Source: a virus (lineage: Duplodnaviria > Caudoviricetes). From it: DNA of 55,238 nucleotides. The notes below the pieces were generated by a model that worked only from the letters and a program-made list of their open reading frames with translations, was not told the origin of the DNA and searched no databases. The stretch lies in IMG/VR virus record IMGVR_UViG_3300043436_001540, positions 1 to 55,238 of that record, one strand, 5' to 3'. Position 1 is the stretch's first letter, and each line of letters begins with the position of its first letter. Of this stretch, positions 1 through 55,238 are shown one piece after another. The translations under genes were made by a program, and so were the position numbers.

Positions 1-55
1 CTTTTTCATACATATAGCTCCTAATATGCAATTAGGATTATTTATATAATGTATT

Positions 56-132
56 TGGTGCCCATGGAGGGACTCGAACCCCCAACATACGCGTTCTAAG
101 CGCGCCGACTCTACCAGTTGGCCTACATGGGC
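56..132 (-). tRNA. tRNA-Leu(TAG), short variable loop
   Basis: Cloverleaf, anticodon arm GCGCG-CTTAGAA-CGCGT, GGTTCGAGTCC T-arm, encoded CCA. Confidence 0.9.
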
Positions 133-139
133 ATGTAGT

Positions 140-214
140 TGGTGCGGAATGAGAGGGTCGAACTCCCGACAACCTCGGTGTAAACGAGGGGCTCTACCAC
201 TGAGCTAATTCCGC
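140..214 (-). tRNA. tRNA-Val(TAC)
   Basis: Cloverleaf, CCTCG-TTTACAC-CGAGG, CCA. Confidence 0.93.
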
Positions 215-375
215 TTAAGTTTATTTCTCAAGTCGTTAAAACTTGTTTCTCTTTGCTGATCTTCTACGTTAACTGCTGGTTCAATATCATTATGAATGAC
301 GATGTCACCTTCAAGTCGTTTTCTTACATCAGCAATTCTTTTACGTAGAGAAGCAATTTCGGCTTGATAATCCAT
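205..375 (-). CDS. small hypothetical coiled-coil protein; stop codon lies inside tRNA-Val
   Basis: GGAGA RBS before ATG at 375 (MDYQAEIASLRKRIADV...). Confidence 0.6.
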   Translation of the reverse strand: MDYQAEIASLRKRIADVRKRLEGDIVIHNDIEPAVNVEDQQRETSFNDLRNKLKRN

Positions 376-509
376 TGCATCTCCGTTATTAATAGTGTAT
401 GCCACCGCAATACATGGGTTATGCGATACCCTCGTTCTAGTCTACAAATCAAGAATCTAGAATTGATTTGCTGACATCTTGAACTCTGAATCCTTCACAT
501 ACACTAACT

Positions 510-585
510 TGGCGACCTGTACCGGGATCGAACCGGTGTTCTTCTGCGTGACAGGCAGACGTATTAACCGCTTTACCAACAGGCC
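510..585 (-). tRNA. tRNA-Asp(GTC)
   Basis: Cloverleaf, TCTGC-CTGTCAC-GCAGA, CCA. Confidence 0.93.
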
Positions 586-590
586 ATATT

Positions 591-666
591 TGGTGGACCC
601 TAGGAGGATCGAACTCCTGACCTCCTGCTTGCAAGGCAGGCGCTCTCCCAGCTGAGCTAAGAGCCC
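591..666 (-). tRNA. tRNA-Ala(TGC)
   Basis: Cloverleaf, CCTGC-CTTGCAA-GCAGG, CCA. Confidence 0.93.
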
Positions 667-740
667 GAAAATGTATATGTGGAAGGCGACGATATCTTCC
701 ACGGTTTTACCTTGACTAGCAAGTCTGCGCCCGTATATAA

Positions 741-805
741 CAGGATCGTTTTGTCCGCTAAGACTATCATAACATTTTAGCGTTTTGGTTTGCTGAACCG
801 ATCCT
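741..805 (-). ncRNA. Y-RNA-like small RNA copy 1 (terminal stem + CAGCA, single inner hairpin)
   Basis: AGGATCGGTTCAGCAA...CGCTAA/TTAGCG hairpin...AACGATCCTG; termini shared with three other copies. Confidence 0.65.
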
Positions 806-811
806 AAATTA

Positions 812-899
812 TGGCGGAAGAGGTGAGATTCGAACTCACGGAACGTTTCCGTTCGGCAGTTTTCAAGACTGCAGGCATAAACCACTCGCCCACTCTTCC
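812..899 (-). tRNA. tRNA-Ser(TGA)
   Basis: Cloverleaf with long variable arm, GCAGT-CTTGAAA-ACTGC, CCA. Confidence 0.93.
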
Positions 900-997
900 G
901 TATCTTTGCCACTCTACACCCTTGTGGCGGGTCTCCTAGCTATCTATAACTCGTATTAAGCCCGAGGTTTCGCAATGTCTAGGACGTTGGCTTTTGT

Positions 998-1085
998 TTT
1001 AGACTGGGCTGTTTGCAGCTTTGACCTGCCGGCGATGACGGATCAGGGACACCTTCACAAGAGGTGATTACTTCTACAGTCTAAA
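998..1085 (-). ncRNA. candidate structured RNA (multi-hairpin junction)
   Basis: 9-bp closing stem TTTAGACTG/CAGTCTAAA enclosing several short hairpins, between tRNA genes. Confidence 0.4.
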
Positions 1086-1087
1086 CT

Positions 1088-1163
1088 TGGTTGCGGTGGG
1101 GAGGACTCGAACCTCCGATCTCATGGTTATGAGCCATGCAAGATGCCTCTTCTCTACCCCGCA
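1088..1163 (-). tRNA. tRNA-Met(CAT), initiator-like acceptor stem
   Basis: TGCGGGG...CCGCAACCA, CATGG-CTCATAA-CCATG. Confidence 0.85.
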
Positions 1164-1171
1164 ATAATATT

Positions 1172-1247
1172 TGGCTCCCTGACCAGGGCTCGAACCTGGG
1201 ACATTCTGATTAACAGTCAGACGCTCTACCAACTGAGCTATCAGGAA
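1172..1247 (-). tRNA. tRNA-Asn(GTT)
   Basis: Cloverleaf, TCTGA-CTGTTAA-TCAGA, CCA. Confidence 0.93.
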
Positions 1248-1253
1248 ACTATC

Positions 1254-1341
1254 TCTGTTTACACATACACCCCAGCGCATTGCGTGTTTCAGTAAAGTTT
1301 GGGTGGCCGACCCTCGTTTACGGGATGTATGTGAAAACAGA
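1254..1341 (-). ncRNA. long-stem leader RNA, class 2 copy A
   Basis: TCTGTTTTCACATAC...GTATGTGTAAACAGA stem with T-T mismatch; same terminal motif as 6693-6800. Confidence 0.5.
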
Positions 1342-1368
1342 AATTATTTCATTCTGTTTCTTGTTGAA

Positions 1369-1434
1369 TTGTCAAAGAGCAATGGTGTTTTTCACCGTAT
1401 ATATTATATATAAACCATTCTCTGCAAATGTCAA
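1369..1434 (-). promoter_or_regulatory. sigma70-type promoter followed by boxB-like hairpin and rrn-type boxA
   Basis: TTGACA at 1434-1429, AT-rich -10, GGTG-AAAAA-CACC hairpin, TGCTCTTTGACAA at 1381-1369. Confidence 0.65.
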
Positions 1435-1443
1435 CACTTTTTT

Positions 1444-1890
1444 TTATTCACACCACGACTTTTTTGCATCACCGTAGTATTCGCGAGCATAACCTTTTTC
1501 GATTAGCATCTTAGTCAAACTTTGACCATCAATCAATACATCACCGAGTACTCTGCCGCCAAATTTATCCCATTGATAGAGATTAATCTGGGTTGTTTTT
1601 GCGTTTGCAACAAGATCCTTTGTGAATTTGCTTGCAGCCGCACCTAGTTCGGCTTCCTTCTCGCATGAAGCACGACCACCTTTTTCCGGTGTATCAACAC
1701 CCCAAACACGGATAGATAGTTTCTTGGGAAGTGGATCAATTAAGAATGGTGCTTCAATCTCAACAGTATCACCATCTACCACACGAAGGATTTTAAAATC
1801 GTGGATAACACCTTCCGGCTTTTTAACTTCGGCATATGCAACTGAGGCAGTGGCAATGATGAGCGATAGGGTTAATAATAGTTTCTTCAT
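1444..1890 (-). CDS. thermonuclease (SNase-like) with signal peptide
   Basis: RVVDGDT, IRVWGVDTPE and DKFGGRVLG motifs; N-terminal hydrophobic signal. Confidence 0.9.
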   Translation of the reverse strand: MKKLLLTLSLIIATASVAYAEVKKPEGVIHDFKILRVVDGDTVEIEAPFLIDPLPKKLSIRVWGVDTPEKGGRASCEKEAELGAAASKFTKDLVANAKTTQINLYQWDKFGGRVLGDVLIDGQSLTKMLIEKGYAREYYGDAKKSWCE

Positions 1891-1915
1891 AGTATTCTCC
1901 TAACTAATGTTAGAA

Positions 1916-1923
1916 TATTTATA
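1916..1923 (-). promoter_or_regulatory. T4-type late promoter
   Basis: TATAAATA upstream of the SNase gene. Confidence 0.7.
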
Positions 1924-1930
1924 CTAAAAA

Positions 1931-2040
1931 CAGGTTGGTTTTTAGTTTGTTGATCTACCATTGATCTATCCACGCAAGGAGCGTCGAATGGGACTCGAAC
2001 CCATAACGTACAAATTATGTACTTTTGCTGAACCCAACCT
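1931..2040 (-). ncRNA. YrlA-like Y RNA copy 2 (permuted tRNA-like domain T-acceptor-D)
   Basis: AGGTTGGGTTCAGCAA...ATGGGTTCGAGTCCCAT (T arm), closed acceptor-like hairpin, TAGATCAATGGTAGATC (D arm)...AACCAACCTG; immediately downstream of the Ro-like gene. Confidence 0.75.
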
Positions 2041-2063
2041 AAATTCTTTGTAGTAGCTACGCC

Positions 2064-3494
2064 TTAGTAGGCGTAGCGATCGTTCATAAGAGTCTTCACC
2101 ATTACATTGTAAGGAGTGAAGTCTTCAAGGTCGTTCGCAAGAACGCTCTTCATGATGGCTGGGCTGAACCCAGATACATGAGCAGTACCACGCTCGTCGA
2201 AACGAACTGGAGTGTTGCCATCTGCTTTACCGTACATGGAAACGTTCCAGAAGACAATCTTCGGCACATTGTAGCCTGCATCGTTGTACTTACGCTTGAT
2301 CATCTGCATAGCAGAGTCATCATACTTAGTGCAAGAGTCAAACTGCATGTCAGACAGAATCAACAGCATCTGAGGCATGTCACTCTCTGCAACGTTACCC
2401 TTGATAGCGACCTTGAGGATCTCATCAAAAGCAGCGTGCAGATTGGTATTCATCTGCCACTCAGCACGGCTCATCTGAGTCATCTTCTGAGACAGAGTCC
2501 CTTTCAGATGTTCAAACTTAGGCTTACCGGAGAAGGTCAGGAACAGATCCTTAAACGCACTGGTGTTCTTATCAGCACAATACAGACCCAGAGAGACTGC
2601 AATGTCGATAGGCTGCAATTCACTTCCACGAGTGTAGTGAACAGAACCCATAGAACCGGAGACGTCGACCATAGGCATGATCTTAGCATCGCCGATGTAG
2701 TTAGGCAGAGCCTTCCACTGTTCATCAGCAACAGCTGCATTACCCTTCACGACAGACTTCACGACATCGTACGGATAGACCGCACCAGCGTTGATCTTGA
2801 CCTTGGGATCTGCACGCTCAGCAACCGGCTTTTTCAGTTCAGCAATGTAAGCAGAGTATGCTTCCTTTGCGTTACGGCCGAAAGCCTTCTGGTAGCGAGC
2901 GGATGCCACGGAAGGAACGTGAGAGAAGTTGATAGCTTCCCACTCTTTAGCACACATCTTAGACTCAACAACGTTGGTCAAACTAACGATGAGCTTACGA
3001 TACTGTTTCGGAGTAAGTTCAAAGAACTTAGTCAATTCAACAGCAACTGGACCTTTACGTGGCATCCACTTCGCACAGAGACCGTCCTGGTTTGCTAGCG
3101 CTTCACGAATAAACGCAAACGCCTTACGACGGTTGAGAGGATCTTTGTAAGTGAACAAGTCATCCCAACGGCCAAGCTCTGGAACTTTGTGCATCAGCTT
3201 ACCAGCAAGAGTTGGGTCGGTGGACTCAAGCGCAGCAAGCAAGTTACGGAAGGTAGCACGTTCGCCAGCACCTCCGCGAATGTCACGAGCCCAGAGCAGC
3301 ATACGGATAGTCAGATCAAGGTTCTCAGTCATAGAAGCTACGAACTGCTTGGAGATATCAGAACCACGAGCGGAACCAATAACACCGAACAAGTCGAGCA
3401 CCTTGGACTTAGAAGTAGCATTCGCCTTCATACCATTTGCGGTACGAGCAGGCTTAGAGTTGTTAGCATTTTTAACTGCGTTTACAAAAGACAT
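2064..3494 (-). CDS. Ro60/TROVE-related vWA-domain protein (DUF2828-type)
   Basis: N-terminal RDIRGGAGER, ELGRWDDL and AKWMPR motifs; C-terminal vWA MIDAS DVSGSM...ILSDMQFD, IVFWNV, VSGFSP. Confidence 0.85.
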   Translation of the reverse strand: MSFVNAVKNANNSKPARTANGMKANATSKSKVLDLFGVIGSARGSDISKQFVASMTENLDLTIRMLLWARDIRGGAGERATFRNLLAALESTDPTLAGKLMHKVPELGRWDDLFTYKDPLNRRKAFAFIREALANQDGLCAKWMPRKGPVAVELTKFFELTPKQYRKLIVSLTNVVESKMCAKEWEAINFSHVPSVASARYQKAFGRNAKEAYSAYIAELKKPVAERADPKVKINAGAVYPYDVVKSVVKGNAAVADEQWKALPNYIGDAKIMPMVDVSGSMGSVHYTRGSELQPIDIAVSLGLYCADKNTSAFKDLFLTFSGKPKFEHLKGTLSQKMTQMSRAEWQMNTNLHAAFDEILKVAIKGNVAESDMPQMLLILSDMQFDSCTKYDDSAMQMIKRKYNDAGYNVPKIVFWNVSMYGKADGNTPVRFDERGTAHVSGFSPAIMKSVLANDLEDFTPYNVMVKTLMNDRYAY

Positions 3495-3506
3495 AATATT
3501 TCCTTT

Positions 3507-3593
3507 CAGGTTGGATTTACGGATTCGAACCGTTAAGTTTGTTTTTCATACAAATTGGGAACCATTCCCGGGTTTAGTTGCTGAAACCAACCT
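3507..3593 (-). ncRNA. Y-RNA-like copy 3 (D-like, anticodon-GAA-like and T arms)
   Basis: AGGTTGGTTTCAGCAA...GGGAATGGTTCCC, TTTGT-ATGAAAA-ACAAA, ACGGTTCGAATCCGT...TCCAACCTG; no CCA; abuts the RBS of the Ro-like gene. Confidence 0.7.
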
Positions 3594-3611
3594 ATGGTTT
3601 CATAGTTTAAT

Positions 3612-3687
3612 CAGGATCGCGCCTTTCGGCTTTCCGTTTGATTACAAGTCAAATGCTCTATGAGCTTTAAGATGCTGTAACGATCCT
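3612..3687 (-). ncRNA. Y-RNA-like copy 4 (D-like arm, Thr-TGT anticodon arm, GAAA hairpin)
   Basis: AGGATCGTTACAGCA...GCTCATAGAGC, TTTGA-CTTGTAA-TCAAA, GCCGAAAGGC...CGATCCTG. Confidence 0.7.
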
Positions 3688-3755
3688 ATATTACTTCGTT
3701 CACATCGAATAATAGTAGTATAATACATAAAGAAACAGATGTCAACAATTATTTT

Positions 3756-3829
3756 TGGATGCCCGTCGAGGATTCGAACCGCGATTACTAGGGTCAGAGC
3801 CTAGCGTCCTACCGTTAGACGAACGGGCA
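3756..3829 (-). tRNA. tRNA-Gln(CTG)
   Basis: CTAGG-CTCTGAC-CCTAG, CCA. Confidence 0.9.
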
Positions 3830-3836
3830 ACATATT

Positions 3837-3922
3837 TGGCGGATGGAGTAGGAATTGAACCCACGACACGAATGCCGGACTTGCTTTCCAAGCAAGGTAT
3901 ATCACCAGATATTCCACCATCC
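3837..3922 (-). tRNA. tRNA-Ser(GGA)
   Basis: CTTGC-TTGGAAA-GCAAG, long variable arm, CCA. Confidence 0.85.
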
Positions 3923-3926
3923 ATAT

Positions 3927-4003
3927 TGGTGTCCTTGGGGAGACTCGAACTCCCAACACCTACGACCTCAACGTAGTGACTCTACCAGTTGGCCTACAAG
4001 GAC
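3927..4003 (-). tRNA. tRNA-Leu(GAG), short variable loop
   Basis: CTACG-TTGAGGT-CGTAG, CCA. Confidence 0.85.
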
Positions 4004-4008
4004 ATATT

Positions 4009-4083
4009 TGGAGCGGAGAATGGGATTTGAACCCACGGCCGTCTGCTTGGCAAGCAGAAGCTCTACCACTGAGCTACCTCCGC
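4009..4083 (-). tRNA. tRNA-Gly(GCC)
   Basis: TCTGC-TTGCCAA-GCAGA, TCCA end. Confidence 0.92.
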
Positions 4084-4088
4084 ATTAT

Positions 4089-4163
4089 TGGTACTGGATA
4101 GTGGGATCGAACCACGTCCACCTCAGTCACAGTGAGGGATGCAACCATTACACCTTATCCAGC
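4089..4163 (-). tRNA. tRNA-His(GTG), no G-1, A73
   Basis: CCTCA-CTGTGAC-TGAGG, 3' end ATCCAGT-A-CCA. Confidence 0.9.
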
Positions 4164-4169
4164 ATTATT

Positions 4170-4245
4170 TGGTGCTCCCGGTAGGACTCTAACCTACAAC
4201 CATTGGTTTCGAAGACCAGCGCTCTTACAATTGAGCTACGGAAGC
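4170..4245 (-). tRNA. tRNA-Arg(TCG), non-canonical D/T loops
   Basis: TGGT-CTTCGAA-ACCA; T loop TTAGAGT; CCA. Confidence 0.8.
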
Positions 4246-4249
4246 GTAA

Positions 4250-4388
4250 TTCCCGGGCCATCTCACAATTGGGACTCTTACCCCTACATCCGAGCTAAGA
4301 CTCAGACCGTGTTACCCGATACGCCGAGTAGCCCTGTGGCGTATGCAGTATTCTCATCATAGCAAATGTCGACCTTCGCTACAACGTT
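4250..4388 (-). ncRNA. candidate structured RNA between two tRNA-Arg genes
   Basis: Consecutive hairpins CGTTGTAGCGAA/TTTGCTATGATG, ATACGCC/GGCGTAT, TCTGAG/CTCGGA; no convincing ORF. Confidence 0.4.
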
Positions 4389-4392
4389 TAAT

Positions 4393-4465
4393 TGGCGCTC
4401 CTGGAATGAGTTGAACATTCGTAAGCAGGCTTCGTAGACCCGCCACCGGGTCCGCCGGCAGAAGC
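4393..4465 (-). tRNA. tRNA-Arg(ACG), atypical D arm
   Basis: CGGGT-CTACGAA-GCCTG, GTTCAAC T loop, CCA. Confidence 0.75.
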
Positions 4466-4466
4466 A

Positions 4467-4772
4467 TTATGGCATATAAAGACCTTCGATTTCTGGATCA
4501 GTGATCATTTCAGGCATATCATCGATCCATACATCGATGTCGATCTTGTGAACATGATGCATAAAGTGTCGCTTAGGGCGAAGACCAGTACCAAAGCAAT
4601 TCTCTGCACCGATCACTCGGCCGATCGTCATCTTTGGATCATCCATGTGCTGAGTTCCACGAGCGGATACGCAGTAGACTTTATGTCCACGGTTCAACGC
4701 TTCTTGTGCGAACCAGTTCCACAGGAGAGGATCTTTGGTGTAAGTATCGTCATAGTCAATTGAGATGTTCAT
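4467..4772 (-). CDS. small HAD-superfamily phosphatase-like protein
   Basis: IDYDDTYT motif I, VSAR motif II, WIDD motif IV; AAGGAG RBS. Confidence 0.8.
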   Translation of the reverse strand: MNISIDYDDTYTKDPLLWNWFAQEALNRGHKVYCVSARGTQHMDDPKMTIGRVIGAENCFGTGLRPKRHFMHHVHKIDIDVWIDDMPEMITDPEIEGLYMP

Positions 4773-4827
4773 CTTTGTCTCCTTTACACCATCATAGTCT
4801 AAGCTGTTCCACATGTAAACCTCTAAA

Positions 4828-4901
4828 TGGTGCTGCTAGGAAGAATCGAACTTCCGTCTCACCCGTACCAAGGGCGTGTATTACCATTGTACTATAGCAG
4901 C
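4828..4901 (-). tRNA. tRNA-Thr(GGT)
   Basis: CGCCC-TTGGTAC-GGGTG, CCA. Confidence 0.9.
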
Positions 4902-4906
4902 GTTGT

Positions 4907-4981
4907 TGGTGCCTCCACTAAGAGTCGAACTTAGACCTTCCCCATGTCACGGGATCGAGCAAACCGTTACACCATGGAGGC
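4907..4981 (-). tRNA. tRNA-Val(GAC)
   Basis: Anticodon loop GTGACAT, GTTCGACT T arm, CCA. Confidence 0.8.
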
Positions 4982-4987
4982 ATTGAT

Positions 4988-5064
4988 TGGTATCCCCAGC
5001 GGGTGTCGATCCCGCTTCTTCGCCTTGAAAGGGCGATGATCTAGCCAACGTAATCTATGGGGAC
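4988..5064 (-). tRNA. tRNA-Glu(TTC)
   Basis: TCGCC-CTTTCAA-GGCGA, CCA. Confidence 0.88.
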
Positions 5065-5071
5065 GTTATAT

Positions 5072-5155
5072 TGGTGGGAGTGAAGGGAATCGAACCCAAC
5101 ATAAGTTTCCTCGACGGAGTTACAGTCCGCTGCCTCACCTTGAGGCGGCACTCCC
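5072..5155 (-). tRNA. tRNA-Tyr(GTA)
   Basis: GCGGA-CTGTAAC-TCCGT, long variable arm, CCA. Confidence 0.88.
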
Positions 5156-5160
5156 AATAT

Positions 5161-5234
5161 TGGTCCCTTCTACAGGTAACGATCCTGTGTCTAACGGTTA
5201 TCAGCCGTTTGCTCTACCTTTGAGCTAAGAAGGG
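5161..5234 (-). tRNA. tRNA-Ile(GAT)
   Basis: AACGG-CTGATAA-CCGTT, CCA. Confidence 0.88.
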
Positions 5235-5290
5235 ATAACTAAATTTCAGCCGGAAATTCTTTTAATGTGCAGCCGGATCTGTCACAAACT

Positions 5291-5366
5291 TGGTGCGGAT
5301 GAAGAGAATTGAACTCCTGACACCATGCTCTTCAGGCACGTGCTCTACCAACTGAGCTACATCCGC
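5291..5366 (-). tRNA. tRNA-Phe(GAA)
   Basis: CGTGC-CTGAAGA-GCATG, CCA. Confidence 0.9.
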
Positions 5367-5435
5367 ATTGGTGGTGTGGGTAGTTGTAGAACCTGGTATG
5401 GAAGATAGTCAAAATCAATTTGACGATCACAACCA

Positions 5436-5597
5436 TTAACACCAGATTAACGACTTAACATTTTTTGCTGCTCTGGCTATAACAATATCAGGATCCCAAT
5501 ATGTGTGCCATCCTAGTCTTTTTTGAAAATTGTAATCTTCCATAAGGTAATAGGAAGAACCCAATGCCAGAGCAGCCTGTCTAATAACTTCTTCCAT
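5436..5597 (-). CDS. small hypothetical protein (53 aa, MEEVIRQAAL...)
   Basis: Open frame fills the inter-tRNA gap, GAGA RBS; below the ORF-track cutoff. Confidence 0.45.
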   Translation of the reverse strand: MEEVIRQAALALGSSYYLMEDYNFQKRLGWHTYWDPDIVIARAAKNVKSLIWC

Positions 5598-5624
5598 TGT
5601 ATTTTCTCATAATAGAGTTAAATT

Positions 5625-5745
5625 TGGTGGATTGTGAAGGAATCGAACCTCCGAGCCGCCGGCGCTTGTTCAAGTACCATACTTAATGGGAATCGAACCC
5701 CCCACAGTCGCGCCCTGTGCCTGGTTTGCCAGGTCAGTGTATCAT
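5625..5745 (-). ncRNA. tRNA-like RNA with two T-arms and CCA end
   Basis: GTGGGGGTTCGATTCCCAT and GGAGGTTCGATTCCTTC...TCCACCA; no anticodon arm. Confidence 0.55.
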
Positions 5746-5753
5746 CAAAGTAA

Positions 5754-5829
5754 TGGTGGATCCGGTCGGACTCGAACCGACGTACTCCGATTAAAAGTCG
5801 GGTGCTACGACCACCTCAGCTACGGATCC
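5754..5829 (-). tRNA. tRNA-Lys(TTT)
   Basis: CCCGA-CTTTTAA-TCGGA, CCA. Confidence 0.92.
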
Positions 5830-5962
5830 AATCTCGAAGCGCCATTCTCTCATCACGGCGTTCCGCTTTCTTAGTCTTTCCATGCGCGCCTGATGGACGT
5901 TTGGAAAGATGAAGGACGAATGGGTTTCGTGCCTTCGGTAGGTCCTTATGTTTTCGTTTCAT
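5816..5962 (-). CDS. small basic protein (48 aa, MKRKHKDLPKARNPFVLHLSKRPSGAHGKTKKAERR...); stop inside tRNA-Lys
   Basis: Strong AAGGAAAAGGA RBS, directly downstream of a promoter; TGA at 5818-5816 within tRNA-Lys. Confidence 0.65.
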   Translation of the reverse strand: MKRKHKDLPKARNPFVLHLSKRPSGAHGKTKKAERRDERMALRDWIRS

Positions 5963-5988
5963 TTCCTTTTCCTTTATTTCCTACATTA

Positions 5989-6032
5989 TCAACATATATC
6001 ATTTAAAAACATATGTCAACAACTATTTTTGG
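5989..6032 (-). repeat. 44-bp exact direct repeat carrying a sigma70 promoter (copy 1)
   Basis: TTGACA-17-TATGTT; identical to 6893-6936. Confidence 0.85.
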
Positions 6033-6107
6033 AGGTGTGGGTGAGATTCGAACTCACGACTTTATGGATTTGCAATCCATTCCCTTAGGCCACTCGAGCA
6101 CCACACC
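6030..6107 (-). tRNA. tRNA-Cys(GCA)
   Basis: ATGGA-TTGCAAA-TCCAT, TCCA end. Confidence 0.9.
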
Positions 6108-6126
6108 ATTTGATATAAATATCATT

Positions 6127-6615
6127 ATGTTTAGATTTGCAATTATACTACTTTTGTGCGGATGTACATCAGTAATAAAATCACAATCGTCTGACGATCC
6201 ACAACCTGTGGATACTGCCGTCAAACTTGACGGCCTCGATGAAAAGTATCACCGCACACAGATTAAAGAATTGATTGGTGTTGACCCTAGGCAATACGAA
6301 TGGTGTGCTGCCTTTGTCAACTCTATTCTTGAACTCCATGACATTCCAGGATCGGAATCAGTAAGTGATCACCCTCTTCTTGCAAGAGGTTTCTTGAATT
6401 GGGGTGTTCCAACCGACCAACCTGAATATGGCGATATTGTTGTTTTAACACGTGGTCGAGCTGGATGGCAGGGCCACGTTGGATTCTATATTGACACAGT
6501 CGTTATAGATGGTGTAGAAAAGATACTTGTTCTTGGAGGTAATCAAAACAATCAAGTTGGTTTTGATGCATATAATGCCAGTCGGTTGTTAGGTTACCGA
6601 AAGATACCTCAGTAA
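6127..6615 (+). CDS. TIGR02594-family NlpC/P60/CHAP-like cell-wall hydrolase, lipoprotein signal
   Basis: WCAAFVN, GDIVV, GHVGF and LGGNQ motifs; MFRFAIILLLCGC; TATAAATA at 6114-6121. Confidence 0.85.
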   Translation: MFRFAIILLLCGCTSVIKSQSSDDPQPVDTAVKLDGLDEKYHRTQIKELIGVDPRQYEWCAAFVNSILELHDIPGSESVSDHPLLARGFLNWGVPTDQPEYGDIVVLTRGRAGWQGHVGFYIDTVVIDGVEKILVLGGNQNNQVGFDAYNASRLLGYRKIPQ

Positions 6616-6616
6616 T

Positions 6617-6691
6617 TGGTTGGGAGGGGTGGATTCGAACCACCGGCCTGCTGATTCAAAGTCAGTTATTCTGCCGCTGAACTACCTCCCA
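6617..6691 (-). tRNA. tRNA-Gln(TTG)
   Basis: ACTGA-CTTTGAA-TCAGC, CCA. Confidence 0.88.
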
Positions 6692-6692
6692 A

Positions 6693-6800
6693 AACTCTAT
6701 TTACAGCTAAGGTCGTCATCCATGACTATCTGCTGCAGCAACCCGGGCCCGCGAAGCCCAGCACGGAATCGAACCGTAAACCCTAGTTGAAAACAGAGTT
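6693..6800 (-). ncRNA. long-stem RNA class 2 copy B with permuted T/D tRNA-like module
   Basis: CTCTGTTTTCAACTAGGGT...ACCTTAGCTGTAAATAGAG stem enclosing ACGGTTCGATTCCGT and GTCATGGATGAC. Confidence 0.6.
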
Positions 6801-6845
6801 AACTGTTTCCAGTCCATCATCGCTTACGCTAGGACAATTTCTAAA

Positions 6846-6858
6846 TTTTCAATGAGCG
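6846..6858 (-). promoter_or_regulatory. boxA-like element
   Basis: CGCTCATTGAAAA following a GGGAA/TTCCC hairpin just downstream of a promoter. Confidence 0.45.
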
Positions 6859-6892
6859 TGGGAAGATTGATACGATCTCTTCGTTCCCTATG

Positions 6893-6936
6893 TCAACATA
6901 TATCATTTAAAAACATATGTCAACAACTATTTTTGG
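6893..6936 (-). repeat. 44-bp exact direct repeat carrying a sigma70 promoter (copy 2)
   Basis: Identical to 5989-6032. Confidence 0.85.
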
Positions 6937-7004
6937 TAGTGCCAGTAAGAGTTGAACTTACTCGTCGGGCTTATGAGACCCAAGTCGGAACCGTCCGTGT
7001 CACC
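6934..7004 (-). tRNA. tRNA(CAT) Met/Ile2, minimal D arm
   Basis: TGGGT-CTCATAA-GCCCG, GTTCAACT T loop, CCA; only 71 nt. Confidence 0.7.
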
Positions 7005-7007
7005 ATG

Positions 7008-7044
7008 AAAAAACCCTCCGAAGATTTCTCTTGGAGGGCTTTCT
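7008..7044 (-). terminator. intrinsic terminator of the putative attenuator
   Basis: AAAGCCCTCCAAGA-GAAA-TCTTCGGAGGGTTTTTT. Confidence 0.85.
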
Positions 7045-7068
7045 TAAAGTGACTTTTAAAAATCTACT

Positions 7069-7158
7069 TTACATAAAGCCTCCGCGTGCCATCGCATAAC
7101 CCTCGCGTGAAGGATTAATGAGTTGGCTAAACTGTGTATGTTTACATACGAGTTGCAT
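7069..7158 (-). CDS. 29-aa leader peptide MQLVCKHTQFSQLINPSREGYAMARGGFM (putative attenuator)
   Basis: AAGGA RBS, promoter upstream, terminator ~25 nt after the stop, GGAGGCTTT complementary to the terminator 5' arm. Confidence 0.65.
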   Translation of the reverse strand: MQLVCKHTQFSQLINPSREGYAMARGGFM

Positions 7159-7193
7159 TGAGGTTCCTTGAATAGGTGTTGGTTATATGAGTA

Positions 7194-7222
7194 TATTTAT
7201 ACTATGTTCTATCAGATGTCAA
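7194..7222 (-). promoter_or_regulatory. overlapping sigma70 -35 and T4 late promoter
   Basis: TTGACA at 7222-7217, TATAAATA at 7201-7194. Confidence 0.7.
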
Positions 7223-7239
7223 CAAAAAAGTTGCGATTA

Positions 7240-7668
7240 TCAAAAACTTTTTAACATCCAACGATGTTTTTCGTGAGCAGTGATACGATCCTCAAGGAAG
7301 TTGACTACGCCAAACTGACCTAGCTGATCGGCAAGAGAACGAACCTGATACAATGCTGTAATAACAATATCGTTGTCACGAGCAAGACGGGCAAACATCA
7401 ATAGAGGTTCTGGAATCATAAGTTCATCTTCGATTCGGCTCAACTCTTGAAAGCGAGTCAATGAACCAGGAGCGAATGATCCAACGACACGAATCATCTC
7501 TGCAATCGGATCAATGGAACCACCAACTTCTTCATAAAACTCACCGAAGAATTCGTGATACTGTGCAAAGTTTGGCCCAGTCACATTCCAATGGTAGTTT
7601 TGTGCTTTAATAGAAAGTCCATAGACTGTTCCAAGTAGTACTTTGAGTGCTTCTGCAAGTTGTTCCAT
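7240..7668 (-). CDS. dps: Dps/ferritin-like DNA protection protein
   Basis: NYHWNVTGPNF-x-QYHEFF, D-x-IAE and EKHRWML motifs; late promoter at 7696-7703. Confidence 0.92.
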   Translation of the reverse strand: MEQLAEALKVLLGTVYGLSIKAQNYHWNVTGPNFAQYHEFFGEFYEEVGGSIDPIAEMIRVVGSFAPGSLTRFQELSRIEDELMIPEPLLMFARLARDNDIVITALYQVRSLADQLGQFGVVNFLEDRITAHEKHRWMLKSF

Positions 7669-7706
7669 GATACTCTCTTATGGTTGTTGTATCAGTATTT
7701 ATAATA

Positions 7707-7728
7707 TGGTGCTCCCGGTAGGACTCGA
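7707..7728 (-). repeat. duplicated 3' end of tRNA(CAT) (att-like direct repeat)
   Basis: 22-bp TCGAGTCCTACCGGGAGCACCA identical to 8456-8477. Confidence 0.8.
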
Positions 7729-7738
7729 TTATTTTATA

Positions 7739-8422
7739 TCAATCAAAATCTATACCGAATGCAATACTCACACGAGTAAATCCAGGTTTGGCCGTAGGGC
7801 TGACCATATGCGGCAACCAACAAGGAAAAAATACCAAAGTCCCTTCTTTAGGTGTAACACAAATAGGATTACCAAAGAAAGGATACCGCTGCACATTATC
7901 TTTCATAACGACAGGCGTCTTTGCAAAATGAATTGGATCAAGAAAAGTCAAGTCTCCTGGCGAAGGTTGACTAGCTGACTTGATAAGAACTCCCTCATCT
8001 AAGTTCTGTTTATCTGAGATGTTTTCATTCTCATACCAACCACTTGAAGGAAAATATACCCCCGCAATCATTTCTTTAGCTTTATGCGCATGTGGCATAT
8101 GATACCCATAAGGATTATCATCTATATTGCCCCAGAAAACCTTAGAGTTTGGTACACCATTAATACCAAAGAAATCATTGCCGACATCTTTAAAGATGGC
8201 GTCAATCGTTCTTTTTAAAGCAGCGAAACTCTCATAGTGATTTTCTAGATAGCCATTAGTCTGCCCAACACCTACACCTGAACGATCGCCGTTCAAATTT
8301 TGCTCTGCTTCTACCATAAGATCGGCAAGTAAAGAACGATTTAGACTTCTAGAATCCTCACCCAACGACATATACATTATCGGATTAGGAAAGGCTTGCA
8401 TTTTACCAATTTTCATATCCAT
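7739..8422 (-). CDS. putative 2OG-Fe(II) oxygenase (TIGR02466-like)
   Basis: HMPHAH, GVYF, PKEGTLVFFPCWLPHMV and RVSIAF motifs. Confidence 0.85.
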   Translation of the reverse strand: MDMKIGKMQAFPNPIMYMSLGEDSRSLNRSLLADLMVEAEQNLNGDRSGVGVGQTNGYLENHYESFAALKRTIDAIFKDVGNDFFGINGVPNSKVFWGNIDDNPYGYHMPHAHKAKEMIAGVYFPSSGWYENENISDKQNLDEGVLIKSASQPSPGDLTFLDPIHFAKTPVVMKDNVQRYPFFGNPICVTPKEGTLVFFPCWLPHMVSPTAKPGFTRVSIAFGIDFD

Positions 8423-8455
8423 GAATTCAATCCTATAATAATTTTAGGTATTTGT

Positions 8456-8531
8456 TGGTGCTCCCGGTAGGACTCGAACCTACGATCAAGACGTTATGAG
8501 CGTCCGGCTTTAGCCGCTAAGCTACAAGAGC
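8456..8531 (-). tRNA. tRNA(CAT), probably Ile2
   Basis: GGACG-CTCATAA-CGTCT, CCA. Confidence 0.88.
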
Positions 8532-8535
8532 AAAT

Positions 8536-8626
8536 TGGTAGAAGTGGGTGGATTCGAACCACCTCAAAGGCGCTAATCTGGCGCAAAGAGTTTATAAGAC
8601 TCCTCTGACTACCAAGTCTCACTTCC
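8536..8626 (-). tRNA. tRNA-Ile(TAT) with long variable arm
   Basis: GGAGT-CTTATAA-ACTCT, GCGC/GCGC variable stem, GGTTCGAATCC, CCA. Confidence 0.8.
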
Positions 8627-8627
8627 G

Positions 8628-8780
8628 TTATTTGCTACTCAGTTGTTTAATACGCTGTTTCATCCAATCTATGACAGCTACCCAACCCTCGTCTTGATAT
8701 GTAATATCTACGACTTGTAGATTAGCTAATGCGATATTTAAACCTGCAAGTTCTGTATAGTCGAGACTGGATTTAGCCAT
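8628..8780 (-). CDS. small hypothetical protein
   Basis: GGGAG RBS before MAKSSLDY. Confidence 0.6.
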   Translation of the reverse strand: MAKSSLDYTELAGLNIALANLQVVDITYQDEGWVAVIDWMKQRIKQLSSK

Positions 8781-8798
8781 TATAACTCCCTGAGATTT

Positions 8799-8874
8799 TG
8801 GTGTCCCCGGTCGGACTCGAACCGACACTACGCAGATTTTAAGTCTGCTGACTCTACCTTTGGCCTACGAGGAC
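8799..8874 (-). tRNA. tRNA-Leu(TAA), short variable loop
   Basis: GCAGA-CTTAAAA-TCTGC, CCA. Confidence 0.88.
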
Positions 8875-8880
8875 TAAATT

Positions 8881-8957
8881 TGGTGCTCCCGGAAGGACTC
8901 GAACCCTCAACCTTGACATTAGAAGTGTCTTGCTCTGTCCAGTTGAGCTACGGAAGC
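8881..8957 (-). tRNA. tRNA-Arg(TCT)
   Basis: AGACA-CTTCTAA-TGTCA region, CCA. Confidence 0.9.
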
Positions 8958-8963
8958 AATGTC

Positions 8964-9341
8964 TTATTTATAAAAGTCAAACGAATAAGTTTGACCATTC
9001 TGCTTAAAAGTAATGGTGCTGTGCGAATAAACCTCCGATCTCTCTGTTACGTAGGTTATTTCTTCCCAGCACTTACGACCCGCTTTATCTGCACCGATCA
9101 CGCCACCAAGTACGGCTCCAGCCGCAGCACCTTGATCATCTCCGGTAAGACCTTTACCGAGTAGACCACCGATGATCATTCCTTCGAGAGCGCCCTGTCC
9201 TGCATTACCTTGCCGGCAATAAGTCTGCGTGATCGGTGTCTCAATGTTTTGCAACTTGTAATGATCTTTGACGGTCGCGCGAACAGTTTCTGCAGAAGCA
9301 GATGTCGCAAACAGTAGTGCAATAGCTATAACAGTTTTCAT
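8964..9341 (-). CDS. glycine-zipper exported protein
   Basis: Signal peptide and GMIIGGLLG...GAAAGAVLGGVIG. Confidence 0.75.
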   Translation of the reverse strand: MKTVIAIALLFATSASAETVRATVKDHYKLQNIETPITQTYCRQGNAGQGALEGMIIGGLLGKGLTGDDQGAAAGAVLGGVIGADKAGRKCWEEITYVTERSEVYSHSTITFKQNGQTYSFDFYK

Positions 9342-9541
9342 TTAAATACCTTAATAAAACCTAGTATAACTAATGCAATCAATCCAATAGCAAGAACGAT
9401 TGCTAGCGGACCCCACAACGGTGAGAGAACCCACCACCACGACCACGCAATGTAGTCGGTTAATTTTAAGGTAATGAATACAATGGCCAATAGACCGAAG
9501 AACCCAATGCCACCTGATTGTGTTTGAGTATTATTTGCCAT
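9338..9541 (-). CDS. small membrane protein
   Basis: Two hydrophobic segments, IAWSWWWVLSPLW. Confidence 0.75.
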   Translation of the reverse strand: MANNTQTQSGGIGFFGLLAIVFITLKLTDYIAWSWWWVLSPLWGPLAIVLAIGLIALVILGFIKVFK

Positions 9542-9747
9542 TAGCTCAACCTTTCATTCCAAAATGCTTCATACATTTCTTTATCAGTTTTCCAGCGAGG
9601 GCGAACTGCAACAGGAGAATCATAAAGACCAACACGCTCAATGAACGCGCCGACCTCTTTATCAATTGCCTTCTCAAAGTCTGATTTGATAGGCTGGGCA
9701 TTGACCCGGCGTATCTCATCTACAACTGAGTCGTGATCGGTATTCAT
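9541..9747 (-). CDS. hypothetical protein
   Basis: ORF coupled to both neighbours (likely start MNTDHDS). Confidence 0.55.
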   Translation of the reverse strand: MNTDHDSVVDEIRRVNAQPIKSDFEKAIDKEVGAFIERVGLYDSPVAVRPRWKTDKEMYEAFWNERLS

Positions 9748-9962
9748 ACATTCCACTCCGATTGTTTTTCGATAGCCCAACGTGCACCGTGAATATAATC
9801 TTTATCTTCGTCTGATAGAATCGACCAGTATACGCTGATTGAACGAATCTGCGCTTCCACCTTATCAGGATCTGACAGATGTTCCTGGGACTCAAGCATA
9901 ATCTGCAGAGCATTTAGACGCTCATCGACGCGCTCAAAGATCATGTCTTTCACAACAGCCAT
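9744..9962 (-). CDS. hypothetical protein
   Basis: AGGAG RBS before MAVVKD. Confidence 0.65.
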   Translation of the reverse strand: MAVVKDMIFERVDERLNALQIMLESQEHLSDPDKVEAQIRSISVYWSILSDEDKDYIHGARWAIEKQSEWNV

Positions 9963-10020
9963 AGTAATAACTCCTATATGTTTCATGCGACTATATTCTA
10001 TTTATTCTATAGAATAGATC

Positions 10021-10209
10021 TTAGTCACATTCAACCATATCATTCTGCATTTGTACGATCATTTGCAACTCAATACGTTCGGCTACCTCTTCGTAATTTT
10101 CGATAGTCGAAAGAATTTCCCACTTGAGGCGCTCAAGATCATAGCCGAACCGATCAGATCGGCGAAGAAGATTCCGAAGAGACTTGGTAACTTCGAGATA
10201 TTCCTGCAT
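10021..10209 (-). CDS. hypothetical protein
   Basis: AAGGA RBS; downstream of a TTGACA promoter near 10261. Confidence 0.65.
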   Translation of the reverse strand: MQEYLEVTKSLRNLLRRSDRFGYDLERLKWEILSTIENYEEVAERIELQMIVQMQNDMVECD

Positions 10210-10262
10210 AATGTATCCTTTTCATTCCCTACATAAGTAATATAATCACTACTACGGAAATG

Positions 10263-10496
10263 TCAACCCTTTTTGCTAAATTTTTTCGTCTTTTTAATAG
10301 AAGCCTCAGTTCGCTTCCATCTTGCCCAGGCTTCTTCAACTTTGTAACGATATGCTACGTTCCATTGTTTGGAAAGACTTGACCAGGATTGGATTACAAG
10401 GGTTTTTGTTTGGATATTTTGTGCAAGGCGCAGGATAGTCCCATCGCCGATCCGGATTTCATCCAGAATGTCGTATTCTACTGCAAAGAAACTCAT
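10263..10496 (-). CDS. hypothetical protein
   Basis: ORF with GAGG RBS. Confidence 0.6.
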   Translation of the reverse strand: MSFFAVEYDILDEIRIGDGTILRLAQNIQTKTLVIQSWSSLSKQWNVAYRYKVEEAWARWKRTEASIKKTKKFSKKG

Positions 10497-10621
10497 TTTG
10501 CATCGTCCTCAGTTACTTCCTCGATGAATTCAATGAGTTGATCTAGCATAAACATGACTTCATCGTCAGGTAAAGCCAAAATTGCCTCAATGCTCGAAGT
10601 TTGGATCTCAAGATCTTGCAT
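10493..10621 (-). CDS. small acidic hypothetical protein
   Basis: AAAGGA RBS, ATGA overlap with the next ORF. Confidence 0.5.
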   Translation of the reverse strand: MQDLEIQTSSIEAILALPDDEVMFMLDQLIEFIEEVTEDDAK

Positions 10622-10684
10622 GGGGTGTCCTTTCATACCATAGTAGTACTATAACACACCTCGTAGCAGATGTCAACCACTTTT

Positions 10685-11116
10685 TTAAAGTAAAGTAGTC
10701 GGTGTCAGATGCTTTACATGGTTACGATGAACTTTTAGTCCTATAAAAGCATTGTAGTATTCATCCGGCCTTAACAGAACGTCACGATCGAATTGCTCTT
10801 TGGCTTCATAATAGCTCATCTCGGCTGTAGTTTTGCAAAACCTTAGAATTCTTCGTTCAAATCTAGTTTCACCGAACTCAAGTACTAGTCCTTTGAGTTC
10901 TTCACTTGATCCATAATAGTCATTCCAATCAGATTCAGTTATTACAGTTCGCTTACGCTTCTGACCTTTCAGAGGCGGCTTCATTCGTTTTGATATTAGC
11001 TTTTTCTTACCAATATACTTTTTACCATTCGCTGTATCAGTTATTTCATAGACAAATCCGATATGGTTACTATCTACATCTTCTGAAGAGAATGGTTTCT
11101 CTTCATAAAGCCACAT
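10685..11116 (-). CDS. GIY-YIG nuclease-family protein
   Basis: GFVYEITD...KKYIGKK, YYGSS, YYN. Confidence 0.8.
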   Translation of the reverse strand: MWLYEEKPFSSEDVDSNHIGFVYEITDTANGKKYIGKKKLISKRMKPPLKGQKRKRTVITESDWNDYYGSSEELKGLVLEFGETRFERRILRFCKTTAEMSYYEAKEQFDRDVLLRPDEYYNAFIGLKVHRNHVKHLTPTTLL

Positions 11117-11274
11117 TATTCGTCCTCTTCTAACTCTTCATCGAACTCGTCAAATGAATCACTGAATGTTACCTCTGTACCGCAATAAGGGCAAAAAGAT
11201 ACAATGTCCTCAACTTCGGATTCCACTGTGTATTCAGCGTCACAATATTCACAAATATGATCTTCTCTAAGCAT
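11116..11274 (-). CDS. small zinc-ribbon protein
   Basis: CEYC...CPYC with an acidic tail; GGGAG RBS. Confidence 0.7.
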   Translation of the reverse strand: MLREDHICEYCDAEYTVESEVEDIVSFCPYCGTEVTFSDSFDEFDEELEEDE

Positions 11275-11343
11275 TTAAATCTCCCAAATTAAAAGGCAGA
11301 AGGTTTCCCTCCTGCCTCTATTTATTCATCATTTGTACAGAGG

Positions 11344-13002
11344 TTATGCTTCGCACACAGCACACGACATAATATCACGAACTAATTCTTGTGCTGGATT
11401 GGCTGAGCGTTGATAATAGAATGTTTTGACGCCGAGTTTCCAACCCTCGATGATCAATGCATTCACATCTTTGGCCGATACATCTGGATGGATGAGAAGG
11501 TTCAATGACTGTGCTTGATCCACATACTTCTGTCGTGCTGCCGCTTGTTGTACAATAGACAGAGGAGTGATCTCTGAGAATGTTTTAAATACGTCCTTTT
11601 CATCCTGAGTTAGGAACTCGAGGTGTTGGACCGATCCGCCTCTTTTGAGGATTGATTCCCAAACATCGAACGTATTCTTTTCATGTGCTTCAAGTGTTTT
11701 TGTAAGATAAGGATTCTTGTAGGTGAATTTGCCCTTAGCAAGATCCTTTGTGAAGTAATTCGACGCGAGTGGTTCAATACTTGGAGATACTTGGCCAAGA
11801 ATAAAACTGCTAGAAGTAGTAGGGGCAATAGCGCAGCGTGTAAGATTTCGTATGCCATATCCGAGTAATCCTTCTGGTTCGCCATATTCAATTGCAAGTT
11901 CCTTGGTTGCAATCATAGACCGATCATCAATAAACTTGGAAATTTTAATGTTTTCCATGTGAGCCTGGAACGATTCAAAGGCAATCATCTTTGACTGAAG
12001 ATATGAATGCCAACCTAGAACACCAAGACCTAATGCTCTCCAACGTGTGGCAAAGTTATATGATGCTTCCATAAAAGCAATATCTTTTACCTTACCGATG
12101 TATTCTTCCATGACAGCATCAAGGAAATAAATCATGGTTTCCACAGCGTCAGTATTCTGCCACTCATCAAAAGTAACGGCATTCATAGACGCGAGGTTAC
12201 ATACAAACGATTCGTCAACAGAAGAAGGCAATGCAATTTCAGAGCAAAGATTGGAAGCCCAGATTTTACGATTTTTATCTTTCAGAACCTGAGGCTTATT
12301 GTTATTCACAGTATCAGTAAAGAACAAATATGGGTAACCAGACTCACGGCGCTTACGAAGAACTCTAGCCCAAATGGCTCTCTTTTCAGCATCACCTTCA
12401 ATCATTTGAGTCATAAACTTATCGGAGATGCAGACACCCATACTTAGGTTCTTGATTGATGAACCTTCCTCACGGCACTCAAGAAACTCCATAATATCTG
12501 GTGACTCAATGTCAATATAAACCGCCATTGATCCACGACGAACGTTACCTTGGCTGATAATGTCTACTGTAGTTTCAAACATATTAGCATAATGTACAGG
12601 GCCATCTGCCTTACCACCAGTTTTAATATCCGAACCACGAGGGCGAATGGCACCGATATACGCAGAGGTGCCGGCACCCATCTTAGTCTGCATACCGACT
12701 TCACCGACTTTATGCAGAATAGATTCTACCGAGTCGTCAATGAATACGCCATTACATGAGATAGGAAGACCTTTTTTGGTCCCAAAGTTACTCCAGACAG
12801 GTGATGATAGTGAATAGAATCCACGACTCATATAGTGATAGAACTTATCAGCAAACCCTTCAATGTCAAGAATGTTTTCGGCTGTCTTGGCAATCTCTCG
12901 TACTCGTTCCTCGGCGGTCATATTTCCATCAATGTAACCTCTTGATAGAAATGTTCTTGATTCTTCATTGGCCCACCACCAATTTTTGGTTGTATTAATC
13001 AT
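11344..13002 (-). CDS. nrdA: ribonucleotide reductase class I alpha subunit
   Basis: ISC, SNLCSEI, AIAPTTSSS, FYY and C-terminal CAVC. Confidence 0.95.
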   Translation of the reverse strand: MINTTKNWWWANEESRTFLSRGYIDGNMTAEERVREIAKTAENILDIEGFADKFYHYMSRGFYSLSSPVWSNFGTKKGLPISCNGVFIDDSVESILHKVGEVGMQTKMGAGTSAYIGAIRPRGSDIKTGGKADGPVHYANMFETTVDIISQGNVRRGSMAVYIDIESPDIMEFLECREEGSSIKNLSMGVCISDKFMTQMIEGDAEKRAIWARVLRKRRESGYPYLFFTDTVNNNKPQVLKDKNRKIWASNLCSEIALPSSVDESFVCNLASMNAVTFDEWQNTDAVETMIYFLDAVMEEYIGKVKDIAFMEASYNFATRWRALGLGVLGWHSYLQSKMIAFESFQAHMENIKISKFIDDRSMIATKELAIEYGEPEGLLGYGIRNLTRCAIAPTTSSSFILGQVSPSIEPLASNYFTKDLAKGKFTYKNPYLTKTLEAHEKNTFDVWESILKRGGSVQHLEFLTQDEKDVFKTFSEITPLSIVQQAAARQKYVDQAQSLNLLIHPDVSAKDVNALIIEGWKLGVKTFYYQRSANPAQELVRDIMSCAVCEA

Positions 13003-13014
13003 TCTTTTTCCCTC

Positions 13015-13986
13015 TTAAAACAAATCGTCCGCAGTAATACCTTTACCCTTAGCATATTCGACCGGACGTTTCTGGAAAAAGTCTGTCATATTAGCGCCAA
13101 GAAGCTCCTCGTCAAACCAATACGTTTGATCAATATGATGTTGGTTATATTCAATTGCGCTGTGATCAAAACCGATCATAGTCAAGGAATCTTTCATTCT
13201 CTTAGCAATAAAGCTCTTCAGAATCTCGGCACTCAAACCTGGAATAGAGTATTCGTCCATGATCCAATCAATTACTTTACCTTCAGCCAGTAATGAATCA
13301 AGACATTCTTGCTGAATACGAGATGTCAATTCAGCATCAAAATACTCAGGATATTCCTCACGGAGAGTTTGGATCAACTTAACACCAACCTGGGCATGAA
13401 GCATTTCCTCATTACGAGTGTATTGTACCTGCTGCGCACAATCCTTCAGCACTGCACGATTACGATTGAAATGCATAATAATGTAGAACTGACTAAATAA
13501 TGATACATTTTCAACGAACAGAGTAAATAGAATGATTGAGTAAATATACTGCTGTCTTGCGTCTTTATAGACTTTCTTATTATACTTACGTAGGTAATTC
13601 ACACGGCCTTTAATTACTTCTTCGTTTAGATTTTCCTCAAATACGTGACTTAGATGAAGAACATCAAGCAGTTTTTCATATGCTAGATTGTGAATGACCT
13701 CTGAGTTAGCCATAGCAAAACCAAGATCGCGAATTGATGGATGAGGCATATGACGACCGATGTCAGCCCAGAATGTTTTTACCGCCACTTCAATCTGACC
13801 AATTGCAGATAAGGTGCGAACAATTACTTCTTGTTCCTCTGGTGATAGATCACTTTTAAACTGTGAATAGTCCGACCTAAAATTGAACTCGTCAGGAGTC
13901 CAAAAGCCTTGCCAGATAGCATCAATGAACTGTTTAGTCCATGGATAATGATCTGGCTTTCTTGCGATTTGTTCTTCAAATAACAT
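13015..13986 (-). CDS. nrdB: ribonucleotide reductase beta subunit
   Basis: FWTPDE, EVIHNLAY, EEMLH, TDFF..RPVEY. Confidence 0.95.
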   Translation of the reverse strand: MLFEEQIARKPDHYPWTKQFIDAIWQGFWTPDEFNFRSDYSQFKSDLSPEEQEVIVRTLSAIGQIEVAVKTFWADIGRHMPHPSIRDLGFAMANSEVIHNLAYEKLLDVLHLSHVFEENLNEEVIKGRVNYLRKYNKKVYKDARQQYIYSIILFTLFVENVSLFSQFYIIMHFNRNRAVLKDCAQQVQYTRNEEMLHAQVGVKLIQTLREEYPEYFDAELTSRIQQECLDSLLAEGKVIDWIMDEYSIPGLSAEILKSFIAKRMKDSLTMIGFDHSAIEYNQHHIDQTYWFDEELLGANMTDFFQKRPVEYAKGKGITADDLF

Positions 13987-13988
13987 CT

Positions 13989-14678
13989 TTACTGTGCCTC
14001 TTTATTTTCTGTGATAAACTGGGTAATCATGGGAAATATTGGAGCAATTGCTCTAGCACATTCTTTTGCCAAAAGCATATGTTCCTTCTGGGTCCCATTA
14101 CCAGATCTTAGTTCTATATAATGTATCCAAGAACGTACACTTCCTTGCATATAAAGACGCGACACTGTATTACCTTCAGGTAAAATGGATCTTGCAACTT
14201 CTTTTGCAATACCATTATCTAGTGCCCATTTGTAAGCCAATTTGGTTTCATGAATTAGTTGTTCTTGTTTTGCACGCCATGTTCTATCCAAATCACGATC
14301 GAATGGTCTATCCATATTCATATCAATAGAATCTTGCCGATTTTTATCATGCTTATATCTAGCTTCGCGAATGATATAAGGATTGCCCATTGCATCAACT
14401 TCCTTGTATCGCTGACTAAACTCCTGAAAAGAGAATGAACGATGGCGCAAAACCTGTCGGGCGATATCACGAGTCGTTTCAATTTCAAGAGTCATCGAAG
14501 CCATTTCAAATGGACTCCAATGTTTATGTGTAATAAGATATGAAAGTAAGTTTTTTGCATTAGTAAAGTCGTCTTGAAATTGTGGATTACTGACCTTTGC
14601 ACAATACGCGATAAACTCTTCGAGGTTATCAATACCGATAATCTTTGGGTCAGTTGCTCCCACCAAATTTACTTTCAT
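13989..14678 (-). CDS. thyX: FAD-dependent thymidylate synthase
   Basis: HWSPFE, QVLRHRSFSFQEFSQRY. Confidence 0.95.
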   Translation of the reverse strand: MKVNLVGATDPKIIGIDNLEEFIAYCAKVSNPQFQDDFTNAKNLLSYLITHKHWSPFEMASMTLEIETTRDIARQVLRHRSFSFQEFSQRYKEVDAMGNPYIIREARYKHDKNRQDSIDMNMDRPFDRDLDRTWRAKQEQLIHETKLAYKWALDNGIAKEVARSILPEGNTVSRLYMQGSVRSWIHYIELRSGNGTQKEHMLLAKECARAIAPIFPMITQFITENKEAQ

Positions 14679-15688
14679 TAACATTTTCTCCAATAACTAA
14701 GTTGTAGTTTGCCTGTAAGGCCACTGTATATATTTTGATCAATAATTTCTTGAGGATCCAATCCTGACAATATCACATCATTAATGTCCTTGTCAACCAC
14801 TTTCTCTGGCCATATGCATACTTTATAACCGGCATCTAAAAGTTTTTCCATCCGTTGTACAATTTGTTTATTTCTAGGTTCATTATCAAAGACGTATACG
14901 GCATTTTGCATATTATCCAATCCCTCATTATTGCCGCCTGCATCACCAGTAGCAACAGCATTAGTCAGGAATAAAGAATCAATCTGCCCTTCTGTAATAT
15001 AGTACCGTTTATTAAAATCCACCTTGTCAAGGCCGAAAATCTTTTGTTTACTTTCATCAAGCATAATAGTAATATAACGAAGCTGAGACTTGCCGAAAGC
15101 TCGACCAGTAAACCCGAATAGATTACCACTCTTATCAATGAATGGTAGCACAAGTCTTGGCTCATCAAAATCTGTTTTTAGTTTGTCGGGAATGATCCCA
15201 TTCACCCAAGCATTAAATTTAGGCGCGTAGTATAATTTATAATGAACTGAACTCGGGATTTGTCGTTTTTCAACATATCTTTTGGCTGGATGGTCACTTT
15301 TTAGTTGGCTTATCTTCCTAATTTGTAATAAAGGAGAGGAAGACTTTTTAAAGTTTGGTACCTTATGCACAATGGTATCAATAGGAGATTTGATTTCCTC
15401 TCGAAGACCTTGCTCTAGTTTCGTATCAACAATATAATCATTGTATAGATTGATGTCAACTGACTTCAATAGATTCCGTAGTACCAAACTAGTACTACAG
15501 TTGAAGCAGTGAAAGAGTGCTTTGTTATCTTTCTCGACTAGCCATCCTCTGGCTTTTGTCTTTGATTGTTGACTGTCACCACATATAGGACATCTGAAAT
15601 TGACTTTATATGGACTTGTCGATGTGACCTTAAACCTTTCCAATCGTATCGACAATAGATTGACATACTTTAAATCTATATAATTCAA
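14678..15688 (-). CDS. DNA primase (T4 gp61)
   Basis: CPICGDS...HCFNC zinc finger, TOPRIM EGQIDS, DNEPRN, KDIND. Confidence 0.95.
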   Translation of the reverse strand: MNYIDLKYVNLLSIRLERFKVTSTSPYKVNFRCPICGDSQQSKTKARGWLVEKDNKALFHCFNCSTSLVLRNLLKSVDINLYNDYIVDTKLEQGLREEIKSPIDTIVHKVPNFKKSSSPLLQIRKISQLKSDHPAKRYVEKRQIPSSVHYKLYYAPKFNAWVNGIIPDKLKTDFDEPRLVLPFIDKSGNLFGFTGRAFGKSQLRYITIMLDESKQKIFGLDKVDFNKRYYITEGQIDSLFLTNAVATGDAGGNNEGLDNMQNAVYVFDNEPRNKQIVQRMEKLLDAGYKVCIWPEKVVDKDINDVILSGLDPQEIIDQNIYSGLTGKLQLSYWRKC

Positions 15689-15761
15689 CTCTCACCTCAA
15701 TAGTATTCCATGAACCATAAATTCATTATACCATCAATGTGAGAGTTGTAAACAAAAAAGA

Positions 15762-16046
15762 TCAGCTTTTGAAATATTGTGCTACAAGTGCACCAATGAC
15801 GGCCGTACTCACGATCCAAAAGAACATTCTGATATTGGCAATGACTCGTGCATTATCTTCAACCTTTTTATCTATGGCATCCAATTTCTCAGAGAACCGA
15901 TTCATACGGTCATATTGAGATGCATACTTAGACTCCATAGCAACAAGCTTTTCCTCGGCTCGAGCCAGAAAAACCATAGCTTCTGAAAGCTTATCAATTT
16001 TTTCTTCGATGCGATCCAGTCGCTTTTCGTTACCTACGTCAGCCAT
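15762..16046 (-). CDS. coiled-coil protein with C-terminal TM (holin-like?)
   Basis: Single C-terminal TM, next to the spanins. Confidence 0.55.
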   Translation of the reverse strand: MADVGNEKRLDRIEEKIDKLSEAMVFLARAEEKLVAMESKYASQYDRMNRFSEKLDAIDKKVEDNARVIANIRMFFWIVSTAVIGALVAQYFKS

Positions 16047-16525
16047 TAAAATAATCCTAATATCTTTTTGCGTTCTTGAGGTTGCTCGGAACCATCAATT
16101 TGTTTATTAACATTATTTATTTCTTCATTTGCGGCGTCTAATGCACTATTCGAATCTGCATAATATCCTTCGTACGCCACAATAATTGCATTGAGTTGTT
16201 GGATATGTGTTCTCAAATCATTAATATTAAGAGCAAGGGCTTGATAGCCTTTATCTGTCAACGCAAATAAAGCTACCGACTTACGTTCGGCCGTTAGTTT
16301 ACTAATTACTTCCTCATAATTTTCTGGCGTAATGATAATCCAATCGGCTTCACGCATATCAAGTCCATCAGCCTTAGGAAGTACTAATTCTGGTCTCTCA
16401 ATAGGTCTGGCCGATATTTCAATCTTCTGTGGTGGAGCACTAACACAACCACTAATTAGAAGAACCAGTCCAAAGCCAAGGACACTCGCTATTAAACGAT
16501 TTTGCACTTGTCGCACCCCTTTCAC
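16046..16525 (-). CDS. putative o-spanin (Rz1-like lipoprotein)
   Basis: Lipobox LLISGC; overlaps the upstream TM coiled-coil gene. Confidence 0.65.
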   Translation of the reverse strand: MKGVRQVQNRLIASVLGFGLVLLISGCVSAPPQKIEISARPIERPELVLPKADGLDMREADWIIITPENYEEVISKLTAERKSVALFALTDKGYQALALNINDLRTHIQQLNAIIVAYEGYYADSNSALDAANEEINNVNKQIDGSEQPQERKKILGLF

Positions 16526-16910
16526 TTTCTGTTAATTCTGCACCACTCAATAGTTCAAAACATCTTAATGCTTTATCCGAAGCACTGTTAATAGTTTTCT
16601 CAACCAACCCGGGCTTTTTTTCTGCTAATACACCAATATCATGTTTTTCTAGTCTGCTTTGAAGTTCACGATTTTGTGCACGACTTGCCGCAAACTCACC
16701 ATTAATTCGATTGAGTTCGGCCGCTTGTGATTCAAAATCTTTTTTCATACTGGAAATAGCATCTTCATTTGTCTGAACAGCTATTTCAAGTTTAGAATTA
16801 TTCTCTATAAGTATTGCCATTCTCTTTTGGCTGTCATTATAATACCAATAGAATGATGCGGCCATTGCCGCCATAAGCATTGCCATAATTCCTACTAATT
16901 TAAGTCCCAT
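16452..16910 (-). CDS. putative i-spanin (Rz-like)
   Basis: N-terminal TM then coiled coil, C-terminal Cys. Confidence 0.65.
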   Translation of the reverse strand: MGLKLVGIMAMLMAAMAASFYWYYNDSQKRMAILIENNSKLEIAVQTNEDAISSMKKDFESQAAELNRINGEFAASRAQNRELQSRLEKHDIGVLAEKKPGLVEKTINSASDKALRCFELLSGAELTESERGATSAKSFNSECPWLWTGSSN

Positions 16911-17425
16911 TATAGAATACCTTTTGGTATACGAGGTTTTGGAACTTCAGCTTGGTTCTTTCTCTTATATCTATTCATAGCAGATCTTTTCACACCAGGT
17001 TCACCTTTAGGTCCAATGCCGATACCGTCAATCTTTCCGGCGCCTACCGAATTGACAATGCCATCCTCAGTCATAAGTTCGAACTTTTTATTGACTTCAG
17101 TATTTTCTTTGATATAATCCATATATTCGACCAACTGTTGCTCGGATGGATTTTCATTCTGTTCTTTGATAAGCCACAATGCTGCAGCATAAGTACCGAG
17201 ACGAGTATTGCCTCCAGGTATCTTTTCTAATAATTTCTTTAGTTTTAAAACCATAAGATCAAATTTGCCAAATGCTTCTCTCTCAGCAACTAATCTTCTG
17301 TCCTTAGATCTTTTGAGAATGTTACCCTTCTCATCAATAATACCGAGCTTAAAAGCATTCCATTCTTTAAATGGAGTTGCCAAGCGCTTAATGAATTGAT
17401 ACACAAGAAATAGGTCGACAATCAT
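16910..17425 (-). CDS. conserved T4-like phage protein
   Basis: YQFIKRLATPFKEWNAFKLGIIDEKG motif familiar from T4-like genomes. Confidence 0.75.
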   Translation of the reverse strand: MIVDLFLVYQFIKRLATPFKEWNAFKLGIIDEKGNILKRSKDRRLVAEREAFGKFDLMVLKLKKLLEKIPGGNTRLGTYAAALWLIKEQNENPSEQQLVEYMDYIKENTEVNKKFELMTEDGIVNSVGAGKIDGIGIGPKGEPGVKRSAMNRYKRKNQAEVPKPRIPKGIL

Positions 17426-17796
17426 ATTTTTCTCAACTCTTCTACAATTTTAGGATCTAATGCTATATCGCTATCCAGAATTTTAATATTCTCATATTCT
17501 ATATATTCAGGCATATAGTTTAAAAATACTGTAAACGGTTTTACGAATGTATGATATTCTTTTAACTTAAAAAATAACATATTGGTCGCAGCTGGACCAA
17601 AACAATTATATAATACAATTAGGTGGTTTAAAATAAGTCTTAATCTTAAATCATTATCTTCTTCGTATCTTCTAAAAAGCCGTTTTAAATATTGGAATCT
17701 TTTTAGATCTTCATAGAACTCATCCATGCCAGACGAGCGTAATGTATCATAATGTTTTGCTGCATACAAAATGAATGTTTTTTCGTCAAGTATCAT
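17422..17796 (-). CDS. conserved T4-like phage protein
   Basis: EFYEDLKRFQYLKRL...RLILNHLIVLYNCFG. Confidence 0.75.
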   Translation of the reverse strand: MILDEKTFILYAAKHYDTLRSSGMDEFYEDLKRFQYLKRLFRRYEEDNDLRLRLILNHLIVLYNCFGPAATNMLFFKLKEYHTFVKPFTVFLNYMPEYIEYENIKILDSDIALDPKIVEELRKI

Positions 17797-17820
17797 ACTT
17801 CATCTCACCATTAATGAATA

Positions 17821-17842
17821 AGAGAGGGCCGAAGCCCTCTCT
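17821..17842. terminator. hairpin terminator
   Basis: AGAGAGGGC-CGAA-GCCCTCTCT (UUCG loop on the minus strand). Confidence 0.75.
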
Positions 17843-17853
17843 CGTATAGTATA

Positions 17854-18297
17854 TTAGCTGTCGGCCACAATTGGGTCGTCAGATCTTGCAACAGTACCGG
17901 TTCCGGTAGCCGCACCTCCGCTAATATCGGAGGTGAATGTAGTACCTACATCACTGTTAGCAGCACCTACAAGGGTGAAGTCAGTGTCACCAGCCGTTCT
18001 GATGGTATATACAGTATTGTTAGCCATTGCAGTAGCAGCAATAACAATAGCACCGACATCGCCTGCATTAGCAGCAGAAACTTTCATTGCAACAAGAGTT
18101 TCTACCTTGTGACGGGTAGCACCACCAGCAGCTGTATAAGTTGAATAGAGAGTCCAACCTGGAGTCTGGATTCCCTTCGCGCGGTTAGCTGAAATACCAG
18201 CTTCCGTAGTGTCAATGAAGTATACCTTTGCGGCTTCTTCAGTTGAAAGATACTTAGGCGCAGCTGCCTGTGTATCGGTTTTTCCCCATAGTGCCAT
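17854..18297 (-). CDS. putative virion structural protein
   Basis: MALWGKTD start, Ala/Thr/Gly-rich, late region. Confidence 0.65.
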   Translation of the reverse strand: MALWGKTDTQAAAPKYLSTEEAAKVYFIDTTEAGISANRAKGIQTPGWTLYSTYTAAGGATRHKVETLVAMKVSAANAGDVGAIVIAATAMANNTVYTIRTAGDTDFTLVGAANSDVGTTFTSDISGGAATGTGTVARSDDPIVADS

Positions 18298-18326
18298 TTT
18301 TGTTCTCCTTTACTATTGGGTGGTAA

Positions 18327-19688
18327 TTATTCTTGATGACGGAAATGAGCTAATTTCATACGTAATGGCTTTTTATCAGCTGGCAATTCAGTTGGGGTCT
18401 TTTCAACTTCTTCATTCTTCATGGCTTTTTTTGCTGCTTGTGCTGCTTGTTTAGCCTTAAATTTTTCATGTGCTGCCTTATTTGCATGCCATTCAGGGGA
18501 TCCATAAGGATGTGATTTAAACTTAAATTTTGGTTCTTTAAATTCTCTATCCCTTACAATATTAGCACCATCACCATCTTTAGCTTCAGTCTTAAATTCA
18601 GCGCTCTCGGTAGCACGAACTCTTGGTTCACCGGCAATACCAGGATATGCTTTTTTACCAGCAAGATTTACACCAGGTCTACGCTTCATCACTTGCTTGG
18701 TGGTTAATTCACCTGTGTTGGTCTTATCGGAAACTTTGCGAATGTAACGACGAACTAGATCACGAGAAATCTCGTCAATCTGATCAGCTTCTTCTTTCAC
18801 TTCTTTTGACTTGGAAGATTTAGCTTGTTGAGCACGCATCTTGTCTGCTTCTTTATCAGCTTTACGTGACGCTTTCAACATGTTACGATAGCCGCTGTCA
18901 CGGTATGAAGCTTCATCAATTTCAACTTCTTCTTTGATCTTATGGTCTGTGATTGTACCACCGTGCTTTTTAGCCCATGCCTTGGCTGCATCAGCTGGAC
19001 TTCCCATGCCTGACTTATATCCGGCACTATGGTTTTTACGACTATCACTTGCTTTTAGAGCATTGCCATCGGAGTCCTTAATCTTACGGATTTCATGACC
19101 TTTAGTACCATATGAACTATGGTCAAATACGCCCCAGTGACTTCCGTCGGGATGCTTAATGGTGTGATACTTCTGAGTTTTATGATTCCAATTGATCTGA
19201 ATCTCGTCAATCTGCTCAATTTCTTCATTCTTTAATCCACCCATCATGTTGCCATATGTTTTACGCATGACTGACTTAGCACTTATTGAAGGGCGCGGTT
19301 TACCTTTTTCATCTTTTTTACGATCGGCATCAATCTCGGCTTGAGTTGGCTTACGATATGCCTCTTCTTTTATTTCAGCACTTTCAGTAGCACTACGCGC
19401 ACGTTTTAAACTGTCGGCGCTTGGTGCACCTTTACTGCCCGGCGCCCGCATTCTTTCACCAGATCCCGCTTCGATACGCTTACGCTTGGCATGAATGTTT
19501 GCCCAAAGACCGGCGGCCTGTTCAGCCATTCCCTCTTTGATTTTGCCAATAGCCTTCGAAACTGCTTGACGACGCTTGTGTAGATATTCATCAGATGAAT
19601 CTGTATCGCCATCATTGTCGATATCTTTATCCTTAGCATTTTTATGCTTGCCTTTTAGGTCTTTATGATTAACTGGATCCAATGCCAT
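18327..19688 (-). CDS. putative internal head (injected) polyprotein
   Basis: K/E-rich; DIDNDGD EF-hand-like loop; repeated IKE/IDE/ATE motifs resembling gp21 cleavage sites. Confidence 0.6.
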   Translation of the reverse strand: MALDPVNHKDLKGKHKNAKDKDIDNDGDTDSSDEYLHKRRQAVSKAIGKIKEGMAEQAAGLWANIHAKRKRIEAGSGERMRAPGSKGAPSADSLKRARSATESAEIKEEAYRKPTQAEIDADRKKDEKGKPRPSISAKSVMRKTYGNMMGGLKNEEIEQIDEIQINWNHKTQKYHTIKHPDGSHWGVFDHSSYGTKGHEIRKIKDSDGNALKASDSRKNHSAGYKSGMGSPADAAKAWAKKHGGTITDHKIKEEVEIDEASYRDSGYRNMLKASRKADKEADKMRAQQAKSSKSKEVKEEADQIDEISRDLVRRYIRKVSDKTNTGELTTKQVMKRRPGVNLAGKKAYPGIAGEPRVRATESAEFKTEAKDGDGANIVRDREFKEPKFKFKSHPYGSPEWHANKAAHEKFKAKQAAQAAKKAMKNEEVEKTPTELPADKKPLRMKLAHFRHQE

Positions 19689-19716
19689 TTTTATCTCCGT
19701 GAATTGTTTTAACTAT

Positions 19717-20169
19717 TTATTCATTCTCTTCATCGGGCTCTTCGTCCTCTTCGTCGGCTTCTTCATCAGCCGACATATTGACATATACGTCCGTGAGACT
19801 TTTGGATGCAGTTATAATTTCACTCAGTTGCCATCTTTTAACCATAATACCTTCGTCCATCATATCAAGGATCTCTTCAGCCGCCATAATAGCAGCATTG
19901 AGTTCGGATCTAGTCATGTCGTCCCATTCATTATACCCGGCTTCTTCTTCCATCTTTTTCTTTTTTCTCATCATATGGAAATCTTGAGCATCAATCTTAC
20001 CATTCTTATTGTGATCAAGTTTCTTTTGATCACCTTTAAGTTCTTCCTTGGTAAGGTTGAGTTTATCGGGAACCATTCTGGTGCGTGTTTTACCTTTTGA
20101 GTCTACATAATTTTCAGGCTTACGAGCAGCCGAATTAATAGCCTCTAATATTTGTGAAAACGTTTTCAT
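19717..20169 (-). CDS. hypothetical late protein with EF-hand-like loop
   Basis: MKTFSQILE start, DHNKNGKIDAQDF. Confidence 0.65.
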   Translation of the reverse strand: MKTFSQILEAINSAARKPENYVDSKGKTRTRMVPDKLNLTKEELKGDQKKLDHNKNGKIDAQDFHMMRKKKKMEEEAGYNEWDDMTRSELNAAIMAAEEILDMMDEGIMVKRWQLSEIITASKSLTDVYVNMSADEEADEEDEEPDEENE

Positions 20170-20172
20170 TTG

Positions 20173-21075
20173 TTATCCTAGCAATTTGGCTAATGTTTTT
20201 GGTCCCGCAACACCATCGGCTACAAGTCCATTCTTTGCTTGATATTCTTTAACGGCACGTTTGGTATTTGGTCCGAATACACCATCGGCAGGAGATAGCC
20301 CTAGTTTCGCCTGAAGAGCCTTAACAGTTTCACCACGCGAACCAATGTTTAGCGCTTCGGTTAGATCAAGATCTGATGAGGATGCAGACTGACTGGTAGT
20401 ATTGGTGATCTTAAGATTTGCAGGTGTTGGGGTGACCGATACTTTCCCACCGAGAACGGCAAGACCTTTTTCCCAACGTGCCTTACGATCCGCAAGTCCA
20501 ATATCGCCGCCATTAATAACTTTGGTCATCTTTACAATATCACCGGAATCAGCAATTGCATTGAGTTTCTTTGCGTTCCAGAACCAGCATGCCGATTCAA
20601 TTGCACCCTTTTCGGTTGCAACATAGACTGCTGCTTCCTCGGCAGTCATGCCTACAGATTTACCAAAGTTAGTATAGTTTTCACGGCCGGTCAATTGCTT
20701 AAGTCCACGACCACGGAATAGCCAACCGTCGCCTTCTTTTACGTTACCCATCTTTGATGTACGGAACTCATCCATGTAGACATAGTTAGCAATCTTTTCA
20801 GGCTTGCCAGCATATTCAGCAGCATTACGCTTCCCGGCGCCAAAATATCGAGGGAATATCTTGAGGAGAGTAGCTTCCTTATAATTTAGGTTTTCTTCTA
20901 GTGCAGTGAAGTTTGCACTCTCATGCGCGCACTGAGCAACAAATCCGACAATACGATTCGGTGTATTGATTTCGTACTTTGGAAAGATTTCCATCATTGC
21001 TTTATACCATGACGATACATTCTTATTTGTAGGGATCATTGCCGCTAGGTGTTCTTCTTTAAATTCAAAACTCAT
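20173..21075 (-). CDS. endolysin: glycoside hydrolase family 19 + peptidoglycan-binding domain
   Basis: AQCAHES, ENLNY, FRGRGLKQLTGRENY, INGG; C-terminal DGVFGPNT/DGVAGPKT. Confidence 0.9.
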   Translation of the reverse strand: MSFEFKEEHLAAMIPTNKNVSSWYKAMMEIFPKYEINTPNRIVGFVAQCAHESANFTALEENLNYKEATLLKIFPRYFGAGKRNAAEYAGKPEKIANYVYMDEFRTSKMGNVKEGDGWLFRGRGLKQLTGRENYTNFGKSVGMTAEEAAVYVATEKGAIESACWFWNAKKLNAIADSGDIVKMTKVINGGDIGLADRKARWEKGLAVLGGKVSVTPTPANLKITNTTSQSASSSDLDLTEALNIGSRGETVKALQAKLGLSPADGVFGPNTKRAVKEYQAKNGLVADGVAGPKTLAKLLG

Positions 21076-21086
21076 ATTAGTTCTCC

Positions 21087-24000
21087 TCAGTATGAAATAG
21101 ATTTATTTGGGCTAGTAAAGTTCTTCTTACGCATAATCGTTTTGAAGGTCACTTCTACTTCGCCATTTTTATAGTCGATAACAACAGGCATATTAAGATT
21201 TCTCTGAAGGTCCTTCAGAATGGCCTCAATGCCACGATTGCCTTTAATTTTCATGCCTTTATTGACATATACCTTTCGGAAAAAGTCCTTTAATTCCTTG
21301 ACATTAATGCAAGGCGTATTACGTTCGTCCGACATACGATCACCAAAGTGTCTTGTAAATTCGATATCAATGCCATAGTCATTCAATAGATTATCGGCGA
21401 ACTTCTCTAATTCATGAATATCAGCTTGTGAAATGAGCGCACATTGAGCTTCTTCATTAAGCATATTTTCAAATGCTTCATCAATAGTCTCTTCTTTTAA
21501 TCTATTGGTAATTTGTCTGAATCTACGATGCGCTTTTGCGTCAATTTGACGAGCTCTTTCAATACTAACATTTAACTCTTTTGCTATTTGTGCAAAGGTC
21601 ATACCATCAGAAACACGCATTTTATAAGCTTCAAGTTCTCTATCCCTAGCTGCCGCCGCTCTATCATCACCCGGTCTTGTTTTCTTATACATAGCAATTA
21701 TCTTTTGCAAATCAATTTTGGAATCAGCACTGATTGCTTCATTTACGCTTGAATGTGGTGTATCCTTTTTATATTTTTTAGTGAGTTTTGTAGTTCCCCA
21801 CTCACCTGCACCATATTCTTCACTACGAACCTTTGCAGCTAGATCAGAATCTGCCTTACCCCAGGTACCAGAGGATTTAGTAACAAAGGAATTGACACGT
21901 GCGTGACCCCACTGTGATGGGGTTGTTCCAGGTCTGTGACCTGTTTTCCATGCAGCCACTCCTCGGTTATAAACCTGGCGTAATATACCAATAGGCATGC
22001 CGGTCTTGTCGGCTTTTTTCTTTAACGAAGCTGTTGCATCTTCAAAAACTTCTGTATTCTCACCATACATTTGTCTATATTTTTTCGTATGTTTTGATTC
22101 TTTGGTTTTGGCTTCGGCATCACCTGGAGCTGGCGCATATGCACTTGGATCATTATCTGCTTTTTTGCCGTGATATTCAAAATGTCTTGCGCGATCATCT
22201 TTTTTATCCTTTGGCACACCCTTATAATATCCTTTGGGTTGTGTACCTGGTCTGGATTTAATATCTGGATCCTGTGGTGTAGTTGTTCCCTCTTTTACAG
22301 TCTGGGATTTAATCCATTCTTTTGCTTTTGGATGATCGGGAGTTTGTTTTGCCCATGCAGATATTTTACGATAGGTACCTAATACAGCACCTTCAAAATT
22401 GGACCCATCGGAATTATCAATGATGTACATCTTTTGGCTAAAGAAGTTCTGGAATTTACCAATATTCTTTTGAACGGCATTCCACATTGCTTCGACTTCA
22501 GCATCAGGTAATGATCTTGCCCGAGCACGATTACGATCCTTGGCAGTATTTAAATCGGTATTGACAAAGATCATAGCCACTTCATATCCGATATCACGGA
22601 GTTTCTTGGCCTGCTTTTCGATCTTTTCATAATCCTTACCGGTGCCATCAATCACAAGACCAAGACGACCATTCATTGCAAGGTCCATTCTCTTACCGGT
22701 AAGAGCCACAGCACCTCTACGAACCTCCTGACCTTTGTCAGAATAGATATCCTCAGGAGTTGTTTTAAGACCAGCCTTTGCAAGAGCTCTTTCAAATGCA
22801 TCATCTGAATTGATTACTTTAAAACCAAGAGAAGTCAAAGCAGTCTTACCTACGATAAATGACTTACCTGAGCCAGGGCCGCCAGCAAGGAATACAGCCT
22901 TGAAGATTGAAGGATCATTGACACCTTCAGTAATAGAGGCTGTTTCACACTGGCCGCAGCAGTTAGGTGTTCCGCAGTTTGGGTGTGCTAACATGTTTTC
23001 GAAAGCGGCGTCAACTGATTCGTATGCAATATGCTTTTTACTATGCTGTTTCTCACCGGCATATTTACGCATCATCTTTTTATAGATACCTGGTTCAATA
23101 CCACTGATATCTTCTGGAGTCGACTTATCAAACTCGTCAACATCACCGTCCTGATCTAAGTCAATACGACGATGCTTTTTGCTGATCTGATGTTTTAATG
23201 GAACATTAGGATCAAGTAAATGTGGATGAATATGCATTTCAGTCCAATTTGCAATATAAGCATTTACGGCATCAAAGCCGGCTTGCTCACTGATATTCGA
23301 TGCAGAATGATATACTGCTTCAATGAATGCTAAGTCTATACCTGATCTATCTGCTTTGTTCTTTAGAGCGACTTGAACTTTGGCGCTTTGATTTGCAATG
23401 GTCTCAAAAAGTTCATCGACGAGACCAATGAGTTCAACATCTTCAGTTACCTTACGATTACGCTTGAATCTAAAATTAGGATTTACAGTAGAATCTTTCC
23501 TGTATAGGGCACGATATCTCTTAGCCTCATCAAGGTATGTTTCAAAAGCTTCATTTACATTCTTTTTCTCTTGAGGTCCATGCATGATATGTTTGAATCT
23601 GATTAATTCATCCTTGCGCACTTGTGGTAAGAGTCTCTTTGCAAGTCTACCGATAGCTCTTTTACGCTTATCCACGAGTTTATCAATCTGAATCTTTTCA
23701 CTTGCAGATAAGGATCCGTATTGTTGACCCTTCGCGCCTGCAACTCTACGACGAATGAGTTCGATTGCTCTTTTGCGAGAACGTCTTTCAAGTGCGGTTG
23801 TTGGTGCTAATCTTTTTTGTGCACGGGCACGTGCCACTTTTAATCTTGGTTCAAGACGACGCATGACTTGAGCACGCTTCAGTCTTTGCTGAATTGAAAG
23901 TACTGCTTCCTCGAGCTCCAGACCTTCTGATATACGCATACCAGCACGGACAAGTTTATAGATATCATTACCGTGAGTTTTGAGTTTGGTTGGAAGACCC

Positions 24001-24557
24001 TTCTTAAAGGTCTCCTCGTCTCCGGCCAGTGCCAGAGCTCTCATCTTTGATGCAGACATACCTGTCACATCATCAGCATCTGGGTCACGCTCACCAGCCG
24101 ACACAACTTGAATTGAGTCGAAGGTGTATTCTTTGCCATTATATTTGGTGAGTAGTGTTTCAAAATCATTAACACGATCTTGACCGCCAACAAAAATAAT
24201 ATTCTTATATTTGCCCTGAAGTTGCTTCATGACATCAATAATGGTTTTTGCAGTTGACTTATAGACAATATTACCAAACGCGGATTTGGCAAGGTCGACC
24301 TTATCATCGTATGAAAGTGGATTCTTTTTAGGGTCCTGTGAGTGCGAAAGAAAGATATGTGGATCTGCTTTTTCTTTACGTGCAACTTCACGGATCTTAT
24401 TGACCAATTTTTCATGGCCTACTGTTACTGGGTTCATTCGGCCCCATGCAATAACAGCCGTTTTACCTGTGGCTTCAGTAATGGTTGGATTTAGTTCCAC
24501 AGTATTTTTAACTAATTCCTTTTGAGTCTTATCAGACTTCTTTTTAATCTTTTCCAT
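21087..24557 (-). CDS. 1156-aa multidomain protein: cytidylyltransferase-like + P-loop kinase + DUF5824-like + sigma-region-4-like HTH + C-terminal domain
   Basis: GRMNPVTVGH...MSASKMR; GGPGSGKS...IDGT; VYNRGVAAW...HRPG; MTFAQIAKELNVSIERARQIDAKA; late promoter at 24600-24607. Confidence 0.8.
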   Translation of the reverse strand: MEKIKKKSDKTQKELVKNTVELNPTITEATGKTAVIAWGRMNPVTVGHEKLVNKIREVARKEKADPHIFLSHSQDPKKNPLSYDDKVDLAKSAFGNIVYKSTAKTIIDVMKQLQGKYKNIIFVGGQDRVNDFETLLTKYNGKEYTFDSIQVVSAGERDPDADDVTGMSASKMRALALAGDEETFKKGLPTKLKTHGNDIYKLVRAGMRISEGLELEEAVLSIQQRLKRAQVMRRLEPRLKVARARAQKRLAPTTALERRSRKRAIELIRRRVAGAKGQQYGSLSASEKIQIDKLVDKRKRAIGRLAKRLLPQVRKDELIRFKHIMHGPQEKKNVNEAFETYLDEAKRYRALYRKDSTVNPNFRFKRNRKVTEDVELIGLVDELFETIANQSAKVQVALKNKADRSGIDLAFIEAVYHSASNISEQAGFDAVNAYIANWTEMHIHPHLLDPNVPLKHQISKKHRRIDLDQDGDVDEFDKSTPEDISGIEPGIYKKMMRKYAGEKQHSKKHIAYESVDAAFENMLAHPNCGTPNCCGQCETASITEGVNDPSIFKAVFLAGGPGSGKSFIVGKTALTSLGFKVINSDDAFERALAKAGLKTTPEDIYSDKGQEVRRGAVALTGKRMDLAMNGRLGLVIDGTGKDYEKIEKQAKKLRDIGYEVAMIFVNTDLNTAKDRNRARARSLPDAEVEAMWNAVQKNIGKFQNFFSQKMYIIDNSDGSNFEGAVLGTYRKISAWAKQTPDHPKAKEWIKSQTVKEGTTTPQDPDIKSRPGTQPKGYYKGVPKDKKDDRARHFEYHGKKADNDPSAYAPAPGDAEAKTKESKHTKKYRQMYGENTEVFEDATASLKKKADKTGMPIGILRQVYNRGVAAWKTGHRPGTTPSQWGHARVNSFVTKSSGTWGKADSDLAAKVRSEEYGAGEWGTTKLTKKYKKDTPHSSVNEAISADSKIDLQKIIAMYKKTRPGDDRAAAARDRELEAYKMRVSDGMTFAQIAKELNVSIERARQIDAKAHRRFRQITNRLKEETIDEAFENMLNEEAQCALISQADIHELEKFADNLLNDYGIDIEFTRHFGDRMSDERNTPCINVKELKDFFRKVYVNKGMKIKGNRGIEAILKDLQRNLNMPVVIDYKNGEVEVTFKTIMRKKNFTSPNKSISY

Positions 24558-24659
24558 ATTATCTCCAATCGTAGGTCTACCGCAGCCTTACTACAATGGT
24601 ATTTATAAAAAATAAAAGCGGGCTCAAGGCCCGCCTTTGTATTAATGCTATTTTAAATC

Positions 24660-24908
24660 TTATCGTGTTTTATTAAATGCAACTTCGTAAATAACACCAC
24701 GGCAGAGTCCGATATCGCGTAATTCGTAATCAGTCATCTTATTCAGGGTATTATATGTACTTTTCATCGCATAATATTCTGCTCTGCGTGTTTCAGCCTT
24801 TTCCAAAAACTTCATAAACTTTGAGTTTAAAAACGCGATATATACAGAGTCGATTTTAGTAATAAGTTTATATACTGTGTGTGATATGTCTAATCCTAGA
24901 GCGGTCAT
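24660..24908 (-). CDS. DUF1127/YjiS-like small protein
   Basis: C-terminal LNKMTDYELRDIGLCRGVI. Confidence 0.7.
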   Translation of the reverse strand: MTALGLDISHTVYKLITKIDSVYIAFLNSKFMKFLEKAETRRAEYYAMKSTYNTLNKMTDYELRDIGLCRGVIYEVAFNKTR

Positions 24909-25018
24909 GTCCCTTACCTTTTTTCCAAATAAAAGGGAGACGTTATGCCTCCCTTTCGTCAATATTTATCATAAAAAGTCTTACATGTACATACACAATT
25001 TGGTATACCTGGTATTAC

Positions 25019-26320
25019 TTAACGTGTGATTTCTTCCCAGTCTAATGATCCATAGCAGGTCTGAGTATTTGTATCAGCCGCAACGGCAAGAGTGAAGGTT
25101 TCAGGTGTTGACGTCAAGCTGTTTCTTGCAAGTTGGAACTGAAACAACGCCTGCTTTAGGATGTCAAGAGAAGGCGACCCCTGATTCGAAGAATTGATAT
25201 ATCCGCTCGCAAGAGTTCGACCTCCGGCCATTGCAGTTCCAGCAAGTGTGTATTCTACTGATGAATCATCCCCTGCTGGAGTCCATGAGTCGGTAGTAAT
25301 TGTCGCACCAGCTATTAACTTCCAATTATAGTTGATACCATTACCTGTTCCTAGGAACGAAGCTGCAGTAGGAATTACGATAGCATCAAGACGTGTCGAC
25401 TGCAGCCGAATGGAAGCGACTGGATAGAAAGTACCAGCAGTAGCAAGGGTTTTAGCAGAAGTGATAAGTGTTCCTACAGCACCTTGTCGACCACGAAGTT
25501 CATATCCACCTTCAGAGATTACAGTAGAGCATACTTGTTTGAGTATACTACTTCCAGACGTGGATGCTGTATTTGTAATTTCATAGCGTAGCGGTAGAGA
25601 AGCTGTAGTGATATAGGTAGTACCGATTCGGTTTGCGTGATGGAATGAGTGACAATGTATAATCTGCCCATCAATGATAAATCCCATACGAACTGTACCA
25701 AGACCCAACCACTCAACGTCCATCCACATGATCTGTGCTTTTGTGATGTCGAGCGTACGAAGAGAAGGGCCGGTCCCATCAAGTGGGTCCAAATTCCAGT
25801 TGGCCTTTGTGACACGTGTCTCTTGTAGACTTCCACCAGTAGAGGTGCGTTCTACAAAGGATAGCGTACTTCCATCAAGTTCAAGATACATACCGTTCTG
25901 TGCACCATAGTATCCGACTCGTTGTCTAAGTCCTGTTTTCGCGGGGGCCATAACAAAGGTGTTGAGGTTGAGAAGTGATTTACCTGGCTGATAAGAAAAC
26001 ACCTTTGTAGTCTCACGAACTACTTCTGCACCAGATGCAGTGCTTACGTTTAAGTTTACTAAACCCTCATTCGCTGAAAATGAATATGTGCCACCCGCGG
26101 TATTTGCAGTTGCCCACAACCCATTGTCTCCAAATCGGTGAGACGAATCAAAGAGAGTAAGAGGTGTTGAAACTCTAGACCTGCCGAAAGCATCCACAGC
26201 CACGCCAGATGGATTTGCTGGACCAATATTGTTTCCATATTGGTCGGCCAACATGACGACTTCAAATAGCGTCTTGTTATCTCCCAAATATCCATGTGTA
26301 TTCTTATTAAATATAGCCAT
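25019..26320 (-). CDS. hypothetical (probable virion) protein
   Basis: 433-aa Thr/Ser/Gly-rich ORF in a late operon; DAFGRSRVSTP motif. Confidence 0.7.
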   Translation of the reverse strand: MAIFNKNTHGYLGDNKTLFEVVMLADQYGNNIGPANPSGVAVDAFGRSRVSTPLTLFDSSHRFGDNGLWATANTAGGTYSFSANEGLVNLNVSTASGAEVVRETTKVFSYQPGKSLLNLNTFVMAPAKTGLRQRVGYYGAQNGMYLELDGSTLSFVERTSTGGSLQETRVTKANWNLDPLDGTGPSLRTLDITKAQIMWMDVEWLGLGTVRMGFIIDGQIIHCHSFHHANRIGTTYITTASLPLRYEITNTASTSGSSILKQVCSTVISEGGYELRGRQGAVGTLITSAKTLATAGTFYPVASIRLQSTRLDAIVIPTAASFLGTGNGINYNWKLIAGATITTDSWTPAGDDSSVEYTLAGTAMAGGRTLASGYINSSNQGSPSLDILKQALFQFQLARNSLTSTPETFTLAVAADTNTQTCYGSLDWEEITR

Positions 26321-26331
26321 GATTTATCTCC

Positions 26332-26619
26332 TTACCAAGCTTTACAAGACCAGTAGCGCGCTTTATCCTTCGGCTTTGGTACTGATGGGTCATCGCAACC
26401 GTGTCTCGCCCTAAATGACTTACGACGAGCTGGGTTATCTTTTTTAATTGTCATATTTGGATCGCCGAATTCGACTTTCTTTGCCTTGCCGTCACCATCT
26501 GGGTCGACGTATACCTTGGACTTTTTTACATCGCCTGAGGTAGGTTTATTGAGTGTAACCTCGCGGCCTTTATATGTGGCTTCGGAAATAAAGTCTTTAA
26601 ACGAGATCATTTTTGCCAT
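26332..26619 (-). CDS. conserved phage hypothetical protein
   Basis: KVEFGDPNM...RRKSFRARHGC...ARYWSCKAW. Confidence 0.75.
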   Translation of the reverse strand: MAKMISFKDFISEATYKGREVTLNKPTSGDVKKSKVYVDPDGDGKAKKVEFGDPNMTIKKDNPARRKSFRARHGCDDPSVPKPKDKARYWSCKAW

Positions 26620-27836
26620 CCTTTGATTGTATCTGGTGAGAAATTAGCGTGAGAGAACTGAAGTCTATCTATAAGTTTTACAGCATTTTTGCCCAGATGA
26701 TCAATCGCGACAAAGCCTTCCTGCTCGGTTACTTTATAGCCGTCGGCGGTTCGAATAAATGTGCCAACTTGTTTTGCTTTATCGAGCTTACGAACAATAA
26801 TAAGTTTTGCATCAACGATGTGATTATACAAATCAAACATGGCAACGATTTGAGACTTATCTGTCTCGACAAAATATCTCATAACCTCTTTTGTTTTCTC
26901 CTCGGCTTTAGCTTTACCGGCTGGAGTCTTAAGTTTGTCAATTTCTTTTCTATAGTGAGTAGTGAGATAAGTAACAAGATCGTCAACGAACTTAGTAGTA
27001 TTTCCAATGCGCTGTCCTTCCCTAACCTTAGTATTAATAAATGCTTTTACTCTCATTAGTAAATCTTCGTTATCAGAAATACCTTCGAGAGTATTGCGCT
27101 GGAGTTTTGAAAAAATCTTACCAGCGTCAGATAGAATCTTAGTGACTTGTTCAGTTTCGGTCTCTGTCATAGTAGCAGAACCTGAAACATCTTTGTACAT
27201 CGCATCTACCGCCCAGACGTTTTTCGACTTTTTGAATTTTGTTGCAATCTCTTCGCCAAAACTTGCTGACATTGTCTCAAAAGATTCTCCTCGATATGTA
27301 GTGTGCCAGACCACACCGATTCTGGAGGCAAGGATTTGTTTAGCAAGGAGGCTGTTTTTTGGTATCGCATAAACAATCGTGTTAGGATGGAAAGTAATAT
27401 ATTGTTCTCCATCAATCTTAACTTCTTTAATATCTTCTCTCGCATATAGAAAATCACCCTGCACAACGCCCTTGATACCAAGTTCGGGCAAATGGTCAAG
27501 AGCTAGTTTCAATTTTACATTCAATTCGCCAGAAGTATCTTCATCAACATCGGCATGAGTCTTGTACACCTTTGGATTCTTATTAAAGATTCCCTTCTTT
27601 GCCACAAAGAATTTACCATCAGAAGGATCTTGTCCAGCAAAGACAGCCGGAGCACCATCCCATTTGATAGTGACATTTACCTTATTGGACGACTTCCCAG
27701 CCAACATATCACGGAGCGCTTGTAGGAAATTAATAGCTTGACGAGTTCCGACGATACCGCCATTAAGAATATTATCCTCAAGATGTTCCATATGGGTGTT
27801 TTTGGCTTCGGCCAAGAACGAATTGAATCTGATCAT
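26607..27836 (-). CDS. conserved T4-like protein (DUF6267-like, ligase/nucleotidyltransferase-like KWDG motif)
   Basis: NTHMEHLED, TIKWDGAPA, QGD, EGFV, KL. Confidence 0.75.
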   Translation of the reverse strand: MIRFNSFLAEAKNTHMEHLEDNILNGGIVGTRQAINFLQALRDMLAGKSSNKVNVTIKWDGAPAVFAGQDPSDGKFFVAKKGIFNKNPKVYKTHADVDEDTSGELNVKLKLALDHLPELGIKGVVQGDFLYAREDIKEVKIDGEQYITFHPNTIVYAIPKNSLLAKQILASRIGVVWHTTYRGESFETMSASFGEEIATKFKKSKNVWAVDAMYKDVSGSATMTETETEQVTKILSDAGKIFSKLQRNTLEGISDNEDLLMRVKAFINTKVREGQRIGNTTKFVDDLVTYLTTHYRKEIDKLKTPAGKAKAEEKTKEVMRYFVETDKSQIVAMFDLYNHIVDAKLIIVRKLDKAKQVGTFIRTADGYKVTEQEGFVAIDHLGKNAVKLIDRLQFSHANFSPDTIKGWQK

Positions 27837-27840
27837 GGTA

Positions 27841-28623
27841 TTACCTTATATTTACTTTTGGTTTAATTGTGCCACTAGTAACTTCATGTATAAAAATTTC
27901 ATTTGGCATAATTCTCTTTACAGCCTCAATATTGCCTACCTTAGCCGTCTTGGTATTATTAATGAAGATAACATCATGCTTTTTAAAATAATTGTCATAA
28001 GAAAGTTTTGCAAATTTTGCTTCAATTGCATTAAATTCTGCCGGATATTTTTGCTGCATATCTTTTAGTTTATTTGCAGATATCTCACTGGCAGAACCGC
28101 CTGAGCCAGATTTAATTCTAAGCTTATTTAAATTCTTTTTAACGTCATCAAGTGAAAAAGTGGCACCAAGTTTAAATCCATAGGCAATTCTATCAGGCGA
28201 CACATTAACAGCTTTAACTTCATAATTCATATTGCCTACAATCAAATCAATACCAGCCGATGTACCACCACCTAATTTTGCGCTGTTAATTAAAAAGTAT
28301 AACATCACCTCACCTGGACCAATGCCCTTAAGATTATAGTTATGAAGTTTTTTAAACATTGAAATATCTTCGTTTTTTAACGTAGCAATGAGTGCGTTGA
28401 GTCGGCTTATATTTACATCATTAATTGTTTTTGCAACATCGAACCTAGGAAAGAAATGCATATTAAATAAGTATTGGATTTCTTTCTTATAATCTAACTT
28501 GGTAAAATCTGCCGGAGATAGATTAAATGATGTAATTTTTAGAGCATTATTAATAAACTCCATTCTTAAATCTGCCATGGCAATCTCCGACTCTTCTTTT
28601 ATATAATCTCTAAAGCGTTTCAT
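27841..28623 (-). CDS. hypothetical late protein, possible PD-(D/E)xK nuclease fold
   Basis: GPGE...IDL...YEVK; late promoter at 28648-28655. Confidence 0.6.
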   Translation of the reverse strand: MKRFRDYIKEESEIAMADLRMEFINNALKITSFNLSPADFTKLDYKKEIQYLFNMHFFPRFDVAKTINDVNISRLNALIATLKNEDISMFKKLHNYNLKGIGPGEVMLYFLINSAKLGGGTSAGIDLIVGNMNYEVKAVNVSPDRIAYGFKLGATFSLDDVKKNLNKLRIKSGSGGSASEISANKLKDMQQKYPAEFNAIEAKFAKLSYDNYFKKHDVIFINNTKTAKVGNIEAVKRIMPNEIFIHEVTSGTIKPKVNIR

Positions 28624-28681
28624 ATGAAAACCTCATAAACTTTAGAGTATTTATAATAAGAAAAGGGAGCCTTTCAGCTCC

Positions 28682-29029
28682 CTACCGTCTCATATTGGCT
28701 ACGTCAATGGCACCTTGTTTATCATCTTTTCGGATTGGCACTGCATTGGATTTATGCATTGTGGCGATGCCAGCAATTTCAGTGCCAGTATATACGTTGG
28801 AATCTTTTTTAATACCATTCGAACAAATTTGATCACTTGTTTTTACGGTAGATGTATTTGCTCTATAGTCAGGGATGTCGTATCGGTAATCTGATTTCTT
28901 ATCCTTAACACCCATCGACTTGAGCCATTTTGCATGCTCTTCTTTTGCCTCGGCGAGACGTTTACTTTTACTTGGTTTACGCTTTTTGGTGCTGAGTGAG
29001 GACATGCCTCGAACCAGATGCATCGTCAT
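28682..29029 (-). CDS. conserved phage hypothetical protein
   Basis: YTG...GIATMHKSNAVP...MRR. Confidence 0.75.
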   Translation of the reverse strand: MTMHLVRGMSSLSTKKRKPSKSKRLAEAKEEHAKWLKSMGVKDKKSDYRYDIPDYRANTSTVKTSDQICSNGIKKDSNVYTGTEIAGIATMHKSNAVPIRKDDKQGAIDVANMRR

Positions 29030-29244
29030 ACTTTGAGTTCCATATCTGGTTCTTTGCCACCGGCAATATTGAGATAGAACTGAATTGCCGTATCATCAAG
29101 TTGATATGCCTTGAGGTATTTCTTTGCGTTTCTGATGCCGTAAAGATCGTCACAGAGTGCCTGTCGCAAAGTGCACTGATTGTCCTTCATCATACCAGCA
29201 AGGACTTCATGATAAGAAAGAGGTTTCAACATATTAGTTTGCAT
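29026..29244 (-). CDS. hypothetical protein
   Basis: ORF coupled to the downstream gene. Confidence 0.55.
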   Translation of the reverse strand: MQTNMLKPLSYHEVLAGMMKDNQCTLRQALCDDLYGIRNAKKYLKAYQLDDTAIQFYLNIAGGKEPDMELKV

Positions 29245-29403
29245 CCTTCGGTTTGCGTTGTGGGCAATTACGGCCCTGATTACAATCGTTATTACAGGGC
29301 GCGCAAGTTTTCACAGCTCTAGTTCTCTCAAAGAAGGTTTCGATGATAGCACCACCAAACACGATTACCACCAAAAAGACAACAGGGATAATTGCAGCGG
29401 TCA

Positions 29404-29622
29404 TTAGAAGTCACTCCAGTTCATTGCCATACCGACGTTGCATTCGGCATTACGTTTGGCGGTTTCGAAGTCTACAAAAGGACCAGCCGAGGTGAAGTTG
29501 TCGAGCAGACGACCTTCAGGGGTGAACAGCATGTATTGGTTGGCATGGTTCTTGTTGATGATCACAGGTTTGATCGAGTTGGTGGCGGTAAAGACACTGC
29601 CGGTCTGTTCGAATGTCATCAT
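29404..29622 (-). CDS. hypothetical early protein
   Basis: AAAGGA RBS; TTGACA promoter near 29680. Confidence 0.65.
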   Translation of the reverse strand: MMTFEQTGSVFTATNSIKPVIINKNHANQYMLFTPEGRLLDNFTSAGPFVDFETAKRNAECNVGMAMNWSDF

Positions 29623-29852
29623 GGTCGGATTCCTTTGTCATTGCCTACATATACAATATAAACATTGCTCAGGAAATGTCAACCCCCCTCATGCACTTTT
29701 TTGATAAATTTCCTGCACAAAAGAATACGGGGCTCCGGAGAGTCTCATTGCATTCAGCAACATGTGATCTTCGTCAAACTCATCATGGGCAGTCTCGAGA
29801 ATCTTAGCTTCTTCAAGTGCGGCAACAATCAGTTCGTATAGATTTAGTTCTT

Positions 29853-30182
29853 TCATCGTTTAATGCTCCTCAATGATTTAAGTGCGCCTTTGATTCGAGT
29901 CGGGTATTTTCCTAGAAAAGTGCCAGCCTCTAAATCACCCTTTGTAAGGTGATGTTTGTGCATGTGATCAATTATATCCCAAGATGCTAATAGTCGCTTT
30001 GACATATTGTCAAATAACTGGTCTGAAATAATGGGATTGTCCTCAACATAATATGCATATGCCGCCATTAGATACCATGGCACTAGCATGTTTATGTGAG
30101 TCTCTATAGCATCAAAACATTCTTTGTCATAATTATTGCTATTATCTTCGCTGAAGAAGATACCTAGTGTAGCTCCTGACAT
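29853..30182 (-). CDS. small protein resembling NAD-dependent DNA ligase domain Ia
   Basis: YAYYVEDNPIISDQLFD; likely start MSGATLG. Confidence 0.6.
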   Translation of the reverse strand: MSGATLGIFFSEDNSNNYDKECFDAIETHINMLVPWYLMAAYAYYVEDNPIISDQLFDNMSKRLLASWDIIDHMHKHHLTKGDLEAGTFLGKYPTRIKGALKSLRSIKR

Positions 30183-30250
30183 TGATGTACCTTTATTGTT
30201 ACAGGTAGTATATTTATCACACATTTTTTCGGATGTCAACCAAAAAGTTG

Positions 30251-30417
30251 TATAAATAAATTCGTGGGTGCGTGAAAAGTACGTGTAAATAACGTAAGAG
30301 GCAAGTGTGCAGTATATCACAACAGGAATAGCCAGGGTCACATCAAGAATGTCGGTGGGGTTCCGCCTGGCCACGTATCAGACTTAGAAAGGTCACTGTT
30401 AGTCGGTGGCCTTTTTT
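30251..30417 (+). ncRNA. candidate late-expressed small RNA with own promoter and terminator
   Basis: TATAAATA at 30251-30258, GC-rich ORF-less body, AAAGGTCACTG/CGGTGGCCTTTTTT terminator. Confidence 0.55.
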
Positions 30418-30604
30418 AGTTTGATACCTTTGGATATGAATAGCAGAAGAACGATGGAGTGAATCCATTAAACCCTGCTCCAAGATTCAATGATCTGCAT
30501 AGTTTTCTTGCCTCAGATTCATCAGATGTAGTTTTTACGATTAGGTTGTTATCCTTCTCAACTATATCAAAGGCCTTTTCAGTTTTTTGTACGATATACG
30601 ACAT
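30416..30604 (-). CDS. conserved small phage protein
   Basis: LNLGAGFNGFTPSFF; coupled to gp41. Confidence 0.7.
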   Translation of the reverse strand: MSYIVQKTEKAFDIVEKDNNLIVKTTSDESEARKLCRSLNLGAGFNGFTPSFFCYSYPKVSN

Positions 30605-32019
30605 TAGGTAAATCCATTAAATGAAGGTTTCTTTTTAGGTTTTGTGTCAAAGACCTCACCAGTTTCTTTGTCGAATTGTGGGACATCGTCAAACTTTTGA
30701 TTATCCATGACAGGTCTATCGTCAACCAGATCCTGAGCGGCATTCTCTACATTGAAGAGTCGCATTTTGGATCGGTCAATGCCAACCACAAATCGCTTGT
30801 GTTTATCAATAGCGCCCCACCGATTCTTGAGTTGTTTAATCATAATCTGACCGAGTTGCTCAAGTTCTTCAGTCGAAATAAGACCAAACATGAAGTCTGC
30901 AGTTGCTGGTAGACCAAACGATTCTGACGTATCTGTAAGATCCATATCAGAGTTACCATAGCCAGAACGAGTAGTTTGTGTGGCACTCACAACAGGAACA
31001 TTAAACTCTACTGCCAACCCACGAAGTTCCTCAGCGATGGCCTTGATCATGGTGTACGAGTTAACATTAGCACCATGGCGAAGTCTGGAACTCATGCAAA
31101 TGTTCAGATAGTCAATGTAGATAATGTCAGGTGTGAAGTTTTTCTTGAGTCTCAGTTCATTAAGCAAATGTCTAAAGTGTGCGGATCCAGCTGATGCCGT
31201 TGGATATTCCTTAATGATCAACTTACCTGTTGTTTTGTTTCGAACCTTGTCGATCTTTTTTGTATACAATGCTTTTGGAATATCACGAAGATCATCCAAG
31301 GATAGATCAAGAAGATTTGCATCAATTCGTTCGGCGATTCGTTCTTCAGCCATTTCCAATGTGATATACAGAACATTTAATCCGGACATAAGATTATTGG
31401 CCGCACAATGACACATGAACAGAGATTTACCAACACCAGTACCCGCCAAAGCAATGATAAGCGCTTTACGTGACACCCCACCCTTTGTAATGGTATTCAT
31501 CAGATCAATATCAAATGCGACCTTATCTTCCTTGGTATGATAGAAGTCAAACCGAGCATCGGAATTTTCGATAAAGTCGTGGCCGATATTGGTATCAAAT
31601 GAGATGCCCAGAGCAGTAGATAGAAGTTCAGGAATGGAACCCTTATCCATATTCTTGTCGTGACCATCAAGGATCAGAATGGATTTACGAACGGCATTAT
31701 ATACGGCTTTATCTTGACAAAACTTTTCAGTTTTATCCACCAACCACTGAAGATCTGTTTTGGTGTCATAATGAAGTGAGTTAATGTATTTTGTTGCATC
31801 TGCATATTGTTGCTGATTCAAATCAGTTTTTTCACTGATAGCAATAGTCAGAGCTTCCTTGGTTGGCAAGCCGTTATATTTGTCGACGTATTCAACCAAT
31901 GAGTTATAGATAACTTGCTCATTTTTGTCATGAAAATATTCAGACTTAATGAACGGTAGAGTTTTTCGGATATATTCCTCATTGTGAATAAGTGCCGAAA
32001 GAATTGTTTGCTCAATCAT
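30604..32019 (-). CDS. replicative DNA helicase (T4 gp41)
   Basis: AGTGVGKS, ITLEMAEERIAERIDAN, DYLN, SESFGLP; start MIEQTIL. Confidence 0.95.
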   Translation of the reverse strand: MIEQTILSALIHNEEYIRKTLPFIKSEYFHDKNEQVIYNSLVEYVDKYNGLPTKEALTIAISEKTDLNQQQYADATKYINSLHYDTKTDLQWLVDKTEKFCQDKAVYNAVRKSILILDGHDKNMDKGSIPELLSTALGISFDTNIGHDFIENSDARFDFYHTKEDKVAFDIDLMNTITKGGVSRKALIIALAGTGVGKSLFMCHCAANNLMSGLNVLYITLEMAEERIAERIDANLLDLSLDDLRDIPKALYTKKIDKVRNKTTGKLIIKEYPTASAGSAHFRHLLNELRLKKNFTPDIIYIDYLNICMSSRLRHGANVNSYTMIKAIAEELRGLAVEFNVPVVSATQTTRSGYGNSDMDLTDTSESFGLPATADFMFGLISTEELEQLGQIMIKQLKNRWGAIDKHKRFVVGIDRSKMRLFNVENAAQDLVDDRPVMDNQKFDDVPQFDKETGEVFDTKPKKKPSFNGFT

Positions 32020-32092
32020 ACGTGCCTCATGTAATACATAGTAAGAAATGGCGACTGTTGCCGCCATTTCAATGAAGATATAGTATTATAGA

Positions 32093-33166
32093 TCACACTT
32101 CTTCTTCTTCGTCAAAGGTTTCTTCGACTACAGTTTCGGCAAAGTGTGTTCGGTTACCCATTGTGTATCGCTCTTTGATTGCATTGGCCAAACCGGTCTT
32201 TTCAAACATCATAACCCAAAAGTCTTTATTGTCAACCAATTCCTTGGCGCGCATCAGCTTATCGCTCATAACCTCACCAGTCTCGGCGTCGACAGGTTGA
32301 TACCACCCAACTTTTGGTTTCAGCAAATAGCCTAGTTCCTCAGAAATATCCATAAGGCCAGACCATTTACTGATACCGCCTTCGAAGGTAACAGTGATCG
32401 GAATCTTAGACTTCTCACGTACGTGGCGAGACTTCTCGATGTTGATAATGAAGTGATACCCGGCAAGTTCAGTGCCGTCCTTATCTTGTTGACGACCAAT
32501 GATCCAAATGGCATCGGCAGAGTAATAAACGCCAGTACCACCAGAAACAACATCCTTGGAATAAAGTTCCTGTGTTTTATAGGTATGATTAACCACAATC
32601 ATAGGAATGTCTTTTAAATTCAAATGAGGTGTCACAATACGGAAGATTGATTTAAATTGTTTAGCACGAGACATATCTGCAACTGATTTACCATCAAGAG
32701 CATCCTCTGCTTCTTTCTTTGAGGCAAGGTTACCCATAGAGTCAAGAACAATAATAACATTATCGCCCTTCTTGATTTCATCCAATTGCTTGGTGACGTC
32801 GAACTTAAACTCTTCGGCATTTACAATCGGTGTATGAATAACACGAGCAGTGTCAATACCGAATGCATCAAAGTACGATTGTGGAGTACCAAATTCCGAA
32901 TCATAGAAGAGCATTACCGCATCTGGATACTTCTTCATATGAGCTGCGGCCATAAGCAACGCAAAGGCGGATTTAAAGTGTTTTGACGGACCTGCCAAAA
33001 CCAATAGACCAGGAGCCAGACCGCCGTCAACTCTTCCTGAAAGAGCTACGTTGACCATAGGTACTGGAGTCGGAGCCATATCTTTCTTACCGTATACTTT
33101 GGATTCGGTAAGAATGGCAGTTTGTTTGATAGTGCTATTTTTGAGCAGTTTTTCTATAATTGACAT
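32093..33166 (-). CDS. uvsX: RecA-like recombinase
   Basis: AGPSKHFKS, YDSEFG, SGGTG. Confidence 0.95.
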   Translation of the reverse strand: MSIIEKLLKNSTIKQTAILTESKVYGKKDMAPTPVPMVNVALSGRVDGGLAPGLLVLAGPSKHFKSAFALLMAAAHMKKYPDAVMLFYDSEFGTPQSYFDAFGIDTARVIHTPIVNAEEFKFDVTKQLDEIKKGDNVIIVLDSMGNLASKKEAEDALDGKSVADMSRAKQFKSIFRIVTPHLNLKDIPMIVVNHTYKTQELYSKDVVSGGTGVYYSADAIWIIGRQQDKDGTELAGYHFIINIEKSRHVREKSKIPITVTFEGGISKWSGLMDISEELGYLLKPKVGWYQPVDAETGEVMSDKLMRAKELVDNKDFWVMMFEKTGLANAIKERYTMGNRTHFAETVVEETFDEEEEV

Positions 33167-33188
33167 GTGATTTCCTTATATGCGATTG

Positions 33189-35708
33189 TTAACTAAAGAA
33201 GTCTTCCAAGGTTGAGATATGTTCCACCTTCCAATTAATTGCATCAGATACAATCTTAAGTGGATCTTTGAAAGTCTTATCGAATTGTGTTTCGTAGTCA
33301 ATATATTCAGCCAGACCAAGTTCCTTTGGTAGGTAACCTGAAAAGGCAATTACATTTTCTGACAGAGGGTTTGGCATTTTGAGATAGCAAAACTTTACCT
33401 TATTTCCATCCTGGATTGGTTCATACAGTTTGTCAAGTTTTTTGGTCTTGATCATATGATTGAATAGAATGGCGCCTCGAACATGGATCGGTGTTCCTTT
33501 GGCATAAAGAGCACCGGCTTGCATCCATTTACTGAGTTCATGTACACCACGAGGAAAGGATACCTCTTCGGCATTAAGAGACTTAAATTGATCTCGGAAC
33601 CCCTCAACGAAGTTAATCAGATCAGATTCAGTTCCGGTGAGCATAATCTTATATGCTTGTTTAAACTTATCTCGTACGACTTGAGGTGTGGAAGATTTTA
33701 CAGCTTCAATGCCCATGATTTTGAGTTTTGGTTCTGCATATTGCACACCCTCGTTATTGTGGACATGAAGTATATATCGTTTCTTTGCGGTCCAAATAGC
33801 ACGATCGGCGATGGCTTCACGTTTCATTACCATCCTATTCTCATAAGCATTCATCATGGTAAACATTTCAGCGTATGATTTTTCAAGCACTGGTTCAAGT
33901 TTTTGTGCACACGCCTTGTCAAGAAAGTCCACAGGATTCTTTGGGTTGACAGCCTTGACCAAGTCACTCATGTTACAATAGAGAGAGTCAGTATCCATTG
34001 CAATGACATAATCCTTGTCCGTCTTTAGGATCTTATTCAGAGCGCCATTCATGGCTTTTTCGGCCCAACGAATAGCCAACTGACCTGAGAGAGTCACACC
34101 TTCGGCGATACGAAGATCATAGTACCGGAAGTGTTGGTTACCCATAGCACCATAAAGTGAGTTAAGCAAGATCTTTACGGCTTGTTGTGAGTTGTCAAGT
34201 TGGTTCATCTGCCGCTTCAACTCAGGCGATTTGTTCCTTTCATATTCCTGTTTGATACCAAGCATTTGCTTTTTAATAGCTTTACGCTCATCATACAATC
34301 CAACAATAATCTCTGGGACACAACCTTGCTTGTCCTTACGATAACATGACCCATTGGCAGCCACGGCGATATTCCGTTCGCGAGTAGAAGGCGGTAGAGG
34401 GTCGTGTTTTGCATCAAGGTAGTAATCCACACCATGTGGTGCGAAGTCGCTGTCACCAGTCAGTAGAGTTTCAGGTGACATATTATATTGCACAATCAGG
34501 TTAGGATACAGTGAGTTCAAGTCAAACGACACCACCCAGTCATGCAGACCAACCTGAACATCCTTAACATAACCACCGGGGTAAGTATCGCCAGCCTTAT
34601 GAGCAGACTGAGGGATGATCACATTCTTGCGATTGAGGTGTCGATAGATAATAGAGTCCCAAATAGCGGTAGTGCCGAGAGTATCGCCATAGTTTACACC
34701 ACCCTTGTATGCCATAATACATGCAAGTTCAATTAATCGCATCTCTGCATCGATTCTATCGACCAGCATAACGTCCTTGATGTTATAGTCAATAAACTTT
34801 TGGAAGTCAGATTTGTAAAGCCCATGCAGTGAACCATGTTCAGCATACGAAAGTTTCCGCTCACCTAGGACTACATATGCAATATGATCCAATGCATACG
34901 ATTCCTGTGTCCCATAGGTATAGCCGAACTTTTGGAATAGGTCAATGTAGTCAAGTTGACCAACACCATAGATTTCATATGTGTCAAGATCCTTGCCCTT
35001 CACACCGATCTTACGATAGTTCACAATCTTCCATGGCGACAAACGTTTCATGTTGTCCTCACCGAGGATCTTTTTGATACGGTTCAGCAGATATGGAATG
35101 TCAAACAGTCGGACGTTCCAACCGGTAATGATATCGGGATAGTGGTTTTCCCAATAGGTAATGAATTGGAGCAGAAGATCGGACTCGTCCTTGCACCGGC
35201 GATATTGGATCAGAACACCTGCCGGCAATTCAAGTTCGGTTTTAGTTGGATCATAGTTACCCATACCCCAAACATGATATACATTGCTTTTGGAAGATTT
35301 ATACGCAATGGAAATGACTGGATGTTTGGCTTCATCGGCGTGAGGAAAGCCATCATCAGATGCAACCTCGATATCAATGTCACCGATAGCAATGTGGTTC
35401 ATATTGAACTTAACATCACCTGGGAACTTTTCGGCTAGAAATTGAGCCACGTAGTTTGTATTGCCGTAAATACGAAAGTTCTGGACACCATCATAAAGTT
35501 TGATAAAGTCTGCAGCTTCAGACATGGTATCGAATTTCATTGCCTCGACTGGAGTACCGTCCAGAGTCGTGGCCGAATGCGATCCCGAGGATCGAACATA
35601 AAGCGTGGGTTGGAATTTGATGCGCTCTTGAATGGCTACACCACTGTCGTTGTAACCACGATACAGGATTTGGTTCCCGTAACGATGCACGGAAGTATAA
35701 AAACTCAT
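33189..35708 (-). CDS. family B DNA polymerase (T4 gp43)
   Basis: DIEV exonuclease, FDLNSLYP, KILLNSLYG, MDTDS; no intein or split. Confidence 0.97.
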   Translation of the reverse strand: MSFYTSVHRYGNQILYRGYNDSGVAIQERIKFQPTLYVRSSGSHSATTLDGTPVEAMKFDTMSEAADFIKLYDGVQNFRIYGNTNYVAQFLAEKFPGDVKFNMNHIAIGDIDIEVASDDGFPHADEAKHPVISIAYKSSKSNVYHVWGMGNYDPTKTELELPAGVLIQYRRCKDESDLLLQFITYWENHYPDIITGWNVRLFDIPYLLNRIKKILGEDNMKRLSPWKIVNYRKIGVKGKDLDTYEIYGVGQLDYIDLFQKFGYTYGTQESYALDHIAYVVLGERKLSYAEHGSLHGLYKSDFQKFIDYNIKDVMLVDRIDAEMRLIELACIMAYKGGVNYGDTLGTTAIWDSIIYRHLNRKNVIIPQSAHKAGDTYPGGYVKDVQVGLHDWVVSFDLNSLYPNLIVQYNMSPETLLTGDSDFAPHGVDYYLDAKHDPLPPSTRERNIAVAANGSCYRKDKQGCVPEIIVGLYDERKAIKKQMLGIKQEYERNKSPELKRQMNQLDNSQQAVKILLNSLYGAMGNQHFRYYDLRIAEGVTLSGQLAIRWAEKAMNGALNKILKTDKDYVIAMDTDSLYCNMSDLVKAVNPKNPVDFLDKACAQKLEPVLEKSYAEMFTMMNAYENRMVMKREAIADRAIWTAKKRYILHVHNNEGVQYAEPKLKIMGIEAVKSSTPQVVRDKFKQAYKIMLTGTESDLINFVEGFRDQFKSLNAEEVSFPRGVHELSKWMQAGALYAKGTPIHVRGAILFNHMIKTKKLDKLYEPIQDGNKVKFCYLKMPNPLSENVIAFSGYLPKELGLAEYIDYETQFDKTFKDPLKIVSDAINWKVEHISTLEDFFS

Positions 35709-35772
35709 ATTAATTCCTTCGGATGAAGATGATCATTTGTTATAATAAACCGACCATCACAATTTGTCAACT

Positions 35773-35794
35773 AAAAAGGCGACCAAAGTCGCCT
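35773..35794 (-). terminator. intrinsic terminator
   Basis: AGGCGACTTTGGTCGCCTTTTT. Confidence 0.75.
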
Positions 35795-35802
35795 AGTACT
35801 AG

Positions 35803-35856
35803 TTATTTCTTTTTACCGTTAATGAAGTCTAACTCTTCGTCAGTATAAGGCCACAT
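35803..35856 (-). CDS. 17-aa micropeptide MWPYTDEELDFINGKKK
   Basis: TAATG coupling to the upstream micro-ORF; ends just before the terminator. Confidence 0.45.
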   Translation of the reverse strand: MWPYTDEELDFINGKKK

Positions 35857-35918
35857 TATTTGCCGCCTTTCTTCTTCTCTGCAAGAGTTCGAAGATATGA
35901 GTGATCAGGATCTAGCAT
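35856..35918 (-). CDS. 20-aa micropeptide MLDPDHSYLRTLAEKKKGGK
   Basis: AAGGA RBS from the end of the upstream gene. Confidence 0.45.
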   Translation of the reverse strand: MLDPDHSYLRTLAEKKKGGK

Positions 35919-35922
35919 ATGC

Positions 35923-36150
35923 TTAATCCTTTTTTGAAACGAAAGAATACATTTCCTGAGCCTTCTTCATAAGTTCTTCCATACTATAAGGGGTATAGAC
36001 ATTAGCAGCCTTTGCATCTTCAAAGGTAGCTTTACCAAGTTCCATCATCTTTTCCCAGTACTGCATATTCAAGGCAGTCTGCTTGTCCATATAGTCTTTG
36101 GCCATCTCGAGGACATCGGCACGAATTTCAAATGGGTTCTTAGTGCTCAT
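35923..36150 (-). CDS. conserved small phage protein
   Basis: NPFEIRADVLEMAKDY...AQEMYSFVS. Confidence 0.7.
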   Translation of the reverse strand: MSTKNPFEIRADVLEMAKDYMDKQTALNMQYWEKMMELGKATFEDAKAANVYTPYSMEELMKKAQEMYSFVSKKD

Positions 36151-36341
36151 TTTGAAGCTCCTTTAGACATTTTATCAAACTGATATTTCATCATATTTTC
36201 GGTATTGTCAAGAAGCATAGTAGCGAACTGAGTCTGGGCATCAATGTATTTGTGCGCCATTGCATTTAATTCTGGGTCTTTAATAATCTTATCAGTCATG
36301 CCTTTCTTGGCACTCTGAAAGTAACTTACCAACATTTTCAT
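36147..36341 (-). CDS. small hypothetical (phasin-like?) protein
   Basis: AGGAG RBS, amphipathic helical composition. Confidence 0.55.
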   Translation of the reverse strand: MKMLVSYFQSAKKGMTDKIIKDPELNAMAHKYIDAQTQFATMLLDNTENMMKYQFDKMSKGASK

Positions 36342-36424
36342 TTTAGTCTCCTGTGATGTGTGTGGTTGGGAGGCTAACCGTGGCCTCCCGCGGGTTTATT
36401 ACGTAACCACCCGAACTAACAAGT

Positions 36425-36886
36425 TTACTCGTTAAGTAACTGTGATATAGGTTTCGGTACAATATGCCCAATAGAAATCTTGCGAGGCTTCTTTTCCTCA
36501 GGTACATGATTCTCAAGTCGGATTTGAAGCATACCATTATAAACTTGTGCACCTACGACTTCGACAGTATCGGCAAGGGTAAAACTACGGTTAAAGTTTC
36601 TTGCGGCAATACCACGATGTAGATATTTTGTTTCTTGTTCTTTTGGTGATGTCTCACCTTTTACAAAAAGTGTGCCACCGTGAACAGTAATATCCAATTC
36701 AGCTTCACTAAAGCCAGCTACAGCCAACTCAATAATATACGAATTATCGGCGGTTCTTACTATGTTATACGGTGGGTAATTTGTCATGGCAGTGTTTGCG
36801 GTATTCAACCGATTAATAAGGGAATCGAATCCAATAAAAAATGGGTCGTTGAGCATGTCTGCTGTATATTTACGAATAGTAGTCAT
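36425..36886 (-). CDS. small heat shock protein Hsp20
   Basis: YPPYNI, ELAVAGF, YLHRGIAARNF, NGML; late promoter at 36944-36951. Confidence 0.95.
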   Translation of the reverse strand: MTTIRKYTADMLNDPFFIGFDSLINRLNTANTAMTNYPPYNIVRTADNSYIIELAVAGFSEAELDITVHGGTLFVKGETSPKEQETKYLHRGIAARNFNRSFTLADTVEVVGAQVYNGMLQIRLENHVPEEKKPRKISIGHIVPKPISQLLNE

Positions 36887-36960
36887 ATAGTTCCTCCTAA
36901 AAGCAAGGTTAAAAATATAGGTCCCATTGGCAACCTACAATTCTATTTATACGAGTAGTC

Positions 36961-37356
36961 TTATTTCTTCTTACCAATTGAATATTTGGCGACCAATTCC
37001 CACTGATTCTTTTCAGAGTGTGAAAGAATTTTAATCTGTGAAAGCGGAGCAATAGGATCCTGGACCTTAGTTGCATGCACGGCTTTTACTAGACCCCATT
37101 CTTCCAATAGATTCACGATCGTATTTCTACGACCTTTATCTTCTTCATCAAAATTATTAATTTTACCATCAAGCATAAACAGTTCTTTAAAATGAACAAT
37201 GTAATACTTGCCTTGTTTATGCAAAATATGACACGACTGGTAGAGTTTCTTTTCTTTATGAGAAGCAATGCCAATACGAGTTAATGTTTCCTTGACCTTT
37301 AAAAAATTTTCATCATTTGGCAGCTCAATCTGCACAAGAGTATCTATCAAATTCAT
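36961..37356 (-). CDS. regA: translational repressor RegA
   Basis: FLKVKETLTRIGIAS, LYQSCHILHKQGKYYIVHFKE. Confidence 0.97.
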   Translation of the reverse strand: MNLIDTLVQIELPNDENFLKVKETLTRIGIASHKEKKLYQSCHILHKQGKYYIVHFKELFMLDGKINNFDEEDKGRRNTIVNLLEEWGLVKAVHATKVQDPIAPLSQIKILSHSEKNQWELVAKYSIGKKK

Positions 37357-37751
37357 TTTTTAGTACCACCTTTTTCTTGTTCTTTTTTCATTATCTGAAT
37401 TTGTTCTTTAGTCAATAAGGATAGATACTCTCGGCCTACAATAGGGTTTACATTATAATATGCACACACAATATCTAAATCTTCATTGGCTTCATCTTTA
37501 ACCCACTTAGCCCAACGCTTATTAGGTCTCACCATATTTATTAGATACTCGTACTGTGCGCGCTTTTCAAGAGCATGATACATATTGACCTCATTGGCAA
37601 TAAGTACCGTGTCCTGAAAGTATGACAGTGCTTTATTTACAATCCAAGGGTTGTAATCCTTTTCGGCTAGATTGTCATTCTCACTATTACGCATCATGTT
37701 CTTTTTAGTCATCGTGATGCTATTTACATAATCAAATGGATTCACTGCCAT
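37353..37751 (-). CDS. clamp loader small subunit (gp62)
   Basis: YNPWIVNKALS, ANEVN; located between gp44 and regA. Confidence 0.88.
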   Translation of the reverse strand: MAVNPFDYVNSITMTKKNMMRNSENDNLAEKDYNPWIVNKALSYFQDTVLIANEVNMYHALEKRAQYEYLINMVRPNKRWAKWVKDEANEDLDIVCAYYNVNPIVGREYLSLLTKEQIQIMKKEQEKGGTKK

Positions 37752-37920
37752 CATTCTCTCCAAAACTTATTTCATCAACCATTGCGGCACACTCTGCGCA
37801 TAATGGAAGGCTACCAGTTTTTTGGTTACCTCCATCATCATACTTGTACTGAAGTTCGCCACCATGATCGGTGATTTTTACATTACAAATAAAGCATTTT
37901 GGTTTCCCAAACCACTTCAT
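37732..37920 (-). CDS. small Cys-containing protein
   Basis: CFIC...LCAEC. Confidence 0.6.
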   Translation of the reverse strand: MKWFGKPKCFICNVKITDHGGELQYKYDDGGNQKTGSLPLCAECAAMVDEISFGENDGSESI

Positions 37921-38087
37921 TCAATACGACTCCATTTAACCCCAAAGAATAAGCGCTGCATGAACCTATGAAATGCATTTGGTTGCATACCTTCTTCAAC
38001 ATGCCATATCACTTTGGGGATAAGTTCACATCGCCATGTATGTTTTGGTGTTACGGCTATGGTTATGGCGGGATAAAAGTTGTCCAT
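37917..38087 (-). CDS. small hypothetical protein
   Basis: Coupled to the gp44 stop (TAATG); PNAFHRFMQRLFFGVKW. Confidence 0.55.
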   Translation of the reverse strand: MDNFYPAITIAVTPKHTWRCELIPKVIWHVEEGMQPNAFHRFMQRLFFGVKWSRIE

Positions 38088-39028
38088 TATTTCCAGTCAC
38101 ATTCCGCCATAAGAGTAGCCAAAGCGGCCACACGATTGATCTCAGAGTTAGCGACAAACGCTTCCTTGTACTGATATTCGGCTAGAGTAATAATAGCACC
38201 GGCAACACTGGTGGTAGATTTTAGTTTGGAGGGAAGGATATCGTACAGTGAACGATAGAGGACGTTTGAGTCAATGTCGGTATTCTCTGCAACCCATTTA
38301 CGTACATCCGTAAACTTTTTATCTTTCATATGACCGATAAGAGCATTAATGCTATCATCAGCTTTATTACTCAAAAGTCCAGAGTCAATCCGACCAGTAG
38401 CAGAATAACGCTGTAGTTCGTTAAGGACTCGGCGCCAATCAGGGAAATAAAGTTGAATAAACTCAGCAACAGTCTGTTGATCATATGTGACACTTTCGGT
38501 TTCAAGGATAGTTTTTACTCTATTGAAAAACTGACCGGCAAGTTTAGGGCGATCAGCTTTGGGAATGGAGAACTCAACAACTGAACATCTTGAATGCAGA
38601 GGTTCGATAATACGGTTTTTAAAGTTACATGTCAGAATAAATCCACAGTTATTAGAGAATTCCTCCATGAAGTTACGCAGAGCCGGTTGAGTCGAGTTTG
38701 GATTTAGATAATCTGCCTCGTCAAGAATAACATATTTTCTGCCACCGGTAAATGAAATTGACGACGCGAAGTTAGCAATCTCGACCCGAAGTGTGTCAAT
38801 ATTACCATTCATCGAGCCGTTAATAGTAATGTAGTCAGCACCAAGTTCATTCAACATAGCCTTGGCAATGGTGGTTTTACCAACACCTGCTCGACCAGTG
38901 AGTAGAAGATTAGGGACATTCTTTTGATCAACGAATTGTTGAAATGTGGCTTTGAGTTGTGCAGGAAGAATAGTATCGCTTACAGTACGAGGACGATACT
39001 TTTCCACCCAGAGAAAGTCTTCTTGCAT
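38087..39028 (-). CDS. clamp loader large subunit (gp44)
   Basis: LWVEKYRP, GRAGVGKT, DEAD, SRC. Confidence 0.96.
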   Translation of the reverse strand: MQEDFLWVEKYRPRTVSDTILPAQLKATFQQFVDQKNVPNLLLTGRAGVGKTTIAKAMLNELGADYITINGSMNGNIDTLRVEIANFASSISFTGGRKYVILDEADYLNPNSTQPALRNFMEEFSNNCGFILTCNFKNRIIEPLHSRCSVVEFSIPKADRPKLAGQFFNRVKTILETESVTYDQQTVAEFIQLYFPDWRRVLNELQRYSATGRIDSGLLSNKADDSINALIGHMKDKKFTDVRKWVAENTDIDSNVLYRSLYDILPSKLKSTTSVAGAIITLAEYQYKEAFVANSEINRVAALATLMAECDWK

Positions 39029-39103
39029 GTTTCACCTTTGCATATTATAAGATAGTCATCATAACATATAAGGGGGAGTTTGTCAACTCCCCCAGTATAA
39101 TTT

Positions 39104-39322
39104 TTATTCTGAAGCTTCAGGGGCAGATTCCTGCGCGACCGGTTCTTCTACTGGTGCCGCAGTTTGTTCCTGACTGGCCTTCAGAAATGCCGTGAGTCGG
39201 TTATAAAGAATACCGACCTCTGCTGCCTCACTTGCACGGAATGCGCCACGGCTTACAGCGGCATCGATAACCTGAGCAGCATTAGCGATGTCGTTGAGTG
39301 TAATACCTGGTTGATTTTCCAT
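39104..39322 (-). CDS. small conserved hypothetical protein
   Basis: IDAAVSRGAFRASE; GGAGG RBS. Confidence 0.7.
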   Translation of the reverse strand: MENQPGITLNDIANAAQVIDAAVSRGAFRASEAAEVGILYNRLTAFLKASQEQTAAPVEEPVAQESAPEASE

Positions 39323-39324
39323 TT

Positions 39325-39984
39325 TTATCCTCCGAATTTACTATTCTTTTCAATTGCAATGTAATATTGAACGTTATCTGCTTTAAAATGCGCCATGCCT
39401 TTAGACGACAAGGATACCTTGTAATCCTTAGACATAACCTTGAGGTTTTCAACTTTAATAATAATCTCGAAAACCAATCCAGACTCACCGACAATAACGT
39501 CAAACACATCGGCGGTTGGATTCTTAGAGTCGATAGCAGCCATACGGACTACTTCGCCATCGCCCTTAAATGCAATTTCATTGAGCTGTAGAACAGATGC
39601 AGCACGAATGACTTTTTGAATGTCGTCCCAATTTACATCAACCTGAACTTCGGCATCTGGCAAATTAATAGCACGATCGGGTGGGACTACAATCATTGAT
39701 TCAGCCGCATAGGTATAGTTGACACGGCTACGATTAGACGAGATAGAGAACTTTGTATCAAGAAACTCAACCTCGGGGTTATCAAAGAGAGATAGAGTTG
39801 CAAGGAACCGAGACAGATCATAAACTGCGGCGGTTGATTTCACTTCCTCATCAATGATAGCCTCGGCCATAACTGATTTCGAAGGTGAAATAGTACGAAG
39901 CAACTTACCTGCTTTAAACACTACACTTGGGTTAATACCCGAAAAGTTCTTGAGTACGGATAGAGTATTTTCACTGAATTTCAT
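39325..39984 (-). CDS. sliding clamp (gp45)
   Basis: MKFSENTLSVLKNFSGINPS, YDLSRFL, YYIAIE. Confidence 0.95.
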   Translation of the reverse strand: MKFSENTLSVLKNFSGINPSVVFKAGKLLRTISPSKSVMAEAIIDEEVKSTAAVYDLSRFLATLSLFDNPEVEFLDTKFSISSNRSRVNYTYAAESMIVVPPDRAINLPDAEVQVDVNWDDIQKVIRAASVLQLNEIAFKGDGEVVRMAAIDSKNPTADVFDVIVGESGLVFEIIIKVENLKVMSKDYKVSLSSKGMAHFKADNVQYYIAIEKNSKFGG

Positions 39985-40928
39985 TATTTCATCCTTTTAA
40001 GTTTATCTACCGCCCGGCGTTGCTGACGGTTAAGGTTAGGTCCATTATTAACATTATCACCTGAATCAGAATTTGTCAACGGTTCTTTATAATATTTTTC
40101 ATTTGATTCTTTACTTGCCGTAGGCGATGCTTGAATTGCGGCAAGTGCGGCAAGACTTCCGTCGAATACATATGAACCTACGTGCTGTAGTTCCATCCAT
40201 GGACACATATAGATCTTGAGCCCTGCTTTTCGAGCATAGTAACTAAACATATAGTCCTCAGAGAGGTACCGCTTAGTCTCAGGTTCAATGATACAATCAA
40301 AGAATGCCGTAATTTCACGAGTACCATCAAAATGTTCGGTACGTGCATGGTCAGGTTTATAACTCAACTCTGGGTATGCTGCGGCATATTTTACAAGAGT
40401 ATCACGGTGGATACACATGAAGCCAGTGCCACCTTCACGGATTTCAACCGGTTCATCAATACGGAATTCATTGACGTTTGATGCTGGATTGAATACAAAG
40501 TCACCAACAAACTTCTGAAGATTGAATGGATTCTTGGCATATCCAAGTTCAACAGCTCTCTTGATCTTTTCCCACGAAATAGATTTCTTAGGATATGGAC
40601 CAGTTACAACATCACGACCTTGTTCTGGGTCAGTCAAATGCATAAGAGTAAAGACATCCTTATAAGAGAATCCAATATCGGAATCAATAAAGATAAGATG
40701 CGTATAGTCAGACCGCAGGAATTCATCAACGCAATAGTTACGAGCTCGTGTAATCAGACTTTCATTGAATAGGTAATAGAATTTTACCTCAATACCATAT
40801 TTAGCACAAGCCATAGCCAAATCATTAGTCGATTTAGTATAGATACCGGCACATTGACCGCCATACATAGGTGTCGCAATAAAAAGCTTTTTACCCTTTA
40901 GATCATCGACTGTAATTTTAATTTCCAT
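39984..40928 (-). CDS. GT-A fold glycosyltransferase-like protein
   Basis: IATPMYGG, ESLITRARN, FIDSDI, GTGFMCI, YLSEDY. Confidence 0.8.
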   Translation of the reverse strand: MEIKITVDDLKGKKLFIATPMYGGQCAGIYTKSTNDLAMACAKYGIEVKFYYLFNESLITRARNYCVDEFLRSDYTHLIFIDSDIGFSYKDVFTLMHLTDPEQGRDVVTGPYPKKSISWEKIKRAVELGYAKNPFNLQKFVGDFVFNPASNVNEFRIDEPVEIREGGTGFMCIHRDTLVKYAAAYPELSYKPDHARTEHFDGTREITAFFDCIIEPETKRYLSEDYMFSYYARKAGLKIYMCPWMELQHVGSYVFDGSLAALAAIQASPTASKESNEKYYKEPLTNSDSGDNVNNGPNLNRQQRRAVDKLKRMK

Positions 40929-41356
40929 TATTTCTTCTCCAATTTAGCATTATCTAGTTGCTGGTTAATCCATTTTGCACATTCTTTTGCAGTCAATGCG
41001 TTCTCGGAGACCTTAGGCATTCTATCATCCGTTCCAATACCACGAATAACAGATGCTGATAACATCATAGCAGAAGCCATGATCATGCAGACTTGATGAA
41101 GATTTGAACCATCAGCGCCATTATCATAATCATGCCCTCGCTCAAAGTCATCAATGTGACGTTTAAGACTGTCAATCATTTGCTGCCACGGTAGACCTTT
41201 TTCCCAGTTACGATTAGCATATTTCTTGGCGCCATATTCAAGAGAAGTAGCACCGGCGGCCAAAGCCTCAAGTGGTAACTGTCTAAAATATGGAATACCA
41301 AGTGCTTCACGAGCTGCCCCGGTCTCCGATTCATTGTATTTATATGTAGGATTCAT
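40928..41356 (-). CDS. dATP/dGTP diphosphohydrolase-like (DUF5664-type)
   Basis: YGAKKYANRNWEKG, SLKRH. Confidence 0.8.
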   Translation of the reverse strand: MNPTYKYNESETGAAREALGIPYFRQLPLEALAAGATSLEYGAKKYANRNWEKGLPWQQMIDSLKRHIDDFERGHDYDNGADGSNLHQVCMIMASAMMLSASVIRGIGTDDRMPKVSENALTAKECAKWINQQLDNAKLEKK

Positions 41357-42003
41357 CTTTCCACCTGATCTAGATCATTTTCTGCACGAATAATTGCCTG
41401 AAGTCGTAGTACATCAGCGGCAATATCAAAGCGACTATCGTGTTTTACAAAGGTGACTGCCCAATACCTTTCATCCGCTACAGGTACAAAGCCATTGATT
41501 TTCGGAAAGTCAAACTTAGCATCAATGTATGTACGAGTATCGCGCACAAGCCACGGATTCAGATTATCGGTAATTGCTGTAAATTTATTATGCCACGATG
41601 CTACTTTCTGTAGCAAAATAGGGTCAAAGGTGTTCGATCTTGACCACCAATAACCTATATCTCTATCACTAACATATTCTACAAATTTGTCAACAAAATA
41701 TTCAGTTGATACATCTTTAGAACTTGGGTTAAGAACTTTTTTGGCTTCAGGCCCCTGTGATTCCCACCACTCAAGATCACGTTTTGTAAACTTACAGCCG
41801 AAAACTTCACACTGTTCCTTGACCTTCAGTTTATAGTTCTGGGAAAGGTCGACAAGTTCCAATAGGGAATATGGTTTATTTGTAAATCTATTCCAATCGA
41901 ATGCTACAAAAGAACAATCCAGAAGTGGGATCTTAAAAACATCCTGACCCATAGTCTCGAAGTCAATGATCAGATGTTCGTTATCATAGGCTTTACTTTT
42001 CAT
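41353..42003 (-). CDS. dexA: DEDDh 3'-5' exonuclease (DexA-like)
   Basis: IDFETMG, WSRSNTFD, RDTRT, HDSRFDIAAD. Confidence 0.85.
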   Translation of the reverse strand: MKSKAYDNEHLIIDFETMGQDVFKIPLLDCSFVAFDWNRFTNKPYSLLELVDLSQNYKLKVKEQCEVFGCKFTKRDLEWWESQGPEAKKVLNPSSKDVSTEYFVDKFVEYVSDRDIGYWWSRSNTFDPILLQKVASWHNKFTAITDNLNPWLVRDTRTYIDAKFDFPKINGFVPVADERYWAVTFVKHDSRFDIAADVLRLQAIIRAENDLDQVER

Positions 42004-42356
42004 TAAACGAACTCTGCCAAATTAGGAGGTTGCCAACCTTCAGGCTTCAATACCTTACCATCTTCACGTTTACGGACCTTACCAGTTACAGAATCAATTT
42101 TGGCAAAGTTTGTGCGCATGACTTCTTCCCAAGCACCAGGTCCATCAAAACCACCCGCACGGATAGCACCAATGGTGACAACCAAAATATCAATAAGAGC
42201 ATCTAGTTGTTCAATACGATCACTAGCGTCAACCGCTTCTAGCAACTCATTAAATTCTTCATGAATTAGGGTCAGATACATGTTATAGTTATCAACACTG
42301 GGCTTTTGGTCGCAGGCCGTGTGAAAGATGTCAATATCGTCAAATACGTCAGTCAT
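42003..42356 (-). CDS. MazG-like nucleotide pyrophosphohydrolase
   Basis: EEFNE...DALID, REDGKVLKPEGW. Confidence 0.85.
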   Translation of the reverse strand: MTDVFDDIDIFHTACDQKPSVDNYNMYLTLIHEEFNELLEAVDASDRIEQLDALIDILVVTIGAIRAGGFDGPGAWEEVMRTNFAKIDSVTGKVRKREDGKVLKPEGWQPPNLAEFV

Positions 42357-42363
42357 TGTTACC

Positions 42364-43188
42364 TCAGTTATAATTAATGTTCTGTTCTTTTTCACGATCA
42401 TCCTTTTCATATGCAGAACGATATGCATTATTTACAGCAATCACCTCACGAAGAACAGTCAGAGAAGGATCAAAGTTGAGTAGGGCGGCAGTGTCCTTGG
42501 GGAAACATGCACCGCCAAAGCCACGCTTACCATCGAAGCCAGGAACAGCAGTATGTGATTTACCAATACGAGGATCAGTCAACATGGCATCAAGAATGAT
42601 ACTGTAGTTACCATTACACTTACTAATGGTATCGTAGTACTGATTAAACCAAAGTACTTTAGACGCAAGGAATGAATTGATGCCATATTTCACCAATGAA
42701 GCTTCAACAGCACTCATAATGTGAACCGGGGCTTCCTTGCACGATGAATGTGCTTTATAAAATGAATGCAACATTTCACACTTGACTTTAACACCGCCGT
42801 AAATCTGCATCGGTGGGTTTACAAAGTCTTCATTTGCGGCTTTTTCGGTAAGAAACTCTGGGTTATATACAAAGTTATGGTAGTTCTTTGCATATAAAGC
42901 AACATTATCGGGCGTAACAGTTGATTTTAGAACGATGAGCCCACCCACCTTAGTGCCAAGGTAATCAATAACACTTTCAACAATAGAAACATTGATAGAA
43001 CCATCAGCGCCCATAGGAGTCGGTACTGCAACAAATGTCACATCGGGATCAAAATCGACCAACTCTGAAATGTCAGAGCCGAGTTTGGGATCAATTAATT
43101 TCTTTATGACATTACGATTGAAGCCGAAGTCAACCGCCTTACCTACAAATCCGTAACCAACAATGGCCAATCTAAGCTTTTTCATCAT
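42364..43188 (-). CDS. UDP-glucose/GDP-mannose dehydrogenase family
   Basis: GYGFVG, VPTP, KSTV, NPEFL, GFGGACFPKD. Confidence 0.92.
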   Translation of the reverse strand: MMKKLRLAIVGYGFVGKAVDFGFNRNVIKKLIDPKLGSDISELVDFDPDVTFVAVPTPMGADGSINVSIVESVIDYLGTKVGGLIVLKSTVTPDNVALYAKNYHNFVYNPEFLTEKAANEDFVNPPMQIYGGVKVKCEMLHSFYKAHSSCKEAPVHIMSAVEASLVKYGINSFLASKVLWFNQYYDTISKCNGNYSIILDAMLTDPRIGKSHTAVPGFDGKRGFGGACFPKDTAALLNFDPSLTVLREVIAVNNAYRSAYEKDDREKEQNINYN

Positions 43189-44060
43189 ACATTCCAATCA
43201 TTTGCTTTTAATTCATTGATCCAATTGGACAGATATCTTGTCGGTCTCCAACCAAGTTCACGAGTCTTGGCATCAACCACCGGAGCTGACATACGATTAC
43301 CCTGTCGTTCTGGTAGCATTATAACACTTGACTTTGAATTGTCAAACATTTTGGCAATATCCAGGATAGAATAATCGAACTGATGGCCAATACCATATTC
43401 ATCGCCCTGACCTTGCTGACCGATGAGAACCAAAGCATCAACGATATCGTCCACATGAGTGAAGTTACGAGTTTGAGTACCGGGTGATACCACAGTAAGA
43501 GGTTGGCCGTTCTTCATAGCTTCACGGAACTTGGCAATCAGAGTGGCGTATTTACCGGATGCAATCTCACGCTTACCATAGACATTGTAGAAGTACGTGA
43601 TGGCATACTCAATATCATTCCATTGGCAATATTGCTTCACGAGTTCAGTATTCGATGCTTTTGACCATTGATACGGACTGACAACATCAACCTCGGCAAA
43701 CTTTGTTGACGAACCGGCGTAGATCAGTTTGGCTTCACATTGTTTTACGAACTTAAGCACCTCGTATGTCCCTACTTTATTGTAGTTCCACACAAGTTCC
43801 ATATCGTCAAACGATTGCTCTACTCGAGAATACTCACCGAGATGATACACATAATCAAAGTCACGACCATGTAACAACGACATGATTTCCTCAGTGCTTC
43901 CGGTAATATATTCAACACCGGGTACATGATTATCAGTCGACCCTGTAAAATAATTGTCGAGCGATGTGACCTCAAAGCCCATGGCCACCAAACGCTCTGA
44001 TAGGTGGCTGCCAATAAAACCGGCGCCACCTGTTACTAATACCTTAGCAATTCTCATCAA
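43185..44060 (-). CDS. NAD-dependent nucleotide-sugar epimerase/dehydratase
   Basis: TGGAGFIG, YQWSK, NVYG, RNFTHVDD. Confidence 0.92.
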   Translation of the reverse strand: MMRIAKVLVTGGAGFIGSHLSERLVAMGFEVTSLDNYFTGSTDNHVPGVEYITGSTEEIMSLLHGRDFDYVYHLGEYSRVEQSFDDMELVWNYNKVGTYEVLKFVKQCEAKLIYAGSSTKFAEVDVVSPYQWSKASNTELVKQYCQWNDIEYAITYFYNVYGKREIASGKYATLIAKFREAMKNGQPLTVVSPGTQTRNFTHVDDIVDALVLIGQQGQGDEYGIGHQFDYSILDIAKMFDNSKSSVIMLPERQGNRMSAPVVDAKTRELGWRPTRYLSNWINELKANDWNV

Positions 44061-44211
44061 ATAAAATCCTCACCATATGTGCCTACGTAATATCGGTGAA
44101 CCATAGGCTCGCCGAGTTCTTTTTCTCTACGATGTACTTCCGACACTGTAGTATTATAGTATTTAGCCACTTTTTCATACAATTCTTCAACAAAATCTTT
44201 ATTGGGTTTCA

Positions 44212-44769
44212 TTATGCCGCTTTCAACATTTCAGTTTCAAGAAAAATTTCATCAGTCATAGTGCACAATTCGGTAAAAGTAGTCACTCGATATTGTTCCA
44301 ACTTGTTAATTCTATTTGTATTGGAATTCCAGGTGGCATCAATATTTTTGATAGTACCAGGTCCGTTCAGAAATGTCAACTTAATTTTTGTGTTAAGATG
44401 GGAGGCGGGTATATAGTAGTACATACAGGCATCAGTATGAGGGTTGTAAATAACCGCCCGAATAGAACCTTTTGTAATACCTGCACCGGATTCGATATTT
44501 GTAATCCGAACAGAATAGCAGTTGTTAGTGTTTTGTTGAGGATTTATCTTGATTGATCCTGTTTTACATTCAGTAAGGTCAGAAAAATCATGGTGTTCGC
44601 CGTCGACGAACTCATAACCACCGACTGCGGCCATGGTTTCCTCAATCATTTTTTCAATATTCATCCAACCCCAATGTGTATCCATAAAGGATTTCACTTC
44701 GGTTGAATTAGCAATGGATGGATGATATTCGCGGATGATTGTGTGATAGAGAGTTTTTGATTTGCACAT
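44212..44769 (-). CDS. hypothetical protein, possible PD-(D/E)xK endonuclease
   Basis: EE...DFSDLTECKT; own TTGAC promoter; inserted in the modification cluster. Confidence 0.55.
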   Translation of the reverse strand: MCKSKTLYHTIIREYHPSIANSTEVKSFMDTHWGWMNIEKMIEETMAAVGGYEFVDGEHHDFSDLTECKTGSIKINPQQNTNNCYSVRITNIESGAGITKGSIRAVIYNPHTDACMYYYIPASHLNTKIKLTFLNGPGTIKNIDATWNSNTNRINKLEQYRVTTFTELCTMTDEIFLETEMLKAA

Positions 44770-44868
44770 GATGTGTCTCCTCTGTTAGTTAGAACATAAA
44801 ACATTCTAACACCAAAGTCAACCCAAATAACACAGAAATTGCACATTTTTTGCATAAAAATAAACTTT

Positions 44869-45819
44869 TTATTGATGAATCGACTTTCTTCCTGTCGGAT
44901 AGACATCTTTTGAGAACTCATGGTCGATATATGCATCATCCTGACCAAAGTTACGCTGAAGTTCCATACCATAGTTGTCCACTTTATTGACAATTTTGGC
45001 ATCTTTCTTCAGGATAAGAGGATTCTGTCGAGCAGGGAACCCATCTTTGTTCATAATGGCATCAAGATCCACATGGTGATGGGTCCGACCGTAGCGTTCA
45101 ATCAGGGTGACACATTCGGGATGCATCTCCTTCAGCATCTGCGACTTCTTAAGTGAAGCATCTTCTTGATAGTTATTATAGATTTCAGATGTGTTACCAC
45201 CCTTAACAGTACCAGTACGCAGTTTTCCACACAAGAATGAATAGAACAACATGGTGGTGAGACCTTCCTTAAGTACTCGGATGGAAAGGTCAACGTCCTC
45301 GTTGTATTTGCCACGCCATTTGACAGGGCATGAGTTGTCAATTAGGAAGCAAGACATGATACGAGTGTTCAGAATGTAAGGTGGGTATGGATAATCATCC
45401 ACACAGAAGAACTTGTATTGGAACCCAGCCAATGCCACATTTTCGTACCGATCTACAAAGTCTTCGGCTGCACGGAAAATAGCAGAACCTTTGTCGACAC
45501 GATATCGCTTATTGTTATGGAACCGCCAGAACTCAGCCATATTATCATCCATAAGCCAGTGTCGAGCAAAACCATTGGCCTGAGAATGTTCCCAGCACCA
45601 ATTACGAGCAGGGCCTGAACCTTTGCCGTGGTTAGAGAAAGGAAGTTTCAGAACTTTCTTGGGATCAATTACAGCCGCATACTTATCATACTCTTGAGGC
45701 TCGACTGCAATATAATACGGCACACCCATATTCTCAAGTGCCTTAGATGTATATCGACTATCCCACCGACCTTTACTGATAATATAGATTGGATATTTTG
45801 TGCTAAATTCTTCAGACAT
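44869..45819 (-). CDS. TET/JBP-associated (GREB1-like) glycosyltransferase
   Basis: YPIYIISKGR, VEPQE, ARNWCW, HWLMDDN, WRGKYNEDVDL, KGGNT. Confidence 0.85.
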   Translation of the reverse strand: MSEEFSTKYPIYIISKGRWDSRYTSKALENMGVPYYIAVEPQEYDKYAAVIDPKKVLKLPFSNHGKGSGPARNWCWEHSQANGFARHWLMDDNMAEFWRFHNNKRYRVDKGSAIFRAAEDFVDRYENVALAGFQYKFFCVDDYPYPPYILNTRIMSCFLIDNSCPVKWRGKYNEDVDLSIRVLKEGLTTMLFYSFLCGKLRTGTVKGGNTSEIYNNYQEDASLKKSQMLKEMHPECVTLIERYGRTHHHVDLDAIMNKDGFPARQNPLILKKDAKIVNKVDNYGMELQRNFGQDDAYIDHEFSKDVYPTGRKSIHQ

Positions 45820-46090
45820 TTTCTACATACCTATTCAACATATTTGCATGACGTTCTTTTTCTGGGTGCCAGATCACATTGGTTCTGTCGGTGAGTTGTT
45901 GACCAATGAGTTGAGCAAATTTTTCTCGGTCCTCACGGGTCTTAAAGAACACCTTAATCTGTTTCCAAGGTTCTAGATTGGTGGTGTAAAAGGCCGGCAT
46001 TCCAGCCGCATACCATTGCCGATACGGATCACGCCAATCATTTTGAAGTTGTTCAATTGTATCAAAATCAGTTAACATATCAGTCTCCAA
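45812..46090 (-). CDS. small protein co-occurring with DNA glycosyltransferase
   Basis: W..GMPAF, VFFKTREDREKFAQLIGQ.LT..T..IW.P. Confidence 0.65.
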   Translation of the reverse strand: METDMLTDFDTIEQLQNDWRDPYRQWYAAGMPAFYTTNLEPWKQIKVFFKTREDREKFAQLIGQQLTDRTNVIWHPEKERHANMLNRYVENV

Positions 46091-46388
46091 AAAACATATC
46101 TAAACCGGATTTCTCTTCGGTAGTAAAAACCATTTCCTTAAGTTTGGGCAATGGGACGTGACCGATTGTCTGCATAAAATGCACATATTGCTCAAACGAA
46201 TGGAAGTTGACATATAGAGACTGCCATTCTTCCGGGAACTCAGGGTTTACTTTTTTAGGTTGGACCTTGGGTTTATACTCAGAGGTATCATCAATAAACT
46301 CACCAAGATCGACTGGAAGATTATCCTCTGCAACAAACCCGACTAGATCGTCGTAGTCTTCTGAGGTATCGCGTACATATTCTTTCAT
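46080..46388 (-). CDS. small paralog of 45812..46090
   Basis: LYVNFHSFEQYVHFMQTIGH resembles the neighbour's VFF...FAQLIGQ. Confidence 0.6.
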   Translation of the reverse strand: MKEYVRDTSEDYDDLVGFVAEDNLPVDLGEFIDDTSEYKPKVQPKKVNPEFPEEWQSLYVNFHSFEQYVHFMQTIGHVPLPKLKEMVFTTEEKSGLDMFFGD

Positions 46389-46447
46389 AGTATCCTCACT
46401 ATATTACTTTAGCATATCATAACCGACATTGTAGGTAATGTCAACTA

Positions 46448-46888
46448 CTATTTAGAATTTTCCACTACACGTTTTCTCAGGTCTGACGAACTGAATCTGT
46501 GATCTCGACGATTGAAGTAGAGTCGGATATTTTTCTGCTTACAAACATCCTTACCGGTGAAGTCCTTATTTCGATATTCATCACCCATGATCTTCACATC
46601 AATTTGAAACATTTCAAGAATATCAATAAGGTCTGTTTCAGTCTGATAGCAAACGATCTCATCAACATATGTGACAGCGGCGATTTGCACATATCGTTCG
46701 ACCAATGTCTGCACGGGTTTATTTTTCTCGGGCCGGTCGACCGACGGATCAACCTGAAGTCCTACGATAAGATAATCACACTGTGTCTTGGCCTCACGTA
46801 ACATGGCAATATGACCTGCATGAAGTAAGTCGAATGTTGACGCCGTAAAGCCTATAGTTTTTTTAGTATTTTCCAAGTTTCTCTCCAA
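46448..46888 (-). CDS. cytidylyltransferase (TagD-like)
   Basis: STFDLLHAGH, RDHRFSSS. Confidence 0.9.
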   Translation of the reverse strand: MERNLENTKKTIGFTASTFDLLHAGHIAMLREAKTQCDYLIVGLQVDPSVDRPEKNKPVQTLVERYVQIAAVTYVDEIVCYQTETDLIDILEMFQIDVKIMGDEYRNKDFTGKDVCKQKNIRLYFNRRDHRFSSSDLRKRVVENSK

Positions 46889-47559
46889 TCCTTTACATGA
46901 TAAACATTACCACCGCCTTGGGCAATCTTTAGGGCAAGAGCATAGTCATTGCCATTGGGATCCATTTTATCACCGAAGAAGTAAAGTTTATCCTGCGCGG
47001 AAAAGTCATGAATAATTTGAGCTTTATCTCTTCCGATTTCAGTGATATCAATTCCAATTTCACCAGCCACAGCCGCTACCATGTTATATTTAGTAAAATC
47101 TATATTAAAAAGTTTGGCAATCATATCTCGTTCACTGATATGTTTATCATATGATACATATTCAGATCTTTGTTCTTTCGTAGCACCTCGGCCGATAGTG
47201 CTAAAGTTTATAAGACCTGGTCGAACTTCTACATGGGTGCCGGTTTTATGTTGGAATGGACTGGATTCTACCCAGTAATCAAAAAACTCTTGCATATCTG
47301 GATATACTTGAATGGTATGAGTTCGGATATTCCTATCACCCACCCATACATCATTCCCGGCACATTGATATAATGTATCACATAACATCGGAATGATTTC
47401 ACCGATCTGTTCTATTGTTTTTACTCTATCACTGCCGGTAACAAGACTCACACTATGCTTAGAGCAAAAATGTTCGAAGAACAATTCAAACTCCGGATCA
47501 ATAGTGCCTCGGGATGGTGTCAGTGTCCCATCGACATCAAAGATGTACCGATTTGCCAT
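46852..47559 (-). CDS. HAD-IIB phosphomannomutase-like protein
   Basis: FDVDGTLT, VTGSD, FFGDKMDPNGND. Confidence 0.88.
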   Translation of the reverse strand: MANRYIFDVDGTLTPSRGTIDPEFELFFEHFCSKHSVSLVTGSDRVKTIEQIGEIIPMLCDTLYQCAGNDVWVGDRNIRTHTIQVYPDMQEFFDYWVESSPFQHKTGTHVEVRPGLINFSTIGRGATKEQRSEYVSYDKHISERDMIAKLFNIDFTKYNMVAAVAGEIGIDITEIGRDKAQIIHDFSAQDKLYFFGDKMDPNGNDYALALKIAQGGGNVYHVKDWRETWKILKKL

Positions 47560-47716
47560 GTTCAAATCTCACTATTTCATCCTTGAGCATCAACTTTTCT
47601 TTTTTGAGTGGGGCGATATATTTCTCTGGCGCGTGTTCAGCTTCAAGTGCTTCAATACGCTTATGTAGATCTTTATGTTTACGTTTTAAAGCCTCAATAT
47701 GTCCTTCAATACTCAT
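47537..47716 (-). CDS. YdcH/DUF465-like small coiled-coil protein
   Basis: LKRKHKDLHKRI...LKKEKLMLKDEI; coupled to the gp46 stop. Confidence 0.7.
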   Translation of the reverse strand: MSIEGHIEALKRKHKDLHKRIEALEAEHAPEKYIAPLKKEKLMLKDEIVRFEHGKSVHL

Positions 47717-49422
47717 GCTACCATCCTTGAAAAGTTTTTGTGTTTTTCGAAGCGAATAATGTTCTCAAATTTATCATACAACTGATCGCCCTTGTGACTA
47801 ATAATAAACACATTTGAATCAGCTGTCAACTCATTAATGATCTTGAGGAATTCCTCAGTACCGGCATTATCAAGTGAACTGTCCATAATTTCGTCCATGA
47901 TCAGAATGTTAGTGGTAACCGAATTGCGGAGTTTGGATACGGCACGCCATGTAAACAGGAGAGCCAAATCAATCCGCAACTTCTCACCTTCAGAAAATGA
48001 TCCATATGAAAACTCATCACGGAACCGAGATTTGATAGTTTCTTCGAAGCTTTCGTTCAGTTCGAATTGAACAAAGAAGTCCATGGCCGAAAGATACTTG
48101 TTAATCAACTTGTTCATAATTGGGACGTATTGTTTAATGATCCGTGTCTTGATACCACCATCCTTAAGCATTGAACCCACAACCGATAACGTATCACGGT
48201 CCTGATGCAATTGCTCTTGCTTGATATGGAATGACTTGAGTTCATTCTCGAGGTCGTCAATCTTTGATGTGTCAACGACTTCAACTTCCTTCTCGGCATT
48301 CTCAAGTTCTTTTTTCAGACCATTCAACACCGACATTGATAGTCTCACATTTGCTCTATGCTCAGATGTTTTAAGGTTCGTCGACGAAATTTCATCCTCG
48401 ACATCAGAAATTTCATTCAGACGAGACTCTTGCTTCTTAAGAATATCCTTTAATGCACCTGTAGCAATGTCAATTTGTTCTATCACACCGGCGTTATGGT
48501 CAATCGTGGCCTCTTTAAAGTCATGATCAATGCCTTGCTTACAAGTGGGACAGTTATTATGGTCGTGATAAAAGCCGATTTCTTTCTTGAGTCTGTTCTG
48601 TTTTGTGTTTAACTTATTCAGGGTATCCAATGTCTCAGTATGCTTTGCCTTAATTGAAGCCTTATCTGAAATAGATTCAATCAAATTATCAATAACAGTA
48701 CCGAGCCCAGAGATATGCTCATTTTGTTCCTCAATGTATGTGAGTTGTTCCCGAACCTTATCCTTAATACGAGAAACTTCCGTCTCTTTAATTCGCCGAA
48801 TAGATTCATTATGTTCTTTGGTAGCTTCGATCCGATCCTTAATGATATCAATCTGATATTTGATGTCTGTGATCTCACCCTTATTGGTCTGCACTTTATC
48901 TTTTAATAGCACATTCATGGTGCTAAAGATCTGAATGTCAAGAAGATCTTCAATAACTTCGCGGCGATGAGCGGCAGGAAGTTGCATAAATGGAACAAAG
49001 GTCGAGCTGCCCAACACAACAACCTGGCCGAATGACTTGAAGTTCATCTTCAGAATGTTCTGCTCTAGGTATGCTTGGTAGTCACGAGAGGCAGCATCCT
49101 GGTTAATCAACTCACCATTCTTCCAAATCTCAAAGAGGTTTGGCTTCATGCCTCTCTTAATCAAGAATTTGTTAGCGCCAATATCAAATTGAACTTCCAC
49201 CTCAAGATTCTTTTGATTGATAGAATTCATAAGCTGTGGTTTGTTAATCTTGCGGAATGGTTTACCATACAGCGCAAAGCAAATTGCATCGAGCATGGTC
49301 GATTTACCAGCACCATTCTCACCGACAATCAGCGTTGATTTGTTCTTATCTAACTTGATTTCCGTCCAAGAGTTACCAGTGGACAGAATGTTCTTATACT
49401 TTACATACTTAAAGTGGATCAC
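47713..49422 (-). CDS. recombination endonuclease ATPase subunit (gp46, Rad50-like)
   Basis: GENGAGKS, CPTC zinc hook, FSEGE, MDE. Confidence 0.96.
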   Translation of the reverse strand: MIHFKYVKYKNILSTGNSWTEIKLDKNKSTLIVGENGAGKSTMLDAICFALYGKPFRKINKPQLMNSINQKNLEVEVQFDIGANKFLIKRGMKPNLFEIWKNGELINQDAASRDYQAYLEQNILKMNFKSFGQVVVLGSSTFVPFMQLPAAHRREVIEDLLDIQIFSTMNVLLKDKVQTNKGEITDIKYQIDIIKDRIEATKEHNESIRRIKETEVSRIKDKVREQLTYIEEQNEHISGLGTVIDNLIESISDKASIKAKHTETLDTLNKLNTKQNRLKKEIGFYHDHNNCPTCKQGIDHDFKEATIDHNAGVIEQIDIATGALKDILKKQESRLNEISDVEDEISSTNLKTSEHRANVRLSMSVLNGLKKELENAEKEVEVVDTSKIDDLENELKSFHIKQEQLHQDRDTLSVVGSMLKDGGIKTRIIKQYVPIMNKLINKYLSAMDFFVQFELNESFEETIKSRFRDEFSYGSFSEGEKLRIDLALLFTWRAVSKLRNSVTTNILIMDEIMDSSLDNAGTEEFLKIINELTADSNVFIISHKGDQLYDKFENIIRFEKHKNFSRMVA

Positions 49423-50486
49423 AGATTCACCGCCTCTTGATATAGTTCTCGTAGAAAATGTTCGACACGTTTCCTATCACCTCTGAACTCAATGGTATCA
49501 ATATATTTAGTCAAAATAGTCATAGTATCTTGAGCTTCATCAATAAGTGACTCATCGTCGGTAAGTTCTAGGTTCAGGTGGTCATCAATCACCTTGATGT
49601 CCGATGCTCCAGCCTGTTGGAGTCGGTCAATGAACAAGTCGAACAGATATGGGTTAGTCTTATTATGTACTATAACCTTAATATATGTTCCTGTCAACTG
49701 CGAAGTGTCAAGATTTGAAATATCTTCGATGGTCATATCCTCGTCAGAATACTTGATCTTATGGAAGATAGAGTATGGATTTTGCACAAATTCGATCTCA
49801 CGTGTTTCGGTGTCAAAGATGTGAAACCCACGTGGATCGTTGTAGTCACTCCAAGTCATTTCATACGGCGATCCAAGGTATGAAATATTCTTATGTGTTG
49901 ACTTATGATGGAAATGCCCAGAGCAGACCAGATCGAACTTAGAGAACACATCGGCCTTTTCGCCATGCTCACATACTGCCCCACGATACATCTCGAACCC
50001 TTCAATCTCGAAATGTCCCATCAGTACTCGAGCATCTGTCTGATCCATGGCTTTCATAGACTCGGCATAATTCTCTTCGCAGATCCATGGGCAAAGCATA
50101 ATCTTAAGACCATCATAGTCTAACTCGACTGGTTTATCCCACCAAATGTGGAATAACTCTGGGTCTATATTAGAGAACAACTCATTAATACCATTAACTG
50201 AATTTGTATTCTTGTAATAGGTATCGTGGTTCCCCACCACAATATTCACATTAATGTTCTCATTAATAAGAGGCAGAATGAAATTGTCTTTTACATTCTT
50301 GAGAGTCACATAGTTAACATACTTCCGCCGATCCATAAGATCGCCAAGATGCAATACTGAAAGAATGTTATTTTCTTTTAGGTATGGAAGGAATACGTTA
50401 TAAAAGAATTTGTTTTGAAAATCGGCAAACACTTTACTATCATTTCTGACACCATAATGTGTATCAGTAATTAGAGCAATTTTCAT
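49419..50486 (-). CDS. recombination endonuclease subunit (gp47, Mre11-like)
   Basis: DTH, GD, GNHD and GHFH phosphoesterase motifs. Confidence 0.96.
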   Translation of the reverse strand: MKIALITDTHYGVRNDSKVFADFQNKFFYNVFLPYLKENNILSVLHLGDLMDRRKYVNYVTLKNVKDNFILPLINENINVNIVVGNHDTYYKNTNSVNGINELFSNIDPELFHIWWDKPVELDYDGLKIMLCPWICEENYAESMKAMDQTDARVLMGHFEIEGFEMYRGAVCEHGEKADVFSKFDLVCSGHFHHKSTHKNISYLGSPYEMTWSDYNDPRGFHIFDTETREIEFVQNPYSIFHKIKYSDEDMTIEDISNLDTSQLTGTYIKVIVHNKTNPYLFDLFIDRLQQAGASDIKVIDDHLNLELTDDESLIDEAQDTMTILTKYIDTIEFRGDRKRVEHFLRELYQEAVNL

Positions 50487-51028
50487 TCTTCTTCCTCATA
50501 AAATTGTTCAAGGCCTTCTTTTTTCTTTTCCTTGATGGCCTTTTTCTTTTCAATCGACTGTTCATAATTTTTAACGAAGTCACTCATATATGCATTATTT
50601 AGATCAATATATGCAGCATCACCAGAGTCACCCTCATTCTTATCAATAGTAGTACCGTGAATGACAGAGTTCTCTACCACTTTATGTTTAATATAGAGTT
50701 GCTTCTTCTCTTTTTCAATACGGCGAAGAAACGCGAACCAAATAATCTGAGTGAAATATGCAAAAGGATTACTTGATTTGGATGGATCAAAGTTATTTAA
50801 TGCTTGAATGGCATTTTCCAGGCCGTCGGATATCATATCATCCTTATATGAATACCCAGAAAAGTTTGGTCTACTGGCCAATCGTGTTGATATTTTATAG
50901 AGGCATACCCCAATATGGTTTGGAATCTTTGGGGTATCATCCCCAGAGTTCTCTGCTTCCTCACAGGCCTTTTTGTATGTAATGATTGATTGTAAAAATT
51001 CAGCATTATTGACATAGTTTCTAGTCAT
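50483..51028 (-). CDS. late sigma factor (gp55)
   Basis: NYVNN, NFSGYSY, NPFAYFTQI. Confidence 0.95.
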   Translation of the reverse strand: MTRNYVNNAEFLQSIITYKKACEEAENSGDDTPKIPNHIGVCLYKISTRLASRPNFSGYSYKDDMISDGLENAIQALNNFDPSKSSNPFAYFTQIIWFAFLRRIEKEKKQLYIKHKVVENSVIHGTTIDKNEGDSGDAAYIDLNNAYMSDFVKNYEQSIEKKKAIKEKKKEGLEQFYEEEE

Positions 51029-51089
51029 GCCCACTCCTTTTTTATTTCACTATATCATAAAGAAAAAAAATGTCAAACAATCTTTTTTG

Positions 51090-51118
51090 TTGACATTATG
51101 GAACTACGCGTGTATAAT
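51090..51118 (+). promoter_or_regulatory. consensus sigma70 promoter facing antisense into the uvsW operon
   Basis: TTGACA-17 bp-TATAAT; a divergent minus-strand TTGACA at 51076-51071 serves gp55. Confidence 0.75.
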
Positions 51119-51148
51119 GAGATTATGGTTTATAATATGATATCCACA

Positions 51149-51481
51149 TTAATGTTTAATGGATCCTTTTGCCTCTAACATGGCAACAAACATACCTTCT
51201 AGATCACTATCTGAGGCGGTAATCTTTTTTGTGTGACGATTCTTGAACTGATTGTAGAACTTAATAGCCTCTCTGTTAGCCTGAGAGACAATAAAGATAT
51301 CAGATTTAAAGATTCGAACAGTATTCAGACTGGCATGCATCAACCATTCTTTTGCAAAGAGTCCATGATGTGGATCTATGGCAAAGCATACAGGAGCTTC
51401 AAGATCAATCCACTCACTAGATTCGTCTACGACGTGTGCAACAAGGTCCTCACTATTTTTTAGTTTGACATGTGCAATCAA
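51149..51481 (-). CDS. conserved T4-like hypothetical protein (Sm-like?)
   Basis: VKLKNSEDLVA; downstream of uvsW. Confidence 0.7.
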   Translation of the reverse strand: MIAHVKLKNSEDLVAHVVDESSEWIDLEAPVCFAIDPHHGLFAKEWLMHASLNTVRIFKSDIFIVSQANREAIKFYNQFKNRHTKKITASDSDLEGMFVAMLEAKGSIKH

Positions 51482-52935
51482 TCTTTCATCTCCACATTGT
51501 AAAGCTTGAAGTCGAACCCTTCATTAGTATATATCTTGACTCGTTCCATGAAGTGCTGGATGGCAAAGTTCTTATGGGTTTTCCACTGAAGATCGTCAAC
51601 GATATCGTACAGTGTTGCTTTTTCCTTGCCATTACCTTTACGGAGAACACGACCTATGGACTGAAGATTGCGAATCTTAGACTTTGAAGGAGAAGCAAAC
51701 ACAACAGAATCAAGACGCTTGATATTAACCCCAGTACTAAAAGTGCCGTAAGAGGCAAGGATAATATTATCGTCAGAAGATTCAGTAATGCGGCGAACAG
51801 ATTCTCGATCTTCTGCATCAACTCCGCCGTGAATGAAGTGGACAGTCTTTCCTTCCTTCTGAAGCATTGGTTCAAGTATTTTACCATGCTTTTCCACAAA
51901 TTGAAATAGAATAAGAGTATTACCTTTAAGATTCCAGGATAGATTCCTTATATATTTATTACGTGCTTCATTACGTACTATCCAATCAATTTCATCTTGA
52001 TAATCTTTACCTTTGTTTAGTTTCCGCGCAGCTTCGCTATAACCAAGTACAATAGCCTTAATGCTAAAATCCGCAAGTGTATTGTCATCAATAAGAGTTT
52101 TAGTCTTAGTAACTTGATAGGTTTGACCAAATAGGCCTTCAAGTACCAGTTTATGGGTTTGCGTGTCATCCAATGTACCTGTAAAGCCGTAGCGATATAC
52201 AATATTGGGTGCTTTTTCCATGATACCGGTAATAGATTTTGCTTTTGCAAGATGAGCCTCGTCTACAATAATTGCATCGAACTGTTCAAACCATTTCTTT
52301 GGCATCTTATAGATTGACTGCCATGTGGTAATGGTATATGGTGCATTTGATAATTTGTCAACACCAGCACTGATCTTATGAATATCTAATTTACGGTTCT
52401 TATTATAATCATTAAAATCTGATGCCATCTGTTGAACAAGTGATGTGGTTGGAACTATCACAAGTACGCGGCGATCACTCTCAACATGGAATCTTGACAA
52501 TAGATAAATGATGAATGATTTACCAGATGCCGTTGGCGATAAAAACAGACCTCGATTGTTCTGTAGGGCCATTACCACAGCATTATTCTGATAGTCTCTT
52601 GGCTCATACGAGGAGTCAAACTCTTTTGCCAATGTGTAACCATAATCATTGGCTATCTTTTGTATAGGCCATACTTCCTTGGAAGCCAACTCTAAATCAT
52701 AGTTACGTTCACGGCAAAACTTTGCAATATGTGGAATGAGTCCGAAATAGATAAGTCCGGTCATAGGATTGAGAAGGCGAATTTTACCATCCCAGACTTT
52801 ATTCCGAACTGATGGCATAAATCTAGCACCTGGTACTTCAAATGTAAAGTATGCTGACATTTCCATTTTAATACCTGGATCTGCAACTATCCTTACATGT
52901 ATTTCATTCACTTTCTCAATAACTACTTTTTCCAT
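51478..52935 (-). CDS. uvsW: SF2 DNA helicase UvsW
   Basis: PTASGKS, DEAH, QSIGRVLR. Confidence 0.95.
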   Translation of the reverse strand: MEKVVIEKVNEIHVRIVADPGIKMEMSAYFTFEVPGARFMPSVRNKVWDGKIRLLNPMTGLIYFGLIPHIAKFCRERNYDLELASKEVWPIQKIANDYGYTLAKEFDSSYEPRDYQNNAVVMALQNNRGLFLSPTASGKSFIIYLLSRFHVESDRRVLVIVPTTSLVQQMASDFNDYNKNRKLDIHKISAGVDKLSNAPYTITTWQSIYKMPKKWFEQFDAIIVDEAHLAKAKSITGIMEKAPNIVYRYGFTGTLDDTQTHKLVLEGLFGQTYQVTKTKTLIDDNTLADFSIKAIVLGYSEAARKLNKGKDYQDEIDWIVRNEARNKYIRNLSWNLKGNTLILFQFVEKHGKILEPMLQKEGKTVHFIHGGVDAEDRESVRRITESSDDNIILASYGTFSTGVNIKRLDSVVFASPSKSKIRNLQSIGRVLRKGNGKEKATLYDIVDDLQWKTHKNFAIQHFMERVKIYTNEGFDFKLYNVEMKD

Positions 52936-53369
52936 TATGCACCGGTTCTAAATTTCTCCCAATCAATAATATTCTTGAGAACAAAATTGCGATTGTTAAT
53001 TTGTCGTATGATTGATTCTAAATATTCGACAATAGATTCTTGATATCCAATTTTAAGCGATAGTTTGACAATATCTTTATCAGATTCTATATATGTAGGA
53101 ATGTCTGATCTAAGAATTTTAAGGGGCTGCGGTTGCCAACCATATTCCTTAAGTTCTGTGGTATCCATATTACCGCCATAATAATCTGTCTTGAGTTTAA
53201 CAAGAGTTTTATAGTCGGATTTTAATTTTTTGAGTTTCAGACCTTCCTCTGAATACCAACGAAAGTATTTATTGTGCAGCTTTGGGATGTCTGCCGAGTT
53301 TCGGCCAATGTCGGCAATATCAATAGCCCCATCTTTGGCCCACTCATTATATAGATCTTCAATTTGCAT
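52935..53369 (-). CDS. uvsY: recombination mediator UvsY
   Basis: IPKLHNKY, YIESD, KNIIDWEKF; synteny. Confidence 0.9.
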   Translation of the reverse strand: MQIEDLYNEWAKDGAIDIADIGRNSADIPKLHNKYFRWYSEEGLKLKKLKSDYKTLVKLKTDYYGGNMDTTELKEYGWQPQPLKILRSDIPTYIESDKDIVKLSLKIGYQESIVEYLESIIRQINNRNFVLKNIIDWEKFRTGA

Positions 53370-53425
53370 TATAAACTCCTAATACAACGTGTTTGTTGTA
53401 TATCATATCATCAATAGCTATAATG

Positions 53426-53923
53426 TCAACTCAAATAATCATCTATAATATCAAAATAAGTATATTTAAAAGTAATATCACATGTGACAAAGGTGTTATC
53501 AGTCCCGGTCGTATCAAATTGAATTGAGGTAATACTTGTTGGGAATACATCAGTGTATCTAAACTCTAAATTCACATTACCTTTACTGTTCAAAATAAAG
53601 ACTGACATGTCAGAGTAAAGGCCATCCTCTGAAGTTGCAATTGCATTATACTGTGAGAACGATTTTGGCTTTGTTAATCCAACCATCCAATCATGAATCT
53701 CTTTAAACGCGCGCATGTTTTCATCCATCCGCACAGTAATAGTAAGATCGTCATATGCCAACTTATCTCCTGCTCTATTAACAGTAGCAAATGGAGTCGG
53801 TATTGGAGTAGAACCAGTATTAATACCTGGGAGTGAAACGTTCTGCACAAAGAATTCTACGTTCGGTAGTCTTGTGAATGATATATCAAATCTTTTATTT
53901 GCTAGAAAGTTTTGTTGTGTCAT
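53426..53923 (-). CDS. tail tube terminator/completion protein (gp3)
   Basis: FFVQNVSLPGI, DENMRAFKEIHDW, FPTS; synteny. Confidence 0.8.
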   Translation of the reverse strand: MTQQNFLANKRFDISFTRLPNVEFFVQNVSLPGINTGSTPIPTPFATVNRAGDKLAYDDLTITVRMDENMRAFKEIHDWMVGLTKPKSFSQYNAIATSEDGLYSDMSVFILNSKGNVNLEFRYTDVFPTSITSIQFDTTGTDNTFVTCDITFKYTYFDIIDDYLS

Positions 53924-53969
53924 AGATACACCTTTAGGATATGTTATGTATACTATTTATGGGCCAACT

Positions 53970-53992
53970 AAAAAGGGGCGCCGAAGCGCCCC
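53970..53992 (-). terminator. terminator after gp23
   Basis: GGGGCGC-TTCG-GCGCCCCTTTTT. Confidence 0.85.
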
Positions 53993-54021
53993 AGTTAGTC
54001 CGGTTAACCCGAATCTTTTTA

Positions 54022-55238
54022 TTAGAGAATGTTTGTTACAAACATACGACGGTAGTACTCGTTGGTGTTTGCAGTAAGAGCACCCTGAGTAGTAGCAGAA
54101 GTACCATCAGCAAATGGGTTTGATACCATGCCGTAGCGAGTCTTGAAGCCGATTTTTGGCTGGAAGGTTGACTCGTTGATAGCGCGGACCATCTGTAGTG
54201 GAACGTATGGGCAATAGAAGAGGCCTGCGTCGAATGCAGATGAACCCTTGTAGCCTACAACTGAATAGTTGCCGCCAGCATATGGGTCAATGTAGACCTT
54301 GTACTTGCCGTTAAGAACACCAGCGAAGGTATTACCAGTATCGTCAACACCTAGGTTGTTGGCAAGAGCTGGGGTGTAGTCAAGAACACCAGCCATCTGA
54401 AGAGCAGAAGCAACGTCTGAAGAACAGATGATGATGTTACCACGGCCACGACGGGTTGACTTGGCGATTTGGTTTGCTTCACGTTCAATTTGGAAATGAA
54501 GACCCTTGAACTTTTCAACTGACCAACGGCCGTTTGCATCAACGTCAAGGTCAAATGTACCAGCAGTGGTGACACCTGAGTTAGCGCCGCGAACAGCAGT
54601 GGTGAAGATGGTACGAACAACTTCACGGTTGATTTCCGCAAGGATTTCAGACTGAAGGATGTTTGCAAGTTCAGTTTCGGCGTCAAGACCGTGGATAGCC
54701 TTAAGGTCCTGAGCAAGTTCAGTGGTATATTCAGCCTTGAGAGCGCGTGACTTTGCAGTTACGGCGATCTTTTCGATTGAGAAGCCCATCTGAGCGATGT
54801 CGGTCTTTTCTTCCATAGTAGCGGTAGCAATACCGGTACCAGTGTTAGCAGTGTTTGCAGTACCAACAGTACCAGCCATGGTGCCAGCACCTGAGAAGTC
54901 GGTGTCAGCTTCGCTGAAGAATGCTTCGCCGGTCTGTGCAGTGGTGTTTGCATATTGTGCCCGCATCGCGAAGATAAGGCCAGTAGGACCAGTCATTGGC
55001 TGAACGCCGGCAATATCGTATGCCATTAGGTTTGGCATTGAACGACGGATAAGGCTAATAAGAACAGGATCGTAGCCCTTTACAGCACCACCAAGGTCAG
55101 CTGAACCGTTAGGAATAGCTTCGTTTAGTAGTGAATGTGGCTGCCATGCCTGACCTTCCTGAAGTGCCTTCTCAGTGTTCTCGAGAAGCTGAGCAGTAAC
55201 AGCACGACGGTGTGAGTCAGCGATCTTTGGCAGATCAG
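54022..55238 (-). CDS. major capsid protein (gp23), 5'-truncated by the window edge
   Basis: GVQPMTGPTGLIFAMR, ELAQDLKAIHGLDAE, YCPYVPL, GFKTRYG; frame open to the window end. Confidence 0.97.
   Translation of the reverse strand, partial: DLPKIADSHRRAVTAQLLENTEKALQEGQAWQPHSLLNEAIPNGSADLGGAVKGYDPVLISLIRRSMPNLMAYDIAGVQPMTGPTGLIFAMRAQYANTTAQTGEAFFSEADTDFSGAGTMAGTVGTANTANTGTGIATATMEEKTDIAQMGFSIEKIAVTAKSRALKAEYTTELAQDLKAIHGLDAETELANILQSEILAEINREVVRTIFTTAVRGANSGVTTAGTFDLDVDANGRWSVEKFKGLHFQIEREANQIAKSTRRGRGNIIICSSDVASALQMAGVLDYTPALANNLGVDDTGNTFAGVLNGKYKVYIDPYAGGNYSVVGYKGSSAFDAGLFYCPYVPLQMVRAINESTFQPKIGFKTRYGMVSNPFADGTSATTQGALTANTNEYYRRMFVTNIL

What the first reader, a model, noticed from the sequence alone, without database searches (positions are those of the whole stretch)
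3507..3687. Non-chargeable anticodon-arm mimics (Phe-GAA, Thr-UGU) upstream of the Ro-like gene
Seen: perfect 5-bp/7-nt anticodon arms with U33 and a purine at 37 (TTTGA-CTTGTAA-TCAAA; TTTGT-ATGAAAA-ACAAA), preceded by D-arm-like hairpins. The acceptor stem is replaced by the shared CAGCA stem. No true tRNA-Thr(UGU) gene is present in this window. Copy 3 ends immediately before the RBS of the Ro-like gene, so protein binding could also autoregulate translation. Inference: decoy substrates or sensors for anticodon nucleases (PrrC/RloC/PARIS AriB-type) or for tRNA-modifying enzymes.
Basis: partly seen in the sequence, partly recalled or inferred. Interest (0 to 1): 0.75.

Follow-up and report, generated by a model that had tools for sequence, protein, structure and literature searches.

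The report
Phage Y-like RNAs mimicking tRNA
Two small tRNA-like RNA modules sit just in front of a phage gene for a Ro-like RNA-binding protein; they belong to a large family of such modules, apparently not yet described, that most likely serve as that protein's partner RNAs.

Summary
3688-3507(-) holds two tandem modules, M1 (3688-3612) and M2 (3594-3507). They lie between a strong promoter-like site and the start codon of a 476-aa DUF2828/DUF7788 ("Ro-like", phrog_850) gene.

Each module has an 8-bp closing stem, UAGGNNNN/NNNNCCUG. A single-stranded NNN-CAGCA(A) motif follows the 5' strand. The insert displays tRNA parts:
- M1: D-like hairpin, anticodon-like arm with loop CUUGUAA, and a GNRA hairpin.
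- M2: D-like hairpin with a UGG loop, anticodon-like arm, and a T arm.

CAGCA is a conserved core motif, not a stem. Two more modules lie outside the finding: M3 (2041-1931), which has a YrlA-like T/acceptor/D domain, and M4 (806-741), inside the tRNA array.

The core recurs on the gene's strand next to homologous genes in phages of Proteobacteria, Firmicutes, Actinobacteria and Cyanobacteria, and its stem covaries. Anticodon-type and T-type loops are strongly enriched in the inserts.

Best reading (0.62): these are Y-RNA-like partner RNAs of a phage Ro-like protein, possibly also translational operators. The decoy idea is not excluded: M1 carries the published PARIS AriB cleavage-site sequence. 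Binding, processing and the protein fold were not shown here. I class it as a new variant of a known kind.

The parts
3717..3745 (-). promoter-like site: TTGACA, 17-nt spacer, TATACT
   Evidence: 11 of 12 consensus matches. A similar -35/-10 pair is seen upstream of the modules in relatives.
3612..3688 (-). Module M1. Closing stem 3688-3681 / 3619-3612; CAGCA 3677-3673; D-like hairpin 3665-3655; anticodon-like arm 3653-3637 (loop CUUGUAA 3648-3642); GCC-GAAA-GGC hairpin 3630-3621.
   Evidence: 31.0 bits, E 1.1e-4; consensus fold. Rfam tRNA only 21.8 bits.
3583..3601 (-). Hairpin between the modules, GAAACCA-UAGGU-UGGUUUC. Its 3' strand overlaps the inner closing stem, the linker and the first C of CAGCA of M2, so it is a possible alternative conformer.
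   Evidence: 82 of 82 cells paired, and one pair has changes on both sides in 3 cells.
3507..3594 (-). Module M2. Closing stem 3594-3587 / 3514-3507; CAGCA 3583-3579; D-like hairpin with UGG loop 3569-3557; anticodon-like arm 3554-3538 (loop AUGAAAA 3549-3543); T arm 3533-3519.
   Evidence: 30.2 bits, E 1.7e-4; RNAalifold: closing stem plus three hairpins; 9 of 20 pairs show compensatory change.
2064..3494 (-). 476-aa Ro-like gene (DUF2828 + DUF7788; phrog_850 'RNA-binding protein'). The GGA of the ribosome-binding site is at 3503-3501.
   Evidence: The DxSxS motif D277/S279/S281 is invariant in 17 sequences.
1931..2041 (-). Module M3. It has the same closing stem and CAGCA core. The insert is a hairpin, then T arm AUGGG-UUCGAGU-CCCAU, an acceptor-like hairpin, and D arm GAUC-AAUGGUA-GAUC. 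This is the circularly permuted tRNA-like domain of YrlA.
   Evidence: 28.2 bits, E 4.5e-4. Rfam YrlA RF02553 33.2 bits, E 4.8e-5 in a 1.4-kb search, below the gathering score of 69.
741..806 (-). Module M4, short type, between tRNA-Ser (812-899) and tRNA-Ala (591-666).
   Evidence: 47.5 bits; this row was in the model's training set.

Best explanation
3688-3507(-) encodes two tandem, non-chargeable tRNA-mimic RNA modules. With M3 and M4 they are the RNA partners of the adjacent Ro-like protein, a phage counterpart of Ro60 with its Y RNAs.

Shown here:
- Each module is an 8-bp closing stem UAGGNNNN/NNNNCCUG with an adjacent single-stranded NNN-CAGCA(A) motif and a variable insert.
- The stem covaries.
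- The core is tied to the Ro-like gene in position and strand across very distant phages.
- The inserts carry anticodon-type, T-type and D-type arms far more often than chance.

Inferred:
- The closing stem plus the CAGCA internal loop is the protein's binding site. It would take the place of the stem plus CGAA bulge of known bacterial and phage Y RNAs.
- The tRNA-like inserts are effector modules. They either recruit tRNA-binding host enzymes or are mistaken for tRNA by them.
- The modules are made from the gene's own leader and from the tRNA-array transcript, and are released by tRNA-type processing.
- A module that ends 13-28 nt before the start codon also lets the protein repress its own translation.
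For: Core and covariation:
- In 112 homologous loci (595 kb; some contigs fetched twice), 209 modules carrying the CUG signature lie on the gene strand and 5 on the other strand.
- There are 169 unique modules with 62 different 7-nt stems.
- The 5' signature AGN5-N3-CAGCA occurs 208 times on the gene strand and 28 times on the other. Of the 208, 173 have a 7-bp partner within 200 nt, against a mean of 64 when downstream sequences are swapped.
- In 42 short modules, 5 of 8 stem pairs change on both sides. The covariation score is 0.544 against 0.114 in shuffles, 0 of 500 shuffles as high.

Infernal model R1:
- 105 of 105 hits at E<=0.01 in 80 loci lie on the gene strand.
- 14 of 14 hits at E<=1 in 12 GenBank loci lie on the gene strand.
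- In 5 whole phage genomes there are 12 hits, all on the gene's strand. Nine lie within 0.6 kb of the gene.

Position:
- 71 of 77 loci have at least one module; 134 are upstream, 19 downstream and 1 inside the gene.
- 48 of 77 loci have a module ending 13-57 nt before the ATG.

tRNA parts:
- Anticodon-type hairpins occur in 55 of 169 modules (5.25 expected) and T-loop hairpins in 30 of 169 (0.3 expected).
- T loops sit on 16 different stems.
- Consensus folds are given.
- M3 matches Rfam YrlA at 33.2 bits.

Protein:
- Pfam DUF7788 (6.4e-48) plus DUF2828; phrog_850 'RNA-binding protein'.
- Annotated 'Ro-like RNA binding protein' in mycobacteriophage records.
- With its own families excluded, 26 of 30 nearest ESM-Atlas clusters are TROVE plus vWA_Ro60, at 0.92-0.93.
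- A DxSxS motif is invariant.

Precedent:
- Y RNAs with tRNA-like domains are encoded beside Ro60 and are processed from its transcript (PMC4201824, passages).
- Thermus phage Ro60 binds two upstream Yrl RNAs (PMC12135203, passages).

Transcription:
- Contigs from 3 metatranscriptome runs of 3 studies cover 3484-3692. This is compatible with transcription but does not prove it.
Against: - No binding, processing or expression was shown. The RNA-library contigs may contain DNA and cannot show RNA ends.
- The protein fold was not tested here: the AlphaFold job had not finished at the last poll.
- By sequence the protein is not a Pfam TROVE member (no hit at E<=10) and it matches no solved chain.
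- The N-terminal half alone reaches only 0.87 to TROVE clusters, which is a lead only.
- The CAGCA motif differs from the GNCGAA/CGAA motif of known bacterial and phage Y RNAs, so its role as a binding site rests on analogy.
- Bas63 gp130 expressed alone from a plasmid restored T7 plaquing on the ppl strain. At least one activity of the protein family therefore needs no phage module.
- The model found no module in 4 of 12 GenBank loci at E<=1: KVP40, Ci1, phiAS5 and Alsa_4.
- My detector demands pairing, so the 100% pairing holds by construction. The strand and swap controls carry the weight.
Confidence: 0.62

Rival explanations
1. The modules are purely cis-acting leaders: translational operators through which the Ro-like protein, or another factor, controls the gene. 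They have no function in trans.
For: - 48 of 77 loci have a module ending 13-57 nt before the ATG, mostly 13-28 nt.
- M2 ends 4 nt before the GGA of the ribosome-binding site.
- In four KVP40-type Vibrio phages the only motif is GACAUU-NNA-CAGCA-[ribosome-binding site]-AAUGUC. Its 3' strand contains the start codon, and it is invariant while the flanks vary.
- The hairpin between the modules could switch M2 on or off.
Against: - Modules also lie downstream of the gene and between tRNA genes, with no ORF behind them. Examples are M3 and M4, wV8 and KP13-26, and three sites 6-9 kb away in BUCT-ZZ01.
- Tandem copies and elaborate T/D/anticodon inserts are not needed for an operator.
- The KVP40-type stem shows no covariation and was not found by the model.
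Confidence: 0.12
2. The anticodon-like arms are decoys or sponges for tRNA-targeting immune nucleases, or for tRNA-modifying enzymes. They might act with or without the Ro-like protein.
For: - M1 positions 36-41 read UAAUCA. [quoted passage not shown]
- 13 of 55 anticodon-type hairpins have UAAUCA, including 10 of 19 with UGU.
- The commonest 'anticodons' are UGU (19) and UUU (5). These are the two prime AriB targets.
- tRNA-Thr(UGU) is also the preferred target of P2 OLD (PMC12445682, abstract).
- In M2 the three anticodon letters are among the most variable of 103 columns, while U33, A37 and A38 are fixed.
- A protein of this kind counters a defence system in Bas63.
Against: - No cleavage or competition data exist.
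- 114 of 169 modules have no strict anticodon-type hairpin.
- The modules are related by descent, so the counts are not independent events.
- M1's stem has no CNG motif, so it does not fit the OLD rule in the abstract read.
- The defence countered in Bas63 (ppl) is not known to target tRNA, and the protein alone sufficed.
- The host of this phage is unknown.
Confidence: 0.15
3. The modules are decayed tRNA pseudogenes left in a tRNA array.
For: They lie in a 25-26 gene tRNA array on the same strand. M1 gives a weak Rfam tRNA match of 21.8 bits.
Against: - The non-tRNA core (closing stem plus CAGCA) is conserved across phages of four bacterial phyla.
- All helices show compensatory changes.
- The M1 loop is nearly invariant.
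- The core is tied to one protein gene.
Confidence: 0.02
4. The modules are processing or punctuation elements: tRNA-like handles for RNase P, RNase Z or RNase E that cut the polycistronic tRNA/mRNA transcript, with no role after cleavage.
For: - Modules are interleaved with tRNAs (window M4; wV8 modules at L030 2418-2485 and 2584-2643, in the gaps between annotated tRNAs).
- M. smegmatis YrlA is cut by RNase P (PMC4201824).
Against: - A conserved single-stranded CAGCA and a fixed UAGG/CCUG stem are not known determinants for those enzymes (my own knowledge).
- The tie to the Ro-like gene is not explained.
- The diversity of inserts is not needed for this role.
Confidence: 0.06

Closest known systems
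Bacterial YrlA / Yrn Y RNAs with Ro60 (Rsr) (Rfam RF02553; PMC4201824)
   Same: - Small RNAs encoded beside, often upstream of, the gene for a ring-type RNA-binding protein.
- A 5'-3' closing stem with a conserved motif in an internal loop, plus a tRNA-like module.
- Several different RNAs per locus.
- M3 has the same permuted order of T arm, acceptor hairpin and D arm, and gives a sub-threshold YrlA match.
   Different: - The core motif is CAGCA(A) after UAGGNNNN, not GNCGAA.
- M1 and M2 display an anticodon-type arm, which YrlA replaces with the Ro-binding stem.
- The partner protein is DUF2828/DUF7788, not Pfam TROVE.
- No module reaches the YrlA gathering score.
Thermus phage phiLo Ro60 with Yrl1/Yrl2 (PMC12135203)
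   Same: A phage-encoded Ro-type protein with two tandem RNA genes directly upstream. The stated idea is that the RNP hijacks a host RNA enzyme.
   Different: Those RNAs carry the CGAA bulge and that protein is a recognisable Ro60 homologue. Passages read; no sequence comparison was made here.
Bas63 gp130, a Ro60-like counter of the ppl defence (preprint 10.1101/2024.10.10.617714)
   Same: A Felixounavirus gene directly upstream of the tRNA array. The homologue in wV8 (gene 47) is 40.5% identical to the window protein. The gene is present in 251 Felixounavirus-type records. The authors guessed that some 'tRNA genes' are Y RNAs.
   Different: No RNA was identified there. Here the candidate RNAs in wV8 lie in the unannotated gaps between tRNA genes. 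That Bas63 gp130 is this family is inferred from genus and gene order and was not tested.
Canonical phage tRNAs that replace tRNAs cut by PARIS AriB or P2 OLD (PMC12409363, PMC12445682)
   Same: They sit in phage tRNA arrays. They involve Thr(UGU)/Lys(UUU)-type anticodon stem-loops, which matter in phage-host conflict.
   Different: Those are chargeable tRNAs with changes that resist cleavage. M1 has no acceptor end or CCA, and it keeps the sensitive-type UAAUCA sequence.
Translational operators of phage RNA-binding proteins (for example T4 RegA, gp32 and gp43 operators; from my own knowledge)
   Same: A structured site next to or over the ribosome-binding site of the binder's own gene.
   Different: Copies also sit far from any start codon, and the inserts are large tRNA-like domains.

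Membership tests
canonical tRNA | called by tRNA finders or reaches the Rfam RF00005 gathering score | tested here: not met
   ARAGORN makes no call in 3507-3688. Rfam gives 21.8 bits against a cut-off of 29 for M1 and nothing for M2.
canonical tRNA | 7-bp acceptor stem stacked on the T arm, with a discriminator base and CCA | tested here: not met
   The closing stem is separated from the arms by NNN-CAGCA(A) on the 5' side and an A-rich linker on the 3' side. No CCA follows CCUG, while 4 of 4 true tRNAs printed from the array encode CCA.
canonical tRNA | anticodon arm of 5 bp with a 7-nt loop, U33 and a purine at 37 | tested here: met
   True for both M1 and M2. The feature recurs in 55 of 169 modules.
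YrlA (Rfam RF02553) | reaches the family's gathering score (69 bits) | tested here: not met
   M3 scores 33.2 bits. M1 and M2 give no match at E<=10.
YrlA (Rfam RF02553) | permuted tRNA-like domain: T arm, acceptor hairpin, D arm | tested here: met
   Met for M3 only. M1 and M2 have the tRNA order of D-like arm, anticodon-like arm, then T arm or GNRA hairpin.
YrlA (Rfam RF02553) | GNCGAA(N0-1)G motif on the 5' strand (PMC4201824) | tested here: not met
   The modules carry NNN-CAGCA(A) at that place.
Y RNA in the functional sense (partner RNA of a Ro-type protein) | encoded next to the protein gene, on the same strand | tested here: met
Y RNA in the functional sense (partner RNA of a Ro-type protein) | bound by the protein | not testable with these tools
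   Needs pull-down or gel-shift experiments.
Ro60/TROVE protein family (for the partner protein) | Pfam TROVE (PF05731) match | tested here: not met
   No six-frame match in the window at E<=10. Pfam assigns DUF2828 and DUF7788.
Ro60/TROVE protein family (for the partner protein) | HEAT-repeat ring plus vWA domain fold | not tested
decoy of the PARIS AriB nuclease | anticodon stem-loop carrying the reported cleavage-site sequence U36AAUC|A41 | tested here: met
   M1 reads UAAUCA at positions 36-41. Motif taken from PMC12409363. M2 reads AAAACA, so the feature is not met there.
decoy of the PARIS AriB nuclease | is cleaved by, or inhibits, the nuclease | not testable with these tools
   Needs in vitro cleavage and competition assays.

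The most novel reading that the evidence does not exclude
The CAGCA modules are the RNA half of a widespread phage counter-defence RNP. A Ro-like ring would hold non-chargeable tRNA mimics whose exposed arms, such as M1's host-type Thr(UGU) anticodon stem-loop with the AriB site UAAUCA, bait, sponge or sense tRNA-targeting immune nucleases. On this reading the fast-changing 'anticodon' of M2 is the trace of an arms race.
Probability: 0.2. Interest if true: 0.9.

Novelty: new variant of a known kind. Interest (0 to 1): 0.72.

Why it matters
The Ro-like gene (phrog_850) is found in at least 711 GenBank phage records and in thousands of metagenomic proteins. These include the Felix O1-like, KVP40-like, Listeria P100/A511-like and mycobacteriophage groups. 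Yet no partner RNA was named in the papers my searches turned up, and Rfam 15 has no family for it.

A simple sequence-and-structure signature now predicts those RNAs. It gives a testable binding site, the closing stem plus CAGCA. It also shows that phages display separate pieces of tRNA on a common scaffold: the anticodon arm, the T-D elbow, and the acceptor-like hairpin. That makes two questions directly testable. What do Ro-type proteins do in phage infection? And are tRNA mimics, not only spare tRNAs, used against tRNA-directed immunity?

Tried and rejected
- Structure prediction of the Ro-like protein. The machine was busy and accepted the job. It had not finished after repeated polls, so no fold search was run.
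- Sequence searches of the Protein Data Bank with the protein and with a 17-row profile gave only chance-level hits.
- blastn of 3400-3800 against GenBank phages found no match.
- Notes from earlier scans: nothing by place, words or sequence.
- The review PMC10870794 is not held.
- A guessed accession for Bas63 turned out to be Bas51. A spread listing of 60 of 251 Felixounavirus records did not show Bas63 by name, so its homology is inferred.
- Metatranscriptome contigs are contigs only. Parts of the ORF had no cover in some runs, and the depth differences between RNA genes and the ORF cannot be interpreted.
- The small hairpin CUAUG-AAAC-CAUAG between the modules is broken in L009, L011 and L015. 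I prefer the overlapping hairpin GAAACCA/UGGUUUC.
- A possible GNNCGAAG in the leader (3701-3694) does not fit the YrlA motif spacing and is not conserved in L001, so I dropped it.
- Ten large ORFs of the window were scanned for context. They are replication and nucleotide-metabolism genes, with no RNA ligase among them.
- Supplementary tables of PMC4201824, which list the phage YrlA loci, could not be seen. They may already include some of these phages.
Full report
**What is there**

The region reads on the minus strand.

A promoter-like site, TTGACA-17-TATACT (3745-3717, 11 of 12 matches), is followed by two tandem structured modules. After them come a ribosome-binding site (GGA at 3503-3501) and the ATG (3494) of a 476-aa ORF (2064-3494).

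M1 (3688-3612) consists of:
- the closing stem UAGGAUCG/CGAUCCUG;
- UUA-CAGCA;
- a D-like hairpin, GCUC-AUA-GAGC;
- an anticodon-type arm, UUUGA-CUUGUAA-UCAAA;
- a GCC-GAAA-GGC hairpin.

M2 (3594-3507) consists of:
- the closing stem UAGGUUGG/CCAACCUG;
- UUU-CAGCA;
- a hairpin, GGGAA-UGG-UUCCC;
- an anticodon-type arm, UUUGU-AUGAAAA-ACAAA;
- a T arm, ACGG-UUCGAAU-CCGU.

No tRNA finder calls the modules. The best Rfam match at E<=10 is tRNA at 21.8 bits over M1, against a cut-off of 29. The window has tRNA-Thr(GGU) but no Thr(UGU).

**The organising principle**

CAGCA is not a stem. It is a single-stranded motif 3 nt downstream of the 5' strand of an 8-bp closing stem.

More distant homologues of the gene (42-60% protein identity) carry stripped-down versions. 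These have the same UAGG....NNN-CAGCAA....CCUG frame with different, complementary inner stem bases. The insert is sometimes nearly empty and sometimes a single hairpin that again has the loop CUUGUAA.

The same frame appears by eye next to the homologous gene in several GenBank phages:
- Listeria phage AG20, three in tandem;
- Synechococcus phage BUCT-ZZ01, three;
- mycobacteriophage AvadaKedavra, three downstream, one with a T arm.

With AAG/CUU in place of AGG/CCU it also appears in Bacillus, Enterococcus and Klebsiella phages.

In the window itself a scan finds two further modules:
- M3 (2041-1931) lies directly downstream of the ORF.
- M4 (806-741) lies between tRNA-Ser and tRNA-Ala.

M3's insert is a hairpin, a T arm, an acceptor-like hairpin and a D arm with GG. 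Rfam aligns it to YrlA, the bacterial Y RNA, at 33.2 bits (E 4.8e-5 in a 1.4-kb search). This is below the gathering score of 69, and the YrlA 5' motif is absent.

**Is it more than chance?**

In 112 homologous loci (595 kb; some contigs were fetched twice with different flanks), my detector looked for CAGCA, a stem of at least 7 bp, and the CUG end. It finds 209 modules on the gene strand and 5 on the other strand. That is 169 unique modules with 62 different 7-nt stems.

Without asking for pairing, the 5' signature AGN5-N3-CAGCA occurs 208 times on the gene strand and 28 times on the other. Of the 208, 173 have a 7-bp partner within 200 nt. The mean is 64 when the downstream sequences are swapped among sites.

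On 42 short modules, 5 of 8 stem pairs change on both sides. The covariation score is 0.544 against 0.114 in shuffles, with 0 of 500 shuffles as high, and it collapses when the partner is slid. Those rows were picked by pairing, so the percentage paired says nothing.

I built an Infernal model from that alignment. Its results:
- In the window it finds only M4 (in the training set), M1 (31.0 bits), M2 (30.2) and M3 (28.2). The next hit scores 11.3 bits.
- In 80 loci it gives 105 hits at E<=0.01, all on the gene strand.
- In 12 GenBank loci it gives 14 hits at E<=1, all on the gene strand, in 8 of the 12. There are none in KVP40, Ci1, phiAS5 or Alsa_4.
- In five complete phage genomes it gives 12 hits in 4 of them, all on the gene's strand. 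Nine lie within 0.6 kb of the gene and three lie 6-9 kb away in BUCT-ZZ01. The mycobacteriophage has none at E<=0.1.

For position: 71 of 77 loci have at least one module, with 134 upstream, 19 downstream and 1 inside the gene. In 48 of 77 loci a module ends 13-57 nt before the start codon, mostly 13-28 nt.

**The tRNA mimicry**

In the inserts of the 169 unique modules, hairpins with a 5-bp stem peak at a loop length of 7: 116 of them, against 41-51 for loops of 5, 6 or 8 nt.
- 55 modules have an anticodon-type loop (U at position 2, purine at position 6), against 5.25 expected from shuffled inserts.
- 30 modules have a T loop (UUCGAUU, UUCGAAU, UUCAAUU and similar), against 0.3 expected.
- CU-NNN-AA is flanked by five perfect pairs in 41 of 115 occurrences, on 13 different stems. 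The reversed pattern is flanked so in 0 of 43. T loops sit on 16 different stems.

RNAalifold, run on its own, recovers both architectures:
- For M2-type modules it gives a four-way junction: closing stem, D-like hairpin with a conserved AUGG/UGG loop, anticodon-type arm and T arm. Compensatory change is seen in 9 of 20 pairs.
- For M1-type modules it gives the closing stem, the anticodon-type arm and the GNRA hairpin, with compensatory change in 4 of 16 pairs.

The answer differs for the two modules.
- M1: of 16 close loci aligned (the 16 of 26 with at least 80% protein identity, or partial copies of such), 14 have M1. The loop is CUUGUAA in 13 and CUCGUAA in 1, and both would read as Thr. 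CUUGUAA also recurs in short modules of phages whose protein is only about 55% identical.
- M2: in seven orthologues only 19 of 103 columns vary, yet the three 'anticodon' positions are among the most variable. The loops are AUGAAAA, CUUGUAA, CUUGAAAA, CUAUUAA, CUUAUAA, CUUGAAA and AUAUAAA, while U33, A37 and A38 are fixed.

Neither behaviour fits a decaying pseudogene.

**The protein**

Pfam assigns DUF7788 (6.4e-48) and DUF2828 (1.5e-18), not TROVE. A six-frame TROVE search of the window finds nothing at E<=10. PHROGs places it in phrog_850, 'RNA-binding protein'.

Homologues at under 60% identity occur in 711 GenBank phage records. In 709 of them one match covers at least 80% of the protein. 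Mycobacteriophage records call it 'Ro-like RNA binding protein'.

With its own families excluded, 26 of its 30 nearest ESM-Atlas clusters are TROVE plus vWA_Ro60, at 0.92-0.93. The N-terminal 270 residues alone reach 0.87 to TROVE clusters, which is a lead only.

D277, S279 and S281 are invariant in 17 sequences. From my own knowledge, this is the DxSxS start of a vWA metal site.

**What is known**

- Chen et al. 2014 (PMC4201824; passages read). Bacterial and some phage Ro60 genes are flanked by Y RNAs. Their effector module mimics the T arm, D arm and acceptor stem of tRNA. Several Y RNAs can be processed from one precursor upstream of the gene, and a GNCGAA motif marks the protein-binding part.
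- The Thermus phage phiLo study (PMC12135203; passages). It found two Yrl RNAs upstream of a phage Ro60, each a 5'-3' stem flanking a bulge with CGAA. Both bind the protein and host PNPase.
- The jumbo-phage survey (PMC7824862; passages). It notes a TROVE protein with 'a tRNA-like partner' in a few phages.
- The PhageMaP preprint (10.1101/2024.10.10.617714; passages). Bas63 gp130, a Ro60-like protein encoded directly upstream of the tRNA genes of a Felixounavirus, counters the ppl defence. The protein alone from a plasmid rescues T7. The authors guess that some annotated tRNA genes might be Y RNAs.

In the related phage wV8, the homologous gene (gene 47, 40.5% identical to the window protein) is followed by tRNA genes. 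The model finds two CAGCA modules in the unannotated gaps between tRNA-Glu and tRNA-Met and between tRNA-Met and tRNA-Asn. The gene is present in 251 Felixounavirus-type records. That Bas63 gp130 is the same family is my inference.

My literature searches turned up no description of the CAGCA module. Rfam 15 has no family for it. The supplementary tables of PMC4201824 could not be seen.

**How it most likely works**

The architecture is a 5'-3' stem, a conserved single-stranded motif in the adjoining internal loop, and a variable tRNA-like effector part. There are several different copies per locus, made from the protein gene's own transcript. This is the architecture of Y RNAs, with a different core motif matched to a divergent protein.

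I therefore read the closing stem plus CAGCA as the protein's binding site and the inserts as tRNA mimics presented by the RNP. Both steps are inferred.

What the mimics engage is open. By analogy it could be a host exoribonuclease, or tRNA-binding enzymes.

Because most loci place a module 13-28 nt before the start codon, the same binding could repress translation of the protein. In KVP40-type phages the conserved motif encloses the ribosome-binding site, and its 3' strand contains the AUG. That stem shows no covariation, however.

A hairpin between M1 and M2 (3601-3583) pairs with part of M2's stem, its linker and the first C of CAGCA. It keeps pairing through changes in two lineages. It may be a folding intermediate or a switch.

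Contigs from three metatranscriptome runs of three studies cover 3484-3692, two of them without a difference. This is compatible with transcription but does not prove it.

**The decoy idea**

[quoted passage not shown] Phage T5 escapes with variant tRNAs (PMC12409363; passages).
- P2 OLD prefers tRNA-Thr(UGU) (PMC12445682; abstract).

M1 reads UAAUCA at positions 36-41, the sensitive form. Of 55 anticodon-type hairpins, 13 do so, including 10 of 19 with UGU. The commonest 'anticodons' are UGU (19) and UUU (5).

Against this:
- The modules are related by descent, so these are not independent events.
- 114 of 169 modules lack a strict anticodon-type hairpin.
- M1 has no CNG motif for OLD.
- The host of this phage is unknown.
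- No cleavage data exist.

I give the decoy reading about 0.15-0.2. It is compatible with the Y-RNA reading rather than opposed to it.

**Verdict**

The finding is confirmed and enlarged. It is not a pair of odd pseudo-tRNAs. It is two members of a large, apparently uncatalogued family of modular tRNA-mimic RNAs tied to phage Ro-like proteins. It is closest to Y RNAs, so I class it as a new variant of a known kind. It fails the membership tests for tRNA and for Rfam YrlA.

Noticed in passing
window 5075-5155 (-): A tRNA with anticodon loop CUGUAAC (GUA, Tyr) and a long variable arm. Rfam finds it at 33.5 bits but ARAGORN misses it, so the array has 26 tRNA genes rather than 25.
   Followed up: partly
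window 3583-3601 (-): A hairpin, GAAACCA-UAGGU-UGGUUUC, between M1 and M2. It overlaps M2's closing stem, linker and the first C of CAGCA. Pairing is kept through changes in L002/L012 and L011, so it may be a switch or a folding intermediate.
   Followed up: partly
window 3543-3549 (-) and M2 orthologues in L001, L003, L004, L005, L013, L037: The three 'anticodon' letters of M2 differ in nearly every close relative, while U33, A37, A38 and almost all the rest of the 88-nt module are fixed. This looks like a hypervariable patch in a conserved RNA.
   Followed up: partly
L029 (KVP40) 655-700; L120, L121, L122: In KVP40-type Vibrio phages the only CAGCA motif sits in a short leader as GACAUU-NNA-CAGCA-[ribosome-binding site]-AAUGUC, with the start codon inside the 3' strand. 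It is invariant in 4 phages and looks like a translational operator.
   Followed up: partly
L030 (phage wV8) 2418-2485 and 2584-2643: Two CAGCA modules lie in unannotated gaps between annotated tRNA genes just downstream of the Ro-like gene 47.
   Followed up: partly
window 5754-5829 (-): The phage's own tRNA-Lys(UUU) reads UAAUCG at positions 36-41. It differs at position 41 from the AriB-sensitive UAAUCA, whereas its tRNA-Asn(GUU) (1172-1247) reads UAAUCA.
   Followed up: no
L058 2246-2344, L066 2288-2384, L068 2201-2296, L061 2277-2393, L065 636-750, L059 2296-2414: A further class of modules. Its inserts hold a hairpin with a 9-nt loop (GUGAG-UUUCGAGUU-CUCAC type) followed by UAAAUCAAAAAGUAGAAA, unlike any tRNA arm.
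   Followed up: no
window 1444-1890 (-): A staphylococcal-nuclease-like ORF (Pfam SNase 3.3e-11; phrog_452 endonuclease) directly downstream of M3. I did not check whether it travels with the Ro-like gene.
   Followed up: no
window 3695-3709 (-): A small leader hairpin, UUCG-AUGUGAA-CGAA, between the predicted transcription start and M1. It is conserved in L002-L008 but not in L001.
   Followed up: no
window 44869-45819 (-): An ORF matching phrog_842 (beta-glucosyl-HMC-alpha-glucosyltransferase, 3.3e-49), which hints at glucosylated hydroxymethylcytosine DNA in this phage. The record is an IMG/VR fragment estimated to be 32% complete.
   Followed up: no

Follow-up and report, generated by a model that had tools for sequence, protein, structure and literature searches.

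A putative ribosome-dependent transcription attenuator before a phage tRNA gene

In enterobacteria, the amino-acid operons trp, his, phe, thr, leu and ilv are controlled by transcription attenuators built from a short ORF, a terminator and an antiterminator that has one strand in common with the terminator. T-box leaders, which do without an ORF, themselves bind uncharged tRNA, and the genes under their control are those for aminoacyl-tRNA synthetases and amino-acid genes. To our knowledge, hardly anything has been established about the control of phage tRNA expression, and old work on phage T5 reportedly drew attention to short ORFs that lie, with promoters and terminators, among the tRNA genes. 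The leader of Bacillus subtilis bmrCD is described as a ribosome-mediated attenuator that responds to general translation inhibition (PMC4191407), leader ORFs with Cys codons attenuate cysteine genes in Actinobacteria (bioRxiv 10.1101/834739, PMC1262725), and phage tRNA genes are viewed as adding a fixed amount to the host pool and as countering defences that cleave tRNA (PMC10264068, PMC11464382). A literature search, whose coverage was thin for older and subscription literature, found no description of leader-peptide attenuation of a phage tRNA gene, and we consider a leader-ORF attenuator in this position to be provisionally new.

The unit described here lies in a stretch of 55,238 nucleotides (the window), a 55-kb part of a viral contig that is estimated to be 32% complete, which corresponds to a genome of roughly 170 kb. 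The DNA runs containing the stretch are mostly freshwater and lake metagenomes. From comparison of sequences and from predicted folds, the unit is probably a ribosome-dependent transcription attenuator placed before a phage tRNA gene. Features of this class that were identified are an ORF between promoter and terminator, a terminator without an intervening promoter, mutually exclusive helices that covary, and an ORF end that is placed so that a ribosome could choose between them. The attenuator architecture is well supported by the comparison with relatives; we infer that the ORF is translated, that the ribosome is the agent that flips the RNA, and the direction of the regulation. If this is correct, at least one phage tRNA is produced as needed, depending on how well translation is proceeding.

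Layout of the leader unit

The initial annotation of the window had proposed a promoter, an AAGGA motif, a 29-codon ORF, a strong terminator and complementarity between GGAGGCUUU and AAAGCCCUCC. All of these are present, and all parts of the attenuator unit lie on the minus strand of the window. The promoter (7233-7194) consists of a T-rich upstream stretch, a -35 element TTGACA (7222-7217) and TATAAATA (7201-7194), with a predicted start near 7188. This motif has a single match in the window and none in 100 shuffles. It is missing from the list produced by a generic sigma-70 scan because its spacing and its -10 element fall outside the rules of that scan. TTGACA and TATAAATA are both invariant across an alignment of nine related units, and the same promoter motif was found upstream of permuted tmRNA genes called by ARAGORN in 4 of 8 other loci checked. 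The upstream neighbour of the promoter is a ferritin/Dps-like gene (7668-7240, minus strand; Pfam PF00210, E 3e-20), and no terminator was identified between this gene and the leader promoter.

The Shine-Dalgarno-like AAGGA (7169-7165) is located 6 nt before the ATG. Most relatives have an AAGGA- or AGGA-like motif, which in several of them is 11-14 nt from the ATG, a distance that is long for efficient initiation. The leader ORF (7158-7069) has 29 codons (7158-7072), including a single Cys codon at 7146-7144, and ends with TAA at 7071-7069. Codons 26-28 carry GGAGGCUUU (7083-7075), the putative 5' strand of the antiterminator, 12 nt before the stop codon. A spacer hairpin (7071-7045) begins at the stop codon and is enclosed by the antiterminator helix. 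The intrinsic terminator (7042-7008) comprises a 5' arm (7042-7029), a GAAA loop (7028-7025), a 3' arm (7024-7014) and a T6 tract (7013-7008), and part of its 5' arm (7042-7033) is the 3' strand of the antiterminator. Directly behind the attenuator, 3 nt after the T tract, is a non-canonical tRNA(CAU) with a compact D arm (7004-6934). A separate promoter-like site at 6923-6895 (TTGACA, 17 nt, TATGTT; 10 of 12 matches) lies outside the unit and limits what the unit can gate.

The terminator motif is unique in the window (one match, and none in 100 shuffles) and folds at -20.3 kcal/mol with all upstream sequence masked. The 196-nt transcript has more structure than expected from its shuffles (z -4.88), of which none among 200 is as stable. 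GGAGGCUUU (7083-7075) pairs with AAAG/CCUCC (7042-7039 and 7037-7033) with one bulged C, forming a duplex of -11.4 kcal/mol, and this helix closes the minimum-energy fold when the 3' arm of the terminator is withheld. A second stretch at about 7104-7098 (-34 to -26 from the stop codon) pairs about equally well with the same arm (-11.7 kcal/mol) and could act as an alternative antiterminator strand; it is held in a local hairpin in folds of the leader. Among dinucleotide shuffles of the leader, 7% hold a partner that is at least as good as the best one in the window (-11.7 kcal/mol). Given these shuffles and the second partner site, the pairing in the window is by itself weak evidence, and the case therefore rests on the relatives.

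We propose that the strong promoter would start a leader RNA of ~180 nt carrying a short translated ORF, the last codons of which (GGAGG plus 3-8 nt) could pair with the 5' arm of the terminator (CCCUCC plus flank). As long as this antiterminator helix stood, the terminator would be blocked and polymerase would enter the tRNA, 3-7 nt past the T tract. A ribosome at the end of the ORF would cover the 5' strand of the antiterminator, upon which the terminator would fold and transcription would stop. The commonly quoted footprint of the bacterial ribosome covers this strand when a ribosome terminates at the stop codon. With the ribosome absent, slow, or stalled more than ~15 nt upstream, the antiterminator would remain intact, leading to read-through, and output would be high when translation of the leader is poor. 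No upstream helix that sequesters the antiterminator strand before translation (a 1:2 or anti-antiterminator helix) was found in folds of the leader, so an untranslated leader would simply stay open. In several units, full-length folds have GGAGG paired with a CUC-rich stretch next to the start codon, and truncated folds form the antiterminator instead. It may be speculated that, as the GGAGG core is Shine-Dalgarno-like and the arm resembles the anti-Shine-Dalgarno sequence of 16S rRNA, a terminating ribosome might hold the strand by pairing with it.

Related units and the competing helices

The 381-nt unit has no match in 50,697 records of isolated phages, and a further comparison with isolated phages gave only tRNA and ribonucleotide-reductase matches and no close relative. 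The exact terminator gave no match in a collection of viral contigs from which the record of the window itself may be left out. Relatives were gathered by three routes, using the neighbouring Dps gene, the promoter motif and the terminator motif. The Dps route gave 29 loci encoding the neighbouring Dps protein, of which 14 were inspected; the unit follows Dps in five (L004-L007, L011) and not in nine. An association of the unit with the Dps gene was rejected; the unit goes with the tRNA. Through the promoter motif we obtained 56 loci, 13 of them with the terminator motif within 330 nt, and through the terminator motif at least 117 stretches.

The three routes combined identified ~22 distinct units in viral contigs with the order of parts seen in the window, and any frequencies among these units are biased because the loci were chosen by promoter and terminator motifs. 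Shared by them are the promoter, the AAGGA-like motif, an ATG-started ORF of 21-39 codons with a GGAGG or GAGGG core in its last codons, a spacer of 25-35 nt with one or two hairpins, the CCCUCC arm, mostly a GAAA loop, and a T tract, which is interrupted in two lineages (L076, L056). The distance of 25-35 nt from the stop codon to the 5' arm of the terminator, with one or two hairpins in between, holds in 20 of 20 units, as does the start of the antiterminator 5' strand 6-21 nt before the stop codon. A scan of bacterial contigs for counterparts (GGAGG, gap, terminator) gave at least 127 matches in at least 120 stretches, with ~90 matches expected by chance by a rough estimate. Among the matches listed, only two have a tRNA within 140 nt, and neither evidently belongs to the leader-unit family.

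When folded, the segment that starts 21 nt ahead of the stop codon and takes in the whole 5' arm closes the end of the ORF onto the CCUCC arm in all 20 units. In each of nine units, the truncated leader is predicted to form the antiterminator and the full leader the terminator. The consensus of the terminator (14 units) has 12 pairs, five with compensatory changes. The register of the antiterminator helix and its bulges differ between lineages in the MAFFT alignment, and covariation in this helix was judged by swapping partners. Across 17 lineages, the ORF end pairs with its own arm at a mean of -14.43 kcal/mol, compared with -11.30 kcal/mol for foreign arms. Permutations as good as the observed pairing numbered 0 of 50,000 for 17 lineages and 0 of 20,000 for 11 lineages; these lineages are homologous, so permutation and product probabilities overstate their independence. 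For 8 of the 17 lineages the own arm is the single best partner. The window and one relative (L105) differ on both sides of one antiterminator pair, and in general the flanks of the core vary between lineages and match within them. The antiterminator suggested in the initial annotation is thus conserved in relatives, both in the 20 folds and in the covariation detected by the swap.

As a control, we used 112 other viral terminators with the same arm, for which the duplex has a mean of -4.47 kcal/mol (sd 3.25). The value of the window is reached by 5.4% of these. Nine of the 112 fold in the manner of the antiterminator, and on inspection four of the nine are further members of the family. The antiterminator of the window is among the weakest of the family (-11.4 kcal/mol, compared with the mean of -14.4 kcal/mol). 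The GAGG core is found in all three codon phases across lineages, and it is therefore constrained as RNA rather than as Gly codons.

Translation of the leader and its possible signals

The leader ORF is open in all ~22 units, with a chance of 0.08-0.34 per unit by nucleotide shuffling at the observed length. Values of pN/pS in 11 pairwise comparisons of leader ORFs range from 0.39 to 1.25; such values are expected where the act of translation, and not its product, is important. Mean column identity in an alignment of 14 leader peptides is 30%, only Met1 and one Gly being invariant, and no Pfam family match was found for the leader peptide. A loose motif around Cys and an end rich in Gly are common to the peptides. 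The leaders of two close relatives are separated by an in-frame indel of one codon. An open frame that is kept while its peptide drifts, as appears to be the case here, is the usual signature of a regulatory leader ORF.

In the initial annotation, the leader was suggested to sense general tRNA shortage because its peptide uses 18 of the 20 amino acids. That count, with Asp and Trp missing, is accurate; the probability of such diversity is 0.019 given the composition of the phage proteome and 0.052 for ORFs from shuffled nucleotides, which puts it only marginally above chance. All 20 amino acids occur in two other leaders of 36-37 residues (P 0.003-0.008), and a further four or five reach P <=0.05 under at least one of the two nulls. 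Diversity is at or below expectation in at least four leaders, and is thus not a trait of the family. Of the codon-diverse ORF-terminator units that had been expected before tRNAs in related phages, the units themselves exist and have kept their pairing, and high diversity is seen in some of them. From its composition, the leader in the window is a possible sensor of general tRNA shortage. Met and Gln codons in the leaders look enriched about twofold.

The only codon type kept in all 22 distinct core leaders is Cys, present once or twice in each. In the 19 core units measured, its first occurrence is 21-63 nt ahead of the antiterminator strand, which is far enough for a ribosome stalled there to leave the strand free. 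One close relative has a Cys codon at a new position and has lost the old one. There are 13 Cys codons where 2.7 are expected from the composition of the proteome (p 5e-6); relative to ORFs from shuffled nucleotides 8.9 are expected, and the enrichment is mostly gone. Were the ten representatives independent, the chance of a Cys codon in all of them would be 0.006; being homologues, they are not. The kept Cys codon is a statistically weak hint that the leaders may sense Cys, which would make for a narrower sensor; tRNA-Cys is also the gene found most often downstream. A looser unit (L109) is located before tRNA-Phe and has two Phe codons and no Cys, which fits a rule of cognate codons and proves nothing.

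We offer, tentatively and with more doubt than confidence, the reading that the phage uses the leader as a test ORF to gauge the supply of usable aminoacyl-tRNA, and that its own tRNA would be turned on only when ribosomes falter. In what would be the ancestral and commonest form, the Cys codon would report on Cys-tRNA for a phage tRNA-Cys, and codon-diverse leaders, among them the two with all 20 amino acids, would be broad sensors of translation stress. If so, a tRNA-Cys gene would be regulated by the availability of its own product, and a broad sensor could be a response to host defences that cleave tRNA, or to a decaying tRNA pool in the host.

The downstream tRNA, rival readings and known systems

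The initial annotation placed tRNA genes after the terminator. A tRNA does follow, although it is not an ordinary one: only the tRNA(CAU) at 7004-6934 (71 nt) was identified there, and it is sub-threshold, with 23.7 bits in Rfam relative to a gathering score of 29. ARAGORN calls it only once the threshold has been reduced (-ps80). Its cloverleaf, compared among six homologues, has 23 pairs, of which 16 show compensatory changes; the copy in the window has one broken acceptor pair. The possibility that 7004-6934 is a degenerate copy of tRNA-Cys was rejected, as it belongs to this covarying tRNA(CAU) family. The next confident tRNA is tRNA-Gln at 6691, and the promoter-like site at 6923-6895 is just ahead of a conserved RNA element and this tRNA-Gln. 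The site is repeated at 6019-5991, as part of a repeat (6961-6893 and 6057-5989) that is 87% identical. The tRNA-Cys of the window (6107-6030) comes after the repeated 69-nt segment.

The claim that the unit gates the whole tRNA array could not be upheld. Four of the 25 tRNAs called by ARAGORN in the window are upstream of the unit (8957-8456), and downstream of it further promoter-like sites occur along the array at 6019, 5638, 4819 and 3745, in addition to that at 6923. Also against gating of an array is the presence of another promoter-like TTGACA site directly after the terminator in 4-5 related lineages (L070, L139, L161, L124/L192), where gating would be redundant. The T tract is followed by tRNA-Cys in 8-9 units, by the tRNA(CAU) type in six (the window included), by tRNA-Trp in one, and directly by a conserved RNA element of unknown function in two. 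As judged from this gene order, the unit in the window would gate one unusual tRNA(CAU) rather than the array, and most relatives would gate tRNA-Cys. In two lineages, tRNA-Cys is followed immediately by a tRNA with the anticodon CAU, and the arrangement in the window thus looks like the same operon without its tRNA-Cys.

In most units the tRNA begins 3-7 nt after the T tract, which leaves no room for a promoter of its own. An adjoining tRNA that apparently lacks its own promoter is the strongest circumstantial argument that read-through matters. In a count over 492 tRNAs, biased by the choice of loci through motifs, a hairpin-plus-T terminator no more than 45 nt upstream was found in 7 of 22 contexts of tRNA-Cys, in 2 of 34 of tRNA(CAU) and in one each of tRNA-Trp, tRNA-Phe and tRNA-Leu, and for no other tRNA. 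Four metatranscriptome runs held small shares of the window. One contig of 238 nt from an RNA library, 97% identical to the window, spans 7167-6942 and bridges the terminator, running from near the predicted start to near the 3' end of the tRNA. Other contigs from RNA runs are from more distant relatives or cover only the tRNA or Dps parts, and a lack of cover elsewhere carries no information. The 238-nt contig fits a read-through precursor, could equally derive from DNA in the library, and cannot define the ends of a transcript; we take it as a weak hint.

Some of the same observations would suit other readings. The mutually exclusive helices are the best-supported feature of the unit, and translation is something that we infer; thus the RNA could be a switch of two states that is flipped by a factor other than the ribosome (a protein of phage or host origin, a tRNA, a small RNA or temperature), for which the GGA-rich motifs close to either end of the ORF could provide protein-binding sites. 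The ORF would then be secondary, or would serve only to load ribosomes. This is unlikely, as it leaves unexplained an ATG-started frame that is open in every lineage, at a chance of 0.08-0.34 each, and a stop codon that lies, in 20 of 20 units, no further than ~20 nt from the antiterminator strand; moreover, no T-box or riboswitch family was matched. That the transcript is compact and strongly folded (z -4.88), has a promoter and a terminator to itself and lies among RNA genes might also suggest a small regulatory RNA of ~180 nt that ends at the terminator, the ORF being there by chance. Conservation of the ORF argues against this, the competing helix would be absent from the finished RNA, in which the terminator hairpin wins in 9 of 9 units, and a tRNA abutting the T tract needs read-through. 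We regard this as very unlikely.

A promoter, a Shine-Dalgarno motif, an ORF and a terminator also make up a complete gene, and the unit could be an ordinary gene for a small protein, with a non-regulatory complementarity between ORF end and arm and a tRNA made by constitutive leak-through. The loose peptide motif around Cys, the Gly-rich end, and the units followed by a promoter-like TTGACA site rather than a gene would all be consistent with this. However, the pN/pS values of 0.39-1.25 are far from those of a functional protein, no Pfam family was matched, the GAGG core in all three codon phases indicates constraint on RNA, and a protein cannot explain lineage-specific covariation of ORF end and arm, which makes the reading quite improbable. 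We give about the same low weight to a fixed and partly leaky insulating terminator that would end transcripts from the upstream Dps or tRNA genes and provide a constant low level of the next tRNA, with no sensing. Transcripts from upstream would indeed meet this terminator as well, given that none separates the Dps gene from the leader promoter, and the interrupted T tract in L076 and L056 suggests leakiness. An insulator would work without a dedicated strong promoter and ORF upstream and without a covarying competitor helix, and such a helix is missing in about 103-107 of the 112 other terminators with the same arm.

Read as a ribosome-dependent attenuator, the unit can be compared with the described systems. 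Like T-box leaders, it would use a choice between terminator and antiterminator to report on the state of the tRNA pool; the T-box covariance model gave no match at E <=1 over positions 1-12000 and none at E <=10 over 6640-7240. Nor is it a member of the Rfam families His_leader (RF00514; 19.8 bits, gathering score 49, E 0.81) or Phe_leader (RF01859; 18.5 bits, gathering score 55, E 1.9). The likeness to the enterobacterial attenuators is one of architecture: a short ORF lies close to the promoter, the first structural gene is preceded by an intrinsic terminator, one strand of that terminator also belongs to an antiterminator, and the stop codon is placed so that a ribosome that finishes the ORF would disfavour the antiterminator. 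Unlike these attenuators, the leader in the window has one Cys codon and no run of codons (1-2 Cys codons in relatives), an upstream 1:2 helix was not found, so that the untranslated state should read through, and the output would be a phage tRNA rather than biosynthetic enzymes.

As in the leaders of Actinobacteria, Cys codons in a short upstream ORF are proposed to be the sensor; the actinobacterial ones have Cys runs, are often leaderless and precede biosynthetic operons, whereas here there are one or two Cys codons and usually a tRNA-Cys downstream. With attenuators of the bmrCD type the unit shares a leader ORF and a terminator and, following the logic of the initial annotation, the use of stalling of any cause as the signal (PMC4191407). 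As described in that source, those attenuators respond to antibiotics and control bacterial genes for drug efflux and resistance, whereas the output here would be a component of translation.

A tRNA(CAU) family behind the leader terminator

The gene directly behind the leader terminator (6934-7004, minus strand) encodes a tRNA whose anticodon is CAU and whose D arm is compact. It belongs to a family with members in other contigs, including L059 (1577-1647), L140 (3431-3502), L172, L095 and L191. These genes are 71-72 nt long, with a D arm consisting of a 4-bp stem and a 4-5-nt loop, and a variable region of 3 nt. The window copy was not called by ARAGORN at default settings, its Rfam score falls below threshold and its acceptor stem contains one A-G mismatch. 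Compensatory changes were identified at 16 of the 23 cloverleaf pairs across six sequences of the family. Candidate identities for the window copy are Met, initiator or Ile2.

A conserved RNA-like element and other features of the tRNA region

A conserved RNA-like element of at least 100 nt (window ~6776-6890, perhaps extending to 6700, minus strand) separates the tRNA(CAU)/Cys genes from tRNA-Gln. It contains strongly conserved blocks as well as a 9-bp hairpin that is likewise conserved, and homologues occur in about 20 loci, including L082, L155, L056, L076, L096, L111, L145, L095, L140, L070 and L059. No Rfam match was found for the window element. In the window the element is preceded by its own promoter, and in L096 and L111 it is directly 3' of the leader terminator. 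The longer form (window, L044 and L155) has a T-arm-like motif further downstream.

Also within the tRNA region is a sub-threshold match to YrlA, a Y RNA-like RNA (1922-2025, minus strand; 33.2 bits versus a gathering score of 69). A 91-nt tRNA-Ile(UAU) call (8536-8626, minus strand) is also tRNA-Sec-like in Rfam (33.5 bits, below threshold). An ORF encoding a CHAP domain (6013-6615, plus strand; PF05257, E 1e-6) and a lipoprotein-like N-terminus sits mid-array, opposite in strand to the surrounding tRNA genes. Because its listed start overlaps tRNA-Cys, the true start is probably further inside.

The promoter motif and looser look-alikes elsewhere

In viral contigs, the promoter motif (TTGACA, 14-18 nt, TATAAATA) also lies immediately 5' of permuted tmRNA genes. 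ARAGORN called tmRNA* in four of eight motif-bearing loci checked (L035, L037, L041 and L047); the window yielded no tmRNA call. The same arrangement was seen by eye in L033, L053, L057, L060, L065, L075, L077, L079 and L087. L053 shares a single 195-kb contig with a leader unit, L051.

Three loci are candidate looser look-alikes of the leader unit ahead of other tRNAs. In L109 (236-434, minus strand), an ORF of 21 codons, two of them for Phe, has GGAGG close to its end and is followed by a terminator of the leader-unit type, with tRNA-Phe 31 nt further on. The putative look-alike in L245, a contig of a Leptospiraceae MAG, comprises an ORF of 42 codons, four of which encode Phe, and a terminator 36 nt upstream of tRNA-Phe. 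That in L175, a GC-rich viral contig (~3130-3452, plus strand), has an 18-codon ORF ahead of tRNA-Leu(UAA).

Possible displacement and form of tRNA-Cys

The window tRNA-Cys is at 6030-6107 (minus strand). A 69-nt direct repeat on this strand (6893-6961 and 5989-6057, 87% identical) spans a tRNA 3' end, CAU-type in the former copy and Cys in the latter, together with the TTGACA promoter that follows. The repeat suggests that a duplication or insertion shifted tRNA-Cys ~900 nt from the leader. In relatives, tRNA-Cys is found for example at L005:3707-3788, L007:3715-3796 and L044:459-540. ARAGORN gives lengths of 76-82 nt for the tRNA-Cys genes of these phages, so the variable region is enlarged in several of them, an uncommon feature for tRNA-Cys.
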